NCBI GenBank assembly: GCA_963755825.1
Contig: CAVWLA010000001.1
Span: 258,808 to 322,807, forward strand
Direction of reading: 5' to 3'
Source: an uncultured Acidobacteriota bacterium
Lineage (GTDB): Bacteria > Acidobacteriota > Thermoanaerobaculia > Multivoradales > UBA5704
DNA: 64,000 nt
The notes under the pieces: model-generated
What the model saw: the letters and a program-made list of their open reading frames with translations, nothing else
What the model was told of the DNA's origin: nothing
Database searches by the model: none
Shown here: piece by piece, positions 1 through 64,000 of the stretch
Layout of the letters: every line of letters begins with the position of its first letter
Position numbering within the stretch: the stretch's first letter is position 1
Made by a program: the position numbers and the translations under genes

Positions 1-91
1 GCGAGGGTTGCCAGGCCCTCGAGGCCCTGGACCGAGAGCTGCCGCCGGCGAGCGGCCGGCCCTGATCCGCATCCCCAAAGCCTAGTTTCAC

Positions 92-2641
92 TCAGCCCAG
101 GAAGCGGGCCAGATAAGGCGCGGTCCGGCTCCGGCCGGCCGCGGATTCCGCCACCTGCGAGGGCGTTCCGGCGGCGACCACACGGCCGCCTTCGTCGCCG
201 GCGCCGGGGCCGATGTCGATCACCCAGTCGCTGCCGGCGACGACCCGCATGTCGTGCTCGACGACGAGGACGGTGTTGCCGGCGTCGACCAGCCCATCGA
301 GCTGCCCCATCAGCCGGTCGACGTCCGCCGGATGCAGCCCAGTCGTCGGCTCGTCCAGCACGTAGAGCGTGTTGCCGCGCTGCACCCGCTGCAGCTCGGT
401 CGCGAGCTTGATGCGCTGCGCCTCGCCGCCGGACAGCTCGGTCGCCGCCTGGCCGAGCCGCAGGTAGCCGAGGCCGACCTGGCGCAGGATCTCCAGCGGG
501 CGATGGACCGGCGGCTCGTCGGCGAAGAACTGCCAGGCCGCGTCGACGGTCATCCCCAGCACGCCGGCGATGCTCTGGCCGCGGTACTCGATCTCGAGCG
601 TCTTCGCGTTGTACCGCGCGCCGTGGCAGGTGGGGCAGGCCGAGTAGACGCTGGCGAGGAAGAGCAGCTCGACGCAGAGGAAGCCCTCGCCTTCGCAGGT
701 CTCGCAGCGCCCCTTCGCCACGTTGAAGGAGAAGCGTCCGGCGTCGTAGCGGCGCGCCCGCGCCGCCCGTGTCGCGGCGAAGAGCCGGCGCACGGGATCG
801 AAGAGACCGGTGTAGGTCGCGAGATTGGAGCGCGGCGTCCGGCCGATCGGCTTCTGATCGACCGGCACCAGCCGCCGCAGGCTCTCCATCCCCGAGACGA
901 TCCGCCCGGCTCGACCGCGGACCTCGCCCGCCGGCGCTCCCCCATCGTCCTCCTCGACGTCGGCGGAGACCTCGCGGCCGAGGTGCTCCGCCACCAGCTC
1001 GACGAGAGCCTGGCTGACCAGGCTCGACTTCCCCGATCCGGAGACGCCGGTCACCGTCGTCAGCACCCCGAGAGGGAACGCCGCCTCGAGGTCTCGCAGG
1101 TTGTTGCGCGAGACGCCGGCGAGGCGGAGCCAGCCCTTCGGCGGCCGCGGCTCGCGGCGGTGCGACGGCGGCCCGGCGAAGAGATGGCGCCGGGTCACCG
1201 ACGCCTCGACCTGCGCCAGCCCTTCGGGCCGGCCGCTGTAGAGCACATGGCCGCCCTGCTCGCCGGCAGCTGGTCCAACGTCGACGATCCAGTCGGCACG
1301 GCGGACCACGTCGAGGTCGTGCTCGACCACGAAGAGCGAGTTGCCGGCGCGCTTCAGCTGCTCGAGCGCGGCGAGCAGCGCCTCGGTGTCCGCCGGATGG
1401 AGCCCGGCCGAGGGCTCGTCGAGCACGTAGACGACGCCGAAGAGGTTCGAGCGTACCTGGGTGGCGAGCCGCAGCCTCTGGAGCTCGCCCGGTGAGAGCG
1501 TCGGCGTGCTCCGTTCGAGCGCGAGATACCCCAGGCCGAGATCGAGCAGCACCGCGGCCCGCGCCACGAGGTCGGCGGAGATCCGCTGCGCGACCTGCGC
1601 CTTCTCCGGATGGCGCTTCGCGAGCTTGGCCATCGCCGCCGCCGTGCCGTCCGCGTAGGGCCGGAGCAGGCCCGCCAGGCGGACGATCGGCAGCCGGGAG
1701 ATGTCGGCGATGTCCAGACCTGCGAAGGTGACGGTGAGCGCTTCCGGACGCAGCCGCTTGCCGCCGCAGAGCGGGCAGTCGCGGCTCTCGAGGTACCGCG
1801 CCACCCGCTTCCGGATCGCCGGGCTCTGGGTGGTGGCGAAGGTGTGCAGCACGTAGCGCCGGGCGCTCGAGAAGTTGCCGTGGTAGTCGGGCGGCACCTT
1901 GCGCTTCCGGGCGGCGCGTATCTCGGCAGCGTCGAGGCCGCCATAGACCGGCACGACCGGCTGCTCGTCGGTGAAGAGGATCCACCAGCGGTCCTTCTCC
2001 GGCAGCTCGCGCCAAGGGCGGTCGACGTCATAGCCCAGCGTCGTCAGCATGTCGCGCAGGTTCTGGCCATGCCAGGCGGTCGGCCAGCCGCCGATCGCCC
2101 GCTCGCGGATGGTCAGCGAGTCGTCCGGCACCAGCGAGCGCTCGGTCGCCTCGTAGATCCTGCCCATCCCGTGGCAGCGGGGGCAGGCGCCCTGCGGGGT
2201 GTTGGTGGAGAACGACTCGGCCTCGAGATGGGCCTGGCCGGGCGGATACTTGCCGGCTCGCGAATAGAGCATGCGGAGGAGATTCGAGATCGTCGTGACG
2301 CTGCCGACCGACGAGCGCGAAGTCGGCGCGCCGCGCTGCTGCTGCAGCGCCACTGCCGGCGGCAGGCCGTCGATCTCGTCGACCTCAGGCACCCCCATTT
2401 GATCGAACAGGCGCCGGGCATAGGGGGCGACCGATTCGAGGTAGCGCCGCTGCGCCTCGGCATAGAGGGTGCCGAAGGCGAGCGACGACTTGCCGGAGCC
2501 GGAGATGCCGGTGAAGACGACGAGTGCGTTGCGCGGGATCTCGAGGTCGACGTTCTTGAGGTTGTGCTGGCGCGCCCCACGCACCCGCACGAAGCCGGTG
2601 AGCTCCGGCGCGACGGCTGCGGTATCCCCTGGAGCTGCCAC
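92..2641 (-). CDS. uvrA2: UvrA-like excinuclease ABC subunit A paralog (class II UvrA / UvrA2, 849 aa)
   Basis: 849 aa ORF with two ABC ATPase modules (Walker [13 protein letters not shown] and [10 protein letters not shown]), ABC signatures ([18 protein letters not shown]) and Zn-finger cysteines (CPRCHG, CETCEG, CPTCHG). It is about 90 aa shorter than canonical UvrA, consistent with class II UvrA lacking the UvrB-binding insert. Confidence 0.85.
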
Positions 2642-2718
2642 CCCCCGAGGCTACGCAATCTCCGAGCCAGGAGATCGCCAGGTGGCTATCGTGCTGATGC
2701 GGCCAAGCGGCCCTTCCC

Positions 2719-4365
2719 TCAGGGCGGCGCCGCCCTCCGCGCCTCGACCACCTCCGGACGTACCGGTTCGGCCCGACTGCACTGTGCAACGATCTGCGCG
2801 TAGAAGGCGCGCGCCTTGCCGGTGTCGCCAGCCAGGCCGGCGGCGCGCGCCGCGTTGTAGAGCCCGTTGAGGCGGTTGGGGGCGGCGGCGAGCGCCGTCT
2901 CGTATTCCGTCAACGCGTCGCTCGGGCGGTGCAGCTCGAGCAGGAGATCCCCCAGCAGCTCGCGCGCCGGCAGCAGCTCTCCCGGAGTGACCGGGTGCTT
3001 GCCGACCTTGTCCTGCAGATCCGCCGCCGCGCGCAGCAGCGCGAGCGCCGCGTCCGGCTTTCCCTGCGCCTGCGCCAGCCAACCCGCGGCGGAGAGGCGG
3101 AGCGATTCGACCTCTGCCGCCCAATCGTAGGGCCCCGCCGGCGGCGCCTTGACCAGTGCGTCGTGGATCGCCGCGAGCTGCGCCAGCCCGTCCTGGGCGA
3201 TCGCCAGGTCGCCGCCGCGCGCGCCGCCCAGGGAGCGTGCGAAATGGGTGGCGGCGAGCGCGTAGCCGTAGGCGTCCCAGGGTAGCCCCGCCTTGGGCGG
3301 CGCGAGCTTGGCGGCGTCCTTCCACTGGCGGCGCTCGAGAGCGTAGCGGGCCGGGACCGCGGTGAGCGCGTAGCCGGCGGCGAAGTTGGGCTCGTCGAAG
3401 GTCGTCGCCCTCGTGGTGCGCTCGAGGACCGCCCTGGCCTTGGCGTCCTCGCCCGTCTGCAGGTAGGCGTACTCGAGATAGTCGAGGGCGTGCATGGCGT
3501 CGAACGAGGTGGCGCCGGGGTGCATGGTGGCGACCAGCGCGTCGGCGGTGGCCGCGGAAGCGAGGTTCGACTGGATCGACTCCTCCCACAGACCGAGGCG
3601 GGTGAAGATGTGCGAGGGCATGTGCTGTGCGTGCGGCGACGCCGGGGCGATCTTGGCGTAGGCGCGCGCCGCCGGCAGCGCCAGACTGGCGAGCTGAGGA
3701 TAGTCGAGCGAGTGGATGAGGTAGTGGGCGATTCCCGGATGGTGAGGCTCGAGCGGCAGGAGACGATTGAGGATCTCGGCCGCCTGACGCTGCTGGCTGA
3801 AGCTGCGATCGTTCGGCGGCGCGGAGCCGAGGAGCGAGAGGGCGTAGAAGATCGATGCCTCGTGGTCGTCGGGGAACCGCTTGGCGACGTCCGCCATGGC
3901 GTCGCGGAAACCGGCGGCGCGCGAGCGGTGGTCGAGCTTGCCGGCGTCGTGGTAGAAGGCGACGATCGCACCGATGTAGGCACGCTCGCGCTCGCTGGCA
4001 CCGCCCATCGCCGCCGCCCTGTCCGCGGCCGCTCGCCCCTGGTCGAGCTCGGCCGCGGTCGGCGGCGCCCAGACCGGGTGGTAGAACGACATCGCGATGC
4101 CCCACTGTGCCATCGCGCACCCGGGGTCGCGGGCGGCGACGTCGGCGAAGGTCTGCCGCGCCAGCTCGTAGCCGAAGGAGTGGAGCAGCGCCGTGGCGCG
4201 ATCGAGCTCCGCCGCCACGGCGTCCCGGCAGGTCGTCGGGAAGCGCACCGAGCCGAGCTCGCCTTCGGCGGCCCCTGGCGCCGGGTGCTGGTGCTCCTGC
4301 GCCAGCGCTCCCGCCGGTCCCAGGATCGAGAGGAGCGCGATCGAAGTAAGCAGCGTACGATTCAT
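2719..4365 (-). CDS. Secreted tetratricopeptide-repeat (TPR) protein
   Basis: ORF 2719-4629 trimmed to internal ATG at 4363-4365 ([24 protein letters not shown] signal peptide, GGAG RBS upstream). Alpha-helical TPR-like repeats throughout. Overlapping 616 aa ORF in other frame is a GC artefact. Confidence 0.6.
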
Positions 4366-4680
4366 CGGAGACTCCTGGAGGGAGGTGCATCCCTGTGGAT
4401 CCGAGTGGACGCCGGAGCTCCGGCGCAGAACGGTGAGTGAGGGCGGCTCCTCGGCATATTGGGCTCCTTTCGATCCTAGTCCCAAGAAGGGATATGTCCA
4501 CGAGACCGGGCGACTCCAGGCGCCGAGTTTCTCGCCCATTGCGAAAACTTGCAAATCGATCAAGGCAGACCTTTTCGGCGATCTAAATCCAAGCATAGAA
4601 GACTGCTGTGGTAACCTTAAACAAGGCATGCGTCACGACGCGCCTGCCGGCACTGCCAACGATGGCGTGGAGGACACAAG

Positions 4681-4899
4681 ATGGCGAACGTCTACGTTGA
4701 ACCGCGACCGAAGGGGCGTCCAGAAGGAACCCCGATCACAGACTACGTACTCGAATCTGCGGGTGGCCAGACCATAGGGGATGTCTTCAAGACCCAGGCA
4801 GAAGCGGCTCGCTACGCCAGAGATCACGGCCATCATCCACTTTGTGCCCGCGTCCGTAATACCGACAAGGGCAACCCGGATCACTGGCGTTCCTGTTGA
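4681..4899 (+). CDS. Small DUF2188-like protein (72 aa)
   Basis: 72 aa ORF with GGAGGA RBS 6 nt upstream. The charged, Trp-terminal pattern (RVRNTDKGNPDHWRS) resembles DUF2188 small proteins. It lies in a locally lower-GC segment. Confidence 0.45.
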   Translation: MANVYVEPRPKGRPEGTPITDYVLESAGGQTIGDVFKTQAEAARYARDHGHHPLCARVRNTDKGNPDHWRSC

Positions 4900-5301
4900 A
4901 GTCGATCGCATGATTGCCTTGTCGCTGGTCGGCCTGTCCCCCCCCACGCCCGATGCTCGCGCCTTTCGCCGTCCTAAAGCGCGGGAGAAGTTGAAGCTTG
5001 CTGGCTTCCGCGCCATGGTTTGACCTCGGCCCGCTGCCGATACTGGTGAGAGAGATCTGGCGCGAAGTGGGAGCGGTAGAGATGCGTTGCCTTGCCGAGA
5101 GGAGGCCGGCGAGGCGGAGCTCTTCGACGATGCGCGAATAGCCCCCGTGCCGTTGGCGCCCTACGGCCGATAGCCGCGACACAGGGGGCCGGTCTCCCAC
5201 TGCGGATTAGCCAGAAGCTGGCTGGTAACAGTTTCGTGGTCAGCAGGTCTCGGTTTAATCCCGATCGTCGGCCCCAAAAGTCGGCAAAGCAGATCGCTCT
5301 T

Positions 5302-5590
5302 TCAGCGCGATCCGTGACCTTCCCTCAAGTCTGCGGCGTCGCCTTCTGGGGGAGGAGGGGGGGATAGCCGCGAGGCGGCAGTCGCCGGCGAATCGTAGAC
5401 GAAGACGTTCGCCTGGCCGCCGTACATTTGGAGCTGGCGGAGAGACGGCTTGCTGTCTCCATGCTGCCCAGGAGATCGTCCGACGGCGGCGCCGGCGCTA
5501 GATCCCGAGGGCGGCGAGGAACCGGCGACGAGGATCGCGCTGTTCAGGATACGGACCGTCCTGGTGAGAGTGGCTGGCGTGCTGCTCATG
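5302..5590 (-). pseudogene. Degenerate truncated paralog of the small membrane protein gene at 6623-6997
   Basis: Translation from ATG at 5588-5590 gives MSSTPATLTRTVRILNSAIL...SKPSLRQLQMYGGQANVF, matching the N-terminus of the 6623-6997 protein. It has lost the hydrophobic helix through an internal deletion and has a divergent tail. It sits inside direct repeat copy 1. Confidence 0.4.
5389..5590. repeat. Direct repeat copy 1 (~200 bp, imperfect, with ~15 nt deletion) of the 5' end of gene 6623-6997
   Basis: Sequence gaagacgttcgcctggccgccgtacatttggagctggcggag...gctcatg aligns with 6806-7000 at roughly 85% identity. Confidence 0.65.
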
Positions 5591-5838
5591 TTGACTTCCG
5601 GTCGCCCCGTCGAATGCGGACTGGTGACTCCGCTTGTCTCTCGACGAGGGACGACGCAGAAATAGCCTGGATTCCTGCTGAGCGCGCATTGAGTGACCCT
5701 ACCTGTTCGAGGGCCTCCAAGTGCGACGACTCGCCCGTCTCCGCCTGACGACCAGCGCCTTGGCCGCCGAGGTGTAGGAGTCGAGGCGCGCCGACCGATC
5801 AAGCATCACCACTGTCCGAAGAAGTCTAGGCTGACAAG

Positions 5839-6447
5839 GTGAAGTCCGTCGCGGAGGAGGAAGGCCAGCCCTTCGGCCGGCAGACGCGGTATTCTTGCTG
5901 GCCCATGCTTATCGACGTCAAAGGGCTAGTGAGCGCCGCTGTCAACGTCTGGCAGTTCCTGAAGGGCAGGAAGCAGCTCCTTGAGGTCGTCATCAGAAAA
6001 AACGATCTTGAATCTGAGTCTGATTGGGTTGGGCTCGTTCCTGCGTTTCTATCTCCCTCACCAAAGTCAGCGGCTGAGCGGACGGTGCTGGATGCTCATC
6101 TCTCGGAGGTGATCATCATCAACCACGAGGACAAGCCTACGGAAGTGCTACGACTTCAATTCGCCGTATTTTCTCGATGGCGGAGGGAAGTTCATCCCGT
6201 GGTCGTGAGGGAGGATAGGCTCACGGGAGGCCCTCGGATCGAGGCGCGGCACTCTCAGTCCTTTCAGGTTCGCTACGTCGCATCATTCGAGGGTCGGCTC
6301 CTCAGGAAGAGAGTGTTCCTCATCCTCAAGACTACGGGCCCTCGTGAAATACGAAAGAAGCTGCCTGACTACCTCTTCTTTAAGGCGCACAGCCCTGGTG
6401 ATCCCGTCTCAGGCACTGGCCGTGACGCTGACCAAATCGAAGCCTGA
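5839..6447 (+). CDS. Hypothetical protein, no recognisable domain (orphan gene in low-GC insert)
   Basis: 202 aa ORF with markedly lower GC and AT-rich codons compared with surrounding genes. It lies between the two direct repeat copies. An alternative start at MLIDVKG is possible. Confidence 0.4.
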   Translation: MKSVAEEEGQPFGRQTRYSCWPMLIDVKGLVSAAVNVWQFLKGRKQLLEVVIRKNDLESESDWVGLVPAFLSPSPKSAAERTVLDAHLSEVIIINHEDKPTEVLRLQFAVFSRWRREVHPVVVREDRLTGGPRIEARHSQSFQVRYVASFEGRLLRKRVFLILKTTGPREIRKKLPDYLFFKAHSPGDPVSGTGRDADQIEA

Positions 6448-6622
6448 GATCCCAGAGGAAAGATCAAGCGGCGGCCCGCGCTTGCTTGCACCAGTTGCGA
6501 TTGCCCGGGCGGTCGGCTCGAACTTCTTGGCCAACTGCTCTGGCTCGCAGTCTGCTCGGACCAGCTCCATCGTGGTCCCGCGACGAACAGACTCAGGGCG
6601 CTCGTCGGAGCGCCAGGATCGA

Positions 6623-6997
6623 TCATCCGAGATCGTTCTTGGTGTGCTCCGGCTCCGGGGCTGCGGCTTCGCCTTCCATGGGAGGCAGGGGGATGGCGGC
6701 CAGGCGGCAGCCGCCGGCCGCGATGGCGGCGAGGACGGCGACGGTGACCGCCAGGCGGGGGCCCTGCCAGAGGCTGCCGATCCATTGGCGGATCTCGTAG
6801 GCGAAGACGTTCGCCTGGCCGCCGTACATCTGGAGCTGGCGGAGGGACTGCTTGCTGTCCTCCATGCTGCCCAGGGGATCGTCCGGCGGCGGCGGCGAGG
6901 TGCGGTAGATCACCAGGGCGGCGAGGAGGCCGGCGGCGAGGATCGCGTTGCTCAGGATGCGGAGCGTCCTGGTGCGGGCGGCTGGCGTGATGCTCAT
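6623..6997 (-). CDS. Small membrane protein, hypothetical (124 aa, one predicted TM helix)
   Basis: ATG at 6995-6997. Hydrophobic segment LRILSNAILAAGLLAALVIY. The 5' ~200 bp is duplicated at 5389-5590. Confidence 0.45.
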   Translation of the reverse strand: MSITPAARTRTLRILSNAILAAGLLAALVIYRTSPPPPDDPLGSMEDSKQSLRQLQMYGGQANVFAYEIRQWIGSLWQGPRLAVTVAVLAAIAAGGCRLAAIPLPPMEGEAAAPEPEHTKNDLG

Positions 6998-7000
6998 GGG
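6796..7000. repeat. Direct repeat copy 2 (intact) of the ~200 bp segment
   Basis: Matches 5389-5590, see copy 1. Confidence 0.65.
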
Positions 7001-7282
7001 TTGGCTCCCCTCGCCGCGCCGCCGCTCGCGAGCTGCCCGGCGATCGGCATGCGGGGGATTCTATTGGAGACGGCGTGGGAGACAGCGGGCGTAACCTGCC
7101 ATATCCTGATAGCGTCTCTGTGGGCAGGCTCCGAGGGTCCGCCCCGGAACAAACCCTCGTTCTGAGCCGTTGTTTTCCACCGGATGTACCTCGGCGCGGC
7201 GCCCGCGGTCAGTTGTGGCGCTTCCCTTGCACTGTTCGATCGGGGCGGCTGTCTCGGGCCGTCCGTTTCCGGCGAGGATTCC

Positions 7283-8632
7283 ATGGGTAAAAAGGGCTGG
7301 GTGGTGATCGCGGCGATCGTCGCGGTGGTTCTCGCTGGAGGGATCTACTTCGAGCGGCACAAGACGCCGGAGCCCAGATTCCGCACCGTCAAGGTGGAGC
7401 AGGGAGACGTGGTGGCTACCGTCACCGCCTCCGGCACGCTGTCGGCGGTCACCACGGTGCAGGTGGGCAGCCAGGTCTCGGGGATCGTCGCCAAGCTCTT
7501 CGTCGACTTCAACTCCGAGGTGAAGAAGGGGCAGCTCCTGGCCGAGCTCGACCCGACGCCGTTCCAGGCGGCGGTCGACCAGCAGCAGGCGAGCGTGCAG
7601 AAGGCCAAGGTCGACCAGGTGAGCTCGCAGATCGCCTGGGGGCGGTCGAAGAAACTCCTGGCGCAGGGCCTGATCGCGCAGTCTGACTACGACACCGCCA
7701 CGGCGACGCGCGACGGCGCCGTCGCGGCGGTCAAGGTGGCTCAGGCGTCGCTCCAGCAGGCGCTCGCCAACCTCACCTATACGAAGATCCTGTCGCCGAT
7801 CGACGGCATCGTCGTCGACCGCGAGTACAACGTCGGGCAGACGGTGGCGGCCTCGTTCCAGGCGCCGACCATCTTCACCATCGCGCAGGATCTGGCGAAG
7901 ATGCAGGTGCTGACCAACATGGACGAGGCCGACATCGGCGGCATCAAGGTCGGCCAGAGCGCCAACTTCACCGTCGACGCGTTCCCCGACCAGACCTTCC
8001 GCGGCTCCGTGTCGCAGATCCGGCTGTCGCCGCAGACGGTGCAGAACGTCGTCACCTATCCCGTCGTCATCGACGTCGCCAACGTCGACTTGAAGCTCAA
8101 GCCCGGGATGACCGCCGACGTCCAGGTGCCGGTCGACGTGCGCCACGACGTGCTGCGGGTGCCGAACGCGGCGCTGCGCTTCAAGCCCGATCCCGCCGAC
8201 CTGGTGCCGGGAGCGGTGACGACGGTGACCGGCGGCGGCGGGACGGGCAAGCCGGGCGACCAGGCGGCTCAGGGCACCCAGGCGGCTCTCGGGACCGAGA
8301 GTGGCGCCGGGGGCGCGGCGTCTGGAGCCGCCGGAGCCGCCGGAGCGACCGGACATGGGGGCCGCGGCGCCGGCGGGGCGAGCCGCAGCGGCCGCACCGG
8401 CGGCGGCTCCCGCCAGGCCATCGTCTACGTCCAGGTCGAGAACGGCAAGCTCAAGCCGGTCCAGGTGCGCACCTCGATCACCGACGGCTCGTTCACCGCG
8501 GTGACCTCGAAGGATCTCAAGGTGGACGACGAGGTGGTCGTCGGCCTCGCCACGGCCAAGGCCGGCACCTCGTCGACCTCGCGGCCGCCGACCCTCGGCG
8601 GCGGCGGACCCGGCCGCGGCGGACCGCGGTAG
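7283..8632 (+). CDS. macA: Efflux ABC transporter periplasmic adaptor subunit (HlyD/MacA family)
   Basis: ORF 7184-8632 trimmed to ATG at 7283 (MGKKGWVVIAAIVAVVLAGG membrane anchor). It has coiled-coil and beta-barrel/lipoyl motifs typical of membrane fusion proteins (TKILSPIDGIVV, ADVQVPV). Gly-rich C-terminal tail. Confidence 0.85.
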   Translation: MGKKGWVVIAAIVAVVLAGGIYFERHKTPEPRFRTVKVEQGDVVATVTASGTLSAVTTVQVGSQVSGIVAKLFVDFNSEVKKGQLLAELDPTPFQAAVDQQQASVQKAKVDQVSSQIAWGRSKKLLAQGLIAQSDYDTATATRDGAVAAVKVAQASLQQALANLTYTKILSPIDGIVVDREYNVGQTVAASFQAPTIFTIAQDLAKMQVLTNMDEADIGGIKVGQSANFTVDAFPDQTFRGSVSQIRLSPQTVQNVVTYPVVIDVANVDLKLKPGMTADVQVPVDVRHDVLRVPNAALRFKPDPADLVPGAVTTVTGGGGTGKPGDQAAQGTQAALGTESGAGGAASGAAGAAGATGHGGRGAGGASRSGRTGGGSRQAIVYVQVENGKLKPVQVRTSITDGSFTAVTSKDLKVDDEVVVGLATAKAGTSSTSRPPTLGGGGPGRGGPR

Positions 8633-8640
8633 GAGGCGCC

Positions 8641-9429
8641 ATGGCCAAGGTCATCGAGATCACCGATCTCACCCGCGTCTACAAGGTCGGCGGCTCCGAG
8701 GTGCGCGCCCTGGACGGCATCTCGCTCGCGGTCGAGAACGGTGAGTTCCTGGCCGTCATGGGCTCCTCGGGCTCCGGCAAGTCGACGCTGATGAACATCC
8801 TCGGCTGCCTCGACCGCCCGACCTCGGGGCGCTACGTCCTCGAGGGGATCGACGTCTCCTCGCTCGACCGCGACGCCCGCGCCGAGATCCGCAACGACAA
8901 GATCGGCTTCGTCTTCCAGAGCTTCAACCTGCTGGCGCGCACCTCGGCGCTGGAGAACGTCGAGCTGCCGCTCCTCTACTCGAAGAAGGCGCTGAAGATC
9001 TCGGACGCCGAGCGCGAGGCGAAGGCCCGCGCCTGCCTGGCGCGGGTGGGCCTCGCGGAGCGCTGGGACCACACCTCGGCGCAGCTCTCGGGCGGCCAGC
9101 AGCAGCGGGTGGCGATCGCCCGCAGCCTGGTCAACGATCCGGCCATCGTCCTCGCCGACGAGCCGACCGGCAACCTCGACTCGCACACCTCGGAGGAGGT
9201 CATCGCCATCTTCCAGGGCTTGAACGACGAGGGCAAGACCATCGTCCTCATCACCCACGAGCCGGACATCGCCGAGTTCGCCCAGCGCGTCGTCACCTTC
9301 CGCGACGGCAAGATGATCTCCGACGAGCGGGTCAAGAACCGCCGCCGCGCGGCGACCTCCGCTGCCGCGCCGGCGCCGGCGGCCGCCGACCCCGCCGTCG
9401 AGCCGGTCGCCTCAGGAGCCCGCCCATGA
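8641..9429 (+). CDS. macB: ABC transporter ATP-binding protein (MacB/LolD-type)
   Basis: Walker A GSSGSGKSTL, signature LSGGQQQRVAIARSL, Walker B IVLADEPTGNLD. ATG 9 nt after macA stop. Confidence 0.9.
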   Translation: MAKVIEITDLTRVYKVGGSEVRALDGISLAVENGEFLAVMGSSGSGKSTLMNILGCLDRPTSGRYVLEGIDVSSLDRDARAEIRNDKIGFVFQSFNLLARTSALENVELPLLYSKKALKISDAEREAKARACLARVGLAERWDHTSAQLSGGQQQRVAIARSLVNDPAIVLADEPTGNLDSHTSEEVIAIFQGLNDEGKTIVLITHEPDIAEFAQRVVTFRDGKMISDERVKNRRRAATSAAAPAPAAADPAVEPVASGARP

Positions 9430-10652
9430 CCAAGTCGCAGAACATCCTCAAGGTCGCCTTCGGCGCCCTCGGGCGCAACAAGCTGCGCTCGCTGCTGACC
9501 ACCCTCGGCATCATCATCGGCGTCGCCTGCGTGGTGGCGACGATCGGCATCGGCGACGGCGCGCGCATCCAGGCGCAGGACCAGCTGCGCTCGCTGGGCA
9601 CCAACTTCCTGATGATCTTCCCCGGCGCCATCACCTCCTCCGGGGCGCGCAGCGGCTTCGGCGGCAGCTCCAAGCTCTCCGAGGACGACGTCGACGCCAT
9701 CCGCCGCGAGGTGCCCGCCGCCGCCTACGTCTCGGCCTCCAACCGCACCGTGGCGCAGGTCATCTACGGCAACCAGAACTGGTCGACGACGATCCAGGGG
9801 GCGCAGGTCGACTGGCCGCTCATCCGCTCCTGGAACATCGGCGTCGGCCAGTTCTTCTCCGACCAGGACGACCGCGCCGCGGCGAAGGTCTGCGTCCTCG
9901 GCACGACGGTCGCCGAGAACCTCTTCGGCAGCGAGGACCCGATCGGCAAGACCATCCGCATCAAGAACCTGCCGTTCCGGGTGGCGGGCGTGCTCGAGGC
10001 CAAGGGCGGCTCGACCAACGGCGCCGACCAGGACGACACCGTCATCGCGCCCTACGAGACGGTGCGCAAGAAGCTCCTCGGCACCACCGCGGTCGGCACC
10101 GTCCTGGTCTCGGCGACCTCGAACGACAAGGTCGACGAGGCGCAGAACGAGATCACCGCGCTCCTCGAGCAGCGCCATCGCATCAACCGCGCCGCCGGGC
10201 AGGAGGACGACTTCGCCATCCGCTCGCAGACGGAGATGCTGGAGCAGGCGGCGCAGCAGTCGCAGACCATGAGCTACCTGCTGTGGTCGATCGCCGGCGT
10301 CTCTCTCCTCGTCGGCGGCATCGGCATCATGAACATCATGCTGGTGTCGGTCACCGAGCGCACGCGGGAGATCGGCATCCGCATGGCGATCGGCGCCAAG
10401 GGCGGCGACATCCGCGCCCAGTTCCTCGTCGAGGCGGTGGTGCTGGCGATCTCCGGCGGCGCCATCGGCATCGGCGTCGGGATCGGCATCCAGCGCGGCG
10501 TCGCCCGCTTCGCCGGCTGGCCGGTCGCCGTGCAGGCGAGCGCCATGGGGCTCGCCTTCGCCTTCTCGGCGCTCATCGGCATCACCTTCGGTTTCTACCC
10601 GGCGCTCAAGGCGTCACAGCTCGATCCCATCGAAGCGCTGCGCTACGAGTAG
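9426..10652 (+). CDS. ABC transporter permease, FtsX/MacB-like (408 aa)
   Basis: N-terminal TM helix, MacB-like periplasmic domain, and a C-terminal FtsX domain with 3 TM helices ([12 protein letters not shown] motif). Start overlaps upstream stop (ATGA). Confidence 0.9.
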
Positions 10653-10659
10653 CGGACCG

Positions 10660-12719
10660 ATGTCCGACACCTCGTCAGCCGCCGCCGGGCACGACTTCAT
10701 CCGCGACCTGGTCGCCCGCGACCGCGCCGCCGGCAAGCACGGCGGGAGAGTGGTCACCCGCTTTCCGCCGGAGCCTAACGGCTACCTCCACATCGGCCAC
10801 GCCAAGTCGATCTGCCTCAACTTCGGCCTCGCCCTGGAGAACGCCGGCAGCTGCCACCTCCGCCTCGACGACACCAACCCGGAGACCGAGGATGCGGAGT
10901 ACGTCGACGCCATCCAGCGCGACGTGCGCTGGCTGGGCTTCGACTGGGGGAGAGCTTCTTCCACGCCGCGGACTACTTCGAGCGGCTCTACGACTTCGCC
11001 GTCGAGCTCATCCGCCGCGGCAAGGCCTACGTCTGCACCCTCTCCGAGGACGAGATCCGCGCCTACCGCGGCACCGTCACCGAGCCGGGCCGCAACAGCC
11101 CCGGCCGCGACCGCTCCGTCGAGGAGAACCTCGACCTCTTCGCCCGCATGCGGGCGGGGGAGCTCGCCGACGGCGCCGCCGTGCTGCGCGCCAGGATCGA
11201 CATGGCCGCCGCCAACATGAAGCTGCGCGACCCGCTCCTCTACCGCATCAAGCGCGCCACCCACTACCACCGCGGCGACGCCTGGTGCATCTACCCGATG
11301 TACGACTTCGCCCATCCGCTCTCCGACGCCATCGAGGGCATCACCCACTCCCTCTGCACGCTCGAGTTCGAGAACAACCGCGACATCTACGACTGGCTGG
11401 TCGACACCCTGCCCTTCGCCGACCCGCCGCGGCAGATCGAGTTCGCCCGCCTCAACCTCACCTACACCCTGATGAGCAAGCGCAAGCTCCTCGAGCTCGT
11501 CGAGCGCCGGCTGGTGGCGGGCTGGGACGACCCGCGCCTGCCGACCCTCGCCGGCCTGCGCCGGCGCGGCTTCACCCCGGCGGCGCTGCGCGACTTCTGC
11601 GAGCGGATCGGCGTCGCCAAGGCGAACAGCACGGTGGACGTGGCTCTTCTCGAGGCCTGCCAGCGCGAGGATCTCAACCCCCTGGTGCCGCGCCTCCTCT
11701 GCGTGCTGCGGCCGCTCAAGCTGGTGATCGAGAACTATCCCGAGGACGAGGTCGAGGAGCTCGACGCGCCGCTCTACCCGCACGACGTGCCGAAGGAGGG
11801 GGAGAGGAGGATCCCCTTCTCGCGCGTCCTCTACATCGAGCGCGACGACTTCGCCGAGCTGCCGCCGAAGGGTTTTCACCGCCTCGCCCCGGGCCGCGAG
11901 GTGCGCCTGCGCTACGCCTACCTCGTCCGCTGCACGGGCGTCGTCCGCGATGCCGCGAGCGGCGAGGTCGTCGAGGTGCGCTGCACCTACGACCCGACCA
12001 CCCGCGGCGGCACCGCGCCGGACGGCCGCAAGGTGCCGGGCACCCTGCACTGGGTGTCCGCGGCGCAGTCGGTGACGGTCGAGGTGCGGCTCTACGACCG
12101 GCTCTTCCGCGTCGAGCGGCCGGATCTCGAGGAGGGCGGCTTCGAGGCCTGTCTCAATCCGCGCTCGCTGGAGATCCTCACGGGTAGCCGGCTCGAGCCG
12201 GCGGCGCTCGACGCCGGGCTCGGCGAGCGGCTGCAGTTCGAGCGCCAGGGGTACTTCTACCGCGACCCCGTCGATTCGACCCCCGAGCGCCCGGTGTTCA
12301 ACCGCATCGTGCCGCTCCGCGACTCGTGGGCGCTGGAGGCGGCGGCAGGGCAAAAGGCGGCCGAGGCGTCGCGGCCTGCGGCGCCGGATCGACCGACCCC
12401 GCAAAAGCCTGCGAAGGAGGCCGAGCCGAAGGTCGCCGAGCCGCTTTCGGAGGACGAGATCGCCGCGCTCGACGCCATGCGCCCGACGGTGGGCCCGCTC
12501 GTCGCGGGCGTCCTCGCCGACCATCCCGCCGAGGTCGAGAAGCTCCGCGGCGGCAAGGCCGGGCTGCTCGGCTTCCTCGTCGCGCAGGTGATGAAGCGGG
12601 TGGCGGCGGGTGGCGGCAAGGCCAATCCGAAGCTGGTCAACGCACTCCTCGGCGAAGCGCTCGGCTCGCCTGCCGCGCCGACCGCTGCGCCCGCCGGCGA
12701 TCCATCCGCGGCCGGCTAG
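10660..12719 (+). CDS. glnS: Glutaminyl-tRNA synthetase with appended C-terminal YqeY/GatB-like domain; apparent frameshift in a G5 homopolymer at 10946-10950
   Basis: ORF 10660-11220 matches the GlnRS N-terminus ([20 protein letters not shown] motif). ORF 11148-12719 in the -1 frame continues GlnRS ([32 protein letters not shown] motif). Translating across 10942-10960 with one extra G restores a continuous GlnRS ([20 protein letters not shown]). The last ~120 aa ([25 protein letters not shown]) resemble the GatB/YqeY tail. Confidence 0.85.
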
Positions 12720-12738
12720 CCCCGCGGCACCGCGTCTC

Positions 12739-14682
12739 TCAGCCGCGCCAGTCGAGGATTCTGTCGACCGTCTGCTGCGTCAGCGCGTGGTAGCCGGGGC
12801 GCGCCTGGCCGTAGATGCGGAGCGCCCGCTCGGTCCCCGCCGGGGTCTTCGCCAGCTCGCTGTAGAGCGGCTTGACGAGCTTGCGCCGGCCGACCGCGGT
12901 CAGGAACCGCTCGAGCGTCGGATAGGCCGGCTCGTAGCGGCTCTGGATCGAGCGCTCGAGCCAGACGGAGAGGATCTCGTCGTTGCCGCTGGCGGTGAAG
13001 TGGAAGGCGGCGTCGAGGGCGGCCATCCGCTCGGCGGGCACCGGGCGCTGGAGCTTGCCGAGGAAGTGGAGCCACTCCTGGGCCGTCCAGCCCTGCGTCG
13101 CCAGCTGCTCCGGCGCCGTGCCGGCGGCGAGCGCGGCGACCTGCAGGTCGACCTTGGCGAAGGCGGCGGAGATCACCCGCGGCGCGTTCGCCGGCAGCCC
13201 CGGCCCATGGATCCAGGCCCTGGCGTCGATCCGCGCCGCCACCTGCGGATCGTTCAGGAGATGCTGGTCGAGGTAGGACTCGAAGCCCGCGGTGTCCATC
13301 GAGCGGAAGGCGTGGCCGTCGAACCAGCCGCGGAGGAAGGCGTCGAGGCGGTCGCGCCCCGCCGCCTGCTCGAGGGCGAAGAGGAAGAGCGCCCCCTTCT
13401 CGTAGGCGACGTCGTTGACCGCGTCGTCGGGATCGCGGCCCGCCATGTCGAGATGGAGCCGGGTGTCGGGGCTGTCCGGCCCCAGCTCCTGGAGGGTCGC
13501 GTCGAGGCTCTCGCGCCCCAGCGCCGCCTCCATCTCCTCGAGCGGACGGCCGTAGAGCGCCTCGACGATGCGGCGCTCGAAGTAGACGGTGAAGCCCTCG
13601 TTCAGCCAGAAGTCGTTCCAGCTCGCGTTGGTCACCAGGTTGCCCGACCAGGAGTGCGCCAGCTCGTGGGCGACGAGGGCGACGAGCGAGCGGTCGCCGG
13701 CGAGGATGGTCGGCGTGGCGAAGGTGAGGCGCGGATTCTCCATGCCGCCGAACGGATAGCTCGCCGGCAGGATGAGCAGGTCGTAGCGGCCCCAGCGGTA
13801 GGGACCGTAGAGCTTCTCGGCGGCGGCGATCATCCGCGGCGTGTCGGCGAGCTCCCAGGCGGCGCGCTCGATGACCGCCGGCTGCGCGTAGACGCCGCTC
13901 CGCTCGGCGCCGCCGGCGGCCGGGAACGCCCTGAACTCGAGGTCGCCGACGGCCAGCGCCAGCAGGTACGAGGGGATCGGCTGCGGCATGCGGAACTCGT
14001 AGCGGCCGTCGGCGTGCTTCGTCTGCGGGTTCTCGGCGCTCATCACGGCGAGGAGGTCGGGCGGCACGGTGACCGTCGCCTCGTAGGTCATCCGCACGCT
14101 CGGCGTGTCCTGGCAGGGGATCCAGGTGCGCGCCAGGATCGCCTCCGACTGGCTGTAGAGGAACGGCTTGGCGCCGCCGGCCTGCTCCGGGGTGAGCCAC
14201 TGCAGCGCCGCCGACTCGGGCCGCGTCGCGTAGTCGACGTTCACCCATTGCGTCCGCGGCGTGATCTCGACCTCGAGGTCGCGGCCGAGGAAGTGGACCG
14301 GCTCGCCGAGATGGAAGGAGGCTCTGGTCTTGCCGTCGTCGAGCGTCACGGCGCGGATGTCGAGGTCGCGGGTGTCGAGGTGGAGGCGGAGGCCCTCGTG
14401 CGGCGCCAGGTGCAGGCTGGCGCGGCCGCTGAGCGTGCGGCTGGCGAAATCGACCCGCAGGGTGAGCTTCAGGTGGTCGACCGACGCCTCGGCCGGCCGC
14501 GCGAACGAGTGCGGATCGCCTGCCGGCTGGCCGGCCGCCGGGCTCGCGGCCTGCGCGCCGTCCGCCGGCGAGGGCTGAACGACCTCGGGCCGGGGCGGCC
14601 GGCCGGAGGTGGCGCAGGCGACGAGGAGCGGCAGGGCGGCGAGCAGGAGTGTCGAGACGAGCGGCAGGTCGAACGGCTTCAT
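12739..14682 (-). CDS. M1-family zinc aminopeptidase, lipoprotein (leukotriene A4 hydrolase-like)
   Basis: 647 aa with lipoprotein signal (LLVACAT). GAMEN-like GGMENP and zinc motif HELAHSWSGN...E. The overlapping 673 aa ORF in another frame is Pro/Arg-rich GC artefact. Confidence 0.8.
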   Translation of the reverse strand: MKPFDLPLVSTLLLAALPLLVACATSGRPPRPEVVQPSPADGAQAASPAAGQPAGDPHSFARPAEASVDHLKLTLRVDFASRTLSGRASLHLAPHEGLRLHLDTRDLDIRAVTLDDGKTRASFHLGEPVHFLGRDLEVEITPRTQWVNVDYATRPESAALQWLTPEQAGGAKPFLYSQSEAILARTWIPCQDTPSVRMTYEATVTVPPDLLAVMSAENPQTKHADGRYEFRMPQPIPSYLLALAVGDLEFRAFPAAGGAERSGVYAQPAVIERAAWELADTPRMIAAAEKLYGPYRWGRYDLLILPASYPFGGMENPRLTFATPTILAGDRSLVALVAHELAHSWSGNLVTNASWNDFWLNEGFTVYFERRIVEALYGRPLEEMEAALGRESLDATLQELGPDSPDTRLHLDMAGRDPDDAVNDVAYEKGALFLFALEQAAGRDRLDAFLRGWFDGHAFRSMDTAGFESYLDQHLLNDPQVAARIDARAWIHGPGLPANAPRVISAAFAKVDLQVAALAAGTAPEQLATQGWTAQEWLHFLGKLQRPVPAERMAALDAAFHFTASGNDEILSVWLERSIQSRYEPAYPTLERFLTAVGRRKLVKPLYSELAKTPAGTERALRIYGQARPGYHALTQQTVDRILDWRG

Positions 14683-15683
14683 CGATTGGGGGCTCCTGGG
14701 GTCGAGCGGTTCGGGTCGCCGGCAGCGCCGGCGTCACCGGCCTCGTCGGCTGCCATGGCGGCTGCCACGGCGCCGCCCGGCCAGAGCGCCGGCTCGCCGC
14801 GGTCGAGCGCGGCGTGCAGGGCCTGCACGATGGCGAAGACCTCGCGGCGGCTGATCTTGGCGCCGGGGCCGGCGGCGGCGACGCGATCGAGGGTGGCGTG
14901 GGCGAGATGGACGGGGAGGGCGTTGAAGGCGACGAGGCCGCGCTCGGCGCCGGCGCGCTGGAGATCGAGGAGGTAGCGCTCTGCCTCGGCGAGGTCGCGG
15001 CGCGCCAGCGCCATGACCGCCGCCCGCTCGACCGCCGGCGGCAGGTAGCGCCTGCCCTCCTTGGCGTCGGCGTCCGAGTCCTTGAGGATGTTGACCAGCT
15101 GCAGCCCCTCGCCGAAGATCGGCGCCCGCGCGCGGAGCGCCGCGGCGAACGGCGCCAGCTCCGGCCGCCCGAGGAGGAAGAGGTCGGTCAGCAGCTCGCC
15201 GACGATGCCGGCGACGACGTAGCAGTAGGCGCGCAGGTCGGCGAGGTCGGCGAGCTCGAGGCGGCCGTCGTCGCCTGCGCGCTCGACGTAGCGCTCCATC
15301 CCGGCGATGGTCCGCCGCGTGTGGTCGCGGATGAGCGCGACCGCCGCGGGGCGCAGAGCGAAGAAGCTGTCGAGGACGAAGGGCACCTCGGCGAGCAGGC
15401 TGCGATAGCCCGGCTGGGCGCAGGGGACCGCGCCGCTCCAGGCGCCCGCCGCCACCGCAATCTCTCCGGCATCCGCCGCCGGGCCGTCGAGCATGGCGTC
15501 GAAGCGGTCGAGCGCCGCGATCTTCTCGGCGCGCTGCCAGCCGGCGGCGTCCTCGAAGGTGTCGGCGATGCGGAAGAGCAGGTAGGCGAGCGTCACCTCG
15601 CTCCGCGTCGGCTCGGGGAGGAGCGGGATGGAGAGCGCGAAGGTGCGGCTCGAATGGAGCAGGAGCTGTTCCAGATCGGCCAT
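14679..15683 (-). CDS. Squalene/phytoene synthase family protein (trans-isoprenyl diphosphate synthase head-to-head)
   Basis: ORF 14679-16817 trimmed to ATG 15681-15683 (MADLEQLLLHSSRTFALSIPLL). SQS_PSY signatures (YCYVVAGIVGELLT, DxxED-like FRIADTFED, QLVNILKD). Last gene of the isoprenoid operon. Confidence 0.75.
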   Translation of the reverse strand: MADLEQLLLHSSRTFALSIPLLPEPTRSEVTLAYLLFRIADTFEDAAGWQRAEKIAALDRFDAMLDGPAADAGEIAVAAGAWSGAVPCAQPGYRSLLAEVPFVLDSFFALRPAAVALIRDHTRRTIAGMERYVERAGDDGRLELADLADLRAYCYVVAGIVGELLTDLFLLGRPELAPFAAALRARAPIFGEGLQLVNILKDSDADAKEGRRYLPPAVERAAVMALARRDLAEAERYLLDLQRAGAERGLVAFNALPVHLAHATLDRVAAAGPGAKISRREVFAIVQALHAALDRGEPALWPGGAVAAAMAADEAGDAGAAGDPNRSTPGAPNR

Positions 15684-15775
15684 GGCTCGCAGCGAAGGAT
15701 ACCAGCTCGGCCGCGCTGGACGCGGCGAAGGGAGGGCCGGAGAGCAGGGCGGAGAGAGTACGTTGCGGCGCCCCG

Positions 15776-16651
15776 TCAGGAGGCGCGGCTGACGACGACG
15801 GTGCCGGGCACCTCGTCGCCGGCGAGGGCGCTCTCCAGCAGCCCGGGCACCTGTCCATCGGCGATCAGCGAGGGGACACCGAGGTCGGCGAGGGCGAGCG
15901 CCGTCTCGACGCGGTGGCGCATGCCGCCGGTGACGTCGGTGCCGCGCGCGGCGCCGATCGCGGTGCCGGCGCTGTGCAGGTCGCTCCGCGTCAGGCGGGC
16001 GAGGGTGGAGCCGTCGCGGTCGAAGACGCCGGCGGTCTCGCCCAGCCAGATGGCGCGGCGGACGGTGATGCCGCGCTCGGGGAGGCGCTGGGCGAGGAGA
16101 GCGAAGGCGCTCTCCGTCGAGCAGATGGAGACGCCGCGGTCGCGGTCCATCACCACGTCGCCGTAGACGACCGGCAGGAGCCCGCGCGCCAGCGCCAGGA
16201 GGAGCGGCTCGTCGGCGAACGTCGCCGGCGAGCCCGCCGCCGCGGTCATCGCGCTCGACGGGCTGATCGAGAAGGGGAGGGCGCCCGCCGCGGCGAGCGC
16301 CGCCACCACCTGCCAATGGAGCGCCGCGGCGCGCTCCTGGGTGATCGAGATGCCTTCGAGCTGAGCGCGCGACGCAGGGGCGCCGGTGCCGCCGGCGAGG
16401 CCGCTCGTCAGCCCGCTGGTCAGCCGATACTTCGCGGCGGCGACATGGCCGAACGAGCCGCTGCCGTGGCCGACGATCACCCGCGCGCCGCGCGCGGTGG
16501 AGGCCGCGGCGCCGGCGGCGATCTCCTCGGCCAGCCGCTCGATCACCTCGGGGCGCGCCGTCTCCGGCTGCTCCTTGTCGGTGATCAGGCTGCCGCCGAG
16601 CTTGACGAGGATGACGTCCAGGGCTTCGCTCCGGTCTCGCGGGCTCAGAAT
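15776..16651 (-). CDS. ipk: Isopentenyl phosphate kinase (amino-acid-kinase fold); start codon uncertain, no in-frame ATG/GTG/TTG
   Basis: C-terminal ~290 aa of ORF 15776-18841: LDVILVKLGGSLITDK, VIVGHGSGSFGH, then nucleotide-binding Gly-rich segments typical of IPK and fosfomycin-kinase-like AAK enzymes. Abuts the decarboxylase stop (16660). Only CTG/ATT codons are available near the expected start. Confidence 0.7.
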   Translation of the reverse strand: MLSPRDRSEALDVILVKLGGSLITDKEQPETARPEVIERLAEEIAAGAAASTARGARVIVGHGSGSFGHVAAAKYRLTSGLTSGLAGGTGAPASRAQLEGISITQERAAALHWQVVAALAAAGALPFSISPSSAMTAAAGSPATFADEPLLLALARGLLPVVYGDVVMDRDRGVSICSTESAFALLAQRLPERGITVRRAIWLGETAGVFDRDGSTLARLTRSDLHSAGTAIGAARGTDVTGGMRHRVETALALADLGVPSLIADGQVPGLLESALAGDEVPGTVVVSRAS

Positions 16652-16659
16652 CGCGGGGC

Positions 16660-17667
16660 TCAGAAGAGGTGGTCGGAGTCGGTCTCCGGCCCGGCGCCGA
16701 CGCCGTCGCGGATGACGAAGCCGACGACCGGCAGGCTGTCGAGCCGCGCCGCGACGTCGTCGACCGATTCGGCCTCGCAGATGACGTGGACATTGGCGCC
16801 GGCGTCCATCGTCGCATAGGCCTGCAGGCCCTCCTGGCGCAGCTCGCGCACGGCGCGCAGGACGCCGACCGTCCCCGGGCTCCAGTAGAAGACCGGCGGC
16901 TGCGACGACATGGCGATCAGGTGGAGGTCGATCGCCTCCTCTTCGAGCACGGGGCCGAGGAGCGCGATGTCGCGCGCCGCGATCGCCCGCCGCACCTGCT
17001 CGAGGCGCGCCGGGAGGAGCTCCTGGCGTTGCGGGTAGTACGGGCTGGTGATCGCCCGCCGATGCCCTTCGAGCGAGGAGACGACCTTGGGGCCGATCTC
17101 GACGACGGCGATGACGTCGCAGAGGTCCCAGTGCTCGGCGCCGGCGATCTGCACCGCGCCGGGGTCGTCGGCCTTCTTCTCCTTCGGGCCCGGCCACTCG
17201 ACGAAGCCGCCGAAGACCGAGCGCGCCGCCGACCCCGAGCCGCTGGCGCGGGCGAGGCGCGACAGCTCGGTCGGCGGCGCCCCCTTGCCGAGGGCGCCCG
17301 CCGCGGCGAGCGTCAGGGCGGCGAAGCCCGAGGCCGAGGAGGCGAGACCGCCGGCGGTGGGGAAGCCGTTCTTGGTCGCCACCCGGAAGGCCGCGCGGCT
17401 CCCCGCCCAGGCGCGGATGTTGTCGAGCTGGCGGCGCATGCGCTCCTGGAAGTCGTGCGCCGGGGTGCGGAAGCCGCCGTCGGGCTCGGAGAGCCAGACC
17501 TCGTCCTTCGTCCCCTCGGGCAGCAGCTCCACCGTGCAGCGGGTGACGCAGCTCTCCAGGGTCATCGAGATCGACGGGTTCTGCGGGATGGCGCGCTCGA
17601 GATCGCGGGCGCCCCAGTACTTGATGAAGGCGATGTTCGCCGGGGCTTGGACGGTCGTCTTGCTCAT
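16660..17667 (-). CDS. mvaD: GHMP-family mevalonate (di)phosphate decarboxylase (MVD or phosphomevalonate decarboxylase)
   Basis: 335 aa, MSKTTVQAPANIAFIKYWG N-terminus and GLASSASGFAAL GHMP motif. ATGA overlap with the mevalonate kinase stop at 17664-17667. Confidence 0.85.
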   Translation of the reverse strand: MSKTTVQAPANIAFIKYWGARDLERAIPQNPSISMTLESCVTRCTVELLPEGTKDEVWLSEPDGGFRTPAHDFQERMRRQLDNIRAWAGSRAAFRVATKNGFPTAGGLASSASGFAALTLAAAGALGKGAPPTELSRLARASGSGSAARSVFGGFVEWPGPKEKKADDPGAVQIAGAEHWDLCDVIAVVEIGPKVVSSLEGHRRAITSPYYPQRQELLPARLEQVRRAIAARDIALLGPVLEEEAIDLHLIAMSSQPPVFYWSPGTVGVLRAVRELRQEGLQAYATMDAGANVHVICEAESVDDVAARLDSLPVVGFVIRDGVGAGPETDSDHLF

Positions 17668-18900
17668 CGAGGGGTCTCCCGCCGCAGGCCGGCGGCGCCG
17701 AATCGAACCGGGCGAACCGGCAGGGTCGCGAGGCAGGGCAGGCTCTCGCGGTGGCCGCCCGCGGCGCCGGAATCGACGCTCGAGTCAGCGCTGGAACCGG
17801 CGCTGGAATCGGCGCTGGAATCGGCGCTGGAATCGGCGCTGGAATCGGGATGATAAACCAGGAGCGCGCCGGCACCGCTCCCGGAGAGCGCGCCGGCGCC
17901 GGAGATCTTGGCGGCGCCGCCGGCGGCCTCGATCTGTCGCACGATCCGCGCCACCGGCGCCGGCACCACGCCGAGCGCTTCGAGGCACTCCTCGAACTCG
18001 GCGAGCAGGTCGCGGATCGGCGCCGCGGTCGCGGCGCCGATCTCGAGGTCGGCGCGCAGCGCGACGGTCGCCGCCGCCATGCGGTCGAGGAGGCGCTCGG
18101 TGCCGGCGCGGTCGCGAGCCAGGCGCTCGCGGACCGCCGCCACCACGGCGCCGGTCGCCTCGGCCGGCGCGCCGGTGTCGTAGACGGCGAGGCGGTCGAG
18201 GGCGGTCGAGCGCAGCGCGATCGGCTCGACGGCGAGGCCGCCGCGGTCGCCCGGCGCCGGGGCGGTCCGTGCCGCCCACAGCAGGCCGCCGCGGAGCACC
18301 GTCGCCGCGTCGACCCCCGAGGGAGTGCCGTGCTGGCGGCGCTCGACCTCGTGCACCAGCCGCTCGACGGTCGCCAGGTCGGGCGCCGCGCCGCGCAGCG
18401 CCAGATAGCCCGCGACGACCGCCGCCGCCGCCGCCGCCGAGCTGCCGAAGCCGGAGCCCGGCGGCAGGTCGGAGTCGATGCGGAGCCGCAGCCCCGGCGG
18501 ATCGCCGGCGCCGGGAGGATCATCAGCGGAGCCCTCGCCGGTCTGCATGAGGTGCGCCGCCGCCTCGCCGAGCGAGACCTTGACGAGGTGCACCGGGTCT
18601 TCGCCGCGGAGCTGGCGGAAGGACGGCGCGCCGGAGCTCGCGGCATAGCCTGCCCAACGCTCGCGCGCCTGCCGCGCGTAGGCGAGGATCTCCTCCCAGC
18701 TGGTCTCCGCCGCGCAGCCGAGATCGGGGAGCTCGAGGCGGACGGATGGCGGCTCGCCGGGCGATGCGAGCGGGAAGAAGCGGGCGGTGAGGCGGAGATC
18801 GATCGCCGCGACCAGCGCCGGCCGGCCGTAGACGACGGCATGCTCGCCCATCAGGATGAGCTTGCCGGGGGTGGAGACGGCGAGCGGCCCGGAGCTCCGC
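17664..18900 (-). CDS. mvk: Mevalonate kinase; true start upstream of annotated ATG (conserved PGKLIL-GEHAVVYG motif spans the ATG), approximate 5' end
   Basis: GHMP kinase motifs PPGSGFGSSAA and KISGAGA. Translating upstream of the first ATG (18849-18851) in frame gives ...LAVSTPGKLIL-M-GEHAVVYG, the canonical MVK N-terminal strand, so translation must begin before 18851. No ATG/GTG/TTG is present between there and the hmgA stop (18958). Confidence 0.85.
17765..17848. repeat. 12 bp tandem repeat (cgctggaatcgg x ~6) inside the mvk coding region, encoding (SSAD)n
   Basis: Direct reading of 17789-17848 shows 5 perfect 12-mers plus degenerate flanking units. Translated on the minus strand as DSSADSSADSSADSSAGSSADSSVDSG, inserted after the MVK Gly-rich loop. 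Confidence 0.7.
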
Positions 18901-18957
18901 GCCGGACCGCCGGTCGCGGCGTCGGAGCCGGGGAGAAGGCCGTCGAGCAGGGGAGCC

Positions 18958-20253
18958 CTAGGTGGGGATCGGAGCCGCGGGAGGCACCGCGCCGCGCCCC
19001 AGCTTCTCGTGCGACCGCGCCAGGTCGCGGGAGGTGAGCGCCGACATCAGCGACAGCTCGCCGGCGAGCACCGCGCCGCCGACGATCTCCGCCAGGCGCA
19101 GCACCGCGTCGCCGCGGCGGAGCGGCTCGGGCGAGACGCCGAGGACGGTCAGCGCCTCGCGCTGGGTGTCGAGCGCCGTACCGCCGCCGATCGCCCCCAA
19201 CGGGCAGTCGGGGAGGAAGACCGAGGCGAAGACGGCGCCGTTGTCGCGCGGCTCGATGCAGGTCACCCCGAGCGATCCCTCGACCACCTGCGCCGGGTCC
19301 TGCCCGGTGGCGATGAAGAGGGCGGCGAGGACGTTGGCGTAGTGGGCGTTGAAGCCGAGCGAGCCGGCGGCGATCGAGCCGAGGAGGTTCTTCCGGTACT
19401 GCACCTCGACGAGCTCCTTGGCGTTGGTCTTGAGGATGGTCTCCAAGATGTCGGCCTCGACCACCACCTCGGCGTAGATGCGCTTGCCGCGCCCCTCGTG
19501 GAAGTTGACCGCCGCCGGCTTCTTGTCGGCGCAGTAGTTGCCCGAGAGCGAGATGCAGGCGACGCCGGTCGACGGCTCAATGAGGTCGCTGATGACGCGG
19601 TCGCAGGCGATGGTCGCCATGTTCATCCCCATGGCGTCGCCGGAGTCGAATCGGAAGCGCAGGAAGACCGTGGTGCCGAAGGCGAAGGGTCGCACGTCGA
19701 GGAGCTTCAGGTAGCCGCTCGTCGACTCGGCGATGCGCCGGATGTCGGCATCGTGATCCTCGATCCAGCGCAGGAACTGCTGCGTCTGCACGATGCCGGA
19801 GGTGCGGAAGACCGGCGCCCGCGTCATCCCCACGTCCTCGACGCGGACGGTCGCGCCGCCGGCGGCGGAGATCGCCGTGCAGCCGCGGTTGGTGCTGGCG
19901 ACGAGCGCCGCCTCGGTGGTGGCGAGCGGCAGGTAGACGTCGCCCTGCACGTGGTTGCCGCGCAGGGTGAGCGGGCCGGCGACGCCCATCGGGATCTGCG
20001 CGATGCCGATGAAGTTCTCGCAGTTGCGCGCCGCGGCGCGGTTGACGTCGAGCGAATGCTGGGCGATGTGATGGAGGGGAGCGCGCGTCAGCTCCTCGAG
20101 CGCCTGGCGGCGGATCTCGGCCGCCATCTGCGGCGGCAGATCCTTCGGCAGCTGATGGAAATGGATCTCACGGGCGACCAGCGAGCGCACCAGCTCATCG
20201 CGGGTGGAAGGGCGTCTCAAGGTGGATGCGAGTGGTCTCATCGTCTCGTTCAT
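18958..20253 (-). CDS. hmgA: HMG-CoA reductase, class I (NADPH-dependent, archaeal/eukaryotic type)
   Basis: 431 aa with ENFIGIAQIPMGVAGPL, DAMGMNM and GTxGG motifs characteristic of class I HMGR. Confidence 0.9.
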   Translation of the reverse strand: MNETMRPLASTLRRPSTRDELVRSLVAREIHFHQLPKDLPPQMAAEIRRQALEELTRAPLHHIAQHSLDVNRAAARNCENFIGIAQIPMGVAGPLTLRGNHVQGDVYLPLATTEAALVASTNRGCTAISAAGGATVRVEDVGMTRAPVFRTSGIVQTQQFLRWIEDHDADIRRIAESTSGYLKLLDVRPFAFGTTVFLRFRFDSGDAMGMNMATIACDRVISDLIEPSTGVACISLSGNYCADKKPAAVNFHEGRGKRIYAEVVVEADILETILKTNAKELVEVQYRKNLLGSIAAGSLGFNAHYANVLAALFIATGQDPAQVVEGSLGVTCIEPRDNGAVFASVFLPDCPLGAIGGGTALDTQREALTVLGVSPEPLRRGDAVLRLAEIVGGAVLAGELSLMSALTSRDLARSHEKLGRGAVPPAAPIPT

Positions 20254-21347
20254 GTCCCCGACCTTCTATGGAGCTCGGCTGCTCGCAGCTCCGGGATCGT
20301 TCGTGCACCGATGCAAAACATCGAGATCTTGAGCTCCTGGACGATGCGCCGGATGCGCTCGGCGACGCGCTCGGGCGACTGCGTCGCCGCCTCCAGGAAC
20401 TGGTACGCCATGCCCGCCAGGTCGGCCCCGAGGGCGAGCGCCTTGGCCACGTCGATGCCGCTGCGCAGCCCGCCGCTGCCGATCACCGTCAGCCCGCCGA
20501 CGCCCTTCAATTCGCGGATGGCGACCGGCGTCGGGATGCCCCAACCGGCGAAGAGCTCGCCCAGCGCCACGTCGCCGGCGCGCGCCGCCTCGATCCGCGC
20601 CCAGCTGGTGCCGCCCGCCCCGGCGGTGTCGACGATGCGGATGCCGTGCTCGGCGAGCCGCCGGGCGACCTTCCCCGAGATGCCGGCGCCGACCTCCTTG
20701 GCGATCACCGGCACGGCGAGCTCGCGCGCCACCTCGCCCATCTTCGCCAGCAGTCCCGAGAAGTTGCGATCTCCCTCGGGCTGGATCGCCTCCTGCAGCG
20801 GGTTCAAGTGGAGGACGAGAGCATCCGCGGCGATCATCTCCACCGCCCGCCGGCACTCGTGAATACCCATGCCGTAGTTGAGCTGCACCGCCCCCAGATT
20901 GGCGAGCAGCGGCACCGACGGAGCGGCGTTCCGAACGCGAAAAGTATCAGCTTTTGTAGGATCTTCCAACGCCTTGCGCTGCGAGCCGACGCCCACCGCG
21001 ACACCCTCCGCCTCGGCGCCGGCGGCGAGGTTGCGGTTGATGTCGCCGGCGATCGCGGTGCCGCCGGTCATGCACGAGACGAGGAGCGGCGCGGCGAGGC
21101 GCTTGCCGAGGAACTCGACCGAGGTGTCGATCTCGTCGAAGTCGATCTCGGGGAGCGCGCTGTACTCGAAGCTCCAGTCGGCGAAGTAGCTGGCCTCCGC
21201 CTGCATGCGCGGATCGAGCGCCAGCCGGATGTGCTCGGCCTTGCGGTCGCGCTCCGCCGCCGGTTCGGCCGGCCGCTCCGCTCGGCCGTCGGCGGTGTTG
21301 GAGGCGCTGGCCGCCGTCAGCTCGCCGGCCCCTGTCCGGGCGCTCAC
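20250..21347 (-). CDS. fni: Type 2 isopentenyl-diphosphate isomerase (FMN-dependent IDI-2)
   Basis: C-terminal part of ORF 20250-22406: RKAEHIRLAL, VSCMTGG, VGSQR, VIAKEVGAG, DTAGAGGTSWA. Start assigned to GTG at 21345-21347, overlapping the upstream stop (GTGA), with GGGAG 8 nt upstream. Confidence 0.8.
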   Translation of the reverse strand: MSARTGAGELTAASASNTADGRAERPAEPAAERDRKAEHIRLALDPRMQAEASYFADWSFEYSALPEIDFDEIDTSVEFLGKRLAAPLLVSCMTGGTAIAGDINRNLAAGAEAEGVAVGVGSQRKALEDPTKADTFRVRNAAPSVPLLANLGAVQLNYGMGIHECRRAVEMIAADALVLHLNPLQEAIQPEGDRNFSGLLAKMGEVARELAVPVIAKEVGAGISGKVARRLAEHGIRIVDTAGAGGTSWARIEAARAGDVALGELFAGWGIPTPVAIRELKGVGGLTVIGSGGLRSGIDVAKALALGADLAGMAYQFLEAATQSPERVAERIRRIVQELKISMFCIGARTIPELRAAELHRRSGT

Positions 21348-22522
21348 TCCTCGCGCTCCCGCAGGTAGTCGAGGAGGCCGCTGAAGAAGGCGTGGCCGGA
21401 GCCGCCGAGGGAGAGCTCGGCGAGCGCGTCGGCGGCGATCGCCAGCCGCGCCTCGATCATCTCGCCGACGCGGGCGCGGGCGCCGGTGGCCTCGAGGATG
21501 CGCTGCACCCGCGCCACCTCCGCCGGCGCCAGCTCGGGGTTGCCGAAGGCGGCGTCGATCGCCTGGCGGTCGGCCGGCGAGGCGGCGGCGAGCGCGTGGT
21601 GGATCAGGAAGGTGAACTTCCCCTCGGTCAGGTCGGCGCCCACCGGCTTGCCGACCGTCTCGGCGTCGCCGAACATGCCGAGGAGATCGTCCTGGAGCTG
21701 GAAGGCCTCGCCGATGGCGCCGCCGTAGCGGGTGAGCACGGCGCGCCTCTCGGCGGTGGCCCCGGCGAGAATGGCGCCGAGCTCGATCGGCCGCTCGCAG
21801 GTGTAACGCCCCGACTTCAGCCGCAGCACCGAGAGCAGCTCCTCGGCGCCGGCCTGCTCGGCGGTGCCGCCGCGCAGCGCCACGAGGAGCTCGAGATACT
21901 GGCCGCCGATGACCTCCTGCGACATCGCCGAGAACGAGCGCGCCAGCTCCGCGGCCCGCCGGCGGTCGTCGGCCGTGGCGCCGCCGACCTGCACCAGCGC
22001 GGAGGTGAAGAGCTCGACCGCCCAGGTATGGGCGAGATCGCCGAGGAGGATGCCGACCGAGGCGCCGAAGTCGCGGGCGTCGCCGCGCCAGCGGTGCGCC
22101 AGGTGCGCCTCGCGGAAGCGCACGTGCGCCGCCGGCTGGCCGCGCCGCACCTCGGCGTGATCCATGATGTCGTCGTGGATCAGCAGGTAGGTGTGGAGGA
22201 GCTCGGTGGCGAGGGCGAGCGGCAGCGCCGCGAAGTCGTCGCGCCCGCCGCAGGCGTGGTAGGTGTAAAAGACGAGGGCCGGCCGCAGGCGCTTGCCGCC
22301 CTGGCGGGTGAGCGCCGCGACGCCGTCGATCAGCTCGAGCGTCGCCGCCGCCGCGGACGCACCGGCCGCGTCCGCCGCGGCCTGGCGCCGCTTGCCGTCG
22401 ATCCACTCGGCGAGCGAGCGATCGACGGTGGCGCGGAAATCGGCGATCAGCGCGGCGAAGCTCTCCGCCGCGCGGCCGGCGGCCGGAGCGGGGGTGCTGG
22501 TGGCGGCGGTGGATCGGGTCAT
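21344..22522 (-). CDS. idsA: Polyprenyl diphosphate synthase (geranylgeranyl/farnesyl diphosphate synthase family)
   Basis: ORF 21344-23593 trimmed to ATG 22520-22522 (MTRSTAATST). First and second Asp-rich motifs LLIHDDIMD and FQLQDDLLG. First gene of the operon. Confidence 0.85.
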   Translation of the reverse strand: MTRSTAATSTPAPAAGRAAESFAALIADFRATVDRSLAEWIDGKRRQAAADAAGASAAAATLELIDGVAALTRQGGKRLRPALVFYTYHACGGRDDFAALPLALATELLHTYLLIHDDIMDHAEVRRGQPAAHVRFREAHLAHRWRGDARDFGASVGILLGDLAHTWAVELFTSALVQVGGATADDRRRAAELARSFSAMSQEVIGGQYLELLVALRGGTAEQAGAEELLSVLRLKSGRYTCERPIELGAILAGATAERRAVLTRYGGAIGEAFQLQDDLLGMFGDAETVGKPVGADLTEGKFTFLIHHALAAASPADRQAIDAAFGNPELAPAEVARVQRILEATGARARVGEMIEARLAIAADALAELSLGGSGHAFFSGLLDYLREREE

Positions 22523-22675
22523 GACGGGGGCTCGAGAGCGCACGCCGTGCGCCCCTGCCGCGCGAAGTTTACCGGAATTCCTCCAGGGGCGGAGGCGGGC
22601 GCCGGACCGTGAGACCGCCCGGCCGCCTGGGCTATGCTGCCGCCCGTCCAGCCCCCCATCCATGAGGAGGAGCGC

Positions 22676-23515
22676 ATGGCCATCGCGATCTACCAGGTGG
22701 ACGCCTTCACCGATCGCCCCTTCGCCGGCAACCCCGCCGGCGTCTGCCCGCTGCCGGCGTTTCCCGCCGCCGATTGGATGCGCGCGGTGGCGGCGGAAAT
22801 GAACCTCGCCGAGACGGCGTTCGTCGTCCGCCACGAGAGCCCCGCCGGCGGCGGGGTGGAGCTCGACCTGCGCTGGTTCACGCCGACGATCGAGGTGAAG
22901 CTCTGCGGCCACGCGACGCTCGCCGCGGCGCATCTCCTCTGGGAGATCGGCGCCGTGCCGGCGGGGGAGGGGATCACCTTCCACACGCTCTCCGGACCGC
23001 TCGGCGCGGTGCCGGCCGGCGACTGGATCGAGCTCGACTTCCCCGCCGAGCCGCCGGCGCCGCTCGCCACGCCGCCGGACGGCCTCGCCGCCATGCTCGG
23101 CGCCACGCCGCTCTGGGTGGGAGCGAATCGCTTCGACCTGGTCGTCGAGGTGACGGCGGAGGAGGTGGTGCGCGATCTGGCGCCCGACATCCGGCGCCTC
23201 AAGGCTCTGCCGTATCGCGGCGTTCAGGTGACCGCGGCCGCGGCTCCGGGTTCTTTGGCGGACGGCTACGATTTCGTCTCGCGTTTCTTCGCCCCGGCCG
23301 CCGGAGTCGACGAGGACCCGGTCACCGGCTCCGCTCACTGCTGCCTGGGACCCTTCTGGAGCGGCAGGCTGGGGAGGAAGGCGCTCGTCGGCCGCCAGCT
23401 CTCGGCGCGCGGCGGAACGGTGCGGGTGGAGACGCTGGGCGAGCGGGTGAGCCTCGGTGGGCAGGCGGTGACGGTCATCCGCGGCGAGCTGGTGGGGAGC
23501 GCGACGACGTTCTAG
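22676..23515 (+). CDS. PhzF-family phenazine-biosynthesis-like isomerase
   Basis: MAIAIYQVDAFTDRPFAGNPAGVC N-terminus with GAGGAGG RBS. Two-domain DAP-epimerase-like fold motifs (GHATLAAAH, GSAHCCLGPFW). Confidence 0.75.
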   Translation: MAIAIYQVDAFTDRPFAGNPAGVCPLPAFPAADWMRAVAAEMNLAETAFVVRHESPAGGGVELDLRWFTPTIEVKLCGHATLAAAHLLWEIGAVPAGEGITFHTLSGPLGAVPAGDWIELDFPAEPPAPLATPPDGLAAMLGATPLWVGANRFDLVVEVTAEEVVRDLAPDIRRLKALPYRGVQVTAAAAPGSLADGYDFVSRFFAPAAGVDEDPVTGSAHCCLGPFWSGRLGRKALVGRQLSARGGTVRVETLGERVSLGGQAVTVIRGELVGSATTF

Positions 23516-23529
23516 ACGCTGAGCTGCAG

Positions 23530-23585
23530 GCGATCCCGCCTCCGCTGCGCCGGAGAGGAGCCCGGTGGAGCGGCGACGGGATCGC
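23530..23585. terminator. GC-rich compound hairpin between convergent genes (candidate bidirectional terminator)
   Basis: gcgatcccg ... cgggatcgc stem (9 bp) enclosing an inner ctccg/cggag stem. No T-tract, as usual for high-GC genomes. Confidence 0.35.
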
Positions 23586-23605
23586 TCTCGCATCCCGCCC
23601 AGCGG

Positions 23606-23794
23606 CTACTTGGCGGCATCCACCTCGGCGCGGCCGATCTTCTCTTGCACCTTGCCGACGTTCTTCTGCGCCTTGCCCTTGAGCTCCTGGCCGAGGTCGC
23701 CGGTCACCGCGCCCGCCACTTCGTTCGCCTTGCCGCGGATCTGCTTGTCGACGCCCTCGCCCTGGTTCTTCACGCCGTGATCGCCGATTCCCAT
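23606..23794 (-). CDS. CsbD-family general stress protein (62 aa)
   Basis: MGIGDHGVKNQGEGVDKQIRGKANEVAGAVTGDLGQELKGKAQKNVGKVQEK, the KGKAxExxG repeats typical of CsbD. GGAGA RBS. Confidence 0.7.
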   Translation of the reverse strand: MGIGDHGVKNQGEGVDKQIRGKANEVAGAVTGDLGQELKGKAQKNVGKVQEKIGRAEVDAAK

Positions 23795-23878
23795 GGTCGT
23801 CTCCTTGCGGCGAGAGCCGCGTTCTTGCAGGCGTCGTCGCTTCGTGTTGGGATACTGCCTGCGCCAGCATTCCACTGC

Positions 23879-26629
23879 ATGGATCGTTCCAACTCCTTTC
23901 GATCGGTTCCGCCGCCGCGGCGTCGGCGCGTGCGCCGCCTCGCCGTCGCCGCCCTGTCGCTGGCGCTCGCCGGCGCGCCGCGGCCGGTGCTCGCCGGCGT
24001 CGACCGCTGGACCTCGCTCGGCCCGCCGGGCGGTCGAGCGCTCGGCCTGGCGTTCGCTCCCGCCGAGGCAGGGGAGCTCTACCTCTCCGCCGACGGCGGT
24101 CTCTGGAAGAGCGTCGATGGCGGCTCGTCGTGGTGGCATCTCACCGCCGAGGGCGCCGCCGCCCCGCTCGCCGTCGACCCCTTCGACGACCGCATCGTCT
24201 ACGCCGCTCCCGGCGACCGCATCGAGCTCAGCCAGGACGGCGGGCTCACCTGGACGACGGTGCGCACGTCGCCGGGCGAGCGCTTCGTGGCCCTCGCCGC
24301 CGACCGCCAAGCCGCCGGCACCGTCTATGCCCTCGCGGCCGGGCACGGCGTACTGAAGAGCATCGACCACGGCTGGACCTGGACCGACGCCAGCGCCGGG
24401 CTCGCCGGGTTCGGCGCGTACTCCTCGCTGGCGCTCGACCCCAGCCGCCCGGGCGCGCTCTACGTGTCGACCGCGGGCGGCGTCTACGCCAGCGCCGACG
24501 GCGCCCGCCGCTGGTCGCGGGGCGGGCGCGGCCCCGCCGGCGAGATCGTCGCCGGCCGCCTCGCGGTCGCCGCCGCGCCGGGCGGCGTCGCTGTCGTCTA
24601 CGCCTTCGTCGGCGGCGCCAGCGGCGCCTGCCTGCTGCGCAGCACGGACACCGGCGCCTCGTGGACGGCGGTGGCGGCGCCCGCTCTCCAGCCGCAGGGG
24701 CCCTTCGACTGCCGCGACGTCGCGGTCGATCCGCTGGATGCCGGCCGGCTCTTCCTGCTGGCGAGCGACGGCAGCCTCTACAGCAGCGCCGACGGCGGCG
24801 GCGCCTGGCAGCTCGCCGGCCGCCTGCCCGGTCTCTTCGCGGCTCTCCGCCTCGATCCGCACGACCCGCGCACGCTCTACGCGCTCGCCGGTGCCGGCAG
24901 CGACGACGGGGTGGCGCGCAGCGGCGACGGCGGCCGCACCTGGCGGACGATCGACGACGGCTTCGATGCCCTCTCGATCGAGCGTTTGGCGACCGCCAGC
25001 GGCGCCCTCGGCACGCTCTACGCGCTGGCGACCGACGGCGCGCTGTGGAAGAGCGGCGACTACGGTATCCAATGGGCGCCGCTCGCCATCGGCCTGCCGA
25101 GCTTCGAGCTGGCGGTCGATCCCTTCGACGCGCAGCACGTGCTGCTCGCTCTCTCGAGCGGCACCATCGCCAGCCGCGACGGCGGCGCCACCTGGTCGCC
25201 GGCGCCGGGGGCCGGACCCGCCGGCGTCGTGCGCCTCGCCTTCGATCCCTTCGTCCGCGAGTCGCTCCTCGCCGGCACCGCGGACGGCCACATCTTCGCC
25301 AGCCACGACGCAGGAGCGAGCTGGGCGGCGCTGGCGGCGGCCGGTCCGGCCTGCGCCTCCTGCTCGCCGGCGGCGGTCGCCTTCGTCTTCGATCCCGTCG
25401 ACCCGCGGCATCTCTATGCCGTCGTCGGCGGCCGGCTCGCCGTCAGCGGCGACGCCGGCGCCTCGTGGACGGCGCAGCCGGCGGCCGGCGGCGACCTGCG
25501 GGCGCTCATCCTCGATCCCTCGGCGCCGCGCACGCTCTACGCCGGCGGCTGCGACGGTGTCCGCAAGAGCCCGGACGGCGGCATCACCTGGCGCGCCAGC
25601 GGCGAGGGCATCGCGCTCGCCGCGGCCGGTGCCGCGTCACCCGCGTGCGTGGAGCGGCTGGCGATCGACCCGCGCCGCCCGGAGACGCTCTACGCCGGCG
25701 CCGGCGGCGCGCTCTCCGGCCTCTACCGCAGCACCGATGCCGGCGCCAGCTGGGCGCCGCTCGCCGGCGCCGCCGGCCTGCCGGCCGATGCGGCGGTCCG
25801 CGCGCTGGCGCTCGAGCCGACTGACTCGGGCCGCCTCTATGCCGCGACCTCGTCGCTGGGTGTGGTGACCGGGCGCTTCGCGGGCGCGGCGCCGCTCGGC
25901 CTCGGCGCCACGCCGGCGGGAGCGGCGCGCTACAGCCTGCGCGCCGCCTGGCGGGACTTCGCCGGCGACACCGGGCCGGCGACGCCGGTGGCGCTCGGCG
26001 CCGACGCCGGCTACTTCTCGTTCTTCTCGCCGGCCGACCTCGAGCTCGCCGTCAAGGTGCTCGACGGCAGCGGTGTCAACGGCCACCTGTGGGCGTTCTA
26101 TGGTTCGCTCACCGACGTGCAGTTCGAGCTCACCGTCGCCGACGCGCTGACCGGCGCCGTCCGCTCGTACTTCAATCCCGCTGGGCAGCTGGCGAGCGTC
26201 GGGGATACCGGCGCCCTGCCGGCGCTCGCCGCCGCCGAGCCCCCGGCTCCCTTCCGGCGCCCGCCGCCGATCGCGGCGGTCGCCTTCCCCCCGGCTCCCT
26301 GCGCTGCAGGAGCGGCGGATCTCTGCCTCGCCGCCGGCCGGTTTCGCGCCACGGTCGTATGGCAGACCGCCGCCGGCTCCGGCGCCGGCCAGGCGATTTC
26401 GCTCGGCGACGACGGCGGCTATTTCTGGTTCTTCGTTCCCGGCGTCCCCGAGCTCGCCGTCAAGCTGCTCGACGGCCGCGCCGTCAACGGCCGCTACTGG
26501 CTCTTCTACGGGGCGCTCTCCGACGTCGAGTACGACCTCCGGGTGGAGGACCTGACGACCGGCGCCGTGCGCGCCTACCACAACCCCGCCGGGCACCTGG
26601 CGAGCGCGGCCGACGTCGACGCCTTCTGA
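23879..26629 (+). CDS. Secreted BNR/Asp-box repeat protein (13 S-x-D-x-G-x-T/S-W repeats) with two tandem copies of an unrecognised ~105 aa C-terminal domain
   Basis: ORF 23645-26629 trimmed to ATG 23879 (signal peptide MDRSNSF...LALAGAPRPVLAG). Repeats SVDGGSSWWH, SQDGGLTWTT, SIDHGWTWTD, STDTGASWTA, KSPDGGITWR and others. The C-terminus has two copies of the FxV...DDxGYFWFF...VKxLDG...YW..Y....V......TG....Y.NP module. Confidence 0.75.
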   Translation: MDRSNSFRSVPPPRRRRVRRLAVAALSLALAGAPRPVLAGVDRWTSLGPPGGRALGLAFAPAEAGELYLSADGGLWKSVDGGSSWWHLTAEGAAAPLAVDPFDDRIVYAAPGDRIELSQDGGLTWTTVRTSPGERFVALAADRQAAGTVYALAAGHGVLKSIDHGWTWTDASAGLAGFGAYSSLALDPSRPGALYVSTAGGVYASADGARRWSRGGRGPAGEIVAGRLAVAAAPGGVAVVYAFVGGASGACLLRSTDTGASWTAVAAPALQPQGPFDCRDVAVDPLDAGRLFLLASDGSLYSSADGGGAWQLAGRLPGLFAALRLDPHDPRTLYALAGAGSDDGVARSGDGGRTWRTIDDGFDALSIERLATASGALGTLYALATDGALWKSGDYGIQWAPLAIGLPSFELAVDPFDAQHVLLALSSGTIASRDGGATWSPAPGAGPAGVVRLAFDPFVRESLLAGTADGHIFASHDAGASWAALAAAGPACASCSPAAVAFVFDPVDPRHLYAVVGGRLAVSGDAGASWTAQPAAGGDLRALILDPSAPRTLYAGGCDGVRKSPDGGITWRASGEGIALAAAGAASPACVERLAIDPRRPETLYAGAGGALSGLYRSTDAGASWAPLAGAAGLPADAAVRALALEPTDSGRLYAATSSLGVVTGRFAGAAPLGLGATPAGAARYSLRAAWRDFAGDTGPATPVALGADAGYFSFFSPADLELAVKVLDGSGVNGHLWAFYGSLTDVQFELTVADALTGAVRSYFNPAGQLASVGDTGALPALAAAEPPAPFRRPPPIAAVAFPPAPCAAGAADLCLAAGRFRATVVWQTAAGSGAGQAISLGDDGGYFWFFVPGVPELAVKLLDGRAVNGRYWLFYGALSDVEYDLRVEDLTTGAVRAYHNPAGHLASAADVDAF

Positions 26630-26639
26630 AGACGGCGAC

Positions 26640-26670
26640 GGGTCCGGGCGCCGTGCAGCGTCCGGACCCG
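26640..26670. terminator. Hairpin between convergent genes
   Basis: gggtccgg-N14-ccggaccc immediately after the stop at 26629 and before the 3' end of the minus-strand gene. Confidence 0.35.
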
Positions 26671-26690
26671 CGCGTCGAGCCGGCGCTCCG

Positions 26691-27539
26691 CTACGGACAG
26701 TTGGGGAGCGAGCTGGTGTCCTGGATCGGCTGGAACGCCTCGTTCTGCGGGTTGGTGTAGAGGCGGATGAAGCCGGTGGAGGTGTCGGTGACGGTGATCT
26801 GCGTAAAGACGTTGGTGAGGCCGCCGGCGAAGAACCAGTAGTGACTGTTGAGGGAGCAGCCGTCGAGAACCTTCAGCACCGTCTCGACGTTCGACGCCGA
26901 GAAGAACCAGAGATAGCCGGTGTCGTCGGTGAGCTTGACCACCTGGGCGGCGCCGGCCTGCTGCGGCGTCGAGTACCTGGCGGTGACCTGGAAGCGGTTG
27001 CCTGCTCCCAGGCAGAGCGTCGTGCTGGTCGGCGTGCAGGTGGAGGGCGCCGCCGCCGAGCAGCCGAGCGTCAGGCTATAGGTTCCCACCTGGTTGACGG
27101 CATGGCTCGAGGCAACGGCGAAGTAGGTTCCCGTCGTCGGCGCGGTGAACGAGACCTGCGAGTTGGTGCCGCCGCCGCTGTCGTCGTCCTGGATGACCGG
27201 GTTGCCGTTCTCGTCCTCGATGATGAGGTAGGTGTCGAAGTTCGCCGAGGCGAGGGAGACGGCGATCTGCTGGCCGCCGGTGGCGCTGAACCGGTAGAAG
27301 TCGTCGAAGAAGGAGCCGACGCTGCCGTTCGGCCCCGGCTCGGTGCAGTCGCTCGCCACCAGGCTTCCGGACACCGTCTGGCCGCAGGCGAGGGGAACGA
27401 CGGTGGAGCAGCTCGGGTTGGTGCCGCGGCGGGCGAGCCGCGGTGAACCCGGAGCCGTCGCTGCGGCCGAGGCGTTGGCGGCCGCCGCGGTGGCGAGCAG
27501 GAGTCCGCACGTGGTGGACAAGATGGATGAGCGCTTCAT
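26691..27539 (-). CDS. Secreted protein: signal peptide + PPC-like (pre-peptidase C-terminal-like) domain + shared C-terminal ~105 aa module
   Basis: 282 aa. N-terminal signal peptide, then a GSFFDDFYRFSATGGQQIAVSL...GTYSLTLGC beta-sandwich motif typical of PPC domains. The C-terminus (...LTDDTGYLWFFSASNVETVLKVLDGC...DTSSLPNCP) is homologous to modules in 23879-26629, 27679-28509 and 55088-55999. Confidence 0.65.
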   Translation of the reverse strand: MKRSSILSTTCGLLLATAAAANASAAATAPGSPRLARRGTNPSCSTVVPLACGQTVSGSLVASDCTEPGPNGSVGSFFDDFYRFSATGGQQIAVSLASANFDTYLIIEDENGNPVIQDDDSGGGTNSQVSFTAPTTGTYFAVASSHAVNQVGTYSLTLGCSAAAPSTCTPTSTTLCLGAGNRFQVTARYSTPQQAGAAQVVKLTDDTGYLWFFSASNVETVLKVLDGCSLNSHYWFFAGGLTNVFTQITVTDTSTGFIRLYTNPQNEAFQPIQDTSSLPNCP

Positions 27540-27678
27540 GCGCGTCGTCTCCTTTATGTGGAAACCGCCCCGCGCGGACGGTCCGACCGCCCAAAGATTG
27601 CAAGGCTGTTGCCAGTCGGCGAGCGGCGGGCCGGAGCGCCTGGCGGCGCCCCGGCCTCGCGACGCAGCACGCCGTACC

Positions 27679-28509
27679 CTACGGACAGTTGGGGAAGGCG
27701 CTGGTGTCCTGGATCGGCTCGAAGGCCTGGTTCAGCGGATTGGTGTAGAGGCGGGTGAAGCCGGTCGTCGTGTCTGTCACCTTGATCTGCGTGTCGACGT
27801 TGGTGAGGCCGCCGGCGAAGAACCAGTAGTGGCCGCCGAGCGTGCAGCCGTCGAGCACCTTGAGCACCGTCTCGACGTTCGACGCGTTGAAGAACCACAG
27901 GTAGCCGGTGTCGTCGGTCAGCTTCACGATCTGCGCCTGGCCGCTCTGCTGCGCCGACTGGAAGGTCGCCTGGACCTGGAAGCGGTTGTTGACGAGGCAG
28001 AGCGTCGTCGGCCCCGGAGCGCAGGTGGTGGCGCCGGAGCTGCCGCAGGCGAGGGTCAGGCTGTACGGGCCGGTCGCCGCCGTCTGGGCGCTCGAGGCGA
28101 CGGCGTAGTAGGTGCCGCTGGTGGGCACCGTGAAGGAAGCCCGCGAGTTGGTGCCGCCGCCGCCGTCGTCGTCCTGCTGGATGACGTTGCCGGCACCGTC
28201 CTCGATGAAGAGGTAGGTGTCGACGGTCGCCGAGGAGAGCGAGATCGCGATCTGCTGCCCGGCGGTGGCGGTGAAGCCGTAGAGGTCGTCGTAGAAGAAG
28301 CCGCCGCCGTTGGCCGGCTCCTGGCAATCGGTGGTGGCGAGGGTACCGTTGACCGTCTGACCGCAGCTCAGCGGCGTGAGCGGGCAGGTGGTCCCGGCCC
28401 GCGGCGCGAGCCTGGCGAGCGCCTCCGGCTTGGCCGGCACCCCGGCCGCGGCCGGCCCGGCGGCGGTGAGCAAAAATCCCAAGCTCCAAGCGAACGACGA
28501 ATGTCTCAT
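27679..28509 (-). CDS. Tandem paralog of 26691-27539 (PPC-like domain + shared C-terminal module)
   Basis: 276 aa, same architecture. The C-terminal halves are near-identical (VKLTDDTGYLWFF...VETVLKVLDGC) and the 3' UTRs also match (ctacggacagttgggga). Confidence 0.65.
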   Translation of the reverse strand: MRHSSFAWSLGFLLTAAGPAAAGVPAKPEALARLAPRAGTTCPLTPLSCGQTVNGTLATTDCQEPANGGGFFYDDLYGFTATAGQQIAISLSSATVDTYLFIEDGAGNVIQQDDDGGGGTNSRASFTVPTSGTYYAVASSAQTAATGPYSLTLACGSSGATTCAPGPTTLCLVNNRFQVQATFQSAQQSGQAQIVKLTDDTGYLWFFNASNVETVLKVLDGCTLGGHYWFFAGGLTNVDTQIKVTDTTTGFTRLYTNPLNQAFEPIQDTSAFPNCP

Positions 28510-28594
28510 GCGCGTCCTCCTCCAAGATGGGAACCACCCTCTGTGGATGGTCCGCTGGCTGTCCGTCGATCGGGCGGTCGAGCCTCTGGTCGCA

Positions 28595-29290
28595 TCACCA
28601 CTCGATGTTCTGCAAGCTGCCTGCCGGGGCCGTCACGGCGAGCGAGCCGTGGAGGCCGCCGCCGGTCACCGTACCGTGGATCGACTGGGGAGGGAAGGCC
28701 GCGGGAGCGGCGGCGGCGAGGCTCGGGAGGGCGAGCTGTGAGGTGTCGCCGGCGATCGTGACGTCGATCTGGAACGCGCCGGCGCCTGTCGCGGTGACCT
28801 GGCCGACGAACGCCAGCGCCGGTCCGTGGGCGAGGCCGCTCGCCGATTCGTAGCGCGCGCCGTGGAGCAGGCCGTGCACCGGCCCTGCCGCCCAGCCGTC
28901 GCCGTCCCGCAGCGCCTTGATGGCGGTCGCCACATAGGGGTTCTGCGCCGCGAGCGCGCCTTCCATCGCGGCCGCGCTCGGCAGCGGCGCCGGCGCGGCG
29001 GCGGTCGGCGCCGCGATCGCGGAAGGGTCCGGCGCGGGAGTCGCGCGGCCGCAGCCGGCCTGCGGCGCTCCCCAGGCGCGGCAGTAGGCGAGGTAGCTGT
29101 CGCCGCCCCAGGGCAGCGCGCCGCCTCCGCACTCGCAGAAGCCGCCCGCCGCCGCCGCGGCGCAGTCGGCCTGCGCACAGCTCCCCGAGCTGCAGTCCTG
29201 CGCGCAGGCGAGGCCCTGCGCCCGAGACGCCGGCGCCGCGGCGGCGAGGAGCAAGAGGGCGGTGAGAGAGGTGAGCCAGAGAGTGCGCAT
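28595..29290 (-). CDS. Secreted hypothetical protein with Cys-rich N-terminal segment
   Basis: 231 aa with signal peptide MRTLWLTSLTALLLLAAAAPASRAQG, 10 Cys in the first 80 residues (CAQDCSSGSCAQADC...CECGGG) and an Ala/Gly-rich remainder. No recognisable domain. Confidence 0.4.
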   Translation of the reverse strand: MRTLWLTSLTALLLLAAAAPASRAQGLACAQDCSSGSCAQADCAAAAAGGFCECGGGALPWGGDSYLAYCRAWGAPQAGCGRATPAPDPSAIAAPTAAAPAPLPSAAAMEGALAAQNPYVATAIKALRDGDGWAAGPVHGLLHGARYESASGLAHGPALAFVGQVTATGAGAFQIDVTIAGDTSQLALPSLAAAAPAAFPPQSIHGTVTGGGLHGSLAVTAPAGSLQNIEW

Positions 29291-29314
29291 CGGTCGGCCT
29301 CCGTCAGTGCTCGC

Positions 29315-30625
29315 TCAGGGTCGCTGCTTCCGCGCCGGCGGCGGCTTCGGCTGCCGGTAGGGCGGGAAGGTGAGCAATCGGATGTACCCGGCGAAGACGT
29401 TGTCGGTGTTCTCCGGGTGATAGGTGGCCCAGGTGATGACGCCCTGACCGGAGTCATTGACGTCAAAGTGGTAGTTTTCGGCTGCAAGAAAGTCGGTTGT
29501 GATCAAGAGAGGCGGCGCAGCTTGGCGTGTGTTGGGGTCGAATCGGCTGACGTAAATGCTGGTGTCCCCCGACGGCTCTGCGACGCCCCAGGTGAGGGCG
29601 AAGGTCCCGTCGGCCAAGCCGCGCGCCTGTCCTTGCAGGAAGCCAGAGGGTGGCGCCTGACCCAACTCGAGCGCATCTGTGAGCGGTGCGCCGAGTTGGT
29701 CGAAGAGACGAACATACAGCGCATAGAGATGAGCTTGTTCGGGCACCGCCCAGATAAGCAGAAACCTGCCATCCGGCGCGATGCCAACTCCGACGCCGCC
29801 ATCACGAATTCCGAACGCGCCTTCGGCCTGAGCCACATTCTGTGAGAGCAGAGGCGTCTGCGGTTGTCCGGCTCCTGTAAAAATTTGGAAACCCAGCGGG
29901 CAGGGCCTTGGTGGGACGAAGCTTCTTGCGCAACGCGAGTAGAGAACGATGAAGCGACCTTGGCCATTGATCGCCGCGTCGTCGAAATAGAGCCGGCTGG
30001 GATTCGTGGCGAGTGCGACGGGCACGCCGAGCGGCTTTGTATCGAAGTCAAAAACCTGGATGCTCGGTTGTCGGAATGGGTCTCCATTCGGATAGGCGCC
30101 ATCCAGGCGGAACATCACCGGCAGGAACAATGGATCCAATCCGCCGCTCCACCGATAGTAGAGCTGGTAGTACTCGATGTCCGAATTGGGCCAAGTGAAT
30201 GAGCTCTTCAGAATGTTGTCTTGGCGATCGAGGAGAACTGCGGCGCTGGTCTTCGCTAGATAGTGTTGCCAGGTTACCAGGTAGTGGTCACCGAGCGGCA
30301 CGATGCCGCCTGTGTCCACCGGCCGACCCGCCTCAGGCACGAAGAGGTTACCGAGCAAAGCGCCATCGGGAGCGTAGCTCTGGACCTCGAACTGTGGATA
30401 TCCGTCGGTCCCAGGAGGCACGATCGTCGCTGTTCCAGAGAGGGCGAAGCCGCCATCGGCGAGAAGGGCCACGCTCTGGTAGTAGTGGCTGGCAAGAAAC
30501 GGAACATTGAGGACTGGCTCCGCGTGGACGACGTCGTTGCTCGCCGCGCTGAGGTTGTGAGCCAGCAAGGCCACGCACGCCGCGGCCACGAGGGACCTCC
30601 GACTGTGAGCACGATCGATCTTCAA
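29315..30625 (-). CDS. Secreted hypothetical protein (436 aa)
   Basis: Signal peptide and moderate GC. No motif recognised. Pro-rich C-terminus. Confidence 0.4.
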   Translation of the reverse strand: MKIDRAHSRRSLVAAACVALLAHNLSAASNDVVHAEPVLNVPFLASHYYQSVALLADGGFALSGTATIVPPGTDGYPQFEVQSYAPDGALLGNLFVPEAGRPVDTGGIVPLGDHYLVTWQHYLAKTSAAVLLDRQDNILKSSFTWPNSDIEYYQLYYRWSGGLDPLFLPVMFRLDGAYPNGDPFRQPSIQVFDFDTKPLGVPVALATNPSRLYFDDAAINGQGRFIVLYSRCARSFVPPRPCPLGFQIFTGAGQPQTPLLSQNVAQAEGAFGIRDGGVGVGIAPDGRFLLIWAVPEQAHLYALYVRLFDQLGAPLTDALELGQAPPSGFLQGQARGLADGTFALTWGVAEPSGDTSIYVSRFDPNTRQAAPPLLITTDFLAAENYHFDVNDSGQGVITWATYHPENTDNVFAGYIRLLTFPPYRQPKPPPARKQRP

Positions 30626-30637
30626 CTTTGACTACTC

Positions 30638-32266
30638 CTATTGGCAGCTGCTCTGGAAGTAGCTCAAGAGCACCGCGATGTCGTCCCTGTAGAACGGGGG
30701 AGCCGGGGCGGAATACAACGTATTTGCCAGGAGCTGGGAAAAAGAGCTCGACCACACGGCTCCTGTCTTGGGATCGGACCATTGCAGCTTCCAGCAACCG
30801 CCGACCGTGACGCGAAATTGGAGGCCTGTCTGATATCCGGTGGTGGATCCGTTGCCGCAAGAGAATTCGTGGTATCCGTCATTTTTGGGCGGCCCGTTAA
30901 GCACCTGGCTCATTGGCAGGGCGTGATGGATATAGAGTGCGTAGTTGTAGGTGGATGCCATGGTCGACCAATACGCATTTGCGTTCTGTGTGAAGCAGGT
31001 CCCTCGGTCGATCATCCCCCACGCCGGCACTCCCGCGCACCAGTCGCTGGCGCCGTTGCAGCTCGCCTGCTGCACGGCGGTGAGGTCGATCGGCGTGGTG
31101 CTCACGATCCCCGGCTTGAGGAAGCTGTAGAGCACGCCGAGCTGCGTCGCGGCGTCCTGGCTGCTCTGCACGCTGCGGTCGTAGCTGTAGCCGGCGAAGA
31201 GGCCGCCGGTGTACATGGCGAACTCCCAGGCCTCGGCGCGCACGTCGTCCGCCGTCCTGAAGTTGTAGTTGAGATTGGGGATGGCCTGGCCTTCGTCGAA
31301 GCCGATGCCGAGGCCGGCGCGTTGGCCGGCGATCGAGGCGTCGCGGAAGACGGCGATGGCGCCGTCGACGCCGGGGTTGTTGATCTCGGTGTAATGCGCG
31401 CTCTCCAGCTTGACGCCGGGCACCTGCCAGCCGAACGACGGCGCCATGTGGCCGTTGATCATCACCAGGTGGCTGGCGTCGTTCGCCTGGATGGTGGCGA
31501 GCATCGCGGTCTGCCAGTCGATCACTTGGCCGGCGGTAGCCATTGAGGTGTTGAGGTCGGGCTCGTTGGCGATCTCCCAGATGAGGTTGGGATATTTCTT
31601 CAGCTGGTTGACGACCGCCGCGACCGCCGCCTTCTGTGCGCTCCGCGCCGTGATGTTCTGCGCCACGGTATCCGTCTTGTGGACGGGATCGTCGAAGCTC
31701 GCGAAGTACTTCTGCGCCGTGAAGCCCTGGCCGGAGACCGTGTTGGCGGGATTGAACGGGCTCGTCGACCAGTTGCCGTCCCACGGATCGAGGAGGGTCA
31801 GCTCGACGATGATGCCCTTGTTGTAGGCGTCGCAGAGGACCCTGTCGAGATTGCCGAGGTTGACGGTGTCGAGCTGGCCGAGATTCCACTTGCCCGCGAC
31901 ATAGACGAAGGGCTGCTCGTTGGCGAAGGGCGCCCCGTAGGCTCCCATCCCCGGGCTGTGGTTGAGGATGCTGTAGTTGCGGACGAGGTTGTTCTTGTCG
32001 GCCTGGAGGATCGAGAAGACGCTCGCAAAGGTGCTGAGAGCGCAGTACTGCGCCGCCCGCTGCGGCTGCGCGATGTGGCAGAGGTACTCGTACGACATGC
32101 CAAGGAGCGGCAGGGTCGCTCCCTTGTAGGAGAAGTAGTGGTGGTTGCTGGTGAGCGCGACCGGCGCTCCGGTCGGTGAGCAGGTCTGGGCGCGAGCGGC
32201 GGCCGCGATCGACGCCGAGGCGATCAGAACGGCGACGAGCTGCCGGGACCGGCGGACGGCAGGCAT
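30638..32266 (-). CDS. Secreted putative glycoside hydrolase, GH5-like TIM-barrel
   Basis: Signal peptide MPAVRRSRQLVAVLIASASIAAAARA. LIWEIANEPD matches the GH5 catalytic acid/base NEP motif. Cys-rich C-terminal domain. Family assignment is tentative. Confidence 0.5.
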   Translation of the reverse strand: MPAVRRSRQLVAVLIASASIAAAARAQTCSPTGAPVALTSNHHYFSYKGATLPLLGMSYEYLCHIAQPQRAAQYCALSTFASVFSILQADKNNLVRNYSILNHSPGMGAYGAPFANEQPFVYVAGKWNLGQLDTVNLGNLDRVLCDAYNKGIIVELTLLDPWDGNWSTSPFNPANTVSGQGFTAQKYFASFDDPVHKTDTVAQNITARSAQKAAVAAVVNQLKKYPNLIWEIANEPDLNTSMATAGQVIDWQTAMLATIQANDASHLVMINGHMAPSFGWQVPGVKLESAHYTEINNPGVDGAIAVFRDASIAGQRAGLGIGFDEGQAIPNLNYNFRTADDVRAEAWEFAMYTGGLFAGYSYDRSVQSSQDAATQLGVLYSFLKPGIVSTTPIDLTAVQQASCNGASDWCAGVPAWGMIDRGTCFTQNANAYWSTMASTYNYALYIHHALPMSQVLNGPPKNDGYHEFSCGNGSTTGYQTGLQFRVTVGGCWKLQWSDPKTGAVWSSSFSQLLANTLYSAPAPPFYRDDIAVLLSYFQSSCQ

Positions 32267-32372
32267 GATCGAATCCCTCCGATGAGGATGAGCGCTCGCA
32301 TCGACTTCGCACCCACAGTAGCATCGAAACCACGGCGAGCCGCCGGGGGCCGTCTGCTACACTTCCGCGGCC

Positions 32373-33800
32373 ATGCCGGAGACCGTCCACCGCCCGCCGC
32401 CCGGTTCCCGGGTCGGCATGATCAGCCTGGGGTGCCCGAAGAATCTCGTCGACAGCGAGGTGATGCTGGGCGAGCTGGCGCGGCGGGGCTATGAGGTGGT
32501 GGCGGACCTGGGGTCGGCCGAGACGGTCATCGTCAACACCTGCGGCTTCATCGAGGAGGCGAAGCAGGAGTCGATCGACACCATCCTCGAGGTGGTGGGG
32601 CGCAAAGGGCACGGGGTCGAGCGGGTCCTCGTCGCCGGATGCATGGTCAACCGCTACGGCGAGGAGCTGGCGCGGGAGATCCCGGAGATCGACGGCTTCG
32701 TGGGGCTCGACCAGCTGCGCGAGGTGGGAGAGCTGGTCCAGCTCGGCGGCGGCCCGCCGCTGCCGGCGCCGTCGCATGTCGTCTTCGATCACACCGCGCC
32801 GCGCCTGCTCACCACCCGCGGCCACGCCTACCTGAAGGTCGCCGAGGGCTGCGACAACCCCTGTACCTTCTGCGCCATCCCGATCTGGCGCGGCCGCTTC
32901 CGCAGCCGCACCATGGCGAGCCTGGTCGACGAGGCGCGCCAGCTCGCCGCGGCCGGGGTGCGCGAGCTCTGCCTCATCGCCCAGGACACCACCCGCTACG
33001 GCGAGGACCTGGGCCTCGGCCGCCACGGGCTGCTGCGCCTCGTCGAGGCGCTCCTCGCCGGCACCGATCTCCCGTGGATCCGCTTCCTCTACGCCTATCC
33101 GACGACGCTCGACGAGGAGCTCCTGCGGCTGATGGGGAGCGAGCCGCGCTTCTGCTCCTATGTCGACATGCCGCTGCAGCACAGCCACGGTCAGCTGCTG
33201 GCGGCGATGCGGCGCGGCGGCGACGCCAAGCGCTACCTCCGCCTCCTCGACCGCGCCCGCGAGCTCGCCCCCGACATCTTCCTGCGCTCGACCTTCATCG
33301 TCGGCTTCCCCGGCGAGAGCGAGGAGCATTTCGCCGACCTCGTCGCCTTCGTCGAGCAGGCCCGCTTCGATCACCTCGGCGCCTTCGCCTTCAGCCCGGA
33401 GCCGGACACCCCGGCCGCCGCGCTCGCCGGCCGCGTCCCCAAGGGCGTCGCCCGCCGGCGCCTGAAGCGTCTCCTCGAGGCGCAGCGGCCGATCGCCATC
33501 GAGCGCCGGCAGCGCCTCGTCGGCCGCCGTCTGCAGGTGCTCATCGAGGGGGTCTGCGAGGAGAGCGAGCACCTCCTCCAGGGCCGCCACCAGGGGATGG
33601 CGCCGGACATCGACGGCCGGGTGCTGATCAACGACTGCGGGGCGGCGAGCTCCGACCTCGGGCTGGCCGAATCCACCGAGGCCGAGCCGGAGCGGCCGGA
33701 GCTCGATCTCGCCGCGGTGCCGGCCGGCACCCTCGCCTGGGTCGAGATCACCGAAGCCCACGCCAACGACCTCGTGGGCCGGCTGGTCGGCATCCTCTAG
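32373..33800 (+). CDS. rimO: Ribosomal protein S12 methylthiotransferase RimO (radical SAM MTTase)
   Basis: UPF0004 N-terminal cysteines (ISLGCPKN, NTCGF), radical SAM CxxxCxxC (AEGCDNPCTFCAIP) and a TRAM-like C-terminus. Confidence 0.85.
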   Translation: MPETVHRPPPGSRVGMISLGCPKNLVDSEVMLGELARRGYEVVADLGSAETVIVNTCGFIEEAKQESIDTILEVVGRKGHGVERVLVAGCMVNRYGEELAREIPEIDGFVGLDQLREVGELVQLGGGPPLPAPSHVVFDHTAPRLLTTRGHAYLKVAEGCDNPCTFCAIPIWRGRFRSRTMASLVDEARQLAAAGVRELCLIAQDTTRYGEDLGLGRHGLLRLVEALLAGTDLPWIRFLYAYPTTLDEELLRLMGSEPRFCSYVDMPLQHSHGQLLAAMRRGGDAKRYLRLLDRARELAPDIFLRSTFIVGFPGESEEHFADLVAFVEQARFDHLGAFAFSPEPDTPAAALAGRVPKGVARRRLKRLLEAQRPIAIERRQRLVGRRLQVLIEGVCEESEHLLQGRHQGMAPDIDGRVLINDCGAASSDLGLAESTEAEPERPELDLAAVPAGTLAWVEITEAHANDLVGRLVGIL

Positions 33801-33804
33801 ATCC

Positions 33805-34770
33805 ATGCTGGTCGTCCAGGACGCCTTCCATGCGAGCGACCTGCCGCGCGGCGGTGTCGGCGCGGTGGGCAATTTCGACGGCATCCACCGCGGCCAGCGC
33901 GCCCTCCTCGACCTCATGGTGGCGCGGGCGCGGGAGATCGGCGTGCCGGCGGTCGTCATCACCTTCGACCCGCACCCCGTCGCGGTGCTGCGGCCCGAGC
34001 AGGCGCCGCTGCCGCTCACCACCCTCGAGCAGCGCGAGAAGCTCCTCGACGAGGCGGGAGTCGACGTCGTCCTCGTCATCCGCTTCACCCCGGAGTTCGC
34101 GCGCACCCCGGCGCGCAACTTCGCCCGCGACTTCCTGCACGGCAAGCTCGACCTGCGCGAGGTCTACGTCGGCGCCTCCTTCCAGTTCGGCCACCGCCGG
34201 GAGGGCGACCTTCCCCTCCTCCGCGAGCTGGGGGCGAGCTTCGGCTTCGCCGCTTTCGGGGTCGAGGAGGTCAACCTCGGCGGCGAGCGGATCTCGAGCA
34301 CCCGCATCCGCCAGGCGCTCGCCGAGGGGAAGGTCGAGGACGCGCGCGAGATGCTCGGCCGGCCGTACGCGATCACCGGCATCGTCGCCCGCGGCGACCG
34401 CATGGGGCAGCGCCTGGGCTGGCCGACGATCAACCTGAAGCCCGAGAACCGGCTGATCCCGGCGGACGGCGTCTACGTCTCGCGCTGCTTCTTCCCCAGC
34501 TATCCGGCGAGCTTCGACGCGGTGACCAACATCGGCACCCGGCCGACCGTCTACGAGAACTACCAGCGGGTGGTGGAGAGCCACATCCTGGAGTTCAAGG
34601 CGGACGTCTACGGCGAGCGGGTGGAGCTGTCGTTCTGGAAGCGCCTGCGCGAGGAGCGCATCTTCCCCACCATGATGGACCTCGCGACGCAGATCGGGCG
34701 CGACGTCGAGGCCGCCCGCGAGTTCCTGCTCCGCCAACGGGCGGCGGCGGCGGTGGGGGAGGCGGACTAG
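33805..34770 (+). CDS. ribF: Bifunctional riboflavin kinase / FMN adenylyltransferase
   Basis: GNFDGIHRGH-like motif (GNFDGIHRGQ) in the N-terminal FAD synthetase domain. C-terminal riboflavin kinase motifs (PTINL, GVYV, GTRPT). Confidence 0.85.
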   Translation: MLVVQDAFHASDLPRGGVGAVGNFDGIHRGQRALLDLMVARAREIGVPAVVITFDPHPVAVLRPEQAPLPLTTLEQREKLLDEAGVDVVLVIRFTPEFARTPARNFARDFLHGKLDLREVYVGASFQFGHRREGDLPLLRELGASFGFAAFGVEEVNLGGERISSTRIRQALAEGKVEDAREMLGRPYAITGIVARGDRMGQRLGWPTINLKPENRLIPADGVYVSRCFFPSYPASFDAVTNIGTRPTVYENYQRVVESHILEFKADVYGERVELSFWKRLREERIFPTMMDLATQIGRDVEAAREFLLRQRAAAAVGEAD

Positions 34771-34962
34771 CGGCGGTGGGAATCCGCCCGGCGGCCGGCG
34801 CACGGACCACTCTTCGACCGCCCGCCCGGAGCGGGAGAGGGGGACCCGCGGGGCGCCTGGCCGGCGACCGCGGCGCGGCATTTTTGACCGGCGAAGATTG
34901 TTACGACGCGCATAGGGCGGCGGTATGCTGCCCGATCGGTATCGGGCGGTTCCGAGCCGCCC

Positions 34963-35316
34963 TTGCGAAGGGAGACCAGAGAGCCTATGTCCAACGACAA
35001 GATCGTCGCGGTGAAGGACGACACGTTCGAGAGCGAAGTGCTGAAGTCAGACGTCCCGGTCCTCGTCGACTTCTGGGCCGAGTGGTGCGGCCCCTGCCGG
35101 ATGGTGGCGCCGGTGCTCGACGAGCTGGCCGACGAGATGGACGGCAAGGTGCGGGTGGTCAAGCTGAACGTCGACGAGAACCAGCAGATCGCCTACCAGT
35201 TCCAGGTGCAGAGCATCCCGACCTTCATCCTGTTCAAGAACGGCCAGATGGCCGACCGCATGATGGGCGCCATGCCCAAGGCGGCCTTCCAGACCTTCAT
35301 CAACCGCAACCTCTGA
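34963..35316 (+). CDS. trxA: Thioredoxin
   Basis: 117 aa with WAEWCGPCR active site. AGGGAG RBS 9 nt upstream. Confidence 0.9.
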   Translation: MRRETREPMSNDKIVAVKDDTFESEVLKSDVPVLVDFWAEWCGPCRMVAPVLDELADEMDGKVRVVKLNVDENQQIAYQFQVQSIPTFILFKNGQMADRMMGAMPKAAFQTFINRNL

Positions 35317-35404
35317 GCGGCAGGCGGGGGACCGGCGCCGTCTCACCGGCGCCGGTCGGCAGGCCGCGTTCCCCGATGGAAAACATGGGCCGGGCGCCTG
35401 GCGG

Positions 35405-36634
35405 ATGATCGCTCCCGCGGCGCTCGCCGCCCTCGACCGCGATCTCGCCGAGCTCGGCTGCGGCGCGCTCCTGCTCCTCGCCGACTCCTCGCGCGACCCC
35501 GATCTCGCCCCCTTCGTCGGCCCGGCCCACCTCGGCAGCAGCTTCCTCGTCGCGCCGCGCGGCAGCGGGCCGTTCCTCGGCTTCCTGACCGCCATGGAGC
35601 GCGACGAGGCGGCGGCGACCGGCCTCGCCCTCCTCGAGCCGGCGGCACTCGAAGTGGGGAAGCGCCTGGAGGAGAGCCTTGCCGCTGCCGATTTCCTCGC
35701 CGCGGTCCTCGCCCGCGGCCTCGCCCTCGCCGGCGTGCCGCCGGGGCGCCTCGCCCTCGCCGGCCACGGCGCGGCGGGAGTCCTCTGGGGGGCCTGCTCG
35801 CGGCTCGCCGCCCACGGCTACACGCTGGCCGACGGCAACGAGCTCACCCTCGTCCTCCGCAAGACCAAGGGCCCGGCGGAGATCGCCGCCGCCCGCGCCG
35901 CGGCGCGGGGCACCGCGGCGGCTCTCCGCGAGGTCGCCCGCCTGCTGGCGGCGGCCGAGGTGCGGCGAAGCCCGCGGGCGGAGCTCTGGCTCGCCGGCGA
36001 GCGCCTGACGGTCGGCAGGCTGCGGGCGGCGGTGGCGCAGACGGTCGCCGCCCATGGCCTCGAGCAGCCGCAGGGCAACATCCTCGCCCCCGGCCGCGAC
36101 GCCGGGGTGCCCCACTCGACGGGCGACGACGCGCGCGTCCTCCGCGCGGGCGAGCCGCTGGTCGCCGACCTCTTCCCGCGCGGCGCCGTCTTCGCCGACT
36201 GCACGCGCACCTTCTGCGTCGGTCCGCCGCCCGAGCCGCTCCGCCGCGCCCACGCCGCCGTCCTGGACGCCCTCGCCGCCGCCCACCGCGAGGCGGTCGC
36301 CGGCGTCCGCGGCTTCGCCCTCCAGGAGTCCGCCTGCGCACGGCTGGGGGCGGCCGGCTATCCGACGCCCCTCTCCCACCCTGGCACCGCGACCGGCTAC
36401 GTCCACGGCCTCGGCCACGGCGTCGGCCACGAGCTCCACGAGTACCCGAGCTTCCGCCGCCACGCCGGTCGCGAGGGCGTGCTCGCCGCGGGCGACCTCT
36501 TCACCCTCGAGCCTGGTCTCTACGATCCGGCGGACGGGTGGGGGGTGCGGCTGGAGGACCTGGTGGTGCTCGGCGACGGTGGCCTCGAGAACCTCACCCC
36601 GCTGCCCTACGAGCTCGATCCGCGCGCCTGGTAG
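35405..36634 (+). CDS. M24-family metallopeptidase (Xaa-Pro aminopeptidase/creatinase-like)
   Basis: C-terminal pita-bread domain with metal ligand motifs [13 protein letters not shown] and LEPGLY. Confidence 0.8.
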
Positions 36635-36710
36635 GCGCCTCCGCCTCGAACCCGCCGCTCGCCCGGCCCGTAGGGGAACCAAACGGCGCCGCCGCGCCCT
36701 GGAGACCCTC

Positions 36711-39221
36711 ATGAGCCATTTGAGCCACCTGAGCCATCTGCTGCGTGACCTCCGCTACGCCCTGCGGGTGCTCGGCAAGAGCCCGGGGTTCACCGCCGTG
36801 GCGGTCTTGACGCTCGGTCTCGCCATCGGCGCCAATACGGCGATCTTCAGCATCGCCAACGCGCTGCTCTTGAAGCCGCTGCCCTTCCCGGCGCCCGAGC
36901 GGCTGCTGGCGGTGGTGCGCCACTATCCGGAGGGCGAGGGCTCGTCGATGTCGATCCCCCGCTTCCTCTACCTGCGCGACCACGCGCGGTCGTTCGACCA
37001 TGTGGCGACCTACGACCGGCTCGCCTCCGGCTTCAACCTGGCGGGCGACGGCAGGCCGGAGCGGATCATCGGCTCGCGGGTGTCGCGCGACTTCCTCGCC
37101 ACGCTGGCGGCGAAGCCGGAGCTCGGCCGCGATTTCCTCGCCGAAGAGGACCGCCCCGGCGCCCGCCGCGTCGTGCTCCTCTCGGACGCCCTCTTCCACC
37201 GCCGCTTCGGCGGCGACCGGCGGGTGCTCGGCCGCACCGCGCGGCTCAACGGCGAGATCTACACGGTCGTCGGCGTCATGCCGCCGGCCTTCCGCTTCCC
37301 CAGCCGCGCCGAGCTGTGGACGCCGCTGCAGATCGATCCGGCGAGCCAGGAGAAGGCCAACTATCTCGAGATCGTCGGCCGCCTGAAGGACGGCGTGACG
37401 GAGACCTCGGCGGCGGCCGAGATCGAGGTGATCGGACGCCGCTTCGGCGCCGAGCGGATCGCCGGCGAGACCCCCGACCCGCGGGTCAGCTGGCGGGTCA
37501 GGCCGCTCGCCGAGCAGCTCTACGGGCGCCTGCGGCCGGCCGTCCTCGTGCTCATGGCGGCGGTCGGCTGCGTCCTCCTCATCGCCTGCGTCAACATCGC
37601 CAACCTGCAGCTGGCGCGGGCCGCGGCGCGGCGGCGGGAGATCGCCATCCGCAGCGCGCTCGGCGCCGGCGGCCGGCGGATCGCGGCGCAGCTCCTCGCC
37701 GAGAGCCTCGTCCTCGGCCTGCTCGGCGGGGTCGCCGGCGCCGCCCTCGGCTTCGCCGGCCTCCAGGGGCTCCTCGCCCTGCGGCCGGCGGCGCTCGACG
37801 CGCTGCTGCCGCTCTCGGCGGTGGGGATCGACGGCAACGTGCTCGCCTTCACCCTGGGCGTCGCCGTCCTCGCCGGCCTCCTCTTCGGCCTCGCCCCGGC
37901 GCTCCAGGCCCTGCGCGGCGACCTCATCGACCCCTTGAAGGAGGGCTCGCAGCGGACGACCGGCGGCATCGGCGGCCTGCGCACCCGCCGCGCCCTGGTC
38001 ATCTCCGAGGTCGCCCTCGCCCTCGTGCTGCTGACCGGCGCCAGCCTGCTGGTCAAGAGCTTTACCGGCCTCCTCCGCATCCAGCCCGGCTTCGACACCG
38101 ACCACCTGCTGACCATGAAGCTGTCGATGCCCCTCTCGCGCTACGGCGACGCCGCGGCGCTCGACCGCTTCGCCCGCCAGCTGGTCGCCCGCGGGGAGGG
38201 CCTGCCGGGGGTGCGCGGCGTGGCGATCGCCACCTCGCTCCCCATGGAGATGGGGCCGGACATGCCCTTCATCATCGAGGGGCGCTGGAAGGGCGCCAAG
38301 GGCCCGGCGAACGCCGACGGCGAGCACGACGGCGAGGGCGGCGCGCAGTACCGCGCGGTGACGCCGGGCTTCTTCCCGGCGCTCGGCATCCCGCTCGTCG
38401 CCGGCCGCAACTTCGGCGACGCCGACGGCGCCGGCCGCGAGCTCGTCGTCATCGTCAACCAGACGCTCGCCAAGCGCTACTTCCCGCACCAGAGCCCGCT
38501 CGGCCAGCGCCTCCACATCGGCATGCCGGAGGTCCCCGAGCTCGGCGATCCGGCGCCGCGGACGATCGTCGGCGTGGTGCGCGACGTGCGCGAGCTGGGG
38601 CTCGACGAGAAACCGCCGGCGCTCACCTACGTGCCGCTCGGCCAGGTGGCGAAGCCGCTGGCGATCAAGCTCATCGACCTGCTGCCGATGGCGGTGGTGG
38701 CGCGGTCGTTCGGCGCTCCGGCGGCGCTCGCCCCCTCGCTCGAGCACGCCGTGTGGGCGATCGATGCCGAGCAGCCGGTCGCCGACGTCGAGACGCTCGA
38801 CGTCATCGTCGACCGCTCGCTCGGCCTGCAGCGCTTCGAGGCGGTGCTGCTGGGATTCCTCGCCGTCGCCGCCCTCATCCTCTCCGCGGTCGGCATCTAC
38901 GGCGTGCTCTCCTACCTCGTCACCCAGCGGACGCGGGAGATCGGCATCCGCATGGCTCTGGGCGCCAGCAGCGGCCACGTGCAGCGCTCGGTGCTCGGCT
39001 CCGGCCTCTGGGCGGTCGCGATCGGCATGGTCGTCGGCCTCGGCGGCTCGCTCGCCCTCACCCGCCTGCTGGCGGCGCTCCTCGTCGACGTCAACGCCCG
39101 CGATCCCGCCGCCTTCGGCCTCGCCGCGGCGGTGCTCACCGGCGTCGCCCTCCTCGCCGGCGGCGTCCCCGCCCGCCGCGCCAGCCGCATGGACCCACTC
39201 CGCGCGCTGCGGCAGGAGTGA
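36711..39221 (+). CDS. ADOP-family ABC transporter permease (Acidobacterial duplicated orphan permease; two MacB-like periplasmic domains and two FtsX domains)
   Basis: ORF 36054-39221 trimmed to ATG 36711 (GGAGA RBS). N-terminus [34 protein letters not shown] is the hallmark of TIGR03434-type ADOP proteins. Duplicated FtsX motifs [12 protein letters not shown] and [12 protein letters not shown]. The N-terminus begins [10 protein letters not shown] (triplicated 9 bp). Confidence 0.85.
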
Positions 39222-39336
39222 GCGGAGACCCTCGATCCTCCCTCCGGCCTCGCGGCGCCGCGGCGCCCGAAGGCCGCGCTAAGATGCCGTCGAGTTGTAG
39301 CGCACGACGACGGCGCTCCGGCGCGGAGGAGGGGAC

Positions 39337-39741
39337 ATGGTCGCGGATTTCAAGAAGTTCCTGCTACAGACGAACGCGCTCGCCCTGGCGATCGGCGTCA
39401 TCATCGGGGCGGCGGTGGGCAAGGTCGTCACCTCGATGGTCGGCGACCTGCTGATGCCGGTGATCGGCCTCGTCCTCCCCGCCGGCGGCTGGCGGGACCT
39501 CAAGTGGGTGCTCTCCCTGAAGCCCGACGGCACGCCGGCCAACGCCATCGCCTACGGTGCCTTCCTCGGCAACGTCGTCGACTTCGTCATCATCGCCTTC
39601 GTCGTCTACCTGATCACCAAGGCGTTCCTCAAGCCGGCGCCCGCGGCGGCGGCGCCGAGCACCAAAGAGTGCCCCGAGTGCAAGGAGCTGATCCCGGCGG
39701 CGGCCCGCCGCTGCCGCGCCTGCACCAGCCAGGTCGCTTGA
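39337..39741 (+). CDS. mscL: Large-conductance mechanosensitive channel MscL with C-terminal CxxC...CxxC zinc-ribbon-like tail
   Basis: FKKFLLQTNALALAIGVIIGAAVGKVVTSMVGDLLMP and GAFLGNVVDFVIIAFVVY match the MscL TM1/TM2 consensus. The C-terminus KECPECKELIPAAARRCRAC replaces the usual helical bundle. Confidence 0.85.
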   Translation: MVADFKKFLLQTNALALAIGVIIGAAVGKVVTSMVGDLLMPVIGLVLPAGGWRDLKWVLSLKPDGTPANAIAYGAFLGNVVDFVIIAFVVYLITKAFLKPAPAAAAPSTKECPECKELIPAAARRCRACTSQVA

Positions 39742-41504
39742 CGAGGTCTCCCCGCCCGCGGCACCGGCACCGGCTCCGGCTCGGGCTCCCGGTGGCCGCT
39801 GCCTGCCTCCTCGCGGCGTCGACCCTGGCGCCGCGAGGCTGCGGCCCCACCGGCTCGCTCGCCGGCCTGCGCATCGAGGTCGCCTTCCCCGCCGCGCTCC
39901 GCGCCGCGCCGGCCGACGGCCGCGTGCTCCTCATCCTCTCCACCCGCGGCGGCGCCGAGCCGCGCACGCAGGTCGCCGAGAGCGCCGCGAGCGAGGAGGT
40001 CTTCGGCGTCGACGCCCACGCCCTGCGGCCGGGCGAGAGCGCGGTCTTCGACGCCGCGACCTTCGGCTACCCGCGCGCCAACCTGGCGGCGCTGCCGGCG
40101 GGCGACTACACCGTGCAGGCGGTCCTCGACCTCTACGACACCTTCCACCGCGGCGACGGCAAGACCGTCGAGCTGCACGCCGACCACGGCGAGGGGCAGA
40201 GCTGGAGCACCTCGCCGGGGAACCTCGTCTCGACGCCGGTCGAGCTCACCCTCGATCCGGCGCGGCAGCCGGTCGTCCGCATCGCTCTCGCGCAGGCGAT
40301 CCCGCCGATCGAGACGCCGGCCGACACCCGCTACGTGCGCCATTTCAAGATGGTCTCGCCGCTCCTCTCGCGCTTCTGGGGGCGGCCGGTCGAGCTCGGC
40401 GCCGTCGTCCTCCTCCCCGCCGGCTTCGACAGCCATCCGCAGGCGCGCTTTCCGGCGGTCTACTACTTCGGCCACTACGCGAACGACTTCGCGACGCCGG
40501 TGGGCTTTCTCGAGACCCGTCCCTCGTGGCTCGACGAGCAGGCGAGCGGCTCCTCGCTCGACGCCGCCTACCAGCTCTACCGCGACTGGCGCTCCGGCCG
40601 CCTGCCGCGCATGCTGGTGGTCTCGCTGCAGCACCCGAACCCCTATTACGACGACTCCTACGGCGTCGACTCGGCGAACCTCGGCCCCTACGGCGAGGCC
40701 ATCGTCCACGAGCTGATCCCGGCGATCGAGGCGCGCTTCCGCGGCATCGGCGAGCCCTGGGCGCGGGCGGTCTACGGCGACTCGACCGGCGGCTGGGCGG
40801 CGCTCGCCCAGCAGATCTTCTACCCCGACGAGTACAACGGCGTCTGGTCGCTCTGCCCCGACCCGGTCGACTTCCGCGCCTTCCAGACCACCGACCTCTA
40901 CGCCGACGCCAACGTCTACTGGAGCGACGCCGGAGGGCGCTCGCCGCGCCCCGACAGCCGCGACCTCGCCGGCGACGTCATCACCACGGTCGAGGGGCAG
41001 AACCGCTACGAGCGGGCCATCGGCAGCCACAACCGCTCGGGCGATCAGTTCGACGCCTGGGAGGCGGTCTACGGCCCGCTGGGCGACGACGGCTACCCGC
41101 TGCCGGCCTGGGACAAGACGACCGGCGCCATCGACCACCGGGTCGCCGCCTATTGGCGGGAGCACTACGACCTCAGCCACATCCTGGAGCGCGACTGGAA
41201 GACTCTCGGCCCCAAGCTCACGGGGAAGATCCACGTCACCGTCGGCGACAAGGACAGCTTCTTCCTCGACGGCGCCGTCCGCCTCCTCGACCGCTTCCTC
41301 GCCGGCACGCGGGAGGCCGGCCGCGGTCCCTTCTACGCCGGCAGCGTCGACTTCGGCCGCGACCAGCCGCACTGCTACACCGGCGGTCAGGGCGACGCCG
41401 CCGGCGAGCGCCTCTCGCTCAACCAGCGCCTGCTGCCGGCCATGCAGAGCCGCATGCTGGCGACGGCGCCGGCGGGGGCGGACGTGGCGAGCTGGCGCTA
41501 TTGA
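39738..41504 (+). CDS. Putative esterase-family alpha/beta hydrolase (esterase D/enterochelin-esterase-like) with N-terminal domain; start uncertain
   Basis: C-terminal region has VYGDSTGGWAAL (GxSxG nucleophile elbow) in the putative-esterase PF00756 context. The N-terminus is lipoprotein-like (LLAASTLAPRGC). No ATG is present; TTG 39738 or GTG ~39790 are candidate starts. Confidence 0.55.
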   Translation: MTRSPRPRHRHRLRLGLPVAAACLLAASTLAPRGCGPTGSLAGLRIEVAFPAALRAAPADGRVLLILSTRGGAEPRTQVAESAASEEVFGVDAHALRPGESAVFDAATFGYPRANLAALPAGDYTVQAVLDLYDTFHRGDGKTVELHADHGEGQSWSTSPGNLVSTPVELTLDPARQPVVRIALAQAIPPIETPADTRYVRHFKMVSPLLSRFWGRPVELGAVVLLPAGFDSHPQARFPAVYYFGHYANDFATPVGFLETRPSWLDEQASGSSLDAAYQLYRDWRSGRLPRMLVVSLQHPNPYYDDSYGVDSANLGPYGEAIVHELIPAIEARFRGIGEPWARAVYGDSTGGWAALAQQIFYPDEYNGVWSLCPDPVDFRAFQTTDLYADANVYWSDAGGRSPRPDSRDLAGDVITTVEGQNRYERAIGSHNRSGDQFDAWEAVYGPLGDDGYPLPAWDKTTGAIDHRVAAYWREHYDLSHILERDWKTLGPKLTGKIHVTVGDKDSFFLDGAVRLLDRFLAGTREAGRGPFYAGSVDFGRDQPHCYTGGQGDAAGERLSLNQRLLPAMQSRMLATAPAGADVASWRY

Positions 41505-41556
41505 CGGGACGCGCCGCCGGCCGGGCCGGCGCCGTTCACGATAGATTCATCGCCCC

Positions 41557-42045
41557 ATGAGCAGCGCCGCGCGCCGTCCGCCCCAACGCCCGCCGCCGCC
41601 CGCGCCGCCCCCGCGCGCCGATCGCCAGACGCGGTCGCTCAAGGCGCTCGCCGTCCTCGTCGCCTTCGTCATCGTCGCCGTCCTCTGGCAGACGGCGTCG
41701 ACCGCGCGCTGGCAGCCGGCGCAGGCGACGGTCGGCTCGGTCGAGTCGCAGGTGGCGCCGTTCGTCGACCTGCGGCGGTTCGGCATCCATTTCGGCCGCC
41801 AGCGCCACGAGTCGTTCACCTACCGCTATCGGGTCGGCGCGGCACATTTCGAGGGCCGCGAGGACGGGGCGCCCGCCGCCTCGCGGCTGGTCGTCTACTA
41901 CGACCCCGCCGAGCCCGGTCATTCGCAGGTCGGCCGCCCGAGCCTCGGCCCCGCCCTCGGCGCCTCGGCCGCCGCGCTCGCCCTCCTCGCGCTGGCTTTC
42001 TGGCTGGCGCGGCGAGGCCGTTTGCGGCGCGATCGATCCTCCTGA
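41557..42045 (+). CDS. Hypothetical membrane protein (two TM helices flanking a soluble domain; DUF3592-like topology)
   Basis: 162 aa with a Pro-rich N-terminus and hydrophobic helices LKALAVLVAFVIVAVLW and AAALALLALAFWLA. Confidence 0.4.
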   Translation: MSSAARRPPQRPPPPAPPPRADRQTRSLKALAVLVAFVIVAVLWQTASTARWQPAQATVGSVESQVAPFVDLRRFGIHFGRQRHESFTYRYRVGAAHFEGREDGAPAASRLVVYYDPAEPGHSQVGRPSLGPALGASAAALALLALAFWLARRGRLRRDRSS

Positions 42046-42076
42046 CGCGGGCGCTTGCTCTGCACGACACTCTTCC

Positions 42077-42240
42077 GTGCCGCTGCGGAGACGTCCCGCG
42101 GTCCCCGTGATGTCCAGAGGGTATCGTTCAGGACCTGGGACGTCTCGACACCCCCGCCCGCCGTAGTGAAGGTGTGTAGAGACGTCCCAGGTCCTGAACG
42201 ATATTGCGCGCAGGCCACGGAGACCGCGGGACGTCTCCGC
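42077..42240. repeat. Long imperfect nested inverted repeat (~66 nt arms, ~30 nt loop) built from four copies of a GAGACGTCCC/GGGACGTCTC 10-mer
   Basis: Outer arms gccgctgcggagacgtcccgcggtc (42077-42101) and gaccgcgggacgtctccgcagcggc (42216-42240) are perfect reverse complements. Inner arms tcgttcaggacctgggacgtc and gacgtcccaggtcctgaacga are likewise perfect. Confidence 0.75.
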
Positions 42241-42287
42241 AGCGGCCGACAGGTCCGCATCGGCGACGACGATCGACGGCTCGCCGC

Positions 42288-43943
42288 TCAGCCGAGGCGC
42301 GTCATGCGCTCGGCGATGAGGTGGTGGACGATCGGCCGCTCGCCGCCGAGGTGGAAGGAGCGCGCCACGTCGAGCACGTCCAAGTCGGTGACCGTCTGGC
42401 GCTCGTGCTGGCGCAGGTGCTCGAGCCAGGACTTGACGAGGAAGACCTCGACGTAGTGGTGCGGCGTCTCGGCGTCGGCGAAGAGCCCCCAGTCGAAGGC
42501 GCCGTCGCGCAGGCGGATGCGGCGCACCTCCTGCATCGCGGCGGCGAACTCGGCGGTGCGCTCGACGTCGACCGAGTACTGGACGGTGACCAGCACCGGC
42601 CCGCGCTCGGGCTCGAAGCCGTCGTGGATGATCGGCGCCGGGTTCTGCCGCGACGGAGCCAGGTTCAACCCTTCGCCGGAGAGCAGGTGGAAGCGGTAGG
42701 TGGCGGCGAGGCCGACGATCATGCCGACCGCCGAGAGGACGAGCGCCATGGGCACGCCGAGGTGGGTGCCGACGGCGCCCCAGAGGGCGCTGCCGAAGGT
42801 GAGGCCGCCGTAGAAGACCAGCATGTAGACGGAGAGCGCCCGCGCCCGCACCCACGCCGGCACCACGGTCTGCACCGCGACGTTGAGGCTGGAGAGGAGC
42901 GACAGCCAGGCGCCGCCGGCGAGGAGCATGGTCGCCATCAGCAGCCAGAAGTCCCGCACGTAGGCGAGCGAGACGGTGGCGCCGGCGAAGACGATGGTCG
43001 CCACCGCGACGACGAGGTCGCTCGAGCTCTTGCGCTGCCAGCGGGGCAGCGCGATGGCGCCGGCGACGGCGCCGACCCCCATGGCGCCGAGGAGCAGGCC
43101 GTAGCCGCCGGCGCCGCGGTTGAGGTCGTTCTTGGCGACGAGCGGCAGCAGGGCCCAGAGCGAGCTGCCGCAGAGGATGAAGACGGTGCCGCGGGCGATC
43201 ACCGCCAGCAGCTCGGGGGCATGGCGCACGTAGCGGACGCCGCTGCGCATGGCGCCGAGCACGCGCTCGGCGGGCAGCACCGTCTCCTCGCGGCGGCGCT
43301 TCCACCAGAAGAGCACGGCGACGACGCCGAGGAAGGAGACGCCGTTGAGCAGGAAGGTGGCGGCCGGGCCGGAGGCGGCGACGACGAGGCCGGCGAGCGC
43401 CGGGCCGGCGGCGCGCGCGATGTTGAACGACAGGCTGCCCAGGGAGACGGCGGCAGGGAGGTCCTCGCGCGGCACCAGCTCGGGGACGATCGCCTGCCAG
43501 GCCGGCCCGTTGAGCGCCGCGCCGAGGCCGAGAAGGAAGGTGAAGAAGAGGAGGACGCCGGGCGTCGCGAAGCCCGCGTGCGCGGCGATGCCGAGGCCCG
43601 CCGCCGCCACCGCCATCCACAGCTGGGTGACGATGAGGAGCCGCCGCCGGTCGACGACGTCGGCGATCGCTCCGGCGGGGAGCGAGAGGAGGAACATCGG
43701 CAGGCTGCTCGCCGCCTGCACCAGGGCGACGATGGCGGGCGACGGGGTGAGCGTCGCCATCATCCACGAGGCGCCGACGCTCTGGAACCAGGTGCCGACG
43801 TTGGAGGCCGTCTGGGCGATCCACAGCCAGAGGAAGACGCGCTCGGCGAGCGGCCGCCAGGGGGAGGGGGGGCGGGCGGCGGGCGCCGCCGCCGGCGGAG
43901 CCCCCGCGGCGGGGACCTCGCCGACGCTCGTCGCTCGCACCAT
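42288..43943 (-). CDS. MFS transporter (EntS/enterobactin-exporter-like) with ~110 aa cytoplasmic C-terminal extension
   Basis: 12 predicted TM helices with MFS motifs (AGAIADVVDRRRLL). The tail is DUF-like and hydrophilic. Confidence 0.8.
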   Translation of the reverse strand: MVRATSVGEVPAAGAPPAAAPAARPPSPWRPLAERVFLWLWIAQTASNVGTWFQSVGASWMMATLTPSPAIVALVQAASSLPMFLLSLPAGAIADVVDRRRLLIVTQLWMAVAAAGLGIAAHAGFATPGVLLFFTFLLGLGAALNGPAWQAIVPELVPREDLPAAVSLGSLSFNIARAAGPALAGLVVAASGPAATFLLNGVSFLGVVAVLFWWKRRREETVLPAERVLGAMRSGVRYVRHAPELLAVIARGTVFILCGSSLWALLPLVAKNDLNRGAGGYGLLLGAMGVGAVAGAIALPRWQRKSSSDLVVAVATIVFAGATVSLAYVRDFWLLMATMLLAGGAWLSLLSSLNVAVQTVVPAWVRARALSVYMLVFYGGLTFGSALWGAVGTHLGVPMALVLSAVGMIVGLAATYRFHLLSGEGLNLAPSRQNPAPIIHDGFEPERGPVLVTVQYSVDVERTAEFAAAMQEVRRIRLRDGAFDWGLFADAETPHHYVEVFLVKSWLEHLRQHERQTVTDLDVLDVARSFHLGGERPIVHHLIAERMTRLG

Positions 43944-43994
43944 GGCGGCGGAAGTCTACCTCGCGGGTGGAGGCCGCCAGGTGGTGCGCCGGCC

Positions 43995-45623
43995 TCAGCC
44001 GGGATCGGGGATCGACAGGATGCCGGCGCCGACCGCTCCCGCCGCCACGGCGAGCGCGTCGCGGTCGCCGCGCTCCATGGCCAGCTCGACCTCGAGGCTC
44101 TGGCGGTCGCGGCCGACGGTGGCGACGGCGACGATCTCGTCGCCCTTGCGGTAGACGACGGTGGCGTCGCGCGCCTCGAGCGAGCCGGACACCGCGGTGC
44201 GCTCCCAGGCCTTGCCGTGGCCGACGTAGGAGATCTGCACGTCGTAGTGCTGGCTCCAGAAGAACGGCGCGGCGGTGAACGCCTCGCGGCCGCCCAGCAT
44301 GCTCGCCGCCGCCGCCTGCCCCTGGCGCTCGGCGACCACCCAGTGCTCGACGCGGTGGCGCTCGCCGCTCCGCGCGTCGAGCCAGCTGGCGATGTCGCCG
44401 GCCGCGTAGACGCCATGGATCGCGGTCTCCAGGCGGGGATCGACGAGGACGCCGTTGTCAACCTCGAGGCCCGCCGCCTCGGCGAGCTCGACCCGCGGCT
44501 GGACGCCGATGCCGGCGACGACGAGGTCGGCTGGCAGCCGTAGGCCGTCCTCGAGCTCGACTGCCTCGGCGGTGATCCGCGCCGCCTTCGCCAGCAGCCG
44601 GAAGACGACGCCGTGCTCCTCGTGGAGGGCGCGGACGAAGTCGGCGAGCTCGCGGCCGAGGACGCGGCCGAGCGGCCGCTCGTCAGGGGCGACGACGGTC
44701 ACCTCGACGCCGCGGGCGCGCAGCGCCGCCGCCGCCTCGAGGCCGATGAAGCTGGCGCCGAGGACGACCGCCCGTTTCGCGGCTCCGGCAGCCGTGGCGG
44801 CCGCGGCGATGGCGCGGCTGTCGGCGAGCGAGCGGAGGAGATGGACGTGCGGCAGCTCGGCGCCGGGGACGTCCAGCCGGCGCGGCTCGGCGCCGGTGGC
44901 GAGGAGGAGGGCGCCGCGCGGGCCGAAGGGGAGCGTCCGCCCGTCGGCGAGGCGCACCGAGCGCGCCGTCAGGTCGATCGCCTCGACGCGCGTCCCCAGG
45001 ACCAGCTCGATCTTCTTCTCGGCATAGAAGTCGCGGCCGTGGAGCGGGATCCAGTCCTCCGGCGCGTTGCCCGCCAGGTAGTCCTTCGACAGGTTGGGGC
45101 GGTCGTAGGGGACCTCGTCCTCGCCACCGACGAGCTGCAGCGGCCCGCCGTACCCCCGGCGGCGGAGCGCCTCCGCGGCGGCGTTGCCGGCGCCGCCGGC
45201 GCCGACGATGACGACCGCCTCGGGCTCTGGGGCCGGGGTCGAGGCGGGCGCCGGGGCCGCGGCCGGAGTGAGCTTGCCCTCCACCCGCACGCGGTCGCCG
45301 TGGCGCTCGACGCGATAGCAGGCCAGCGGGTTGAGCGCCGGGGCGCGCAGCGCCTCGCCGCTCTCGAGGCTGAAGCAGGCATGGTGCCAAGGGCAGCGCA
45401 CGGTGCCGTCGACCACTAACCCTTCGGCGAGCGGGCCGCCGTAGTGGGTGCAGTGGGCGCCGACGGCGAAGGCGTCCTCGCCGCGGCGGACGAGGATCGC
45501 CGCCTCGCCGTCGACGTGGCCGAGAAGAGGCGTCCCCTCCGCGAGGTCGTCCCAGGCGACCCCCGCCTGCAGATCCGGTCCGTCGAGCTTCTGTTCACCG
45601 CTCATCCCTGGCTCCTCTCTCAA
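43995..45623 (-). CDS. Rieske [2Fe-2S] ferredoxin domain fused to FAD/NAD(P)H-dependent ferredoxin-reductase-like oxidoreductase
   Basis: N-terminal Rieske ligands CTHYGGPL...CPWHHACF. This is followed by VVIVGAGGAGNAAAE (FAD GxGxxG), VVLGASFIGLEAAAAL (NAD GxGxxG) and a C-terminal dimerisation domain. Confidence 0.75.
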   Translation of the reverse strand: MREEPGMSGEQKLDGPDLQAGVAWDDLAEGTPLLGHVDGEAAILVRRGEDAFAVGAHCTHYGGPLAEGLVVDGTVRCPWHHACFSLESGEALRAPALNPLACYRVERHGDRVRVEGKLTPAAAPAPASTPAPEPEAVVIVGAGGAGNAAAEALRRRGYGGPLQLVGGEDEVPYDRPNLSKDYLAGNAPEDWIPLHGRDFYAEKKIELVLGTRVEAIDLTARSVRLADGRTLPFGPRGALLLATGAEPRRLDVPGAELPHVHLLRSLADSRAIAAAATAAGAAKRAVVLGASFIGLEAAAALRARGVEVTVVAPDERPLGRVLGRELADFVRALHEEHGVVFRLLAKAARITAEAVELEDGLRLPADLVVAGIGVQPRVELAEAAGLEVDNGVLVDPRLETAIHGVYAAGDIASWLDARSGERHRVEHWVVAERQGQAAAASMLGGREAFTAAPFFWSQHYDVQISYVGHGKAWERTAVSGSLEARDATVVYRKGDEIVAVATVGRDRQSLEVELAMERGDRDALAVAAGAVGAGILSIPDPG

Positions 45624-45725
45624 GATACGGCGCGCGAACCGCCCTGCCTACAGCAGGACCGGTGCCACCTTCGCCATCGCGAAGGGGCTTGACGGCGATG
45701 CTAACCTGACCTCGCGTCCTCGGCG

Positions 45726-46016
45726 ATGCCCGATGCGAGGACGGACCCGGAGGAGATCATGGCGACCTGTGCCCACACCGATCAGATCCGCGACGTCACC
45801 CCCTCGACCGACCGCGGTTGCGAGGACTGCCTGAAGACCGGCGACAGCTGGGTCCACCTGCGGCTGTGCATGACCTGCGGCCACGTCGGCTGCTGCGACT
45901 CGTCGAAGAACCGGCACGCGACGAAGCACTTCCACCACACCCAGCACGCCATCATGCGCTCCTTCGAGCCGGGCGAGGACTGGAGCTGGTGCTACATCGA
46001 CCAGGTCATGCTGTGA
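45726..46016 (+). CDS. UBP-type zinc-finger (zf-UBP) domain protein
   Basis: CEDCLKTGDSWVHLRLCMTCGHVGCCDSSKNRHATKHFHHTQHAI matches the zf-UBP (PF02148) Cys/His pattern. An alternative start is at MATCAHTD (45759). Confidence 0.6.
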   Translation: MPDARTDPEEIMATCAHTDQIRDVTPSTDRGCEDCLKTGDSWVHLRLCMTCGHVGCCDSSKNRHATKHFHHTQHAIMRSFEPGEDWSWCYIDQVML

Positions 46017-47476
46017 CCGGCCCGGAGCGGCCGCGGCTGGAGGAGCTGCGCGGCATCGAGGTGCTCGCCGACCTCGCCCCCGAGGAGCTCGCCTGGGTGG
46101 CCGAGCACTCGGAGGTGGTGACGGTGGCGCCGGGCGAGGTCGTGCTCGCCGAGGGGTCGCCCGCCGACACCCTCTTCATGCTCCTCTCCGGGGTGATCGA
46201 GGGGCGGCGGGAGAAGGGGCCGGCGGACGGGCGGTTCTTCTCCGTGCACGCCGGCGAGGTCTCCGGCATGCTGCCGTTCTCGCGCATGAAGGAGTTCACG
46301 GTGACCGGCCGCGCCCTGGTCGAGAGCCGCGTCGCGCGCCTCGCGGCGGCGCTCTTCCCGCAGCTCCTGGCGCGCATTCCCCAGCTCGAGCCGCGGCTCG
46401 TCGGGGTGCTCACCGACCGGGTGCGCGAGACCACCCGCAACGACGAGCAGCGCGAGAAGCTGATGGCGCTGGGCAAGCTCTCGGCGGGGCTCGCCCACGA
46501 GCTCAACAACCCCGCCGCCGCGGCGCGCCGTGCCGCCGCCGACCTGCGCGAGCGCCTGGGCTCGATGCGGCGGGCCGCCGCCGAGCTCGCCGCGCGGGGC
46601 CTGACCAACGAGGACCGCGCGGTGCTCTGCGAGCTCGCCGACGCCGTCGAGACGGCGCGCGCGGCCGGCGCCGCGCAGGCGTCGAAGACGCCGCCCTCGC
46701 CGATGGAGGAGGCCGACCGCGAGAGCGCCATCGGCGACTGGCTTGACGAGCGCGGCATTGCCGACGGTTGGCGCCTCGCCGCGACCTTCGCCGGCGCCGG
46801 CCTCTCTCCTGAAGACCTGGCGCGCCTGGCGGCGCGGCTGCCGGAACCGGCATGGGCGGCGGCGCTGGGCTGGCTCGAGGCCGGCCTCGCCGCCTCCTCG
46901 CTGGTCGCCGACATCGAGAGCACCTCGCGCCGCATCTCGGAGCTGGTCGGCGCGGTCAAGAGCTACTCCCACATGGACCGCGGCTCCGGCAAGGTGGCGA
47001 TCGAGCTGGCCTGCGAGATCGAGAGCACCATCACCATGCTCTCCTACAAGATCCGCAAGAAGGGAATCGCCCTCACCCGCGACCACGACCCGGCGATGCC
47101 GGAGATCCAGGCCTACGCCGGCGAGCTCAACCAGGTGTGGACGAACCTCCTCGACAACGCCATCGACGCGGTGCACGAGGGCGGCCGGGTGACGATCACG
47201 ACGCGGCGGGTCAACCACTGGGCGGTGGTCGAGATCCGCGACGACGGGCCGGGCATCCCGCCAGACGTCCAGGGGCGCATCTGGGATCCCTTCTTCACCA
47301 CCAAGCCGCTGGGCCAGGGGACCGGCCTGGGGCTCGACATCGCGCGCCGCATCGTCGTCCAGCGCCACGGCGGCGAGCTGGCCCTCGAGTCGGTCCCCGG
47401 CGACACCCGCTTCATCGTCCGCCTGCCGCTCGCCGACGGCGCGGACGCCGCCGCTGCCCCTGAGCCGCATTCCTGA
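46013..47476 (+). CDS. Sensor histidine kinase with N-terminal cyclic-nucleotide-binding (cNMP/CAP effector) domain
   Basis: GTG start at 46013-46015 overlapping the upstream stop (GTGA). The cNMP-binding domain spans VLADLAPEELAWV...GEVVLAEGSPADTLFMLLSGVIEG and carries no TM helices. HisKA H-box LAHELNNPAAA. HATPase_c N/G1/G2 boxes (NLLDNAIDA, DDGPGIP, GTGLGL). Confidence 0.8.
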   Translation: MTGPERPRLEELRGIEVLADLAPEELAWVAEHSEVVTVAPGEVVLAEGSPADTLFMLLSGVIEGRREKGPADGRFFSVHAGEVSGMLPFSRMKEFTVTGRALVESRVARLAAALFPQLLARIPQLEPRLVGVLTDRVRETTRNDEQREKLMALGKLSAGLAHELNNPAAAARRAAADLRERLGSMRRAAAELAARGLTNEDRAVLCELADAVETARAAGAAQASKTPPSPMEEADRESAIGDWLDERGIADGWRLAATFAGAGLSPEDLARLAARLPEPAWAAALGWLEAGLAASSLVADIESTSRRISELVGAVKSYSHMDRGSGKVAIELACEIESTITMLSYKIRKKGIALTRDHDPAMPEIQAYAGELNQVWTNLLDNAIDAVHEGGRVTITTRRVNHWAVVEIRDDGPGIPPDVQGRIWDPFFTTKPLGQGTGLGLDIARRIVVQRHGGELALESVPGDTRFIVRLPLADGADAAAAPEPHS

Positions 47477-47514
47477 CGCACCACCCGAGACCCCGAGAGC
47501 GCGCGAACCGACCG

Positions 47515-49392
47515 ATGACCGAGAACAACGAGACCACCGAGACGAACGATCCCAGCCAGCCGGCGCCGCCGGCGAAGGCGCTCAAGCCGGCGCCGAAGCC
47601 GGTCCTCTTCACCGTCGACGACGACCTCGAGGTGCTGCGCGCCGTCGAGCGCGACCTCCGCCGCCGTTACGGCGCCGATTACCGGGTGCTCCGCGCCAGC
47701 TCCGGCGCCTCGGCGCTCGAGGCGCTCCGCGAGCTCAAAGCGCGCGACGGCGCCCTTGCCCTCCTCCTCGTCGACCAGCGGATGCCGCAGATGAACGGCG
47801 TCGAGCTGCTCGAGCAGGCGATCCCGCTCTTCCCCGACGCCAAGCGCGTGCTCTTGACCGCCTACGCCGACACCGACGCCGCCATCCAGGCGATCAACTC
47901 GGCGCGCCTCGACTACTACCTCCTCAAGCCCTGGGACCCGCCGGAGGAGAATCTCTATCCGGCGCTGGACGACCTGCTCGCTGACTGGAAGGCGGGCTAC
48001 AGGCCGCCGTTCGAAGGGGTCCGGGTGGTGGGGCACCGGTGGTCGCCGCGATCGTTCGAGGTCCGCGACTTCCTCGCCCGCCACCAGGTGCCGTATCGGT
48101 GGCTCGACGTCGAGACCGACACGGCGGCGAAGCGGCTGGCGGAGGAGACGGTGGGGGTGGCGGCGGCGGATGCTGCGGAATCGCTCGATCCGGCCGAGGC
48201 GGTGACGGCCGTGACCGCGGCGACCGCCGCGGCCGCCGGAGTCACCCCGAAACCCTGCCTGCCGCTGGTCTTCTTTCCCGACGGCTCGCATCTGACCGAG
48301 CCGACGCGCGCCGAGCTCGCCGCCCGCCTCGGTCTGCGCACGCAGGCGGAGAAGCCGTTCTACGACCTGGTGATCGTCGGCGGCGGCCCGGCGGGGCTGG
48401 CGGCCGCGGTCTATGGCGCCTCGGAAGGGCTGCGGACGCTGATGGTCGAGGGCGACGCGCCGGGCGGGCAGGCGGGGACGAGCTCGCGGATCGAGAACTA
48501 TCTGGGCTTCCCGTCCGGTCTTTCGGGCGCCGACCTGACGCGGCGCGCGGTCGCCCAGGCGGCGCGCTTCGGGGTCGAGATCCTGTCGCCGCAGGAGGCG
48601 ACGGGCCTGAGGTTGGAGGACGCCTATCGCATCGTCACGCTGGGCGACGGCACGGCGGTGAGCTGCCACGCGCTCCTGGTGGCGACGGGGGTGTCCTATC
48701 GCAAGCTCGACATGCCGGGCGTCGAGCGGCTGACCGGCGCCGGGATCTACTACGGCGCCGCGATGACGGAGGCGATGTCCTGCCGCAACGAGGAGGTCTT
48801 CGTCGTCGGCGGCGCCAACTCGGCGGGCCAGGCGGCGATGCACCTCTCGAAGTACGCCAAGAAGGTGACCATGCTGGTGCGCGGCGCGTCGCTCGCGGCG
48901 GGGATGTCGCAGTACCTGGTCGATCAGATCTGCGGCACCCCGAACATCGAGGTGCGGTTCGGCGCCCAGGTCGCCGAAGCGCACGGCGAGGAGAGCCTGG
49001 AGGAGCTGACGATCGAGGTGCGGGAGGTCGGAAAGGAGACCTTGCCGGCGAACTCGCTGTTCATCCTGATCGGGGCGATGCCGCGGACGGGGTGGCTGGA
49101 GGGGGTGGTGGCGCGGGACGACCGGGGGTTCATCCTGTCGGGGCCGGATCTGGTGAGCGATGGAAATGGGAATGGGGCGGGTGGGGCGGGAGCGGATGGG
49201 GGGGAGGGGAAGGCCGGGCGGCGGCCTCGCGGGTGGACGCTGGACCGCGACCCTTTTTTGCTCGAGACCTCGGTGCCCGGGGTGTTCGTCGCCGGGGACG
49301 TGCGGCATGGGTCGGTCAAGCGGGTGGCCTCTGGGGTGGGGGAGGGGGCGATCGCGGTTTCGTTCGTGCACCAGTATCTGGCGCGGTTGTAG
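47515..49392 (+). CDS. Response-regulator receiver domain fused to thioredoxin-reductase-like FAD/NAD(P) flavoprotein lacking the CxxC redox disulfide
   Basis: REC domain (FTVDDDLEVLRAV...LLLVDQRMPQMNG...LLKPWD). Central thioredoxin/glutaredoxin-like fold. TrxB-like GxGxxG motifs (LVIVGGGPAGLAAAVYG and VFVVGGANSAGQAAMHL). The TrxB CATC position reads TEAM, leaving a single Cys nearby. Confidence 0.8.
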   Translation: MTENNETTETNDPSQPAPPAKALKPAPKPVLFTVDDDLEVLRAVERDLRRRYGADYRVLRASSGASALEALRELKARDGALALLLVDQRMPQMNGVELLEQAIPLFPDAKRVLLTAYADTDAAIQAINSARLDYYLLKPWDPPEENLYPALDDLLADWKAGYRPPFEGVRVVGHRWSPRSFEVRDFLARHQVPYRWLDVETDTAAKRLAEETVGVAAADAAESLDPAEAVTAVTAATAAAAGVTPKPCLPLVFFPDGSHLTEPTRAELAARLGLRTQAEKPFYDLVIVGGGPAGLAAAVYGASEGLRTLMVEGDAPGGQAGTSSRIENYLGFPSGLSGADLTRRAVAQAARFGVEILSPQEATGLRLEDAYRIVTLGDGTAVSCHALLVATGVSYRKLDMPGVERLTGAGIYYGAAMTEAMSCRNEEVFVVGGANSAGQAAMHLSKYAKKVTMLVRGASLAAGMSQYLVDQICGTPNIEVRFGAQVAEAHGEESLEELTIEVREVGKETLPANSLFILIGAMPRTGWLEGVVARDDRGFILSGPDLVSDGNGNGAGGAGADGGEGKAGRRPRGWTLDRDPFLLETSVPGVFVAGDVRHGSVKRVASGVGEGAIAVSFVHQYLARL

Positions 49393-49424
49393 AGGCTGGG
49401 CGAGCCGGCGGGTCGATTCGCGTC

Positions 49425-49740
49425 GCGCGCGATGGGGAAGGCGCGGCGGCGATGCGGTCGCGGCGGCCGCAACGGGGAAGCGGCGGCGCGAGTGGGGAAG
49501 GATCGGCTGCAATGAGGAAGGATTCGATTCTTCCTCGAAGGATTGGATTCTTCCTCGAAGCGGCCGCCGTGATGAGGAAGAATCCGGTCCTTCCTCAAAT
49601 CGGCCGTCGCAATGAGGAAGAATCCGATCCTTCCTCTCTGCAGCCGCCGCGATGGCGAAGAATCCGATCCTTCGCCATCGCGGCGGTCTCAGAGAGGAAG
49701 AGATCGATCCTTCGGCTCTCCGGCCGTCGAAATGTACTTT
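49425..49740. repeat. Tandem array of ~8 imperfect 20/40 bp hairpin repeats (consensus cggccgNcgNNatgaggaagaatccgatccttcctc)
   Basis: Units read directly: ...aatgaggaaggattcgattcttcctcgaag / gattggattcttcctcgaag / cggccgccgtgatgaggaagaatccggtccttcctcaaat / cggccgtcgcaatgaggaagaatccgatccttcctctctg / cagccgccgcgatggcgaagaatccgatccttcgccatcg / cggcggtctcagagaggaagagatcgatccttcggctctc. The stem gaggaag/cttcctc is replaced by ggcgaag/cttcgcc in one unit, a compensatory change. The array is preceded by 20 bp tggggaag units. Confidence 0.75.
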
Positions 49741-49809
49741 CTGGGCGGATCAGTGCGGGCCGCCGGCCTTCGCGAAAGACGATCTGCCGACCGTATCGTA
49801 GGTCGTGCC

Positions 49810-49832
49810 CCAGGGGGCCCTTCGCCCCCTGG
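49810..49832. terminator. Palindromic hairpin ccagggggc-ccttc-gccccctgg downstream of convergent genes
   Basis: Perfect 9 bp stem, 5 nt loop. Confidence 0.35.
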
Positions 49833-49986
49833 ACCCCCGCTCGGGCGGGCGCCGGGAGGGTTTCGCGACGGCAGTGGGTGTGCGGCACCGAAGAAGGGTG
49901 AGGCCGCCGCAGAGTCCCGTGCCACGGCTGGGTGGGGCGAGGAAGGGTGTAGCGCGAGGGCGCCGGGTTCTTGGGCGGGAGCTGTC

Positions 49987-52900
49987 CTAATCCGCCGGGT
50001 CGGAGAATTCGGCGAGGTGTTCCTCGACGAGGTCGGCGCGGTCGATGCTTTCCCAGGCAGACCTCGCCTGCGCTACGAGCTCGCGCCGCGAGGCAGGGTC
50101 TGGTGCGAGACGGGCAAGGCGGACGAGGGACCAACCGATCGAATAGGGCTCCGGGATACGGCGGTAGAGCGCGAGGGCCGCGTTGAATTGAGAGCTCGCG
50201 GCCGCGCGGTCGCCAGCCGAAAGGTCGATATCGCCGAGGCTTCTTATGCAAGTGGCCTCGCCGAGCACACCGCCGACGCGCCGGTAAAGAGGCAGAGCCT
50301 TCTGAAAGAGGTTGCGGGCGGTGTCGTGGTCGGCGTGTTCGCGAGCAATGTCGCCGAGGCTACAGAAGCAATCGGCCTCGCCGCGCGCGTCGCCGAGGCG
50401 CCGGTAGAGAGGCAGAGCCTGCTGAATAAGGTTACGGGCGGTGGCATGGTCGGAGCGGTCGAGAGCGATGTCGCCGAGGCTCTGGACACAATGGGCCTCG
50501 CCGATCATGCTGCCGATGCGCCGGTACAGAGGCAGAGCCTCCTGATAGAGGTCGCGAGCGGTGTCATGGTCGGAAAGTTGAAAAGCGATGTCGCCGAGCT
50601 TCCGGATGCAATTGGGCTCGCCGCGCCCGGTGCCGAACTGCCGGTAGAGAGGCAGAGCCTGCTGGTACAAATCGCGGGCGGTGCCGTGGTCAGAACGGTC
50701 GAGAGCGATGTCGCCGAGGCCCTGGATGCAATTGGCTTCGCCGAGCACCTTACCGACGCGCCGATAGAGAGGCAGGGCCTGCTGGTATAGGTCGCGGGCG
50801 ATGCCGTGGTCAGAACGGTAATAGGCGAGATGGGCGAACTGCGCAAGACACTCTGCTTCGATCTGTGGGTCGCCGAGCCGTGCCGCTGCCTTCAGGGTCT
50901 GTTCTTGTAGGGCCGGAGACGCTAGAAATCCGGTAAAGCTCGCGAATTTGGCCAGGGCTCTGCAAGCGGCCAGCGCCCGTTGCATGCCCTCGAGCTCGAG
51001 ACCGAGACCGAGACCGAAAATCGCCGTCGCTTCGAGGTTCCCCACCTCCGGGGCGAGACGTTCGATGGCGCCGGTGCCACCCTCGGTGCCAACCAGGTTG
51101 CCGAGCATTGCGAGCTCGAGGTAGTGGGCGACGGCGCGCTGCTGATCTTCCACCGCCGGCGGGTGACGACGCCGAACGTGCTCGCGCACGGGAGCCAGCG
51201 TGCGCAGCCTTCTATCCGAATCGAACGCCAGGCCGACTCGGCGCAGCACCGCGGCCGCCTCCTCGGCATCCTCGCTCAGAACTGCCGCGAGATCCTGGTG
51301 GGCGATGCCGTCTGGGAGTACGGCGTGGAGCGCCAGTAGGGAACGCGCTGCGGGGGTCATCCGTTTGCTGCCGATGGAGAGCTCAAGCGAGACGGCGAGG
51401 TTGGTGAGGCGCTGGTCGCCGTCGCTGGCGCGGAGCATCTCTGTGCGCTGGTCTTGCCAGCGGCGCGTGAGCCCTACGAGATCGGGCTCGGATTCGGCCT
51501 GGTAGGCGAGGAGCGTGACGGCGAGGGCGAGGCGGTCGACGGCTTCGATCAGAGGTACGAGCTGAGGATCGGAGCCGAGACGCGCTCCGGTCACGGCAAG
51601 GAAGGCGCTCCGCGCGGCCTCGGGGCTGAGCGGGCCGGCGTGAATCGCTTCGCGCCAGGGAATGCCGAAGGGCCGCTGCTCGCCGCGGATCGAGGCGGCC
51701 AGGGCCAGCCCCGAGATGCTGCAGAGATCGGCGATGAACGCCTCGGTTGCGGCCGTCTCCGCTTCCCACGGAGTTTCCAGGTTGTCCAGTACGAGCGCGA
51801 TGGGCGCCCGCTCCAGCTCAGCGAAGACTGCCGGCTCGGTGAGCGGCCCGGGCTCGACGCCGAGGGAGCGCGCGATCTCGGCGGCGAGCGCCTCGCGGCC
51901 TTTGGCGCCGTCGCAGCGGACGAAGTAGCGGCGAGGTCCGAACCGCGCGAAGGTCGGTGGGGCGTGGAGCGCTCGGAGGGTGATGGTCGACTTTCCCGCG
52001 CCGGCAGGGCCGAGGATCGGCGTCGGGGATGGCGGATCGGCGCAGAGGGAGTCGACGAGGTCGCGGATCTCGTCTTCGCGGCCGAAGCAGCGCGGGACTG
52101 TGGGGAGCCGAGGAGCACTGGGTGGGGCGCTCGGTGGCGGAGAGCTGAGTCTTCCGGCCGCCGGGCTCGCGGCGGGTACGAGCGAACGAAAGAAGGGCGC
52201 GAGGTCGCCGTAGTCAGCGCCGTAGGCGAGCGCAAAGATTCGATCCTCCCGGGGGTGCTGAGCTTGAACGCTCGCCAGCTCACTGTCGCGGCAGAGCCGG
52301 AAGTGCCGAGCCTCTCCCTCCGAGAGTACCTGGCGCGACCAGCGGAGGAGAGCCCCGAAGTTGGGATCGGCGAGGCCGTTGCCGCAGCCGATGAAGAGCA
52401 GTGTCTTCATGGTGCGCAGTGCGCGCAGCACATTCTGCGCGTGGGCATCGCCGATGACCTGCTCATAGCTGCGGATGCCCAGGACGACCGATTCCGGCTC
52501 GTCCCAGTAGCCGTGCAAGTGGAGGATCGCCGGCTCGTCGCGGAGCGCTCTCTCGATTTTGAGGCCCTGGCGCCAGGTCACCGCCGGTCTGCGCGTCACC
52601 TCTTCGAGTAGGCCGTCGTAGTTGGTTGTCGCCAGGGGGATTCCGAGATCACGCAGGGCGTCGAGCACGGAACGATCCTCGGCGCGAAGCGCTCCGACCG
52701 TCTCTTTCAGCCAGAGGCTGTACTCGGACCCGGCGGGCGCGCCGAGCTTGGCGGCGATTTTCTCTGCCGCGGAGAGAAGGTCGTCCATGTCGCCCGAACC
52801 GACGTCGGCGAGCACGCGATCTCTCCAGCCAGCGGGCAAGGATGCGCCGACGAACTGCACGCACCACTCCACGCCGACCTTAAGAAGCCCCGTCCAGGAA

Positions 52901-53013
52901 GAAGCGGGGGCGTTGCGGGTCGCGCCGACCGAGACTCCTGTCCCGACGATCGCGAGGACTCGCCCGGCGGCGACCTCCGTACGGAGATCCTGAAGTAGCA
53001 GCTCTTGAGTCAT
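49987..53013 (-). CDS. SIR2-like domain / STAND (NB-ARC-like) NTPase / TPR-repeat protein, antiviral STAND (Avs5-like, SIR2-STAND) candidate defense protein
   Basis: 1008 aa. The N-terminal ~270 aa SIR2_2/DUF4020-type domain has LAIVGTGVSV, TTNYDGLLE and LHLHGYW. The central P-loop NTPase has Walker A ILGPAGAGKSTI, Walker B LVLDNLE and a helical winged-helix region. The C-terminal ~350 aa hold at least 7 near-identical TPR units (RSDHGIARDLYQQALPLYRRVGKVLGEANCIQGLGDIALD). GC is lower than neighbouring genes. Confidence 0.8.
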   Translation of the reverse strand: MTQELLLQDLRTEVAAGRVLAIVGTGVSVGATRNAPASSWTGLLKVGVEWCVQFVGASLPAGWRDRVLADVGSGDMDDLLSAAEKIAAKLGAPAGSEYSLWLKETVGALRAEDRSVLDALRDLGIPLATTNYDGLLEEVTRRPAVTWRQGLKIERALRDEPAILHLHGYWDEPESVVLGIRSYEQVIGDAHAQNVLRALRTMKTLLFIGCGNGLADPNFGALLRWSRQVLSEGEARHFRLCRDSELASVQAQHPREDRIFALAYGADYGDLAPFFRSLVPAASPAAGRLSSPPPSAPPSAPRLPTVPRCFGREDEIRDLVDSLCADPPSPTPILGPAGAGKSTITLRALHAPPTFARFGPRRYFVRCDGAKGREALAAEIARSLGVEPGPLTEPAVFAELERAPIALVLDNLETPWEAETAATEAFIADLCSISGLALAASIRGEQRPFGIPWREAIHAGPLSPEAARSAFLAVTGARLGSDPQLVPLIEAVDRLALAVTLLAYQAESEPDLVGLTRRWQDQRTEMLRASDGDQRLTNLAVSLELSIGSKRMTPAARSLLALHAVLPDGIAHQDLAAVLSEDAEEAAAVLRRVGLAFDSDRRLRTLAPVREHVRRRHPPAVEDQQRAVAHYLELAMLGNLVGTEGGTGAIERLAPEVGNLEATAIFGLGLGLELEGMQRALAACRALAKFASFTGFLASPALQEQTLKAAARLGDPQIEAECLAQFAHLAYYRSDHGIARDLYQQALPLYRRVGKVLGEANCIQGLGDIALDRSDHGTARDLYQQALPLYRQFGTGRGEPNCIRKLGDIAFQLSDHDTARDLYQEALPLYRRIGSMIGEAHCVQSLGDIALDRSDHATARNLIQQALPLYRRLGDARGEADCFCSLGDIAREHADHDTARNLFQKALPLYRRVGGVLGEATCIRSLGDIDLSAGDRAAASSQFNAALALYRRIPEPYSIGWSLVRLARLAPDPASRRELVAQARSAWESIDRADLVEEHLAEFSDPAD
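50232..51090. repeat. ~120 bp tandem DNA repeats (x7) encoding the TPR sensor units of the STAND protein
   Basis: Plus-strand units ccggtagagaggcagagcctgctg...gatgtcgccgaggc... recur every ~120 bp at about 80% identity. Confidence 0.7.
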
Positions 53014-53167
53014 TCCGTTTTGCCTGCGTGAATGCTATCTCAGACGGCGAGGCGCCACGTGGGTGCGGAGCGAGAGCTGCGAACAGGCGGCGCGGCAGAG
53101 AGGCTGGCAAATTCTTTCGGGGGCGCCAAAGGCTTGCGGCGGTCTCGTCCCGCGAAGTGATTCAAAT

Positions 53168-53278
53168 CGTCATCCTGAGCGGAGCGAAGGATCTGGGCGG
53201 GGGGAGCTCTAAGCACAAGACGGTCAATGACTTGGAGCGCTCCCTTCCCCCGGATCCTTCGCTTCGCTCAGGATGACG
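53168..53278. repeat. Long hairpin (26 bp arms cgtcatcctgagcggagcgaaggatc / gatccttcgcttcgctcaggatgacg, ~59 nt loop with inner pairing)
   Basis: Arms at 53168-53193 and 53253-53278 are reverse complements with 1 mismatch. A third copy of the right arm lies at 53722-53746. Confidence 0.7.
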
Positions 53279-53395
53279 TACGAAGTTTCCGTGAGCCATC
53301 GCGGCGAAGTATTTGGCGGAGCCAGCAAGAATTTGCAGGCTCTGAGGACGAGGCCGATCGCCAGAATCGGGGATGAGTCGCGGCCCGCGTCCCAG

Positions 53396-53675
53396 CACGG
53401 GCATGAATGCCCGTGCTATGAGGGGCGCCGGATAAATCCGGCTTCGCGCAGTCCGTGGGCTCGTCTCGATGCCGCGGACGAGAGGTAGCGATGAGCCACA
53501 ATCTGGACGGATTGCGGACAACGCGCCCTCCTCAACATCGCCGGCGTCCTCTGCGGCTCCGGATCGGCTGAGGCGATCGAAATCCGTCTGCCGACCGCCA
53601 ACGCGCTGACCGTCCCAGTGCGCGAAGCCGGATTCATCCGGCGCCCCTCAATAGCACGGGCATTCATGCCCGTGC
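53396..53675. mobile_element. MITE-like element: ~58 bp terminal inverted repeats flanking ~165 bp, itself flanked by 25 bp direct repeats (53253-53278 and 53722-53746)
   Basis: Left TIR gcacgggcatgaatgcccgtgctatgaggggcgccggataaatccggcttcgcgcag (53396-53452). Right TIR cagtgcgcgaagccggattcatccggcgcccctcaatagcacgggcattcatgcccgtgc (53616-53675). The right TIR is the reverse complement of the left with about 4 mismatches, and each TIR contains two internal hairpins. No transposase ORF is present inside. Confidence 0.45.
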
Positions 53676-53815
53676 GGGGGTCCGGTGGCCTCGACTCGAG
53701 CCCGCGAATGCGGCGTGGCCAGATCCTTCGCTTCGCTCAGGATGACACTGCGCGGGAGCGTCAAGGAACCATGGCGCCGAAGAAATTGGCAGCGCCGCAC
53801 GAAACTCGCAAGCGC

Positions 53816-54775
53816 TCAGCTCACCGGCGCGATCCGCAGCACGATCTTGCCTCGCGTGTGCCCCGTCTCGCTGGCGGCGTGGGCTTGGGCGACGTCTTCT
53901 AAGAGATAGGTCTTTTCGATGGTGGGGCGGAGGAGGTGGGTTCGGGCGAGCTCGGCTAAGAGGTCGAGGTCGCGGGCGTTGGGTTGGGTCTTGATCCAGC
54001 GGGCTCGGCGGGCTTCGGGGGAGAGGCGGGCGGCGAAGGCGGTGCGCAGGCGGGCGAGGGCGATGCGGGGGCCGATCTCGGTGGTCACGTAGGTGCCTCC
54101 GTCGAGGAGGGCGCGGTCGCAGAGGGTGAAGTCGGAGGCTCCGGCGGCGTCGAAGATGACGTGGAAGGCCTCGTCTCCGGCGGTGAAGTCTTCGGTCGTG
54201 TAGTCGATGGTGCGCTCGGCGCCGAGGCCGCGGAGGAACTGCTGGCTGGTGGGGCCGGCGATGGCGGTGACGTGGGCTCCGATGGCGGCGGCGATCTGGA
54301 CGGCGAGGTGACCGACTCCGCCGGCGGCACCGAGGATGGCGAGGCGCTGGCCGCGGGCGAGGGCGGCGAGGTCGCGCAGGGACTGGAGCGCGGTGAGGCC
54401 CGCCAGGGGGAGCGCCGCGGCCTCTTCGTAGGTGAGCTCCTCGGGCTTGTGGGCGACGGCGGTGGCGAGAGCGTACTCGGCGTAGCCGCCGGCATGGCCG
54501 TCGAGCATGGCGAAGACGGGGTCTCCCGGCTCGAAGCCCTCGACCTCGGGGCCGACCGCCTCGACGTCCCCCGAGACGTCGAAGCCGAGGATGTGGGGGA
54601 AGCGCAGGGGGTGGACGAAGCGGAGGCTGCCCCGGCGGATCTTCCAGTCGATCGGGTTGACGCTCGCGGCGCGGACGCGGATGAGGACCTGGCCGGCTCC
54701 CGCGGTGGGGCGGCTGGCGCCGCCGATGATCAGCCGCTCGGGGCCGCCGTAGCGGGTGAGGAGGGCCGCCCTCAT
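53816..54775 (-). CDS. qor: NADPH:quinone oxidoreductase / zinc-independent MDR-family oxidoreductase
   Basis: 319 aa with a GroES-like N-domain and Rossmann motif ILGAAGGVGHLAVQIA. Confidence 0.8.
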   Translation of the reverse strand: MRAALLTRYGGPERLIIGGASRPTAGAGQVLIRVRAASVNPIDWKIRRGSLRFVHPLRFPHILGFDVSGDVEAVGPEVEGFEPGDPVFAMLDGHAGGYAEYALATAVAHKPEELTYEEAAALPLAGLTALQSLRDLAALARGQRLAILGAAGGVGHLAVQIAAAIGAHVTAIAGPTSQQFLRGLGAERTIDYTTEDFTAGDEAFHVIFDAAGASDFTLCDRALLDGGTYVTTEIGPRIALARLRTAFAARLSPEARRARWIKTQPNARDLDLLAELARTHLLRPTIEKTYLLEDVAQAHAASETGHTRGKIVLRIAPVS

Positions 54776-55087
54776 TCGGCGGCTCCCGCCGCGGCCCAGC
54801 GGCGTGCGGGTCTCGCGCCTTGTTGGTTCATCGATCTCTCCGTGCGCGAGGCGTGCGGTTCGCGAAGGGGTGCCGCGCGGCTGCTGCTGCCGCTCGGCGG
54901 AGCGAGTGTAGCCCAGCGGGTTGCGCGCTGCAGATGGCTGGCGATTTCGTTGTCGCCGGTCGATGCGGAACGGTCTGTGGCAAGAGCTCGCGGATTGGCG
55001 GGGCGCCGCCCGCTGGCTGTAACATGACCGGGCAGCGCCGCGCCTCTAGCTCCGACGATGAACCTCATCTCTCATGGAGGAAGCTCG

Positions 55088-55999
55088 ATGGACTCCTATC
55101 TCCACAGGCTGCCGAGACTGTGCCTGCCGCTCGCCGCGGCGGCTCTCCTGCTCGCCGAGGTGGCGCCCGCCCAGGCCACGGTCAACACCGTCTATGCCTG
55201 CGCCGGCGGCGGCAACGGCGGCCAGCACGACTACATCTTCAACGGCTTCTACGTCGCCAACGTGCACGCCACCAACCTGCACTCGGTCGCCATCATCTAC
55301 CGGTCCGATTCGTCCGGCACCTACTCGATCAGCCTGACGGCCCACCGGGGCTCGTACACCGGCCCGGTGGTGGGGACGACGCAGACGCTGAACGCGTCGC
55401 TCCCGTCCGGCGCCGACCAGCAGCTCACCTACAACTTCGGCGATGCCGCGATGAACACCGGCGACACCCTCTTCTTCACCCACACCTACAGCGGTCCCGG
55501 CAACGTCTTCTTCAGCCTTTCGGATTCGGGCTGCACGGGGGACGAGGAGTCGGTCGGCACCTCGAGCAACCTCAACGGCTTCAGCGTCGGCGTCGCCATC
55601 ACCTCGAACGTCGTCAACACGCCGCCGCCGCCGACCTGCCCGAACGCGCAGACGCTCTGCATCGACGACGTCGCCGGCGACAAGCGCTTCCAGATCACCG
55701 TCACCTACAACACCGGCACCACCTCGGGCAACGGCGGCCCGATCGACCTGAAGCCGGTCAACGTCACCTTCGGCGGCCTCTTCTGGTTCTTCAACCCGAG
55801 CAACCCCGAGATGCTGATCAAGGTGCTCGACGGCTGCACGGTGAACAATCACTTCTGGGTCTTCTACTCGGCGGGCACCGACGTCGGCTTCCACGTCACC
55901 GTCAAGGACTCGAAGACCGGCCACATGGTCAGCTACAGCAATCCGCTCCACACGGCGGCGCCGCCGGTGCAGGACACCAGCGCCTTCGTCTGCCCTTAG
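55088..55999 (+). CDS. Secreted protein with the shared ~105 aa C-terminal module (third family member)
   Basis: ORF 55058-55999. Start assigned to ATG 55088 (GGAGGA RBS 7 nt upstream; signal peptide MDSYLHRLPRLCLPLAAAALLLAEVAPAQA). The C-terminus (...KRFQITVTYNTG...FGGLFWFFNPSNPEMLIKVLDGC...DTSAFVCP) is homologous to the 26691-28509 proteins. Confidence 0.6.
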   Translation: MDSYLHRLPRLCLPLAAAALLLAEVAPAQATVNTVYACAGGGNGGQHDYIFNGFYVANVHATNLHSVAIIYRSDSSGTYSISLTAHRGSYTGPVVGTTQTLNASLPSGADQQLTYNFGDAAMNTGDTLFFTHTYSGPGNVFFSLSDSGCTGDEESVGTSSNLNGFSVGVAITSNVVNTPPPPTCPNAQTLCIDDVAGDKRFQITVTYNTGTTSGNGGPIDLKPVNVTFGGLFWFFNPSNPEMLIKVLDGCTVNNHFWVFYSAGTDVGFHVTVKDSKTGHMVSYSNPLHTAAPPVQDTSAFVCP

Positions 56000-56011
56000 G
56001 TTCCCCCCCAC

Positions 56012-56056
56012 CTCCGGCCGGCGCCGCGCGATGGCCGATCGCGCCGCCGGCCGGAG
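56012..56056. terminator. Perfect 45 nt GC-rich palindrome/hairpin after the stop at 55999
   Basis: ctccggccggcg-ccgcgcgat-ggcc-gatcgcgcc-gccggccggag with nested perfect stems. Confidence 0.45.
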
Positions 56057-56120
56057 AGCTCCCCTCCGCCTTGCTCCCGCCCTCCCCTTGCGGAGAGAAT
56101 GAGGGCGTAGCCACCGCCGC

Positions 56121-57482
56121 ATGATCGACTCCCTCCCCCAGCAGAAGGCGCTCCCCCACAGCGAGGAGTCGGAGCGCGCCGTGCTCGGCGGCATCCTGCT
56201 CGACCCGCGGGTGCTGCCGACGATCTCCGGCCGCCTGCGCCCCGACGACTTCTACCTCGAGCGCCACCAGACGCTCTACGACGCCATGCTCGCCCTCCAG
56301 GAGCAGCAGGTGGAGATCGACCTGCGCACCCTGCAGGCGAAGCTCGAGCAGCAGGGGACCTTCGACTCGATCGGCGGCGTCGCCTACCTCTCGCAGCTCG
56401 ACCTCGACCTCCCCGACCTCGGCCGCATCGATGCCTACGTCGAGATCATCAAGGAGCGCTCGGTCCGCCGCCGGCTCATCCAGGTGTCGGGCAAGATCAT
56501 CCGCGACTGCCTCGACGGCGGCCTCGAGGCGCAGGCGGCGCTCGCCCACGCCGAGCAGGCGATCCTCGGCCTCGGCGAGGAGGCGGTGCAGCGCGGCTTC
56601 GTGCAGATCGGCCAGGTCTTCCACTCGACCCTGGAGGATCTCGAGGAGCGGCCGGGCTCGACGCTGATCGGCGTGCCGACCGGCTTCATCGACTTCAACC
56701 GCCTCTCGCATGGGTTGAACCGCGGCAACCTCATCATCATCGCCGGCCGCCCCGGCATGGGGAAGACCAGCTTCGCCTTGAACATCGCCCAGCACGTCGC
56801 CATCCGCGAGAAGCGGGGCGTCGGGATGTTCTCGCTCGAGATGAGCCAGCAGGAGCTCGCGCTGCGCATACTCTGCTCGGAGGCCGACGTGCCGTTCTCG
56901 CGGCTGCGCTCCGGAGCGCTCTCCCAGAAGCAGTGGAGCCGCGTCATCCAGACCGTCCGCGGCACCAGCGACGCGCCGTTCTACATCGACGACTCGGCGA
57001 ACCCCACCCTCCTCGAGGTGGCCTCGAAGTCGCGCCGCCTGAAGGCCGAGCGCGGCCTGGAGCTGGTCATCCTCGACTACCTGCAGCTCATGCAGGCGGG
57101 CGGCCGTTACGAGAACCGCAACCTGGAGATCGCCGCCATCAGCCGCGGCCTGAAGCAGCTCGCCAAGGAGCTCGACCTGCCGGTGATCGCCCTCTCGCAG
57201 CTCTCCCGCCAGCCGGAGCGGCGGGGGAGCGACCACCGCCCGCAGCTCGCCGACCTGCGCGAGAGCGGCTCGATCGAGCAGGACGCCGACATGGTCGCCT
57301 TCGTCTACCGCGACGAGGTCTACAACCCCGACGACGCCGACAACAAGGGCCTGGCGGAGCTCATCGTCGCCAAGCACAGGAACGGCGAGACCGGCACCAT
57401 CGAGCTCTACTTCAACGGCGAGACGACCACCTTCCGCAACCTTGCCCGCGATGGCGCGACCGAGCCCGACGCCCCCTTCTGA
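56121..57482 (+). CDS. dnaB: Replicative DNA helicase DnaB
   Basis: 453 aa with Walker A IIIAGRPGMGKTSFAL, Walker B LVILDYLQLM and an N-terminal DnaB primase-interaction domain. Confidence 0.9.
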   Translation: MIDSLPQQKALPHSEESERAVLGGILLDPRVLPTISGRLRPDDFYLERHQTLYDAMLALQEQQVEIDLRTLQAKLEQQGTFDSIGGVAYLSQLDLDLPDLGRIDAYVEIIKERSVRRRLIQVSGKIIRDCLDGGLEAQAALAHAEQAILGLGEEAVQRGFVQIGQVFHSTLEDLEERPGSTLIGVPTGFIDFNRLSHGLNRGNLIIIAGRPGMGKTSFALNIAQHVAIREKRGVGMFSLEMSQQELALRILCSEADVPFSRLRSGALSQKQWSRVIQTVRGTSDAPFYIDDSANPTLLEVASKSRRLKAERGLELVILDYLQLMQAGGRYENRNLEIAAISRGLKQLAKELDLPVIALSQLSRQPERRGSDHRPQLADLRESGSIEQDADMVAFVYRDEVYNPDDADNKGLAELIVAKHRNGETGTIELYFNGETTTFRNLARDGATEPDAPF

Positions 57483-58677
57483 TCCGCCGCGCTCGGCGGA
57501 GTTGGGCAACCCGACAGACGATCTCGCCGCCGCCCTGCGGCCGGCCTGGGTCGACGTCGACCTCGACGCCCTCCTCGCCAACCTCGCCGCCATCCGCCGC
57601 CGCGCGCCCGGGATGCGGACCCTCGCCGTGGTCAAGGCGGACGCCTACGGCCACGGCGCCGTCGGCGTCTCGCGCGCCCTCGAGCGCGGCGGCGTCGAGT
57701 GGCTGGGCGTCGCCCTCCTCGAGGAGGGGGCGGAGCTGCGGCGGGCCGGCATCGCTCTCCCCATCCTCGTCCTCGGCACGGCGCGGCCGGCGAAGATCGC
57801 CCTCTACCGCCGCTATCGTCTGACCCCCACCATCTCCAGCCTCGGCGAGCTCGCCCTCTGGCGGCAGTGGGTGGCGGGCGAGGTGGAGCCGCAGCCGGTC
57901 CACCTCAAGGTCGACACCGGCATGGGGCGGCTGGGGATCGCCGAGGGCGAGGTGGCCGAGGCGCTCGCCGCCCTCCGCGCCGAGCCGCGCCTCCGCCTCG
58001 CCGGCCTGCTGTCGCACTTCGCCGACGCCGACGATCCGGCGAGCCCGCGCAACCGCCTCCAGGAGGAGCGCTTCGCGGCGGTCGTCGCGGCGCTGACGCC
58101 GGCCGAGCGCGAGGGGATCGAGATCCACATGGCGAACAGCGCCGCGGCGCTGTCGCGGCCCGCCGCCCGCTTCACCCTCGGCCGGCTGGGGATCGCTCTC
58201 TACGGCGTCGACCCGCTGGCGCAGGCGGCGGACCTGGCGCCGGTGATGTCGGTGGCGGCGCGGATCGTCCAGCTCCGCGAGGTGCCGGCGGGGACGCCGC
58301 TCTCCTACGGCGGCCGCACCGTCGCCCGCCGGCGGAGCCGCATCGCCGTCGTGCCGGTGGGCTACGCCGACGGCTACGCCTGGCGGCTGACCGGCCGCGC
58401 CGACGCCCTGGTGCGCGGCCGCCGGGTGCCGATCGCCGGCTCGGTGACCATGGACATGACGCTCCTCGACGTCACCGACACCGGCGGCGAGGTGGGGGAG
58501 GAGGTCGTCCTCCTCGGCCGCCAGGGCGGCGAGGAGGTGAGCGCCGCCGAGCTCGCCCGCCACGCCGGGACGATCTCCTGGGAGATTCTCTGCCACCTCG
58601 GCCTCCGCCTGCCGCGCCGCTACCGGCGCGATGGCCGGGTCGAGGAGCTGGTGTCGCGCTTCTCGCGGGACGACTAG
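57442..58677 (+). CDS. alr: Alanine racemase (start may be downstream, e.g. TTG 57502)
   Basis: PLP-binding AVVKADAYGHG and a C-terminal beta domain with the catalytic Tyr region (VPVGYADGY). The first ATG overlaps the dnaB end by 41 nt. Confidence 0.85.
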   Translation: MPAMARPSPTPPSDPPRSAELGNPTDDLAAALRPAWVDVDLDALLANLAAIRRRAPGMRTLAVVKADAYGHGAVGVSRALERGGVEWLGVALLEEGAELRRAGIALPILVLGTARPAKIALYRRYRLTPTISSLGELALWRQWVAGEVEPQPVHLKVDTGMGRLGIAEGEVAEALAALRAEPRLRLAGLLSHFADADDPASPRNRLQEERFAAVVAALTPAEREGIEIHMANSAAALSRPAARFTLGRLGIALYGVDPLAQAADLAPVMSVAARIVQLREVPAGTPLSYGGRTVARRRSRIAVVPVGYADGYAWRLTGRADALVRGRRVPIAGSVTMDMTLLDVTDTGGEVGEEVVLLGRQGGEEVSAAELARHAGTISWEILCHLGLRLPRRYRRDGRVEELVSRFSRDD

Positions 58678-58730
58678 CCAATGCCGGGATAGGATGACCC
58701 CCTTCGAGGCGAGAGCGGAGCGAGCGCGAT

Positions 58731-59540
58731 TTGGCAGCCCACACCCAGACCCTAGCCCCCGAGCGGCGGCGGCCGCTGCGCGCGCCGGCGATGCCCGGCC
58801 CGCTCGCCCGCTTCTTCGAGGAGATGGGGCGCCTGGTGCAGATGATCTGGCGCGTCCTCGCCTGGACGCCGCGGCCGCCCTACGACGTGCGCGAGCTGCT
58901 CCGCCAGATGGTGCGCGTGGGCTTCGACTCGATCCCGGTGGTGATGCTGACCGCCATGTTCACCGGCATGGTGCTGGCGCTCGAGACCTTCACCGTCCTC
59001 CTGCGCTTCAACGCCGAGAGCTTCGTCGGCTCGCTCGTCGGCCTCTCCATGGTGCGCGAGCTGTCTTCGGTGCTCTCCGGCCTCATCGTCGCCGGCCGCG
59101 TCGGCTCGGCGATGGGGGCGGAGCTCGGCACCATGCGGGTGACCGAGCAGATCGACGCCCTCGAGGTGATGGCGACCGATCCGGTGCACTACCTGGTGGT
59201 GCCGCGGGTGTGGGCGACGACCCTCACCCTGCCGATCCTGATCGTCCTCGCCGACGCCATCGGCATCTACGGCGGCTATCTGGTCTCCGTCGTCCTCCTC
59301 GGCGCCAACCCCGTCTCCTACCTCGCCAAGAGCTTCCAGTACATGGATCTGCACGACCTCTTCGCCGGCCTCATCAAGGCCGCCGTCTTCGGCTTCCTGC
59401 TCGCCGTCATCGGCTGCCAGAAGGGCTTCTACACCACCGGCGGCGCCGAGGGCGTGGGGCGCTCGACGACCAGCGCCGTGGTCTCCGCCTCGATCGCCAT
59501 CCTGATCGCCGACTTCTTCTTGTCGAAGCTGCTCTTCTGA
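58731..59540 (+). CDS. mlaE: Mla/Ttg2-type ABC transporter permease (MlaE family)
   Basis: 269 aa with a 5-6 TM MlaE/YrbE pattern (ELGTMRVTEQIDALEVM signature). Confidence 0.85.
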   Translation: MAAHTQTLAPERRRPLRAPAMPGPLARFFEEMGRLVQMIWRVLAWTPRPPYDVRELLRQMVRVGFDSIPVVMLTAMFTGMVLALETFTVLLRFNAESFVGSLVGLSMVRELSSVLSGLIVAGRVGSAMGAELGTMRVTEQIDALEVMATDPVHYLVVPRVWATTLTLPILIVLADAIGIYGGYLVSVVLLGANPVSYLAKSFQYMDLHDLFAGLIKAAVFGFLLAVIGCQKGFYTTGGAEGVGRSTTSAVVSASIAILIADFFLSKLLF

Positions 59541-59551
59541 GCGGAGCGCTG

Positions 59552-60379
59552 ATGGCCGAGCCGCAGCGCCGAGAGCAGGACCGTCCGCAGATCGCCATCC
59601 GCGGCCTCAAGAAGTCATTCGGCCCCAAGGTGGTGCTCGACGGCGTCGACCTGGATATCGCCGCCGGCGAGTCGCTCGTCGTCATCGGCGCCTCGGGGAC
59701 CGGCAAGAGCGTGCTCCTGAAGCACATCGTCGGCCTGATGAAGCCCGACGCCGGCAGCGTCGAGGTGGACGGCGTCGAGATCGCCAAGCTCGGCTACCGC
59801 GAGCTCACCGACTTCCGCCGCAAGTTCGGCATGTCGTTCCAGGAGGGGGCGCTCTTCGACTCCATGTCGGTGGCCGAGAACGTCGCCTTCCCCCTGAAGC
59901 GGCTGACCAAGAAATCGAAGGACGAGATCCGCCAGCGGGTGGAGGAGTGCCTGGCGCTGGTCCAGCTGCCGGGGATCGGCGACCGCATGCCGTCGCAGCT
60001 CTCCGGCGGCATGCGGCGGCGGGTGGGCTTCGCGCGGGCGATCGCGCAGGTGCCCGAGATCCTCCTCTTCGACGAGCCGACGACCGGCCTCGACCCGGTG
60101 ACGACGGCGCAGATCAACGAGGTGATCGTCAGCATGAACGATCAGCTCAAGGCGACCATGGTCACCATCACCCACGACATGGAGAGCGCCTACCGGATCG
60201 GCGACCGCATCGCCATGCTCGACCGCGGCAAGATCGTCGCGGCGGCGCCGCCGGCCGAGTTCAAGGAGCTCTCCGATCCTCGCATCCAGCAGTTCCTGCA
60301 CGGCCGCGCCGAGGGTCCGCTCACCGAGGCGAGCCGCCATGCCGCCGCCGAGCCGGCGCCCGCCGGGCAGGTGGAGTAG
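59552..60379 (+). CDS. mlaF: Mla-type ABC transporter ATP-binding protein (MlaF family)
   Basis: ORF 58631-60379 trimmed to ATG 59552 (GGAG RBS). Walker A GASGTGKSVL, signature LSGGMRRRVGFARAI, Walker B LLFDEPTTGLD. Confidence 0.85.
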   Translation: MAEPQRREQDRPQIAIRGLKKSFGPKVVLDGVDLDIAAGESLVVIGASGTGKSVLLKHIVGLMKPDAGSVEVDGVEIAKLGYRELTDFRRKFGMSFQEGALFDSMSVAENVAFPLKRLTKKSKDEIRQRVEECLALVQLPGIGDRMPSQLSGGMRRRVGFARAIAQVPEILLFDEPTTGLDPVTTAQINEVIVSMNDQLKATMVTITHDMESAYRIGDRIAMLDRGKIVAAAPPAEFKELSDPRIQQFLHGRAEGPLTEASRHAAAEPAPAGQVE

Positions 60380-60529
60380 ACTTCCCTCGCCCCACCCCGC
60401 GGACCTGCCGACCGAGAGCGTTCCCGAGCCGCGCAGACGGCGGTCCCCGGCCCCACGTGTTGGTACGACTCGTGCAACTGCCACGACGGCAGCTGCACCT
60501 AACGACGTAACTACTCAAAGGGGGTCACT

Positions 60530-60778
60530 ATGGGCATTCTGGCTTGGATCGTGCTCGGTATCGTCTCTGGCTTCGTCGCCAGCAAGATCGTCAACAAGAG
60601 CGGCGAGGGACTCCTCCTCGACCTCGTGCTCGGCATCATCGGCGCGGTGGTCGGCGGCTGGCTGTTCAGCATGTTCGGCCACAGCGGCGTCACCGGCCTC
60701 AACCTCTACAGCTTCCTGGTGGCGATCATCGGCGCCGTCCTCGTCCTCGTCATCTACCACGCCATCCGGCGGATGTAA
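60530..60778 (+). CDS. GlsB/YeaQ/YmgE-family (transglycosylase-associated) small membrane stress protein
   Basis: 82 aa with 3 TM helices and the motif GILAWIVLGIVSGFVASKI...GIIGAVVGGWLF. AGGGGG RBS. Confidence 0.75.
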   Translation: MGILAWIVLGIVSGFVASKIVNKSGEGLLLDLVLGIIGAVVGGWLFSMFGHSGVTGLNLYSFLVAIIGAVLVLVIYHAIRRM

Positions 60779-60818
60779 GCGTCCCTCCGCCCGCCCCACC
60801 CCTTCTGTGGAAATACGC

Positions 60819-60843
60819 GGTCCGGCCGCTCGGCGGCCGGACC
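60819..60843. terminator. Hairpin ggtccggccg-ctcg-gcggccggacc after the small membrane protein gene
   Basis: 10 bp perfect stem about 40 nt after the stop at 60778. Confidence 0.4.
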
Positions 60844-60973
60844 GTTCGGCGCGCTCGCGGGCCGGACCGCTCGCCGCCTCCGGCAGCCTGCCGCGAGACG
60901 CTGCTAGACTTTGGCTGTCATCGCCGCATCCGTGCCGACGTAACCTCGGTGCTCGGCGTCATCGCCGGAGGGA

Positions 60974-62437
60974 ATGTCTTTGAGCCAGGTCGTCAAGCTG
61001 GGAGTCTTCGGCAGCATCGGTCTCGTCGTCCTCGCCCTCCTCATCTGGCGCATCGAGGACATCCACCCGTTCCAGCGCCAGGCGGGCCGCAAGATCTCGG
61101 CGGTCTTCGACTCCGTCGCCGGCCTCGACGACAAGGCCTCGGTGCGCATCGCCGGCGTCCGCATCGGCCGCGTCGACGGCGTCGACCTCCTCGGCCGCCG
61201 CGCCCGCGTCGGCATCCGCCTGGAGAAGCCGGTGACGCTGACCGAGGGGACCTACGCCAAGATCTCGAACCTCGGGCTCCTCGGCGAGAAGTACGTCGAG
61301 CTGGTGCCCGGCCCCGACGGCGCCCCGGTGCTCGGCAGGGACGCCATCCTCCCCGGCCGCACGCCCCCCTCCTTCGACGATGCGATGGCGAAGCTCGAGA
61401 GCATCGGCGACTCGATCCAGGGCATCACCGGCCAGCTCGGCGGCGGCGCCGGCGGCGGCGGCATCAACCGGCTGCTCAACAGCCTGGAGGCGACGAGCGA
61501 CGAGATCCGCGCCCTGGTCGCCGAGAACCGCGCCACCATCGGCTCGACGGTCACCCACTTCGACGCCCTCTCCGGCACCCTCGCCCGCGAGCTGCCGCGC
61601 CTGGCGGGCGAGATGTCGCGCACCGTCACCCAGATCTCGGAGATCCTGGCCGAGAACAAGGGCAACGTCTCGGCGTCGATCGCCAACGCCCGCGAGCTCA
61701 CCACCCGGCTGCAGACCTCGGTCGACAACTTGAACGCCATCACCGGCAAGATCGCCAGCGGCGAGGGAACGGTCGGCAAGCTGGTCAACAAGAACGAGGC
61801 CTACGACAAAGTGGTCGGCACCCTCGACAGCATCAAGGGCGGCGTCGAGACCCTGAGCAGCACGCTCGGCGCGGCGCAGAAGTTCAAGCTCGACCTCGAC
61901 CTGCAGAGCTTCCGGCTGAACGCCGGCCAGTCGCGAAGCGGCCTCTCGATCGACGTCGACCCCTCCGACGGCAAGCACCTCTACCGCATCGGCGTCGCCA
62001 GCACGCCGGACGGCCGGCGGACGACGAAGACCCAGGACATCACCTTCACCGGCCCGGACGGCGCCAGCACCAGCGAGACGATCACCACCTTCAGCTCGGA
62101 GAACACCTACGTGCTCTCCGGCCTCTTCGGCTACAAGGGGCCGTACGACACCCGGCTGTGGGCCGGGGTGATCGAGAACACCGGCGGCGGCGCCATCGAC
62201 TATCCGCTCTTCGGCCGCCGCGGCCTGCTCTCCTTCGAGGCCTTCGACTTCAACCGCGAGGAGAAGAAGAAGCCCCACCTGCGGCTCTCCGGCCGCTACC
62301 GGTTCGCCCCCAACCTCTACCTGATCGGCGGCTACGACGATCCCCTGGAGACCAAGTCGCTCTTCCTCGGCGCCGGCATCCGCTGGAACGACGACAACCT
62401 GAAGTACATCCTGGGAGCGGCGGCGGGGAAGCTCTAG
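60974..62437 (+). CDS. mlaD: MCE-family (MlaD-like) protein with long C-terminal extension
   Basis: N-terminal TM anchor LGVFGSIGLVVLALLIW, then the MCE domain (AVFDSVAGLDDKASVRIAGVRIGRV), a long coiled-coil and beta-rich C-terminal region. GGAGGGA RBS. Confidence 0.75.
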   Translation: MSLSQVVKLGVFGSIGLVVLALLIWRIEDIHPFQRQAGRKISAVFDSVAGLDDKASVRIAGVRIGRVDGVDLLGRRARVGIRLEKPVTLTEGTYAKISNLGLLGEKYVELVPGPDGAPVLGRDAILPGRTPPSFDDAMAKLESIGDSIQGITGQLGGGAGGGGINRLLNSLEATSDEIRALVAENRATIGSTVTHFDALSGTLARELPRLAGEMSRTVTQISEILAENKGNVSASIANARELTTRLQTSVDNLNAITGKIASGEGTVGKLVNKNEAYDKVVGTLDSIKGGVETLSSTLGAAQKFKLDLDLQSFRLNAGQSRSGLSIDVDPSDGKHLYRIGVASTPDGRRTTKTQDITFTGPDGASTSETITTFSSENTYVLSGLFGYKGPYDTRLWAGVIENTGGGAIDYPLFGRRGLLSFEAFDFNREEKKKPHLRLSGRYRFAPNLYLIGGYDDPLETKSLFLGAGIRWNDDNLKYILGAAAGKL

Positions 62438-62441
62438 CGGG

Positions 62442-63038
62442 TTAGCGGGCGACCGCCCCGGCCCGCTCGCCGGCGCTCTCGGGCCGGCGGCTCGCCGCGG
62501 CGAGGAGCTCCTCCAAGGGCTTGCCGTCGACGCTGAAGGTGACGCCGCGGACCCCCTCGAACTGCAGGGCGGTGTCGCGCAGCTGGGCGGCGATGCGGCG
62601 GGCGTTGCACTCGTCGCCGACCTCGAGGTAGCCGGAGAGGTAGACGTGCGCCTCGCCGCCTTGCACGTCGAGGCTGGAGAGCGCCAGCGACGAGGCGTAG
62701 AGCGGATCGGCGAGCCCCGAGCGGGAGTCGACGGCGCCGCTCTTGGCGAGGAGAGCGCGGATCGCCCCGGCGAAGGCGGGCGCCGGTGCCGGCAGGGTGA
62801 CCTCGACCGGCATTGTGCTGTCGCCGCAGCCGGCGGCGCGGCCCGAGCGCCCGGCGTCGCCCGGCGCGATGAGGAACAGGCGGACGCGGTCGGTCACCGC
62901 GGCGGCGGCGGGCTTCGCCGGCGGCCGGGGAGGGGCGCCGGCGTGACGGCAGGGGAGCGAGAGCGAGAGGGCGACCGCGAGGCCGAGCCGGAGCGCGGGC
63001 GCCGCCGCCGGCAGCAGCAGGCGGCTCAGAGCGGCCAC
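62442..63038 (-). CDS. Hypothetical lipoprotein (GerMN-like fold suspected)
   Basis: 198 aa with signal/lipobox-like LSLSLPCRH. Weak similarity of [33 protein letters not shown] to GerMN-domain proteins. Low confidence. Confidence 0.35.
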
Positions 63039-63157
63039 CCCGGCCGGCCGGTGGCGAGCGAGCCACGACGGAAACTGGGACGGAGAGCGGGGCGGGGAGG
63101 GTCCGGCGGTGGCATCGGTGGCATCGGCAGCGTGGCGATGCTAGCGTCCCCCCACCG

Positions 63158-63952
63158 ATGAGGCAATATCTCGATCTGCTGCAGCACATCCTCGACCACG
63201 GCGAGGAGAAGGGGGATCGCACCGGCACCGGCACCCTCTCGGTCTTCGGCCACCAGATGCGCTTCGACCTCGCGGCGGGCTTCCCGCTGCTGACGACCAA
63301 GAAGCTCCACCTGCGCTCGATCGTCCACGAGCTCCTCTGGTTCCTCTCCGGCAGCACCAACGTCGCGCCGCTCCACCAGCACGGGGTGACCATCTGGGAC
63401 GAATGGGCGGACGCCGAGGGCGAGCTGGGGCCGATCTACGGCCGCCAGTGGCGCGCCTGGCCGGCCCCCGACGGGCGGACCATCGACCAGCTGGCGCAGG
63501 TCGTCGAGGGCATCCGCCGCGATCCCGACTCGCGCCGCCACGTGGTCTCCGCCTGGAACGTCGCCGACCTGCCGCGGATGAGCCTGCCGCCCTGCCACGC
63601 GCTCTTCCAGTTCTACGTCGCCCGCGGCCGCCTCTCCTGTCAGCTCTACCAGCGGAGCGCCGACGTCTTCTTGGGCGTCCCCTTCAACATCGCCTCTTAT
63701 GCTCTCCTCACCGCCATGGTGGCCCAGGTGACCGGCCTCGCGCCGGGCGAGCTCGTCCACACCCTGGGCGACGCCCACCTCTACTCGAACCATCGCCAGC
63801 AGGCGCTCCTCCAGCTCGGCCGCGCGCCGCGGCCGCTCCCCACCCTGACCCTCGCTCCCGGCGTCCGCTCCCTCTTCGACTTCCGCTACGAGGACGTGGC
63901 GATCGCGGGCTACGACCCGCACCCGGCGATCAAGGCGCCGATCGCCGTCTGA
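63158..63952 (+). CDS. thyA: Thymidylate synthase (ThyA, folate-dependent)
   Basis: 264 aa with [11 protein letters not shown], catalytic Cys in [12 protein letters not shown] and DAHLYSNH motifs. Confidence 0.9.
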
Positions 63953-64000
63953 GCCCCTCTCCCGAGCCCTGGACGATGTCCGTCGGCCTGATCGCCGCGC

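What the first reader, a model, noticed from the sequence alone, without database searches (positions are those of the whole stretch)
49987..53013. SIR2-STAND NTPase-TPR protein (Avs5-like antiviral STAND) embedded between repeat arrays
A single 1008 aa gene combines three parts. The N-terminus is a SIR2_2/DUF4020-type domain (GTGVS, TTNYD, HLHG), the family used as NAD+-depleting effectors in Thoeris, DSR and Avs5 systems. The centre is a P-loop STAND NTPase with Walker A GPAGAGKST and Walker B LVLDNLE. The C-terminus is an array of near-identical TPR units. Effector-NTPase-repeat sensor is the architecture of antiviral STAND (Avs) pattern-recognition proteins. The gene has lower GC than its neighbours and sits between two housekeeping-type genes (a quinone reductase and a thioredoxin-reductase-like gene). 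It is bracketed by a hairpin tandem-repeat array on its 3' side and hairpin plus MITE-like elements on its 5' side, so it looks like a small defense islet. In this lineage such a protein is likely uncharacterised, and the very recently expanded TPR sensor suggests ongoing diversification of target recognition.
Basis: partly seen in the sequence, partly recalled or inferred. Interest (0 to 1): 0.75.

Follow-up and report, generated by a model that had tools for sequence, protein, structure and literature searches.

The report
Bacterial NLR-like SIR2 sensor gene
One 1,008-residue bacterial protein joins a predicted NAD-destroying SIR2 enzyme to an NLR-type nucleotide switch and a repeat "sensor"; it sits on 4.4 kb of foreign-looking DNA wedged between two housekeeping genes and belongs to a large, untested family that is built like the known Avs5 antiphage proteins but is not one of them.

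Summary
ORF 49987-53013 (-) encodes 1,008 aa with all quoted motifs. It has a SIR2_2 domain, a P-loop STAND NTPase and a TPR_12 array.

AlphaFold models are confident (pLDDT about 91). They show a 7-stranded SIR2 without a zinc site, an Apaf-1/ZAR1/NRC-like NBD-HD-WHD module and an alpha-solenoid.

Family-level "Avs5" is not supported. No PADLOC Avs model hits this protein or 29 relatives. A family profile does not list the solved Avs5 chains. Structural alignments give 10-14% identity. Avs5's sensor is short, not a regular array.

By sequence, the closest solved relative of the SIR2 domain is human FAM118B (profile E 2e-33).

The family is large (about 2,100 clusters at 50% identity), solitary and patchily distributed. 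It is modular: the same NOD-TPR chassis carries TIR or kinase instead of SIR2.

The "islet" claim is supported. In relatives the two flanking genes are 15 nt apart, or hold unrelated cargo. The gene's GC3 is 0.79 against 0.92-0.98 in neighbours.

"Near-identical, very recently expanded" repeats is overstated.

Most likely it is a single-protein NLR-like abortive-infection sensor that depletes NAD+: a new member of a known kind, not tested experimentally.

The parts
49393..53813 (.). Inserted islet of 4,421 nt between the stop codons of two convergent housekeeping genes. It holds the hairpin array, the SIR2-STAND-TPR gene and the MITE-like elements.
   Evidence: blastn: L085 2-4001 matches window 45283-49392, and L085 4015-4554 matches window 53814-54353, with 15 nt between the two stop codons in L085. 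L169 shares the same breakpoints but carries 3.8 kb of unrelated cargo. GC3 of the gene is 0.785 against 0.92-0.98 in neighbours.
49987..53013 (-). SIR2-STAND-TPR coding sequence, 1,008 aa.
   Evidence: ORF list. Homologues align from residues 1-7 to about 1005. Full-length AF2 model has pLDDT 90.9 and pTM 0.70.
52168..53013 (-). SIR2_2 (SIRim-type, FAM118-like) effector domain, aa 1-282. It has a 7-stranded Rossmann-like fold and no CxxC zinc site.
52930..52950 (-). NAD-binding glycine-rich loop IVGTGVS, aa 22-28.
   Evidence: G24 and G26 are invariant or nearly invariant in 30-111 homologues. The loop aligns to FAM118B VIGTGIS. Coordinates.
52615..52623 (-). Catalytic motif N131-Y132-D133 within TTNYD.
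   Evidence: N131, Y132 and D133 are invariant in 111 sequences. N131 aligns with FAM118B N163 and BcThsA N112 (N163A abolishes NAD processing, PMC12700824).
52513..52515 (-). Catalytic His167 within HLHG.
   Evidence: Invariant. Aligns with FAM118B H206 and BcThsA H152.
52117..52167 (-). Disordered Pro/Ser-rich linker, aa 283-299.
   Evidence: pLDDT below 50 in both models.
51154..52116 (-). STAND NTPase (NOD: NBD-HD-WHD), aa 300-620, AP-ATPase/NB-ARC-like.
51988..52011 (-). Walker A GPAGAGKS, aa 335-342 (K341).
   Evidence: G335, G338, G340 and K341 are invariant. Coordinates.
51775..51798 (-). Walker B ALVLDNLE, aa 406-413 (D410, E413).
   Evidence: D410 is invariant; N411 and E413 are nearly invariant.
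50005..51153 (-). Alpha-solenoid sensor, aa 621-1003, with a helical N-cap, a TPR array and a conserved C-cap.
50149..50868 (-). Regular 40-aa (two-helix) TPR_12-type units, aa 716-955, with consensus GEAxCxxxLGDIAxxxSDHxTARxLxQxALPLYRRxGxxx.
   Evidence: TRF finds period 120 nt, 4.9 copies, 78% matches at 50226-50819. Unit alignment and identities. Family consensus and per-position entropy. dN/dS is 1.26 at 14 variable positions and 0.35 at 26 framework positions.
49427..49729 (.). Tandem array of 20/40-nt hairpin units (core GAGGAAGAATCCGATCCTTCCTC) in the 3' intergenic region.
   Evidence: TRF. The motif occurs only here in the window. RNA fold -183.7 kcal/mol, z = -9.5. No Rfam family reaches threshold.
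53168..53278 (.). 111-bp palindromic element with 43-nt arms, 86% complementary, carrying GTCATCCTGAGCG(G/A)AGCGAAGGATC.
   Evidence: the repeat finder I1. Motif search.
53391..53679 (.). MITE-like element of about 289 bp with terminal inverted repeats of about 60 nt, 97% complementary.
   Evidence: the repeat finder I2 and I3. The motifs are unique to this site in the window.
53719..53746 (.). Third copy of the 28-nt GATCCTTCGCTTCGCTCAGGATGAC-type repeat. It is inverted relative to 53169-53196, and together the two copies bracket 578 bp.
   Evidence: the repeat finder D1 and I4.

Best explanation
The gene encodes a self-contained, NLR-like (antiviral-STAND-type) intracellular sensor.

Proposed mechanism:
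1. In the resting state the C-terminal TPR solenoid and the ADP-bound NB-ARC-like NOD keep the protein monomeric and the N-terminal SIR2 domain inactive.
2. A foreign protein, most plausibly a phage protein, binds the variable face of the TPR array and releases the NOD.
3. The NOD exchanges nucleotide and oligomerises.
4. The clustered SIR2 domains then hydrolyse NAD+ through N131 and H167. This depletes the cell of NAD+ and aborts the infection through growth arrest or death.

The gene arrived by horizontal transfer into a variable site between two convergent housekeeping genes of a probable Thermoanaerobaculia (Acidobacteriota) genome.

Shown here: the domain architecture and folds, intact catalytic and Walker residues, family size and modularity, the insertion, and faster evolution of the sensor.

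Inferred by analogy with Avs5, DSR2, ThsA and other Avs proteins: the trigger, the oligomerisation, the NADase activity and the abortive-infection outcome.
For: Architecture and folds:
- Pfam SIR2_2 and TPR_12 score above their cut-offs.
- AF2 models have pLDDT 90.8 and 90.9.
- The SIR2 fold matches NADase defence sirtuins and FAM118B.
- The NOD matches Apaf-1, ZAR1, NRC2 and MalT over NBD-HD-WHD.
- The solenoid matches ligand-binding TPR sensors: MalT domain III, NprR, Rap and PH0952.

Active-site integrity:
- G24, G26, N131, D133, H165, H167, G335, G338, G340, K341 and D410 are invariant or nearly invariant in 30-111 homologues.
- N131 and H167 align with FAM118B N163 and H206 and with ThsA N112 and H152.
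- There is no zinc CxxC site, as in immune-type sirtuins (Bonhomme et al., 10.1101/2024.09.18.613514).

Modularity typical of immune NLR-like proteins:
- The same NOD-TPR chassis (about 50% identity) carries TIR_2 in 5 of 10 sampled proteins, a protein kinase in 2 of 10, and unassigned N-termini in 2 of 10.
- The same SIR2 subtype is fused to NACHT-HEAT, FGE-sulfatase, WD40 and helicase modules.

Mobility:
- The segment is 4.4 kb, absent from L085 and replaced by other cargo in L169.
- GC3 is 0.785 against 0.92-0.98 in neighbours.
- Distribution across phyla is patchy.
- The gene is solitary, in eight different contexts.

Sensor dynamics:
- In the orthologue pair P0068/P0074, SIR2+NOD is mostly 90-98% identical, while the TPR region is 76-84% identical and differs by a 38-aa gap, about one 40-aa unit.
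- dN in the TPR array is about three times that of the NOD at equal dS.
- Unit number varies across the family.
- dN/dS is 1.26 at variable positions and 0.35 at framework positions.

Precedent:
- Avs5 (SIR2-STAND) defends by trigger-induced filamentation and NAD+ hydrolysis (PMC11897194, PMC12931631).
- TPR-like Avs sensors bind phage proteins directly (PMC12803255).
Against: - There is no experimental datum for any member of the family.
- No PADLOC model of a known or candidate system covers the protein beyond its SIR2 or TPR parts.
- None of the nine neighbourhoods examined contains a canonical defence gene. They hold only VapBC-like pairs, one nSTAND-type ATPase and one patch of mobile-element genes.
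- The family is absent from the phage collection, and no plasmid carries a full-length relative: three plasmids match the SIR2 region only, in other architectures.
- The closest solved relative of the SIR2 domain, FAM118B, is only a weak NAD processor with a signalling or scaffold role (PMC12700824).
- Some relatives on the same chassis carry a protein kinase, an effector also common in non-immune STAND regulators.
- Averaged dN/dS over the TPR array is below 1 (0.45), so positive selection is not demonstrated.
Confidence: 0.6

Rival explanations
1. The chassis is the same, but the output is not bulk NAD+ depletion. On activation the FAM118-like SIR2 domain would make an NAD-derived signal, ADP-ribosylate a target, or act mainly as a filament scaffold, as proposed for human FAM118B. 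The outcome would be signalling, not metabolic suicide.
For: The SIR2 domain is far closer in sequence to FAM118B (E 1.8e-33) than to the strong NADases ThsA (7.5e-12), DSR2 (1.4e-9) or KomC (3e-9). It shares with FAM118B the C-terminal YG.DY.DL..FF..L motif. FAM118B alone has minimal NADase activity and forms filaments (PMC12700824). SIR2 and TIR swap on this chassis, and bacterial TIRs often make signals.
Against: No partner or effector gene that could read a signal is conserved next to the gene in eight different contexts. Every characterised bacterial SIR2_2 defence protein acts as an NADase (PMC11897194, PMC12931631). The catalytic Asn and His are the same as in those NADases.
Confidence: 0.13
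2. The protein is a conflict or programmed-cell-death sensor whose trigger is not a phage. Candidate triggers are a toxin or effector from competing bacteria, another mobile element, or a non-self or kin cue. This would resemble fungal NLR heteroincompatibility and the "conflict systems of multicellular prokaryotes".
For: The tripartite NLR layout with swappable death-type effectors is the layout described for such systems (PMC8195603; the bNACHT preprint 10.1101/2022.07.19.500537). The family is concentrated in soil Acidobacteriota, Gemmatimonadota, Myxococcota, Planctomycetota and Actinomycetota. There is no defence-island context. Two paralogues occur in one Holophagales MAG.
Against: Where the activating ligand of a bacterial STAND protein with a TPR-like sensor has been identified, it was a phage protein (PMC12803255, PMC12931631). 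Nothing in the locus points to secretion or cell-cell contact.
Confidence: 0.15
3. The protein is a housekeeping STAND signal-transduction regulator of the MalT, AfsR or PknK type. A metabolite or peptide would bind the TPR domain, and the SIR2 domain would modify cellular proteins or tune NAD metabolism.
Against: There is no DNA-binding or other output domain. The SIR2 is of the zinc-less SIR2_2 class, which lacks the acyl-lysine-binding module (10.1101/2024.09.18.613514). The gene is on a horizontally acquired, dispensable insert that is absent from close relatives. Patchy phyletic distribution and effector swapping are unlike housekeeping regulators.
Confidence: 0.08
4. The gene is a decaying passenger that is no longer functional.
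For: Some relatives in public genomes are frameshifted (L016, L017, L043, L066). No sigma-70-like promoter was found upstream.
Against: The 3-kb ORF is uninterrupted and every invariant family residue is retained. It aligns end to end with homologues. The promoter scan covers only one promoter type.
Confidence: 0.03

Closest known systems
Avs5 / AVAST type 5 (SIR2-STAND; EfAvs5, PaAvs5; PDB 9jap, 9nc9)
   Different: They are different sequence families. No PADLOC Avs hit occurs in 30 members. Avs5 chains are not listed by the family profile down to E 0.12. Structural alignments give 10-14% identity. Here the SIR2 is FAM118-like, the NOD is closer to Apaf-1, ZAR1, NRC and MalT, and the sensor is a regular TPR array of about 380 aa. 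Avs5 has a short region with one TPR and one Sel1 motif (PMC11897194, PMC12931631). Hosts are soil Acidobacteriota and relatives, not Enterobacteria or Pseudomonas.
FAM118B/FAM118A (SIRal/SIRanc) and eukaryotic 'clade A' SIRim proteins
   Different: Vertebrate FAM118 proteins are stand-alone SIR2 proteins. They form head-to-tail filaments spontaneously and have weak activity (PMC12700824). Identity is only 22-26%. The FAM118 kinship belongs to the SIR2 module subtype as a whole, not to this chassis: a FAM118B fragment scores a median 43.6 bits on this family and 41.3 bits on other architectures.
DSR2 / Dsr1 and Thoeris ThsA, KomC (bacterial SIR2 NADase defence effectors)
   Different: DSR proteins have no NTPase switch. 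ThsA uses SLOG or Macro domains and needs ThsB. KomC works with KomB. No such partners or domains are found here. PADLOC hits to ThsA, LmuA and Dsr1 cover only aa 110-250.
AP-ATPase / NB-ARC STAND NTPases (Apaf-1, CED-4, plant ZAR1/NRC) and the STAND-TPR proteins MalT and PH0952
   Different: The effector and biological context differ. Pfam NB-ARC does not reach threshold on the window protein and is weak in 14 of 30 relatives.
TIR-NOD-TPR and kinase-NOD-TPR proteins on the same chassis (P0221, P0237, P0250, P0198 and others)
   Same: The NOD is about 47-55% identical, and the same 40-aa TPR_12 array is present.
   Different: The N-terminal effector is exchanged. These proteins are the nearest evolutionary relatives of the switch-plus-sensor part and are equally uncharacterised.
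Computationally catalogued prokaryotic STAND 'conflict' / Avs clades (Kaur et al. 2021; Kibby et al. preprint; Gao laboratory 2026)
   Same: The general class is the same: a SIR2, TIR or nuclease effector, a STAND NTPase and a TPR, HEAT, WD40 or FGE sensor (PMC8195603; 10.1101/2022.07.19.500537; PMC12803255).
   Different: I found no named or tested family that corresponds to this one. The Gao sensor clustering used only sensors of at least 400 aa (PMC12803255), and this one is about 380 aa.

Membership tests
Avs5 (AVAST type 5, SIR2-STAND) | N-terminal SIR2 NADase domain with the catalytic Asn (EfAvs5 N141) | tested here: met
   Pfam SIR2_2 E 5e-17. N131 and H167 are invariant and align to validated catalytic residues of FAM118B and ThsA.
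Avs5 (AVAST type 5, SIR2-STAND) | Central STAND NTPase with functional Walker A and Walker B motifs | tested here: met
Avs5 (AVAST type 5, SIR2-STAND) | Sequence membership: recognised by Avs5 family models, or detectably homologous to EfAvs5/PaAvs5 beyond generic SIR2 and P-loop similarity | tested here: not met
   No PADLOC Avs model hits the protein at E<=1, nor any of the 30 members at E<=0.01. The TPR-free family profile lists FAM118B, ThsA, DSR2, KomC, ZAR1 and NRC but not 9jap or 9nc9 among the 60 hits down to E 0.12. Structural alignments give 10-14% identity.
Avs5 (AVAST type 5, SIR2-STAND) | Unusually short C-terminal sensor (one TPR plus one Sel1 motif in PaAvs5-1) | tested here: not met
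   Here aa 621-1003 form a long solenoid with about seven regular 40-aa units. Avs5 description from PMC11897194 and PMC12931631.
Avs5 (AVAST type 5, SIR2-STAND) | Phage-triggered filamentation, NAD+ hydrolysis and phage resistance | not testable with these tools
   Requires expression and biochemistry.
Antiviral STAND / bacterial NLR-like proteins in the broad sense | Tripartite effector-NOD-repeat sensor in one polypeptide | tested here: met
Antiviral STAND / bacterial NLR-like proteins in the broad sense | Combinatorial exchange of effector and sensor modules among close relatives | tested here: met
   TIR_2 and Pkinase occur on the same NOD-TPR chassis. The same SIR2 subtype occurs on NACHT-HEAT, FGE-sulfatase, WD40 and helicase chassis.
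Antiviral STAND / bacterial NLR-like proteins in the broad sense | Statistical association with known defence genes (defence islands) | tested here: inconclusive
   Nine neighbourhoods were read through Pfam annotation and show no canonical defence genes. The sample is too small, and these phyla are poorly covered by defence catalogues.
Antiviral STAND / bacterial NLR-like proteins in the broad sense | Horizontal mobility and presence/absence polymorphism | tested here: met
   Three-state junction. GC3 deviation. Patchy taxonomy.
SIR2_2 / SIRim sirtuins, FAM118-like subtype | Rossmann-like sheet of at least 7 strands, no Zn-Cys4 module, catalytic Asn and His | tested here: met
   Seven strands in the model. 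No CxxC. N131 and H167. Criteria from 10.1101/2024.09.18.613514.
SIR2_2 / SIRim sirtuins, FAM118-like subtype | Closer to FAM118B than to ThsA, DSR, KomC or Avs5 sirtuins | tested here: met
   119 bits against 47.6 bits or less in the profile search. E 2e-16 against 0.006 with the single sequence. Foldseek rank 1. No proper phylogeny was built.
AP-ATPase / NB-ARC clade of STAND NTPases | NBD-HD-WHD architecture most similar to Apaf-1, CED-4 and plant R proteins | tested here: met
AP-ATPase / NB-ARC clade of STAND NTPases | Pfam NB-ARC (PF00931) above its gathering threshold | tested here: not met
   No NB-ARC hit on the window protein. Weak hits (best E 2.3e-5) in 14 of 30 relatives; nSTAND1 in 7 of 30 and NACHT in 6 of 30. 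Clade assignment therefore rests on fold.
Thoeris (ThsA/ThsB) and DSR1/DSR2 | ThsA SLOG or Macro domain plus a ThsB TIR partner; or the DSR MID/CTD without an NTPase | tested here: not met
   PADLOC ThsA and Dsr1 hits cover the SIR2 core only. There is no TIR gene in the neighbourhood. A STAND NTPase is present.

The most novel reading that the evidence does not exclude
This bacterial lineage combines a FAM118-like SIR2 module with an NB-ARC-type switch and TPR repeats. It could represent the prokaryotic stock from which eukaryotic "clade A" immune sirtuins descend. Clade A comprises human FAM118A/B (SIRal/SIRanc) and the fungal and animal SIRim-NB-ARC/NACHT-TPR NLRs. On this reading a complete SIR2-NLR, not just a SIR2 domain, was transferred to early eukaryotes.

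The abundant bacterial proteins would then be a tractable model for the ancestral, trigger-gated activity of FAM118. That activity might be something other than simple NAD+ depletion.

My evidence does not exclude this. FAM118B is by far the best solved match, and the tripartite layout is shared. The evidence also does not single out this chassis, because other bacterial architectures carry equally FAM118-like SIR2 modules. No phylogeny with eukaryotic sequences could be built, because AFDB was unavailable.
Probability: 0.15. Interest if true: 0.65.

Novelty: new member of a known kind. Interest (0 to 1): 0.4.

Why it matters
If the mechanism is right, this is a very large family of single-gene, NLR-like NAD+-depleting immune sensors: about 2,100 clusters at 50% identity and more than 5,000 detectable relatives. 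No member has been tested.

The family lives in soil phyla that current defence catalogues barely cover (Acidobacteriota, Gemmatimonadota and others). PADLOC 2.0.0 does not detect it.

It shows that the SIR2-STAND architecture of Avs5 has been assembled at least twice from unrelated SIR2, NOD and sensor lineages.

The family's SIR2 module is the closest bacterial-type relative, among solved structures, of human FAM118B. That gives a handle on how that poorly understood human immune sirtuin might once have been regulated.

The clean three-state junction between TrxR and QOR is a small, well-defined example of a variable integration site in an uncultured lineage.

None of this overturns current concepts. 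A specialist would find it expected and would not be surprised.

Tried and rejected
- Avs5 family membership: rejected.
- Thoeris or DSR membership: rejected. Only the SIR2 core matches, and there are no partner domains or genes.
- DUF4020: no Pfam hit.
- NCBIfam: only partial TPR-level hits far below the cut-offs (HaaT, AfsR), so it gives no naming.
- Transposon-like carriage of the gene: no terminal direct or inverted repeats are shared between the two flanks, only chance 10-12-mers. There is no tRNA nearby, and no integrase or transposase in the insert.
- The hairpin array as a known RNA or a CRISPR array: Rfam gives only sub-threshold miRNA-hairpin matches. The "spacers" between hairpins resemble each other, so it is a tandem repeat.
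- Intrinsic terminators or sigma-70 promoters in the flanks: none above chance.
- "Very recent" repeat expansion: rejected for this gene.
- A conserved partner gene: none in eight contexts. A PolB/RNase H-like gene follows the homologue in L083 and L168, but the two copies are 86% identical, so this is probably one lineage.
- A second paralogue in the window: none.
- Plasmid or phage carriage: essentially none.
- L169's alternative cargo as defence genes: no PADLOC hits; one BNR/Ycf48-like protein.
- Locating the source record through the exact protein P0001: nothing on record.
- AFDB50 fold search for eukaryotic two-domain relatives: the library was unavailable.

Full report
**1. The observation.**

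The six-frame ORF list shows an ATG-initiated ORF of 1,008 aa at 49987..53013 on the minus strand.
- IVGTGVS at aa 22-28
- TTNYD at 129-133
- HLHG at 165-168
- GPAGAGKST at 335-343
- LVLDNLE at 407-413

Pfam gives SIR2_2 (aa 128-249, E 5e-17, 62.7 bits against a cut-off of 24.5) and TPR_12 (five stretches, E 3e-31). AAA_16 reaches only 27 bits against a 32.6-bit cut-off. DUF4020 is not hit. NCBIfam adds only partial, far sub-threshold TPR matches.

- a receiver-domain/thioredoxin-reductase-like protein (47515-49392, +)
- a zinc-ADH-type quinone oxidoreductase (53816-54775, -)
- a cNMP-binding histidine kinase and a zf-UBP protein upstream
- DnaB at 56121-57482

The public gene call for this ORF (P0001, 942 aa) starts 66 residues late. 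It removes the NAD-binding glycine loop, whereas homologues align from residues 1-7.

**2. Structure.**

An AlphaFold2 model of aa 1-700, built on 111 sequences, has mean pLDDT 90.8. The full-length model, built on 89 sequences, has pLDDT 90.9 and pTM 0.70. The models show:
- aa 1-282: a seven-stranded Rossmann-like SIR2 domain. There are no CxxC pairs; cysteines occur only at 51, 210 and 241.
- aa 283-299: a disordered Pro/Ser linker.
- aa 300-620: an NBD-HD-WHD module.
- aa 621-1003: an alpha-solenoid with about seven two-helix units of 40 aa plus caps.

For the NOD, the same search gives ZAR1 17.2, Apaf-1 16.3, NRC2 15.6, CED-4 14.3, MalT 14.0, EfAvs5 13.1 and NLRP3 11.9.

The fold-level reading "SIR2 + STAND + TPR sensor" is therefore solid. 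The switch is of the AP-ATPase/NB-ARC-MalT kind, not NACHT.

**3. Catalytic competence.**

The following residues are invariant or nearly invariant across 30, 89 and 111 homologues:
- G24, G26, N131, Y132, D133, H165, H167 and G168 in the SIR2 domain
- G335, G338, G340, K341, D410 (with N411 and E413) and R447 in the NOD

In HMMER alignments to PDB chains, N131 pairs with the TTNFD Asn of FAM118B and H167 with the His of its HIHG motif. After subtracting the 20-residue tag of chain 9r0p_B, these are N163 and H206. Mutating these two residues abolishes NAD processing (PMC12700824). N131 and H167 also pair with BcThsA N112 and H152.

**4. Which family.**

A word-indexed search with aa 1-700 returned more than 435 hits. 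The top 120 all have E below 1e-195, 47-64% identity and lengths of 650-1,200 aa. Where named at all, they are called only "tetratricopeptide repeat protein" or "SIR2 family protein".

An exhaustive phmmer search of 1.84 billion cluster representatives found 5,477 proteins at E<=1e-3 and 2,111 at E<=1e-30.

In species-representative genomes, full-length relatives occur in Acidobacteriota (Thermoanaerobaculia, Holophagales, Blastocatellia, Terriglobia, Bryobacterales), Longimicrobium, "Deltaproteobacteria", Bacteroidota, Dechloromonas, Terrabacter and others. A further cluster member is from Thauera. The source genome itself is not among the representatives. DnaB's 90%-identity cluster contains a Thermoanaerobaculia MAG protein, so that is the probable lineage.

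**5. Is it Avs5?**

PADLOC-DB 2.0.0 gives no Avs hit at E<=1 for the window protein. The only hits are ThsA (1e-9), LmuA and Dsr1 through aa 110-250, plus generic TPR models. None of 30 family members hits an Avs model either.

A TPR-free profile of SIR2+NOD from 18 sequences was searched against all PDB sequences. It lists FAM118B (1.8e-33, 119 bits, whole domain), ThsA (7.5e-12), DSR2 (1.4e-9), KomC (3e-9), ZAR1 (1.3e-6) and NRC1-3. Neither EfAvs5 (9jap) nor PaAvs5 (9nc9) appears among the 60 hits listed, down to E 0.12.

[quoted passage not shown] In PaAvs5-1 this region holds one TPR and one Sel1 motif (PMC12931631).

The window protein therefore shares Avs5's architecture and, probably, its logic. 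All three of its modules, however, come from other sequence lineages. It works like an Avs5, but it is not a member of that family.

**6. Modularity.**

Among representative hits that match only the NOD (about 47-55% identity), five of ten carry TIR_2, two carry a Ser/Thr kinase and two carry unassigned short N-termini. All sit ahead of the same TPR_12 array.

Conversely, I scanned 41 genome-encoded proteins that match only the SIR2 part (18-36% overall identity to the first member in the alignment, with the same TTNYD..LLE and DPNF..LL.W motifs). They combine it with NACHT (8), FGE-sulfatase (9), HEAT, WD40, NB-ARC/nSTAND1 or DEAD-box helicase modules.

This two-way shuffling is the signature of NLR-like immune or conflict proteins as catalogued computationally (PMC8195603; 10.1101/2022.07.19.500537; PMC12803255). 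The SIR2-TIR exchange in particular argues for an NAD+-directed effector role.

**7. Genomic context.**

Eight homologue neighbourhoods with Pfam-annotated genes are mutually different, except for two related pairs. None holds canonical defence genes. They include NRPS genes, glycosyltransferases, transporters, VapBC-like pairs, one nSTAND-type ATPase and one patch of mobile-element genes. The gene is thus a solitary unit without a conserved partner, and a defence-island association is not demonstrated.

tblastn finds no relative in 50,697 phage records. In 72,556 plasmids it finds only three matches, all to the SIR2 domain alone.

**8. The islet.**

The gene's GC (0.677) is modestly below the window mean (0.714). 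Its GC3 is 0.785 against 0.92-0.98 for seven other genes of the window.

A metagenome scan with the TrxR-like neighbour found L085, which is 72-78% identical at protein level over Rieske-FAD, zf-UBP, HK and TrxR. blastn aligns L085 2-4001 to window 45283-49392 and L085 4015-4554 to window 53814-54353. In L085 the TrxR and QOR stop codons are 15 nt apart.

A second syntenic relative, L169 (GCA_037025365.1), has the same breakpoints: L169 438-3982 matches window 45779-49392, and L169 7783-8752 matches window 53815-54775. Between them lie 3.8 kb of unrelated cargo: a BNR/Ycf48-like protein and unknowns with no PADLOC hits.

The 4,421 nt at 49393-53813 are therefore a lineage-specific insertion at a variable junction. 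This supports "islet". It does not by itself support "defence".

The flanks hold:
- a hairpin tandem array at 49427-49729 (z = -9.5)
- a 111-bp palindrome at 53168-53278
- a MITE-like element at 53391-53679 with about 60-nt inverted termini
- a third 28-nt repeat copy at 53719-53746

All are unique to this locus within the window. They share no terminal repeats across the gene, match no Rfam family and sit near no tRNA. How the segment arrived is unknown.

**9. The sensor.**

The 40-aa units have the consensus GEAxCxxxLGDIAxxxSDHxTARxLxQxALPLYRRxGxxx. The four central units are 57-75% identical in protein and 74-81% in DNA, with dS 0.29-0.45. This is not "near-identical" and not "very recent".

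Across 337 units from 121 proteins the same framework is conserved. Variability concentrates at unit positions 7, 8, 15, 19-21, 24, 25, 31, 35, 36 and 38-40. Within-protein unit identity averages 0.61 across the family (0.58 for the window protein) against 0.56 between proteins, and the window protein ranks 49th of 71. The similarity of the units therefore mostly reflects a constrained scaffold.

There is still evidence for a fast-evolving sensor:
- Within the window gene, dN/dS is 1.26 at the 14 variable positions and 0.35 at the 26 framework positions. The sample is small.
- In a syntenic orthologue pair (L165/L166), SIR2+NOD are mostly 90-98% identical. The TPR region is 76-84% identical and differs by a 38-aa gap, about one 40-aa unit.
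- In the same pair, dN is 0.109 in the array and 0.036 in the NOD at equal dS, although array-wide dN/dS is only 0.45.
- The number of units found per protein varies from 0 to 8 across the family and correlates with protein length (r = 0.66).

**10. Interpretation.**

The best-supported reading (confidence about 0.6) is a single-polypeptide NLR-like sensor. Its TPR array binds a foreign protein, most likely from a phage. The NB-ARC-like NOD then exchanges nucleotide and oligomerises. The clustered SIR2 domains then hydrolyse NAD+ and cause abortive infection.

The architecture, the intact active sites, the modularity, the mobility and the sensor dynamics are shown here. The trigger, the oligomerisation, the chemistry and the phenotype are inferred from Avs5, DSR2, ThsA and TPR-sensor Avs proteins (PMC11897194, PMC12931631, PMC12803255).

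The rivals are:
- a non-depleting output, such as a signal, ADP-ribosylation or a scaffold, suggested by the FAM118B kinship
- a non-viral trigger (conflict or programmed cell death)
- a housekeeping STAND regulator
- a decaying passenger gene

**11. The FAM118 link.**

The SIR2 domain is much closer in sequence to human FAM118B than to any solved bacterial defence sirtuin. Bonhomme et al. report that the eukaryotic clade containing FAM118 also includes fungal and animal SIRim-NB-ARC/NACHT-TPR/ANK proteins, and that it probably derives from a bacterial sirtuin (10.1101/2024.09.18.613514).

A FAM118B fragment, however, scores equally on FAM118-like SIR2 modules in this chassis (median 43.6 bits) and in other bacterial architectures (median 41.3 bits). 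The kinship therefore belongs to the effector module, not specifically to this family. A proper test needs a phylogeny with eukaryotic sequences. The AFDB fold search that might have helped was unavailable.

**12. Verdict.**

The finding is real and largely well read. It is a new, untested member of a known kind: bacterial NLR-like/Avs-type sensors with an NADase effector. Its convergence on the Avs5 layout is instructive, its insertion site is cleanly documented, and it has a lead towards FAM118 evolution. Interest is moderate.

Noticed in passing
window 52816-53013 (aa 1-66 of the ORF): The public gene call for this protein (P0001, 942 aa) starts 66 residues downstream of the ATG at 53013. 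Homologues align from residues 1-7, and the omitted part holds the NAD-binding GxGxS loop, so the deposited annotation is probably truncated.
   Followed up: yes
window 49392/53814; L085 4001-4017; L169 3983-7782: The convergent TrxR|QOR junction exists in three states in related genomes: 15 nt (L085), 3.8 kb of unrelated cargo with a BNR/Ycf48-like gene (L169), and the 4.4-kb SIR2-STAND-TPR islet (window). It is a variable integration site with breakpoints at the two stop codons.
   Followed up: yes
window 53168-53746: The repeat architecture is nested. A 111-bp palindrome lies at 53168-53278. A MITE-like element with about 60-nt terminal inverted repeats lies at 53391-53679. Inverted 28-nt copies of GTCATCCTGAGCG.AGCGAAGGATC at 53169-53196 and 53719-53746 bracket 578 bp. 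One copy of the same motif occurs in relative L169 at position 253. Its genome-wide distribution was not examined.
   Followed up: partly
window 49427-49729: A 20/40-nt hairpin tandem array lies between the convergent TrxR-like and SIR2 genes. It folds very stably as RNA (z = -9.5) but matches no Rfam family and has no T-tract terminators. It may be a REP-like element. Its function is unknown.
   Followed up: partly
L083 11206-13611; L168 10877-13312: An approximately 800-aa protein with weak RNase_H_2, DNA_pol_B_exo1 and DNA_pol_B hits lies immediately downstream of the SIR2-STAND-TPR homologue in two contigs whose upstream contexts differ. In L168 it overlaps the homologue by 4 nt. The two PolB-like proteins are 86% identical, so this is probably one lineage. 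No such gene was found in the window or in the other family loci held (L001-L084, L165-L168).
   Followed up: partly
L165 8001-11432 and L166 8001-11318: Syntenic orthologues P0068 and P0074 differ by a 38-aa gap, about one 40-aa TPR unit, and show about threefold higher dN in the array than in the NOD. This pair is a natural example of sensor remodelling.
   Followed up: yes
P0221, P0237, P0239, P0249, P0250 (TIR); P0198, P0210 (kinase); P0041: Close relatives of the NOD-TPR chassis carry TIR_2 or a Ser/Thr kinase in place of SIR2. P0041 (860 aa) combines SIR2_2 with a TIR_2 hit and has no TPR.
   Followed up: partly
L003 and L006 (Holophagales MAG JANMTS01): Two full-length paralogues of the family occur in one genome, on different contigs. 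One is 961 aa and the other 821 aa.
   Followed up: no
L016, L017, L043, L066: Several relatives in public genomes are interrupted early in frame. These are possible pseudogenes or assembly errors.
   Followed up: no
window 29315-32266: This is the lowest-GC stretch of the window (0.59-0.66). It encodes, on the minus strand, a 436-aa protein with no Pfam hit and a 542-aa GH5 cellulase-like protein. It may be another foreign segment and is not defence-related by Pfam.
   Followed up: partly
window 17762-17848: A perfect-register 12-nt tandem repeat (CGGCGCTGGAAT, 7.2 copies, 85% matches) was not examined.
   Followed up: no
window 47515-49392: The "thioredoxin-reductase-like" neighbour is a fusion of a response-regulator receiver domain with a pyridine-nucleotide-disulphide oxidoreductase. 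It is conserved next to a cNMP-binding histidine kinase and a zf-UBP protein: the kinase is found in 67 of 80 metagenomic loci and the zf-UBP protein in 31 of 80. This looks like a widespread redox two-component module.
   Followed up: partly

Follow-up and report, generated by a model that had tools for sequence, protein, structure and literature searches.

What occupies the 802 bp between the ORFs at 49987-53013 (minus strand) and 53816-54775 (minus strand) of the 64-kb stretch of DNA analysed here (below, the window)? The first-pass annotation had noted this spacer (53014-53815) as a long intergenic region upstream of a defence gene, which it is. It interpreted the inverted and direct repeats found there as a single MITE or integration scar and took them as support for horizontal acquisition of the adjacent STAND gene. 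Our analysis leads to a different view. With a probability of about 0.8, the spacer is a mosaic, similar to a BIME, of repetitive extragenic palindromes (REPs) that belong to two superfamilies, and not one transposon.

The repeats of the spacer are of two kinds, namely three 25-nt CGTC-type REP units (U1, U2 and U3) and two GTAG-like modules of ~60 nt (M1 and M2). Their positions are given in Table 1. U3 and U2 form a head-head dimer with the tags outside, and the complementary ends of its 59-nt spacer extend the pairing into a 111-nt hairpin (53168-53278). The 26-bp arms described initially are real, but they are only the outer, near-perfect part of 43-nt arms with 86% complementarity. The predicted DNA folding energy of this hairpin is -45.5 kcal/mol (z = -10.6), far beyond chance, and none of 200 shuffles folds as well. 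U1 has the orientation of U2, and this creates the apparent 25-bp direct repeat (53250-53277 and 53719-53746; 28 nt, 96%, with an identical 25-nt core). The left direct repeat is also the right arm of the hairpin, and a third copy of the 25-mer, in inverted orientation at 53169-53193, is its left arm. This 25-mer has no matches in dinucleotide shuffles of the window. The tag is CGTC in U3 and U2 and TGTC in U1.

The terminal inverted repeats, previously given as ~58 bp and imperfect, were recovered as the two modules M1 and M2. They are 97% complementary with one 1-nt indel and are 168 nt apart, and each is indeed built of two small palindromes, CACGGGCAT-nn-ATGCCCGTG and GCCGGAT-nn-ATCCGGC. 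Both copies are tagged ATAG. Together they make a tail-tail dimer with the tags inside, in the terminology of PMC3733652.

All five repeat copies are located within 53014-53815, and a search for further copies of the motifs found none in the rest of the 64-kb window but many in other genomes and metagenomes. The DNA between the modules behaves differently from the modules. The segments 53454-53614, 53294-53380 and 53694-53713 have no match in 108 loci with the same palindrome or in any other fetched locus, and the centre of the dimer spacer (about 53214-53233) has no match in any other fetched locus. The recurrent part of the spacer is the modules only. Small ORFs across the spacer, including those over 53451-53618, have no Pfam match. 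All units are non-coding repeats that occur independently of each other, are dispersed and are under structural constraint. Small spurious ORFs of the kinds "VILSEAKDL" and "SFASLRMT", which are widespread, are presumably translated REPs.

Table 1. Features of the spacer and the adjoining cassette (positions in the window)
Feature	Position	Strand	Basis and remarks
STAND cassette, ~3.7-kb, absent from the related locus L269	49403..53135	-	synteny blocks; Pfam and PADLOC domains
Flank on the tag side of U3, alignable with L269 12748-12779	53136..53167	.	right edge of the STAND cassette
CGTC-type REP unit U3	53168..53193	+	sequence; one mismatch to the 25-mer; fold from family covariation
U3, CGTC tag	53168-53171	+	
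U3, hairpin	53172-53192	+	ATCCT-GA-GC-GGA-GC-GA-AGGAT
Spacer of the head-head dimer	53194..53252	.	central loop 25 nt; ends 53194-53210 / 53236-53252 partly complementary, locus-specific
CGTC-type REP unit U2	53253..53278	-	minus strand = CGTCATCCTGAGCGAAGCGAAGGATC; right hairpin arm, left "direct repeat"
GTAG-like REP module M1	53391..53450	-	hairpin A 53395-53416; hairpin B 53427-53442; tail TTCGCGCA
M1, tag ATAG	53416-53419		read on the minus strand
Unique 168-nt DNA between M1 and M2	53451..53618	.	matchless in 270+ fetched loci
GTAG-like REP module M2	53619..53679	+	hairpin B' 53627-53642; tag ATAG 53651-53654; hairpin A' 53654-53675
Solo CGTC-type REP unit U1	53722..53747	-	minus strand = TGTCATCCTGAGCGAAGCGAAGGATC; right "direct repeat"

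In a scan of species-representative genomes, an exact 22-mer of the CGTC-type unit was found in at least 120 loci from at least 14 phyla, while the chance expectation, by our own estimate, is ~0.14 matches in 596 Gb. Acidobacteriota are dominant among the matches listed, and several genomes have two or three separate loci. REPs are as a rule confined to one lineage, and a 22-mer nearly identical in so many phyla is unusual among them. Conservation begins sharply at (C/T)GTC. Partner arms are located 20-90 nt away, and the spacers are locus-specific and complementary. The head-head layout of 53168-53278 is also observed in many other loci.

The alignment of the units (A3, from which obvious chance matches were removed by hand; the unfiltered count agrees) shows compensatory changes in all seven Watson-Crick pairs, with 96% of the cells paired, and none of 500 shuffles reaches the score. 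G9·A19 and A10·G18 hardly vary, if at all, and any nucleotide is allowed at the middle position of the G-N-A loop. These data support a strand-specific fold consisting of a 5-bp stem, tandem G·A/A·G, a 2-bp GC stem and a GNA triloop. As a pattern, the unit reads (C/T)GTC-ATYCT-GA-stem-loop-GA-AGRAT. The stem ATCCTGAGC / GCGAAGGAT can be counted as nine stacked positions (two of them G·A) with the GNA loop, or as eight with a 5-nt loop. The fold of the single unit is drawn from covariation and not from energy: by nearest-neighbour calculation the lone 25-nt hairpin is weak (-2.7 kcal/mol, z = -0.9).

This family resembles the CGTC-tagged REPs, a class that includes dRS3 of Neisseria and RPE-4 and RPE-6 of Rickettsia (Di Nocera, De Gregorio & Rocco 2013, PMC3733652). 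The class is characterized by an unpaired CGTC, TGTC or CCTC tag, a stem of 8-9 positions starting from A-T and then T-A, a loop of 4-5 nt and a short tail. Its dimers are mostly head-head, with the tags outside and spacers of 20-100 bp whose ends are often complementary. It was reported from five phyla, mostly from alpha-Proteobacteria, with no dedicated transposase (PMC3733652). The assignment of the repeats in the window to the GTAG and CGTC superfamilies of that paper is based on the tag, the A-T/T-A start of the stem, the 8-9-bp stems, the head-head dimers and the complementary-ended spacers.

The ~60-nt two-hairpin module, with hairpins A and B, was found in dozens of soil metagenome contigs, where it is single, paired in both orientations or tandem. 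Inverted or paired modules occur in L147, L148, L161, L162, L182, L198, L201, L215 and L217, and one tandem array among the metagenome loci has seven copies. An xTAG motif is present beside hairpin A in 78 of the 127 metagenome copies (ATAG 46, GTAG 26, TTAG 5, CTAG 1). Hairpin B is 97% paired, and five of its seven pairs have compensatory changes in 58 aligned metagenome copies. No match to the module was found in the plasmid collection. For GTAG-type REPs, the nuclease named in the literature is a RAYT tyrosine transposase (Nunvar 2010; Bertels & Rainey 2011; Di Nocera 2013, PMC3733652), and, by this literature, a RAYT may be the partner of the A/B module. A tblastn search with three Y1_Tnp queries against the window and the repeat surroundings of the A/B loci produced one weak match, in L213.

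Both repeat types would be selfish hairpins, formed in single-stranded DNA or as cruciforms and handled in trans by a nuclease encoded elsewhere. One alternative is that the stem-loops are locally selected as regulatory RNA. Located in the oxidoreductase 3'UTR or in the 5' leader of the SIR2-STAND mRNA, they would, for example, hinder mRNA decay, terminate or pause transcription, or block translation. We consider this unlikely. It is true that the two neighbouring genes share the minus strand, and that read-through would transcribe all hairpins. The spacer as a whole also folds far better than shuffles (z = -10 for the minus strand, z = -13 for the plus strand), and REPs, mostly located downstream of genes, have been proposed to be RNA elements (PMC3733652). 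However, the same modules are found in unrelated contexts across many genomes, and the cluster is missing at the corresponding site of a relative, L269. Neither a sigma-70-like promoter consensus nor, in 52800-54000, an intrinsic terminator (a GC-rich stem with a T-run) was found. At the gathering threshold, Rfam has no match in the window and a single tRNA in 20 repeat-bearing loci; below the threshold there are miRNA-like hairpins and BjrC68, at 12-13 bits versus a threshold of 39. Finally, the STAND cassette by synteny carries its own leader of ~120 nt. A regulatory effect would be compatible with the mosaic of REPs, as a by-product or an exaptation.

The relative L269 provides a locus without the STAND gene. 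There, a KAP-NTPase gene takes the place of the REP cluster and of the SIR2-STAND gene, and one probably orthologous unit is kept. This is the solo unit 12724-12747, probably an ortholog of U3, since the similarity runs ~33 nt beyond the unit. The pairwise blastn alignment of the U3-side flank is 75% over 68 nt (E = 2e-5). In the STAND cassette, the SIR2-NTPase-TPR gene 49987-53013 is accompanied by the leader and by a 585-nt tail with a palindrome array of 40-nt period. Its GC content is 0.675, compared to 0.714 in the whole window. No exact-sequence record of the STAND protein was found by protein look-up. By synteny, the REP cluster appears to be outside the cassette, whose own leader would be about 53014-53135. 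The horizontal acquisition proposed earlier is supported, but the support comes from synteny, that is, from the KAP-NTPase gene in the slot of L269, and not from the repeats. The same synteny suggests that U3 is older than the split from L269, and that the SIR2-STAND and KAP-NTPase cassettes were acquired on its opposite sides. The boundary of the acquired cassette can be placed at about 53135, beside the older REP unit. The oxidoreductase gene and the gene encoding a 625-aa protein enclose a hot spot of defence genes, with SIR2-STAND in the window and KAP NTPase in L269.

Another reading, which we consider improbable, is that the REP cluster serves as a recombination or attachment anchor for defence-gene cassettes, as in the variable slots of Neisseria, which are flanked by repeats. 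U3 is within about 35 nt of the synteny-defined boundary of the cassette, and in L269 the KAP NTPase cassette directly adjoins the probable ortholog of U3, on its other side. However, REPs may just accumulate where insertions are tolerated. At the far end of the cassette, the palindrome array includes GCGAAGAATC/GATCCTTCGC, which is similar to the inner part of a U dimer. No matching repeat pair brackets the cassette, and no integrase or recombinase gene is found beside it. In a third relative, the oxidoreductase gene is followed downstream by still another gene. Only one of the relatives is informative.

A single MITE or integration scar, that is, an element of ~280 bp bounded by 58-bp terminal inverted repeats, with a 25-bp target duplicated upon insertion, is very improbable. 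The ~60-nt inverted repeat at 97% and the direct repeat of 25-28 nt do exist, and a transposase gene is absent nearby; the repeats are indeed non-autonomous, and they are dispersed. However, the direct repeats do not flank the inverted repeat closely: they are 113 nt and 40 nt from its ends. Instead of target-site duplications, they are REP units of the same orientation, copies of the dispersed repeat found in at least 120 loci in other genomes. The left one also forms an arm of the 111-nt hairpin. The modules are independent. The interior and the linkers are unmatched among 108 loci with the same palindrome, whereas the ~60-nt arm occurs also alone, in tandem, and paired in both orientations at varying spacing. 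No transposase was found beside any copy of the A/B module. The MITE annotation is tempting but wrong, and it should be replaced by that of a mosaic of REPs. Chance palindromes in a GC-rich spacer, for which the high G+C content and nothing more can be cited, may be dismissed given the zero matches to the 25-mer in shuffles, z-scores of -10 to -13 and hundreds of related copies elsewhere.

We sought a common neighbour gene around the 120 listed loci with the CGTC-type unit. None was found save a GIY-YIG gene, which is within 100 bp of a unit in three of the 120. When the loci were sampled via the protein, this gene, of the UPF0213 type and encoding ~95 aa, had CGTC-type REPs on both sides in all 13 cases. 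The sample comprises seven metagenome or genome proteins and six records of the plasmid collection, and includes A. lipoferum, N. aromaticivorans, N. gonorrhoeae (dRS3), Aeromonas, Sinorhizobium and Planktothrix. The density of the units is 8.3 per kb near the gene, compared to 0.23 per kb far off. In L249, L266, L272 and L276 the gene is located within a head-head dimer. In L264, a gene-less dimer of 97 nt aligns to both ends of the neighbouring gene-bearing element of 361 nt, and at the right end 56 of 57 nt are aligned, the final 19 nt of the ORF among them. By this alignment, the gene-less dimer is clearly an internal-deletion copy. No GIY-YIG gene or remnant was detected in the window by the family HMM applied to the six-frame translation, and the units of the window are putative gene-less, non-autonomous copies.

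Slightly better than even odds can be given to the hypothesis that CGTC-tagged REPs are non-autonomous partners of a dedicated ~95-aa nuclease of the UPF0213/YhbQ GIY-YIG type, whose gene is located between or inside CGTC-REP dimers. At its smallest, the autonomous element would be the 340-400-bp "REP> gene <REP", and gene-less head-head dimers such as 53168-53278 would be deletion derivatives of it. The nuclease would recognise the strand-specific hairpin with its CGTC tag, tandem G·A and GNA loop, leading to homing or transposition. The association of the GIY-YIG gene with CGTC-type REPs is apparent in the sampled sequences; from it we infer catalysis by the protein on REPs and mobility of the latter. 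Another possibility is that the gene could home into REPs rather than move them. Tandem copies were seen to vary in number, and one deletion derivative was observed, but no insertion or excision of a dimer. Among viral contigs, one close relative of the GIY-YIG gene was found, with the units, and distant phage GIY-YIG genes without them.

RAYT was considered as a partner of the CGTC-type units and rejected. Y1_Tnp genes are located 1.3-3.6 kb from some GIY-YIG genes, but they have no terminal units and no homolog in the 120 listed loci or in the window. A literature search found no paper linking GIY-YIG, UPF0213 or YhbQ with REP, MITE, dRS3 or palindromic repeats, and searches by repeat sequence strings produced primer coincidences only.

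Through dRS3 of Neisseria and RPE of Rickettsia, the CGTC class shapes the plasticity of pathogen genomes. Where the class came from and which enzyme mobilises it has been an open question since 2013, and the nesting of the GIY-YIG gene makes this question testable. The ~95-aa GIY-YIG gene is a candidate for the enzyme that the class was reported to lack, and a specific candidate is AZOLI_RS22735 of A. lipoferum. Family members also include WP_014249537.1 of A. lipoferum and the N. gonorrhoeae homolog at CP119142.1:1881719-1881973. If this is true of the class, REPIN-RAYT would have a parallel in a second system of REPs and nuclease, with a GIY-YIG fold rather than an HUH fold, in more than 15 phyla and including dRS3 of Neisseria.

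Several known systems are similar to the described locus. BIMEs of E. coli and RIMEs of rhizobia are mosaic intergenic repeats. As in these, several REP-type palindromes of alternating orientation are interspersed here with other short motifs in one spacer between co-directional genes, but the window mixes two unrelated REP superfamilies, and its linkers are unique rather than conserved. Minimal mobile elements of Neisseria are variable gene slots between conserved genes, bordered by dRS3 or Correia repeats. They share with our locus different cargo in the same slot of related genomes and a CGTC-type REP at the border; the comparison for the window covers two or three genomes.

Like MITEs, the repeats are short, non-coding, multi-copy, inverted-repeat-bearing and presumably mobilised in trans, and the L264 dimer parallels them as an internal-deletion copy of a gene-bearing element. 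Unlike MITEs, they have no abutting target-site duplication, the repeated unit is a hairpin of 25-60 nt and not a 280-bp segment, and the candidate enzyme is a GIY-YIG nuclease instead of a DDE transposase. With GTAG REPs and the REPIN-RAYT system the A/B module shares hairpin A, which has a GC-rich stem of 9-10 bp, a 2-nt loop and an unpaired xTAG at one end, as well as the occurrence as singletons and inverted dimers. On the other hand, its tags are mostly ATAG rather than GTAG, and the unit is composite, with the covarying second hairpin B and sometimes a third one. The dimer in the window has its tags inside and its A hairpins ~235 nt apart, compared to the usual 20-100 bp, and no RAYT gene was found near any A/B copy sampled.

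The GIY-YIG gene itself has the catalytic domain PF01541 in common with homing endonucleases of the phage Seg/I-TevI type and with Slx1. As with the former, it is a small, selfish-looking gene between host genes, e.g. sufB and sufC. However, the protein is ~95 aa long and has no DNA-binding extension. The nearest solved structures are those of the UPF0213 proteins 1zg2 and 1ywl, while SLX1 is sub-significant (E = 0.3-0.8). Such hairpins are absent beside the phage GIY-YIG relatives taken from viral contigs, whereas the sampled UPF0213-type genes are always bracketed by REPs.

A further counterpart is the class of CGTC-tagged REPs. The units of the window share with it the CGTC or TGTC tag, the A-T/T-A start of a stem of ~8-9 positions, a loop of 3-5 nt, the short tail, mostly head-head dimers with complementary-ended spacers of 20-100 bp and the intergenic location. 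The present family differs in its invariant tandem G·A/A·G and GNA triloop, and in the occurrence of one 22-mer in at least 14 phyla with Acidobacteriota dominant, compared to the five phyla of the earlier report. It differs also in the consistently associated GIY-YIG gene, where that report had no dedicated transposase.

The 802-bp gap between the SIR2-STAND defence gene and the oxidoreductase gene contains every structure listed in the first-pass annotation: a long hairpin, an inverted repeat with two palindromes per arm, and direct repeats. The direct repeats belong to a 25-nt unit, U, present in three copies, U1 to U3. The arms of the inverted repeat, here called A/B modules, each consist of CACGGGCAT-nn-ATGCCCGTG and GCCGGAT-nn-ATCCGGC. 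The hairpin has a DNA folding energy of -45.5 kcal/mol (z = -10.6), and on both strands the folding of the complete spacer exceeds that of shuffled sequences by 10-13 SD. The 25-mer of the direct repeat has no match in the shuffled window, and none of the motifs has a copy outside the spacer within the 64-kb window. U3 and U2 form a head-head dimer (tags outside) of CGTC-type repetitive extragenic palindromes (REPs), U1 is a singleton with the tag TGTC, and the A hairpins are GTAG-like REPs in tail-tail orientation (tags inside). Thus the spacer is a BIME-like mosaic of two REP superfamilies. Neither REP type is covered by any Rfam family. With a probability of about 0.8, these would be independent hairpins dependent on a trans-acting nuclease and accumulated in a tolerant spacer edging a variable defence slot.

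Coordinates of the spacer features, and of Y1_Tnp genes near GIY-YIG genes in other loci
Feature	Position	Strand	Remarks
SIR2-STAND ORF	49987-53013	-	1008 aa; SIR2_2, AAA_16, TPR domains
Oxidoreductase ORF	53816-54775	-	319 aa; Zn-dependent dehydrogenase/quinone-oxidoreductase-like
Hairpin	53168-53278		arms 43 nt, 86% complementarity
Inverted repeat (A/B modules)	53391-53450 / 53619-53679	- / +	arms 97% complementarity
Direct repeat (U2 / U1)	53250-53277 / 53719-53746	- / -	25-28 nt
Third copy of direct repeat, inverted (U3)	53169-53193	+	left arm of hairpin 53168-53278
Y1_Tnp near GIY-YIG gene	L250/L251 1-412; L254-L262 (e.g. L254 5560-6240); L266 1-349		

A Logan contig of ERR11718634 (2,742 bp) encodes an identical oxidoreductase protein and ends 95 nt past its stop codon. 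By coordinates only (compared with window 53721-53816), this is exactly the end of U1, as expected if the assembly breaks at a repeat.

The 22-mer CCTTCGCTYCGCTCAGGATGAC of U was scanned for in one genome per species and found in at least 120 loci, with approximately 0.14 matches expected by chance according to our own estimate. Among the matches listed, the majority of carriers are Acidobacteriota; the others are Verrucomicrobiota, Bacteroidota, Chloroflexota, Gemmatimonadota, Nitrospirota, Planctomycetota, Bacillota, Patescibacteria, Omnitrophota, WOR-3, Bdellovibrionota, Myxococcota, and Pseudomonadota. REP sequences are lineage-specific as a rule. These 22 nt of a non-coding repeat are identical across at least 14 bacterial phyla, many of the loci compared deriving from MAGs; this implies either strong constraint from a partner nuclease or frequent horizontal spread.

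Conservation of U has a sharp onset at (C/T)GTCATCC and extends to a few bases past GGAYC. An inverted partner often lies 20-90 nt downstream, the ends of the intervening spacer being complementary yet locus-specific. In copies free of the scan-pattern constraint, U is a strand-specific hairpin GTC-[ATCCT]-GA-[GC]-GNA-[GC]-GA-[AGGAT]-C. Compensatory changes were observed at all seven Watson-Crick pairs (for pair 6-22, C-G in 24 copies, U-A in 14, and G-C in five), 96% of cells are paired, and the observed score was reached in none of 500 shuffles. G·A at positions 9·19 and A·G at 10·18 show essentially no variation, and the loop is G-N-A with N free. Since the opposite strand would have C·T mismatches, the constraint appears to act on one strand of a single-stranded nucleic acid and not on a duplex protein-binding site. 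In eight loci (L022, L027, L032, L035, L097, L105, L120, L275) a complete U is directly preceded by two to four tandem truncated heads, each being GTCATYCTGAG followed by 7-12 locus-specific nucleotides and recurring every 19-23 nt (e.g. L022 around 418; L275 2300-2390). These arrays resemble the outcome of repeated re-initiation or of slippage at one set point of the hairpin, which may be a candidate nick site.

The A/B module is similarly dispersed. A metagenome scan for CACGGGCATNNATGCCCGTG yielded 127 copies in 108 loci, 78 of them with ATAG, GTAG, TTAG or CTAG on one side. An alignment of 58 non-identical copies gives a single module: hairpin A, the tag, a linker of 6-10 nt, hairpin B, then TTCGC. 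Hairpin B is 97% paired, with both-sided changes at five of seven pairs (variants CCGGAT/ATCCGG, CCGGCT/AGCCGG, CCCGC/GCGGG, CCCCCT/AGGGGG). The module occurs solo, as inverted pairs of both polarities with variable spacing, and as a seven-copy tandem array in L158. In that locus (2767-3635) the repeated unit is a three-hairpin version with a period of about 140 nt.

GIY-YIG genes are associated with CGTC-type REPs, and one gene-less REP dimer is related to a gene-bearing element by deletion. No other gene family recurs around the U loci; a GIY-YIG gene of about 95 aa lies less than 100 bp from U units in three of the at least 120 loci listed (L030, L103, L113). A profile built from these proteins retrieved at least 7,932 homologs (PF01541). 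Among solved structures, the nearest are 1zg2 and 1ywl, both UPF0213 proteins; similarity to SLX1 is sub-significant only (E = 0.3-0.8). For unbiased sampling, 13 family members were picked via the protein, not the repeat: seven independent genome or metagenome members (Hymenobacter, Firestonebacteria, a forest-soil contig, Nitrospinae, P0062 and P0101 from two metagenome contigs, a viral-collection contig) and six plasmid-collection records (Azospirillum lipoferum 4B, Novosphingobium aromaticivorans, Neisseria gonorrhoeae, Sinorhizobium, Planktothrix, Aeromonas). CGTC-type REPs flank the gene on both sides in all 13 loci, or in 12 under a strict perfect-stem rule, the flanking units in L249 having one mismatch. 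Under the strict rule, there are 8.3 units per kb up to 200 bp from the gene versus 0.23 per kb farther away. The stems are lineage-specific and the architecture is constant. No CGTC-type hairpins were observed at the distant phage GIY-YIG genes examined.

A single head-head dimer encloses the gene in L249, L266, L272, and L276. Next to the gene in L264 is a 97-nt gene-less dimer that can be aligned to the 361-nt gene-bearing element at either end (34 of 35 aligned nt on the left; on the right 56 of 57 nt, among them the final 19 nt of the ORF), the coding part in between being deleted. In plasmid AZO_p3 of A. lipoferum 4B (L271, 255506-255799), the gene and REP dimers are situated between sufB and sufC of the suf operon. 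The candidate nuclease probably cuts or mobilises REPs, via homing or transposition; no transposition event was seen among the loci compared. The window contains no GIY-YIG gene or remnant, and thus its U units are at most non-autonomous copies. Our literature search found no paper connecting CGTC-type repeats with GIY-YIG genes.

Several other features of the GIY-YIG loci were observed. In Planktothrix (L275, plasmid 18847-19131) the gene has an MmeI-type restriction-modification gene on one side and the DISARM gene drmA on the other. The ORF ends inside the downstream REP unit in L250 (4276-4285) and L253 (4315-4324), where the stop codon TGA or TAA falls within GTCATTCTGA or GTCATCCTAA, and thus some database proteins of the family run into translated REP sequence. 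Loci L254-L263, encoding the same protein (P0062) in different samples, have two to four complete tandem U units upstream with a 33-nt period and are otherwise near-identical, lower counts occurring at contig ends only. Y1_Tnp genes (IS200/RAYT-like, PF01797) lie 1.3-3.6 kb from the GIY-YIG gene in three independent loci, with no U units at their ends; this may be a coincidence or a second repeat system of those genomes.

Among named homologs, the best matches to the oxidoreductase come from Thermoanaerobaculia and other Acidobacteria. One related locus, L269, shows collinearity with the window between 60772 and 46934 (amino-acid identity 97% for DnaB, 92% for Alr, and 74% for the oxidoreductase). 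Between its oxidoreductase gene and a conserved 625-aa gene (window 47515-49392) there is a convergent KAP-NTPase gene with PifA/QatA-like hits, and neither a REP cluster nor a SIR2-STAND gene. A single U-like unit stands alone in L269 (12724-12747) and shares the extension CTGGGCGGGGGAG with U3, and the similarity to the window extends about 33 nt past the tag (75% over 68 nt, E = 2e-5). From this synteny and the shared unit, U3 is probably ancestral; the window would have acquired a cassette of about 3.7 kb (49403-53135; GC 0.675 versus 0.714 for the window) on the tag side of U3, and L269 another defence cassette on the opposite side. Downstream of the oxidoreductase gene this slot varies among the relatives: SIR2-NTPase-TPR with ThsA/LmuA/Dsr1-like SIR2 hits in the window (47515-54775), the KAP NTPase in L269 (8001-14693), and a PhdYeFM-like antitoxin gene in a third relative, L270 (2364-3573). 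It looks like a defence or accessory hot spot, and the synteny supports the earlier suggestion that the STAND gene was acquired horizontally. In L269 a 432-aa gene with no family assigned (6706-8004) lies directly upstream of the oxidoreductase gene and has no counterpart in the window (54776-55126), and thus a second indel adjoins the oxidoreductase gene. A tandem palindrome array (49430-49740; 40-nt period, about 6-7 copies, e.g. GAGGAAGAATCCGATCCTTCCTC, GCCGCGATGGCGAAGAATCCGATCCTTCGCCATCGCGGC) lies between the stop codons of the STAND and 625-aa genes, within the cassette absent from L269; its core GCGAAGAATC/GATCCTTCGC resembles the inner part of the U head-head dimer.

One possibility is that the repeats serve as an attachment or recombination anchor for cassettes, as the geometry of the cassette junction suggests in comparison with one relative; this is rather doubtful. 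A locally selected RNA structure might exist as a secondary effect, with low probability. It is unlikely as the primary function, since the modules are dispersed and are absent from L269, and no promoter or terminator consensus was found. A single MITE with 58-bp terminal inverted repeats and flanking 25-bp direct repeats, as initially annotated, with the direct repeats read as target-site duplications, is contradicted and very improbable. The "direct repeats" are two U units of like orientation, separated from the ends of the "terminal repeats" by 113 nt and 40 nt, and the left one is an arm of a separate hairpin. When the complete spacer was compared by BLAST with all loci fetched, matches fell in the U arms and A/B modules only, leaving the 168-nt interior and all linkers without a match. 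No transposase gene adjoins any A/B copy examined.

The mosaic of independent REPs can be compared with known systems. Two superfamilies of REPs, one GTAG-tagged and one CGTC-tagged, have been distinguished (Di Nocera, De Gregorio & Rocco 2013, PMC3733652). In the CGTC class, the tag may also be TGTC or CCTC, the stems have 8-9 bp with A-T and T-A as the first pairs, the loops have 4-5 nt, and the tail is short; head-head dimers are the commonest, with spacers of 20-100 bp whose ends are often complementary (PMC3733652). Neisseria dRS3 and Rickettsia RPE-4 and RPE-6 are members of this class, and the plasmid-collection taxa with GIY-YIG genes overlap the list of CGTC-REP species in the same study (PMC3733652).
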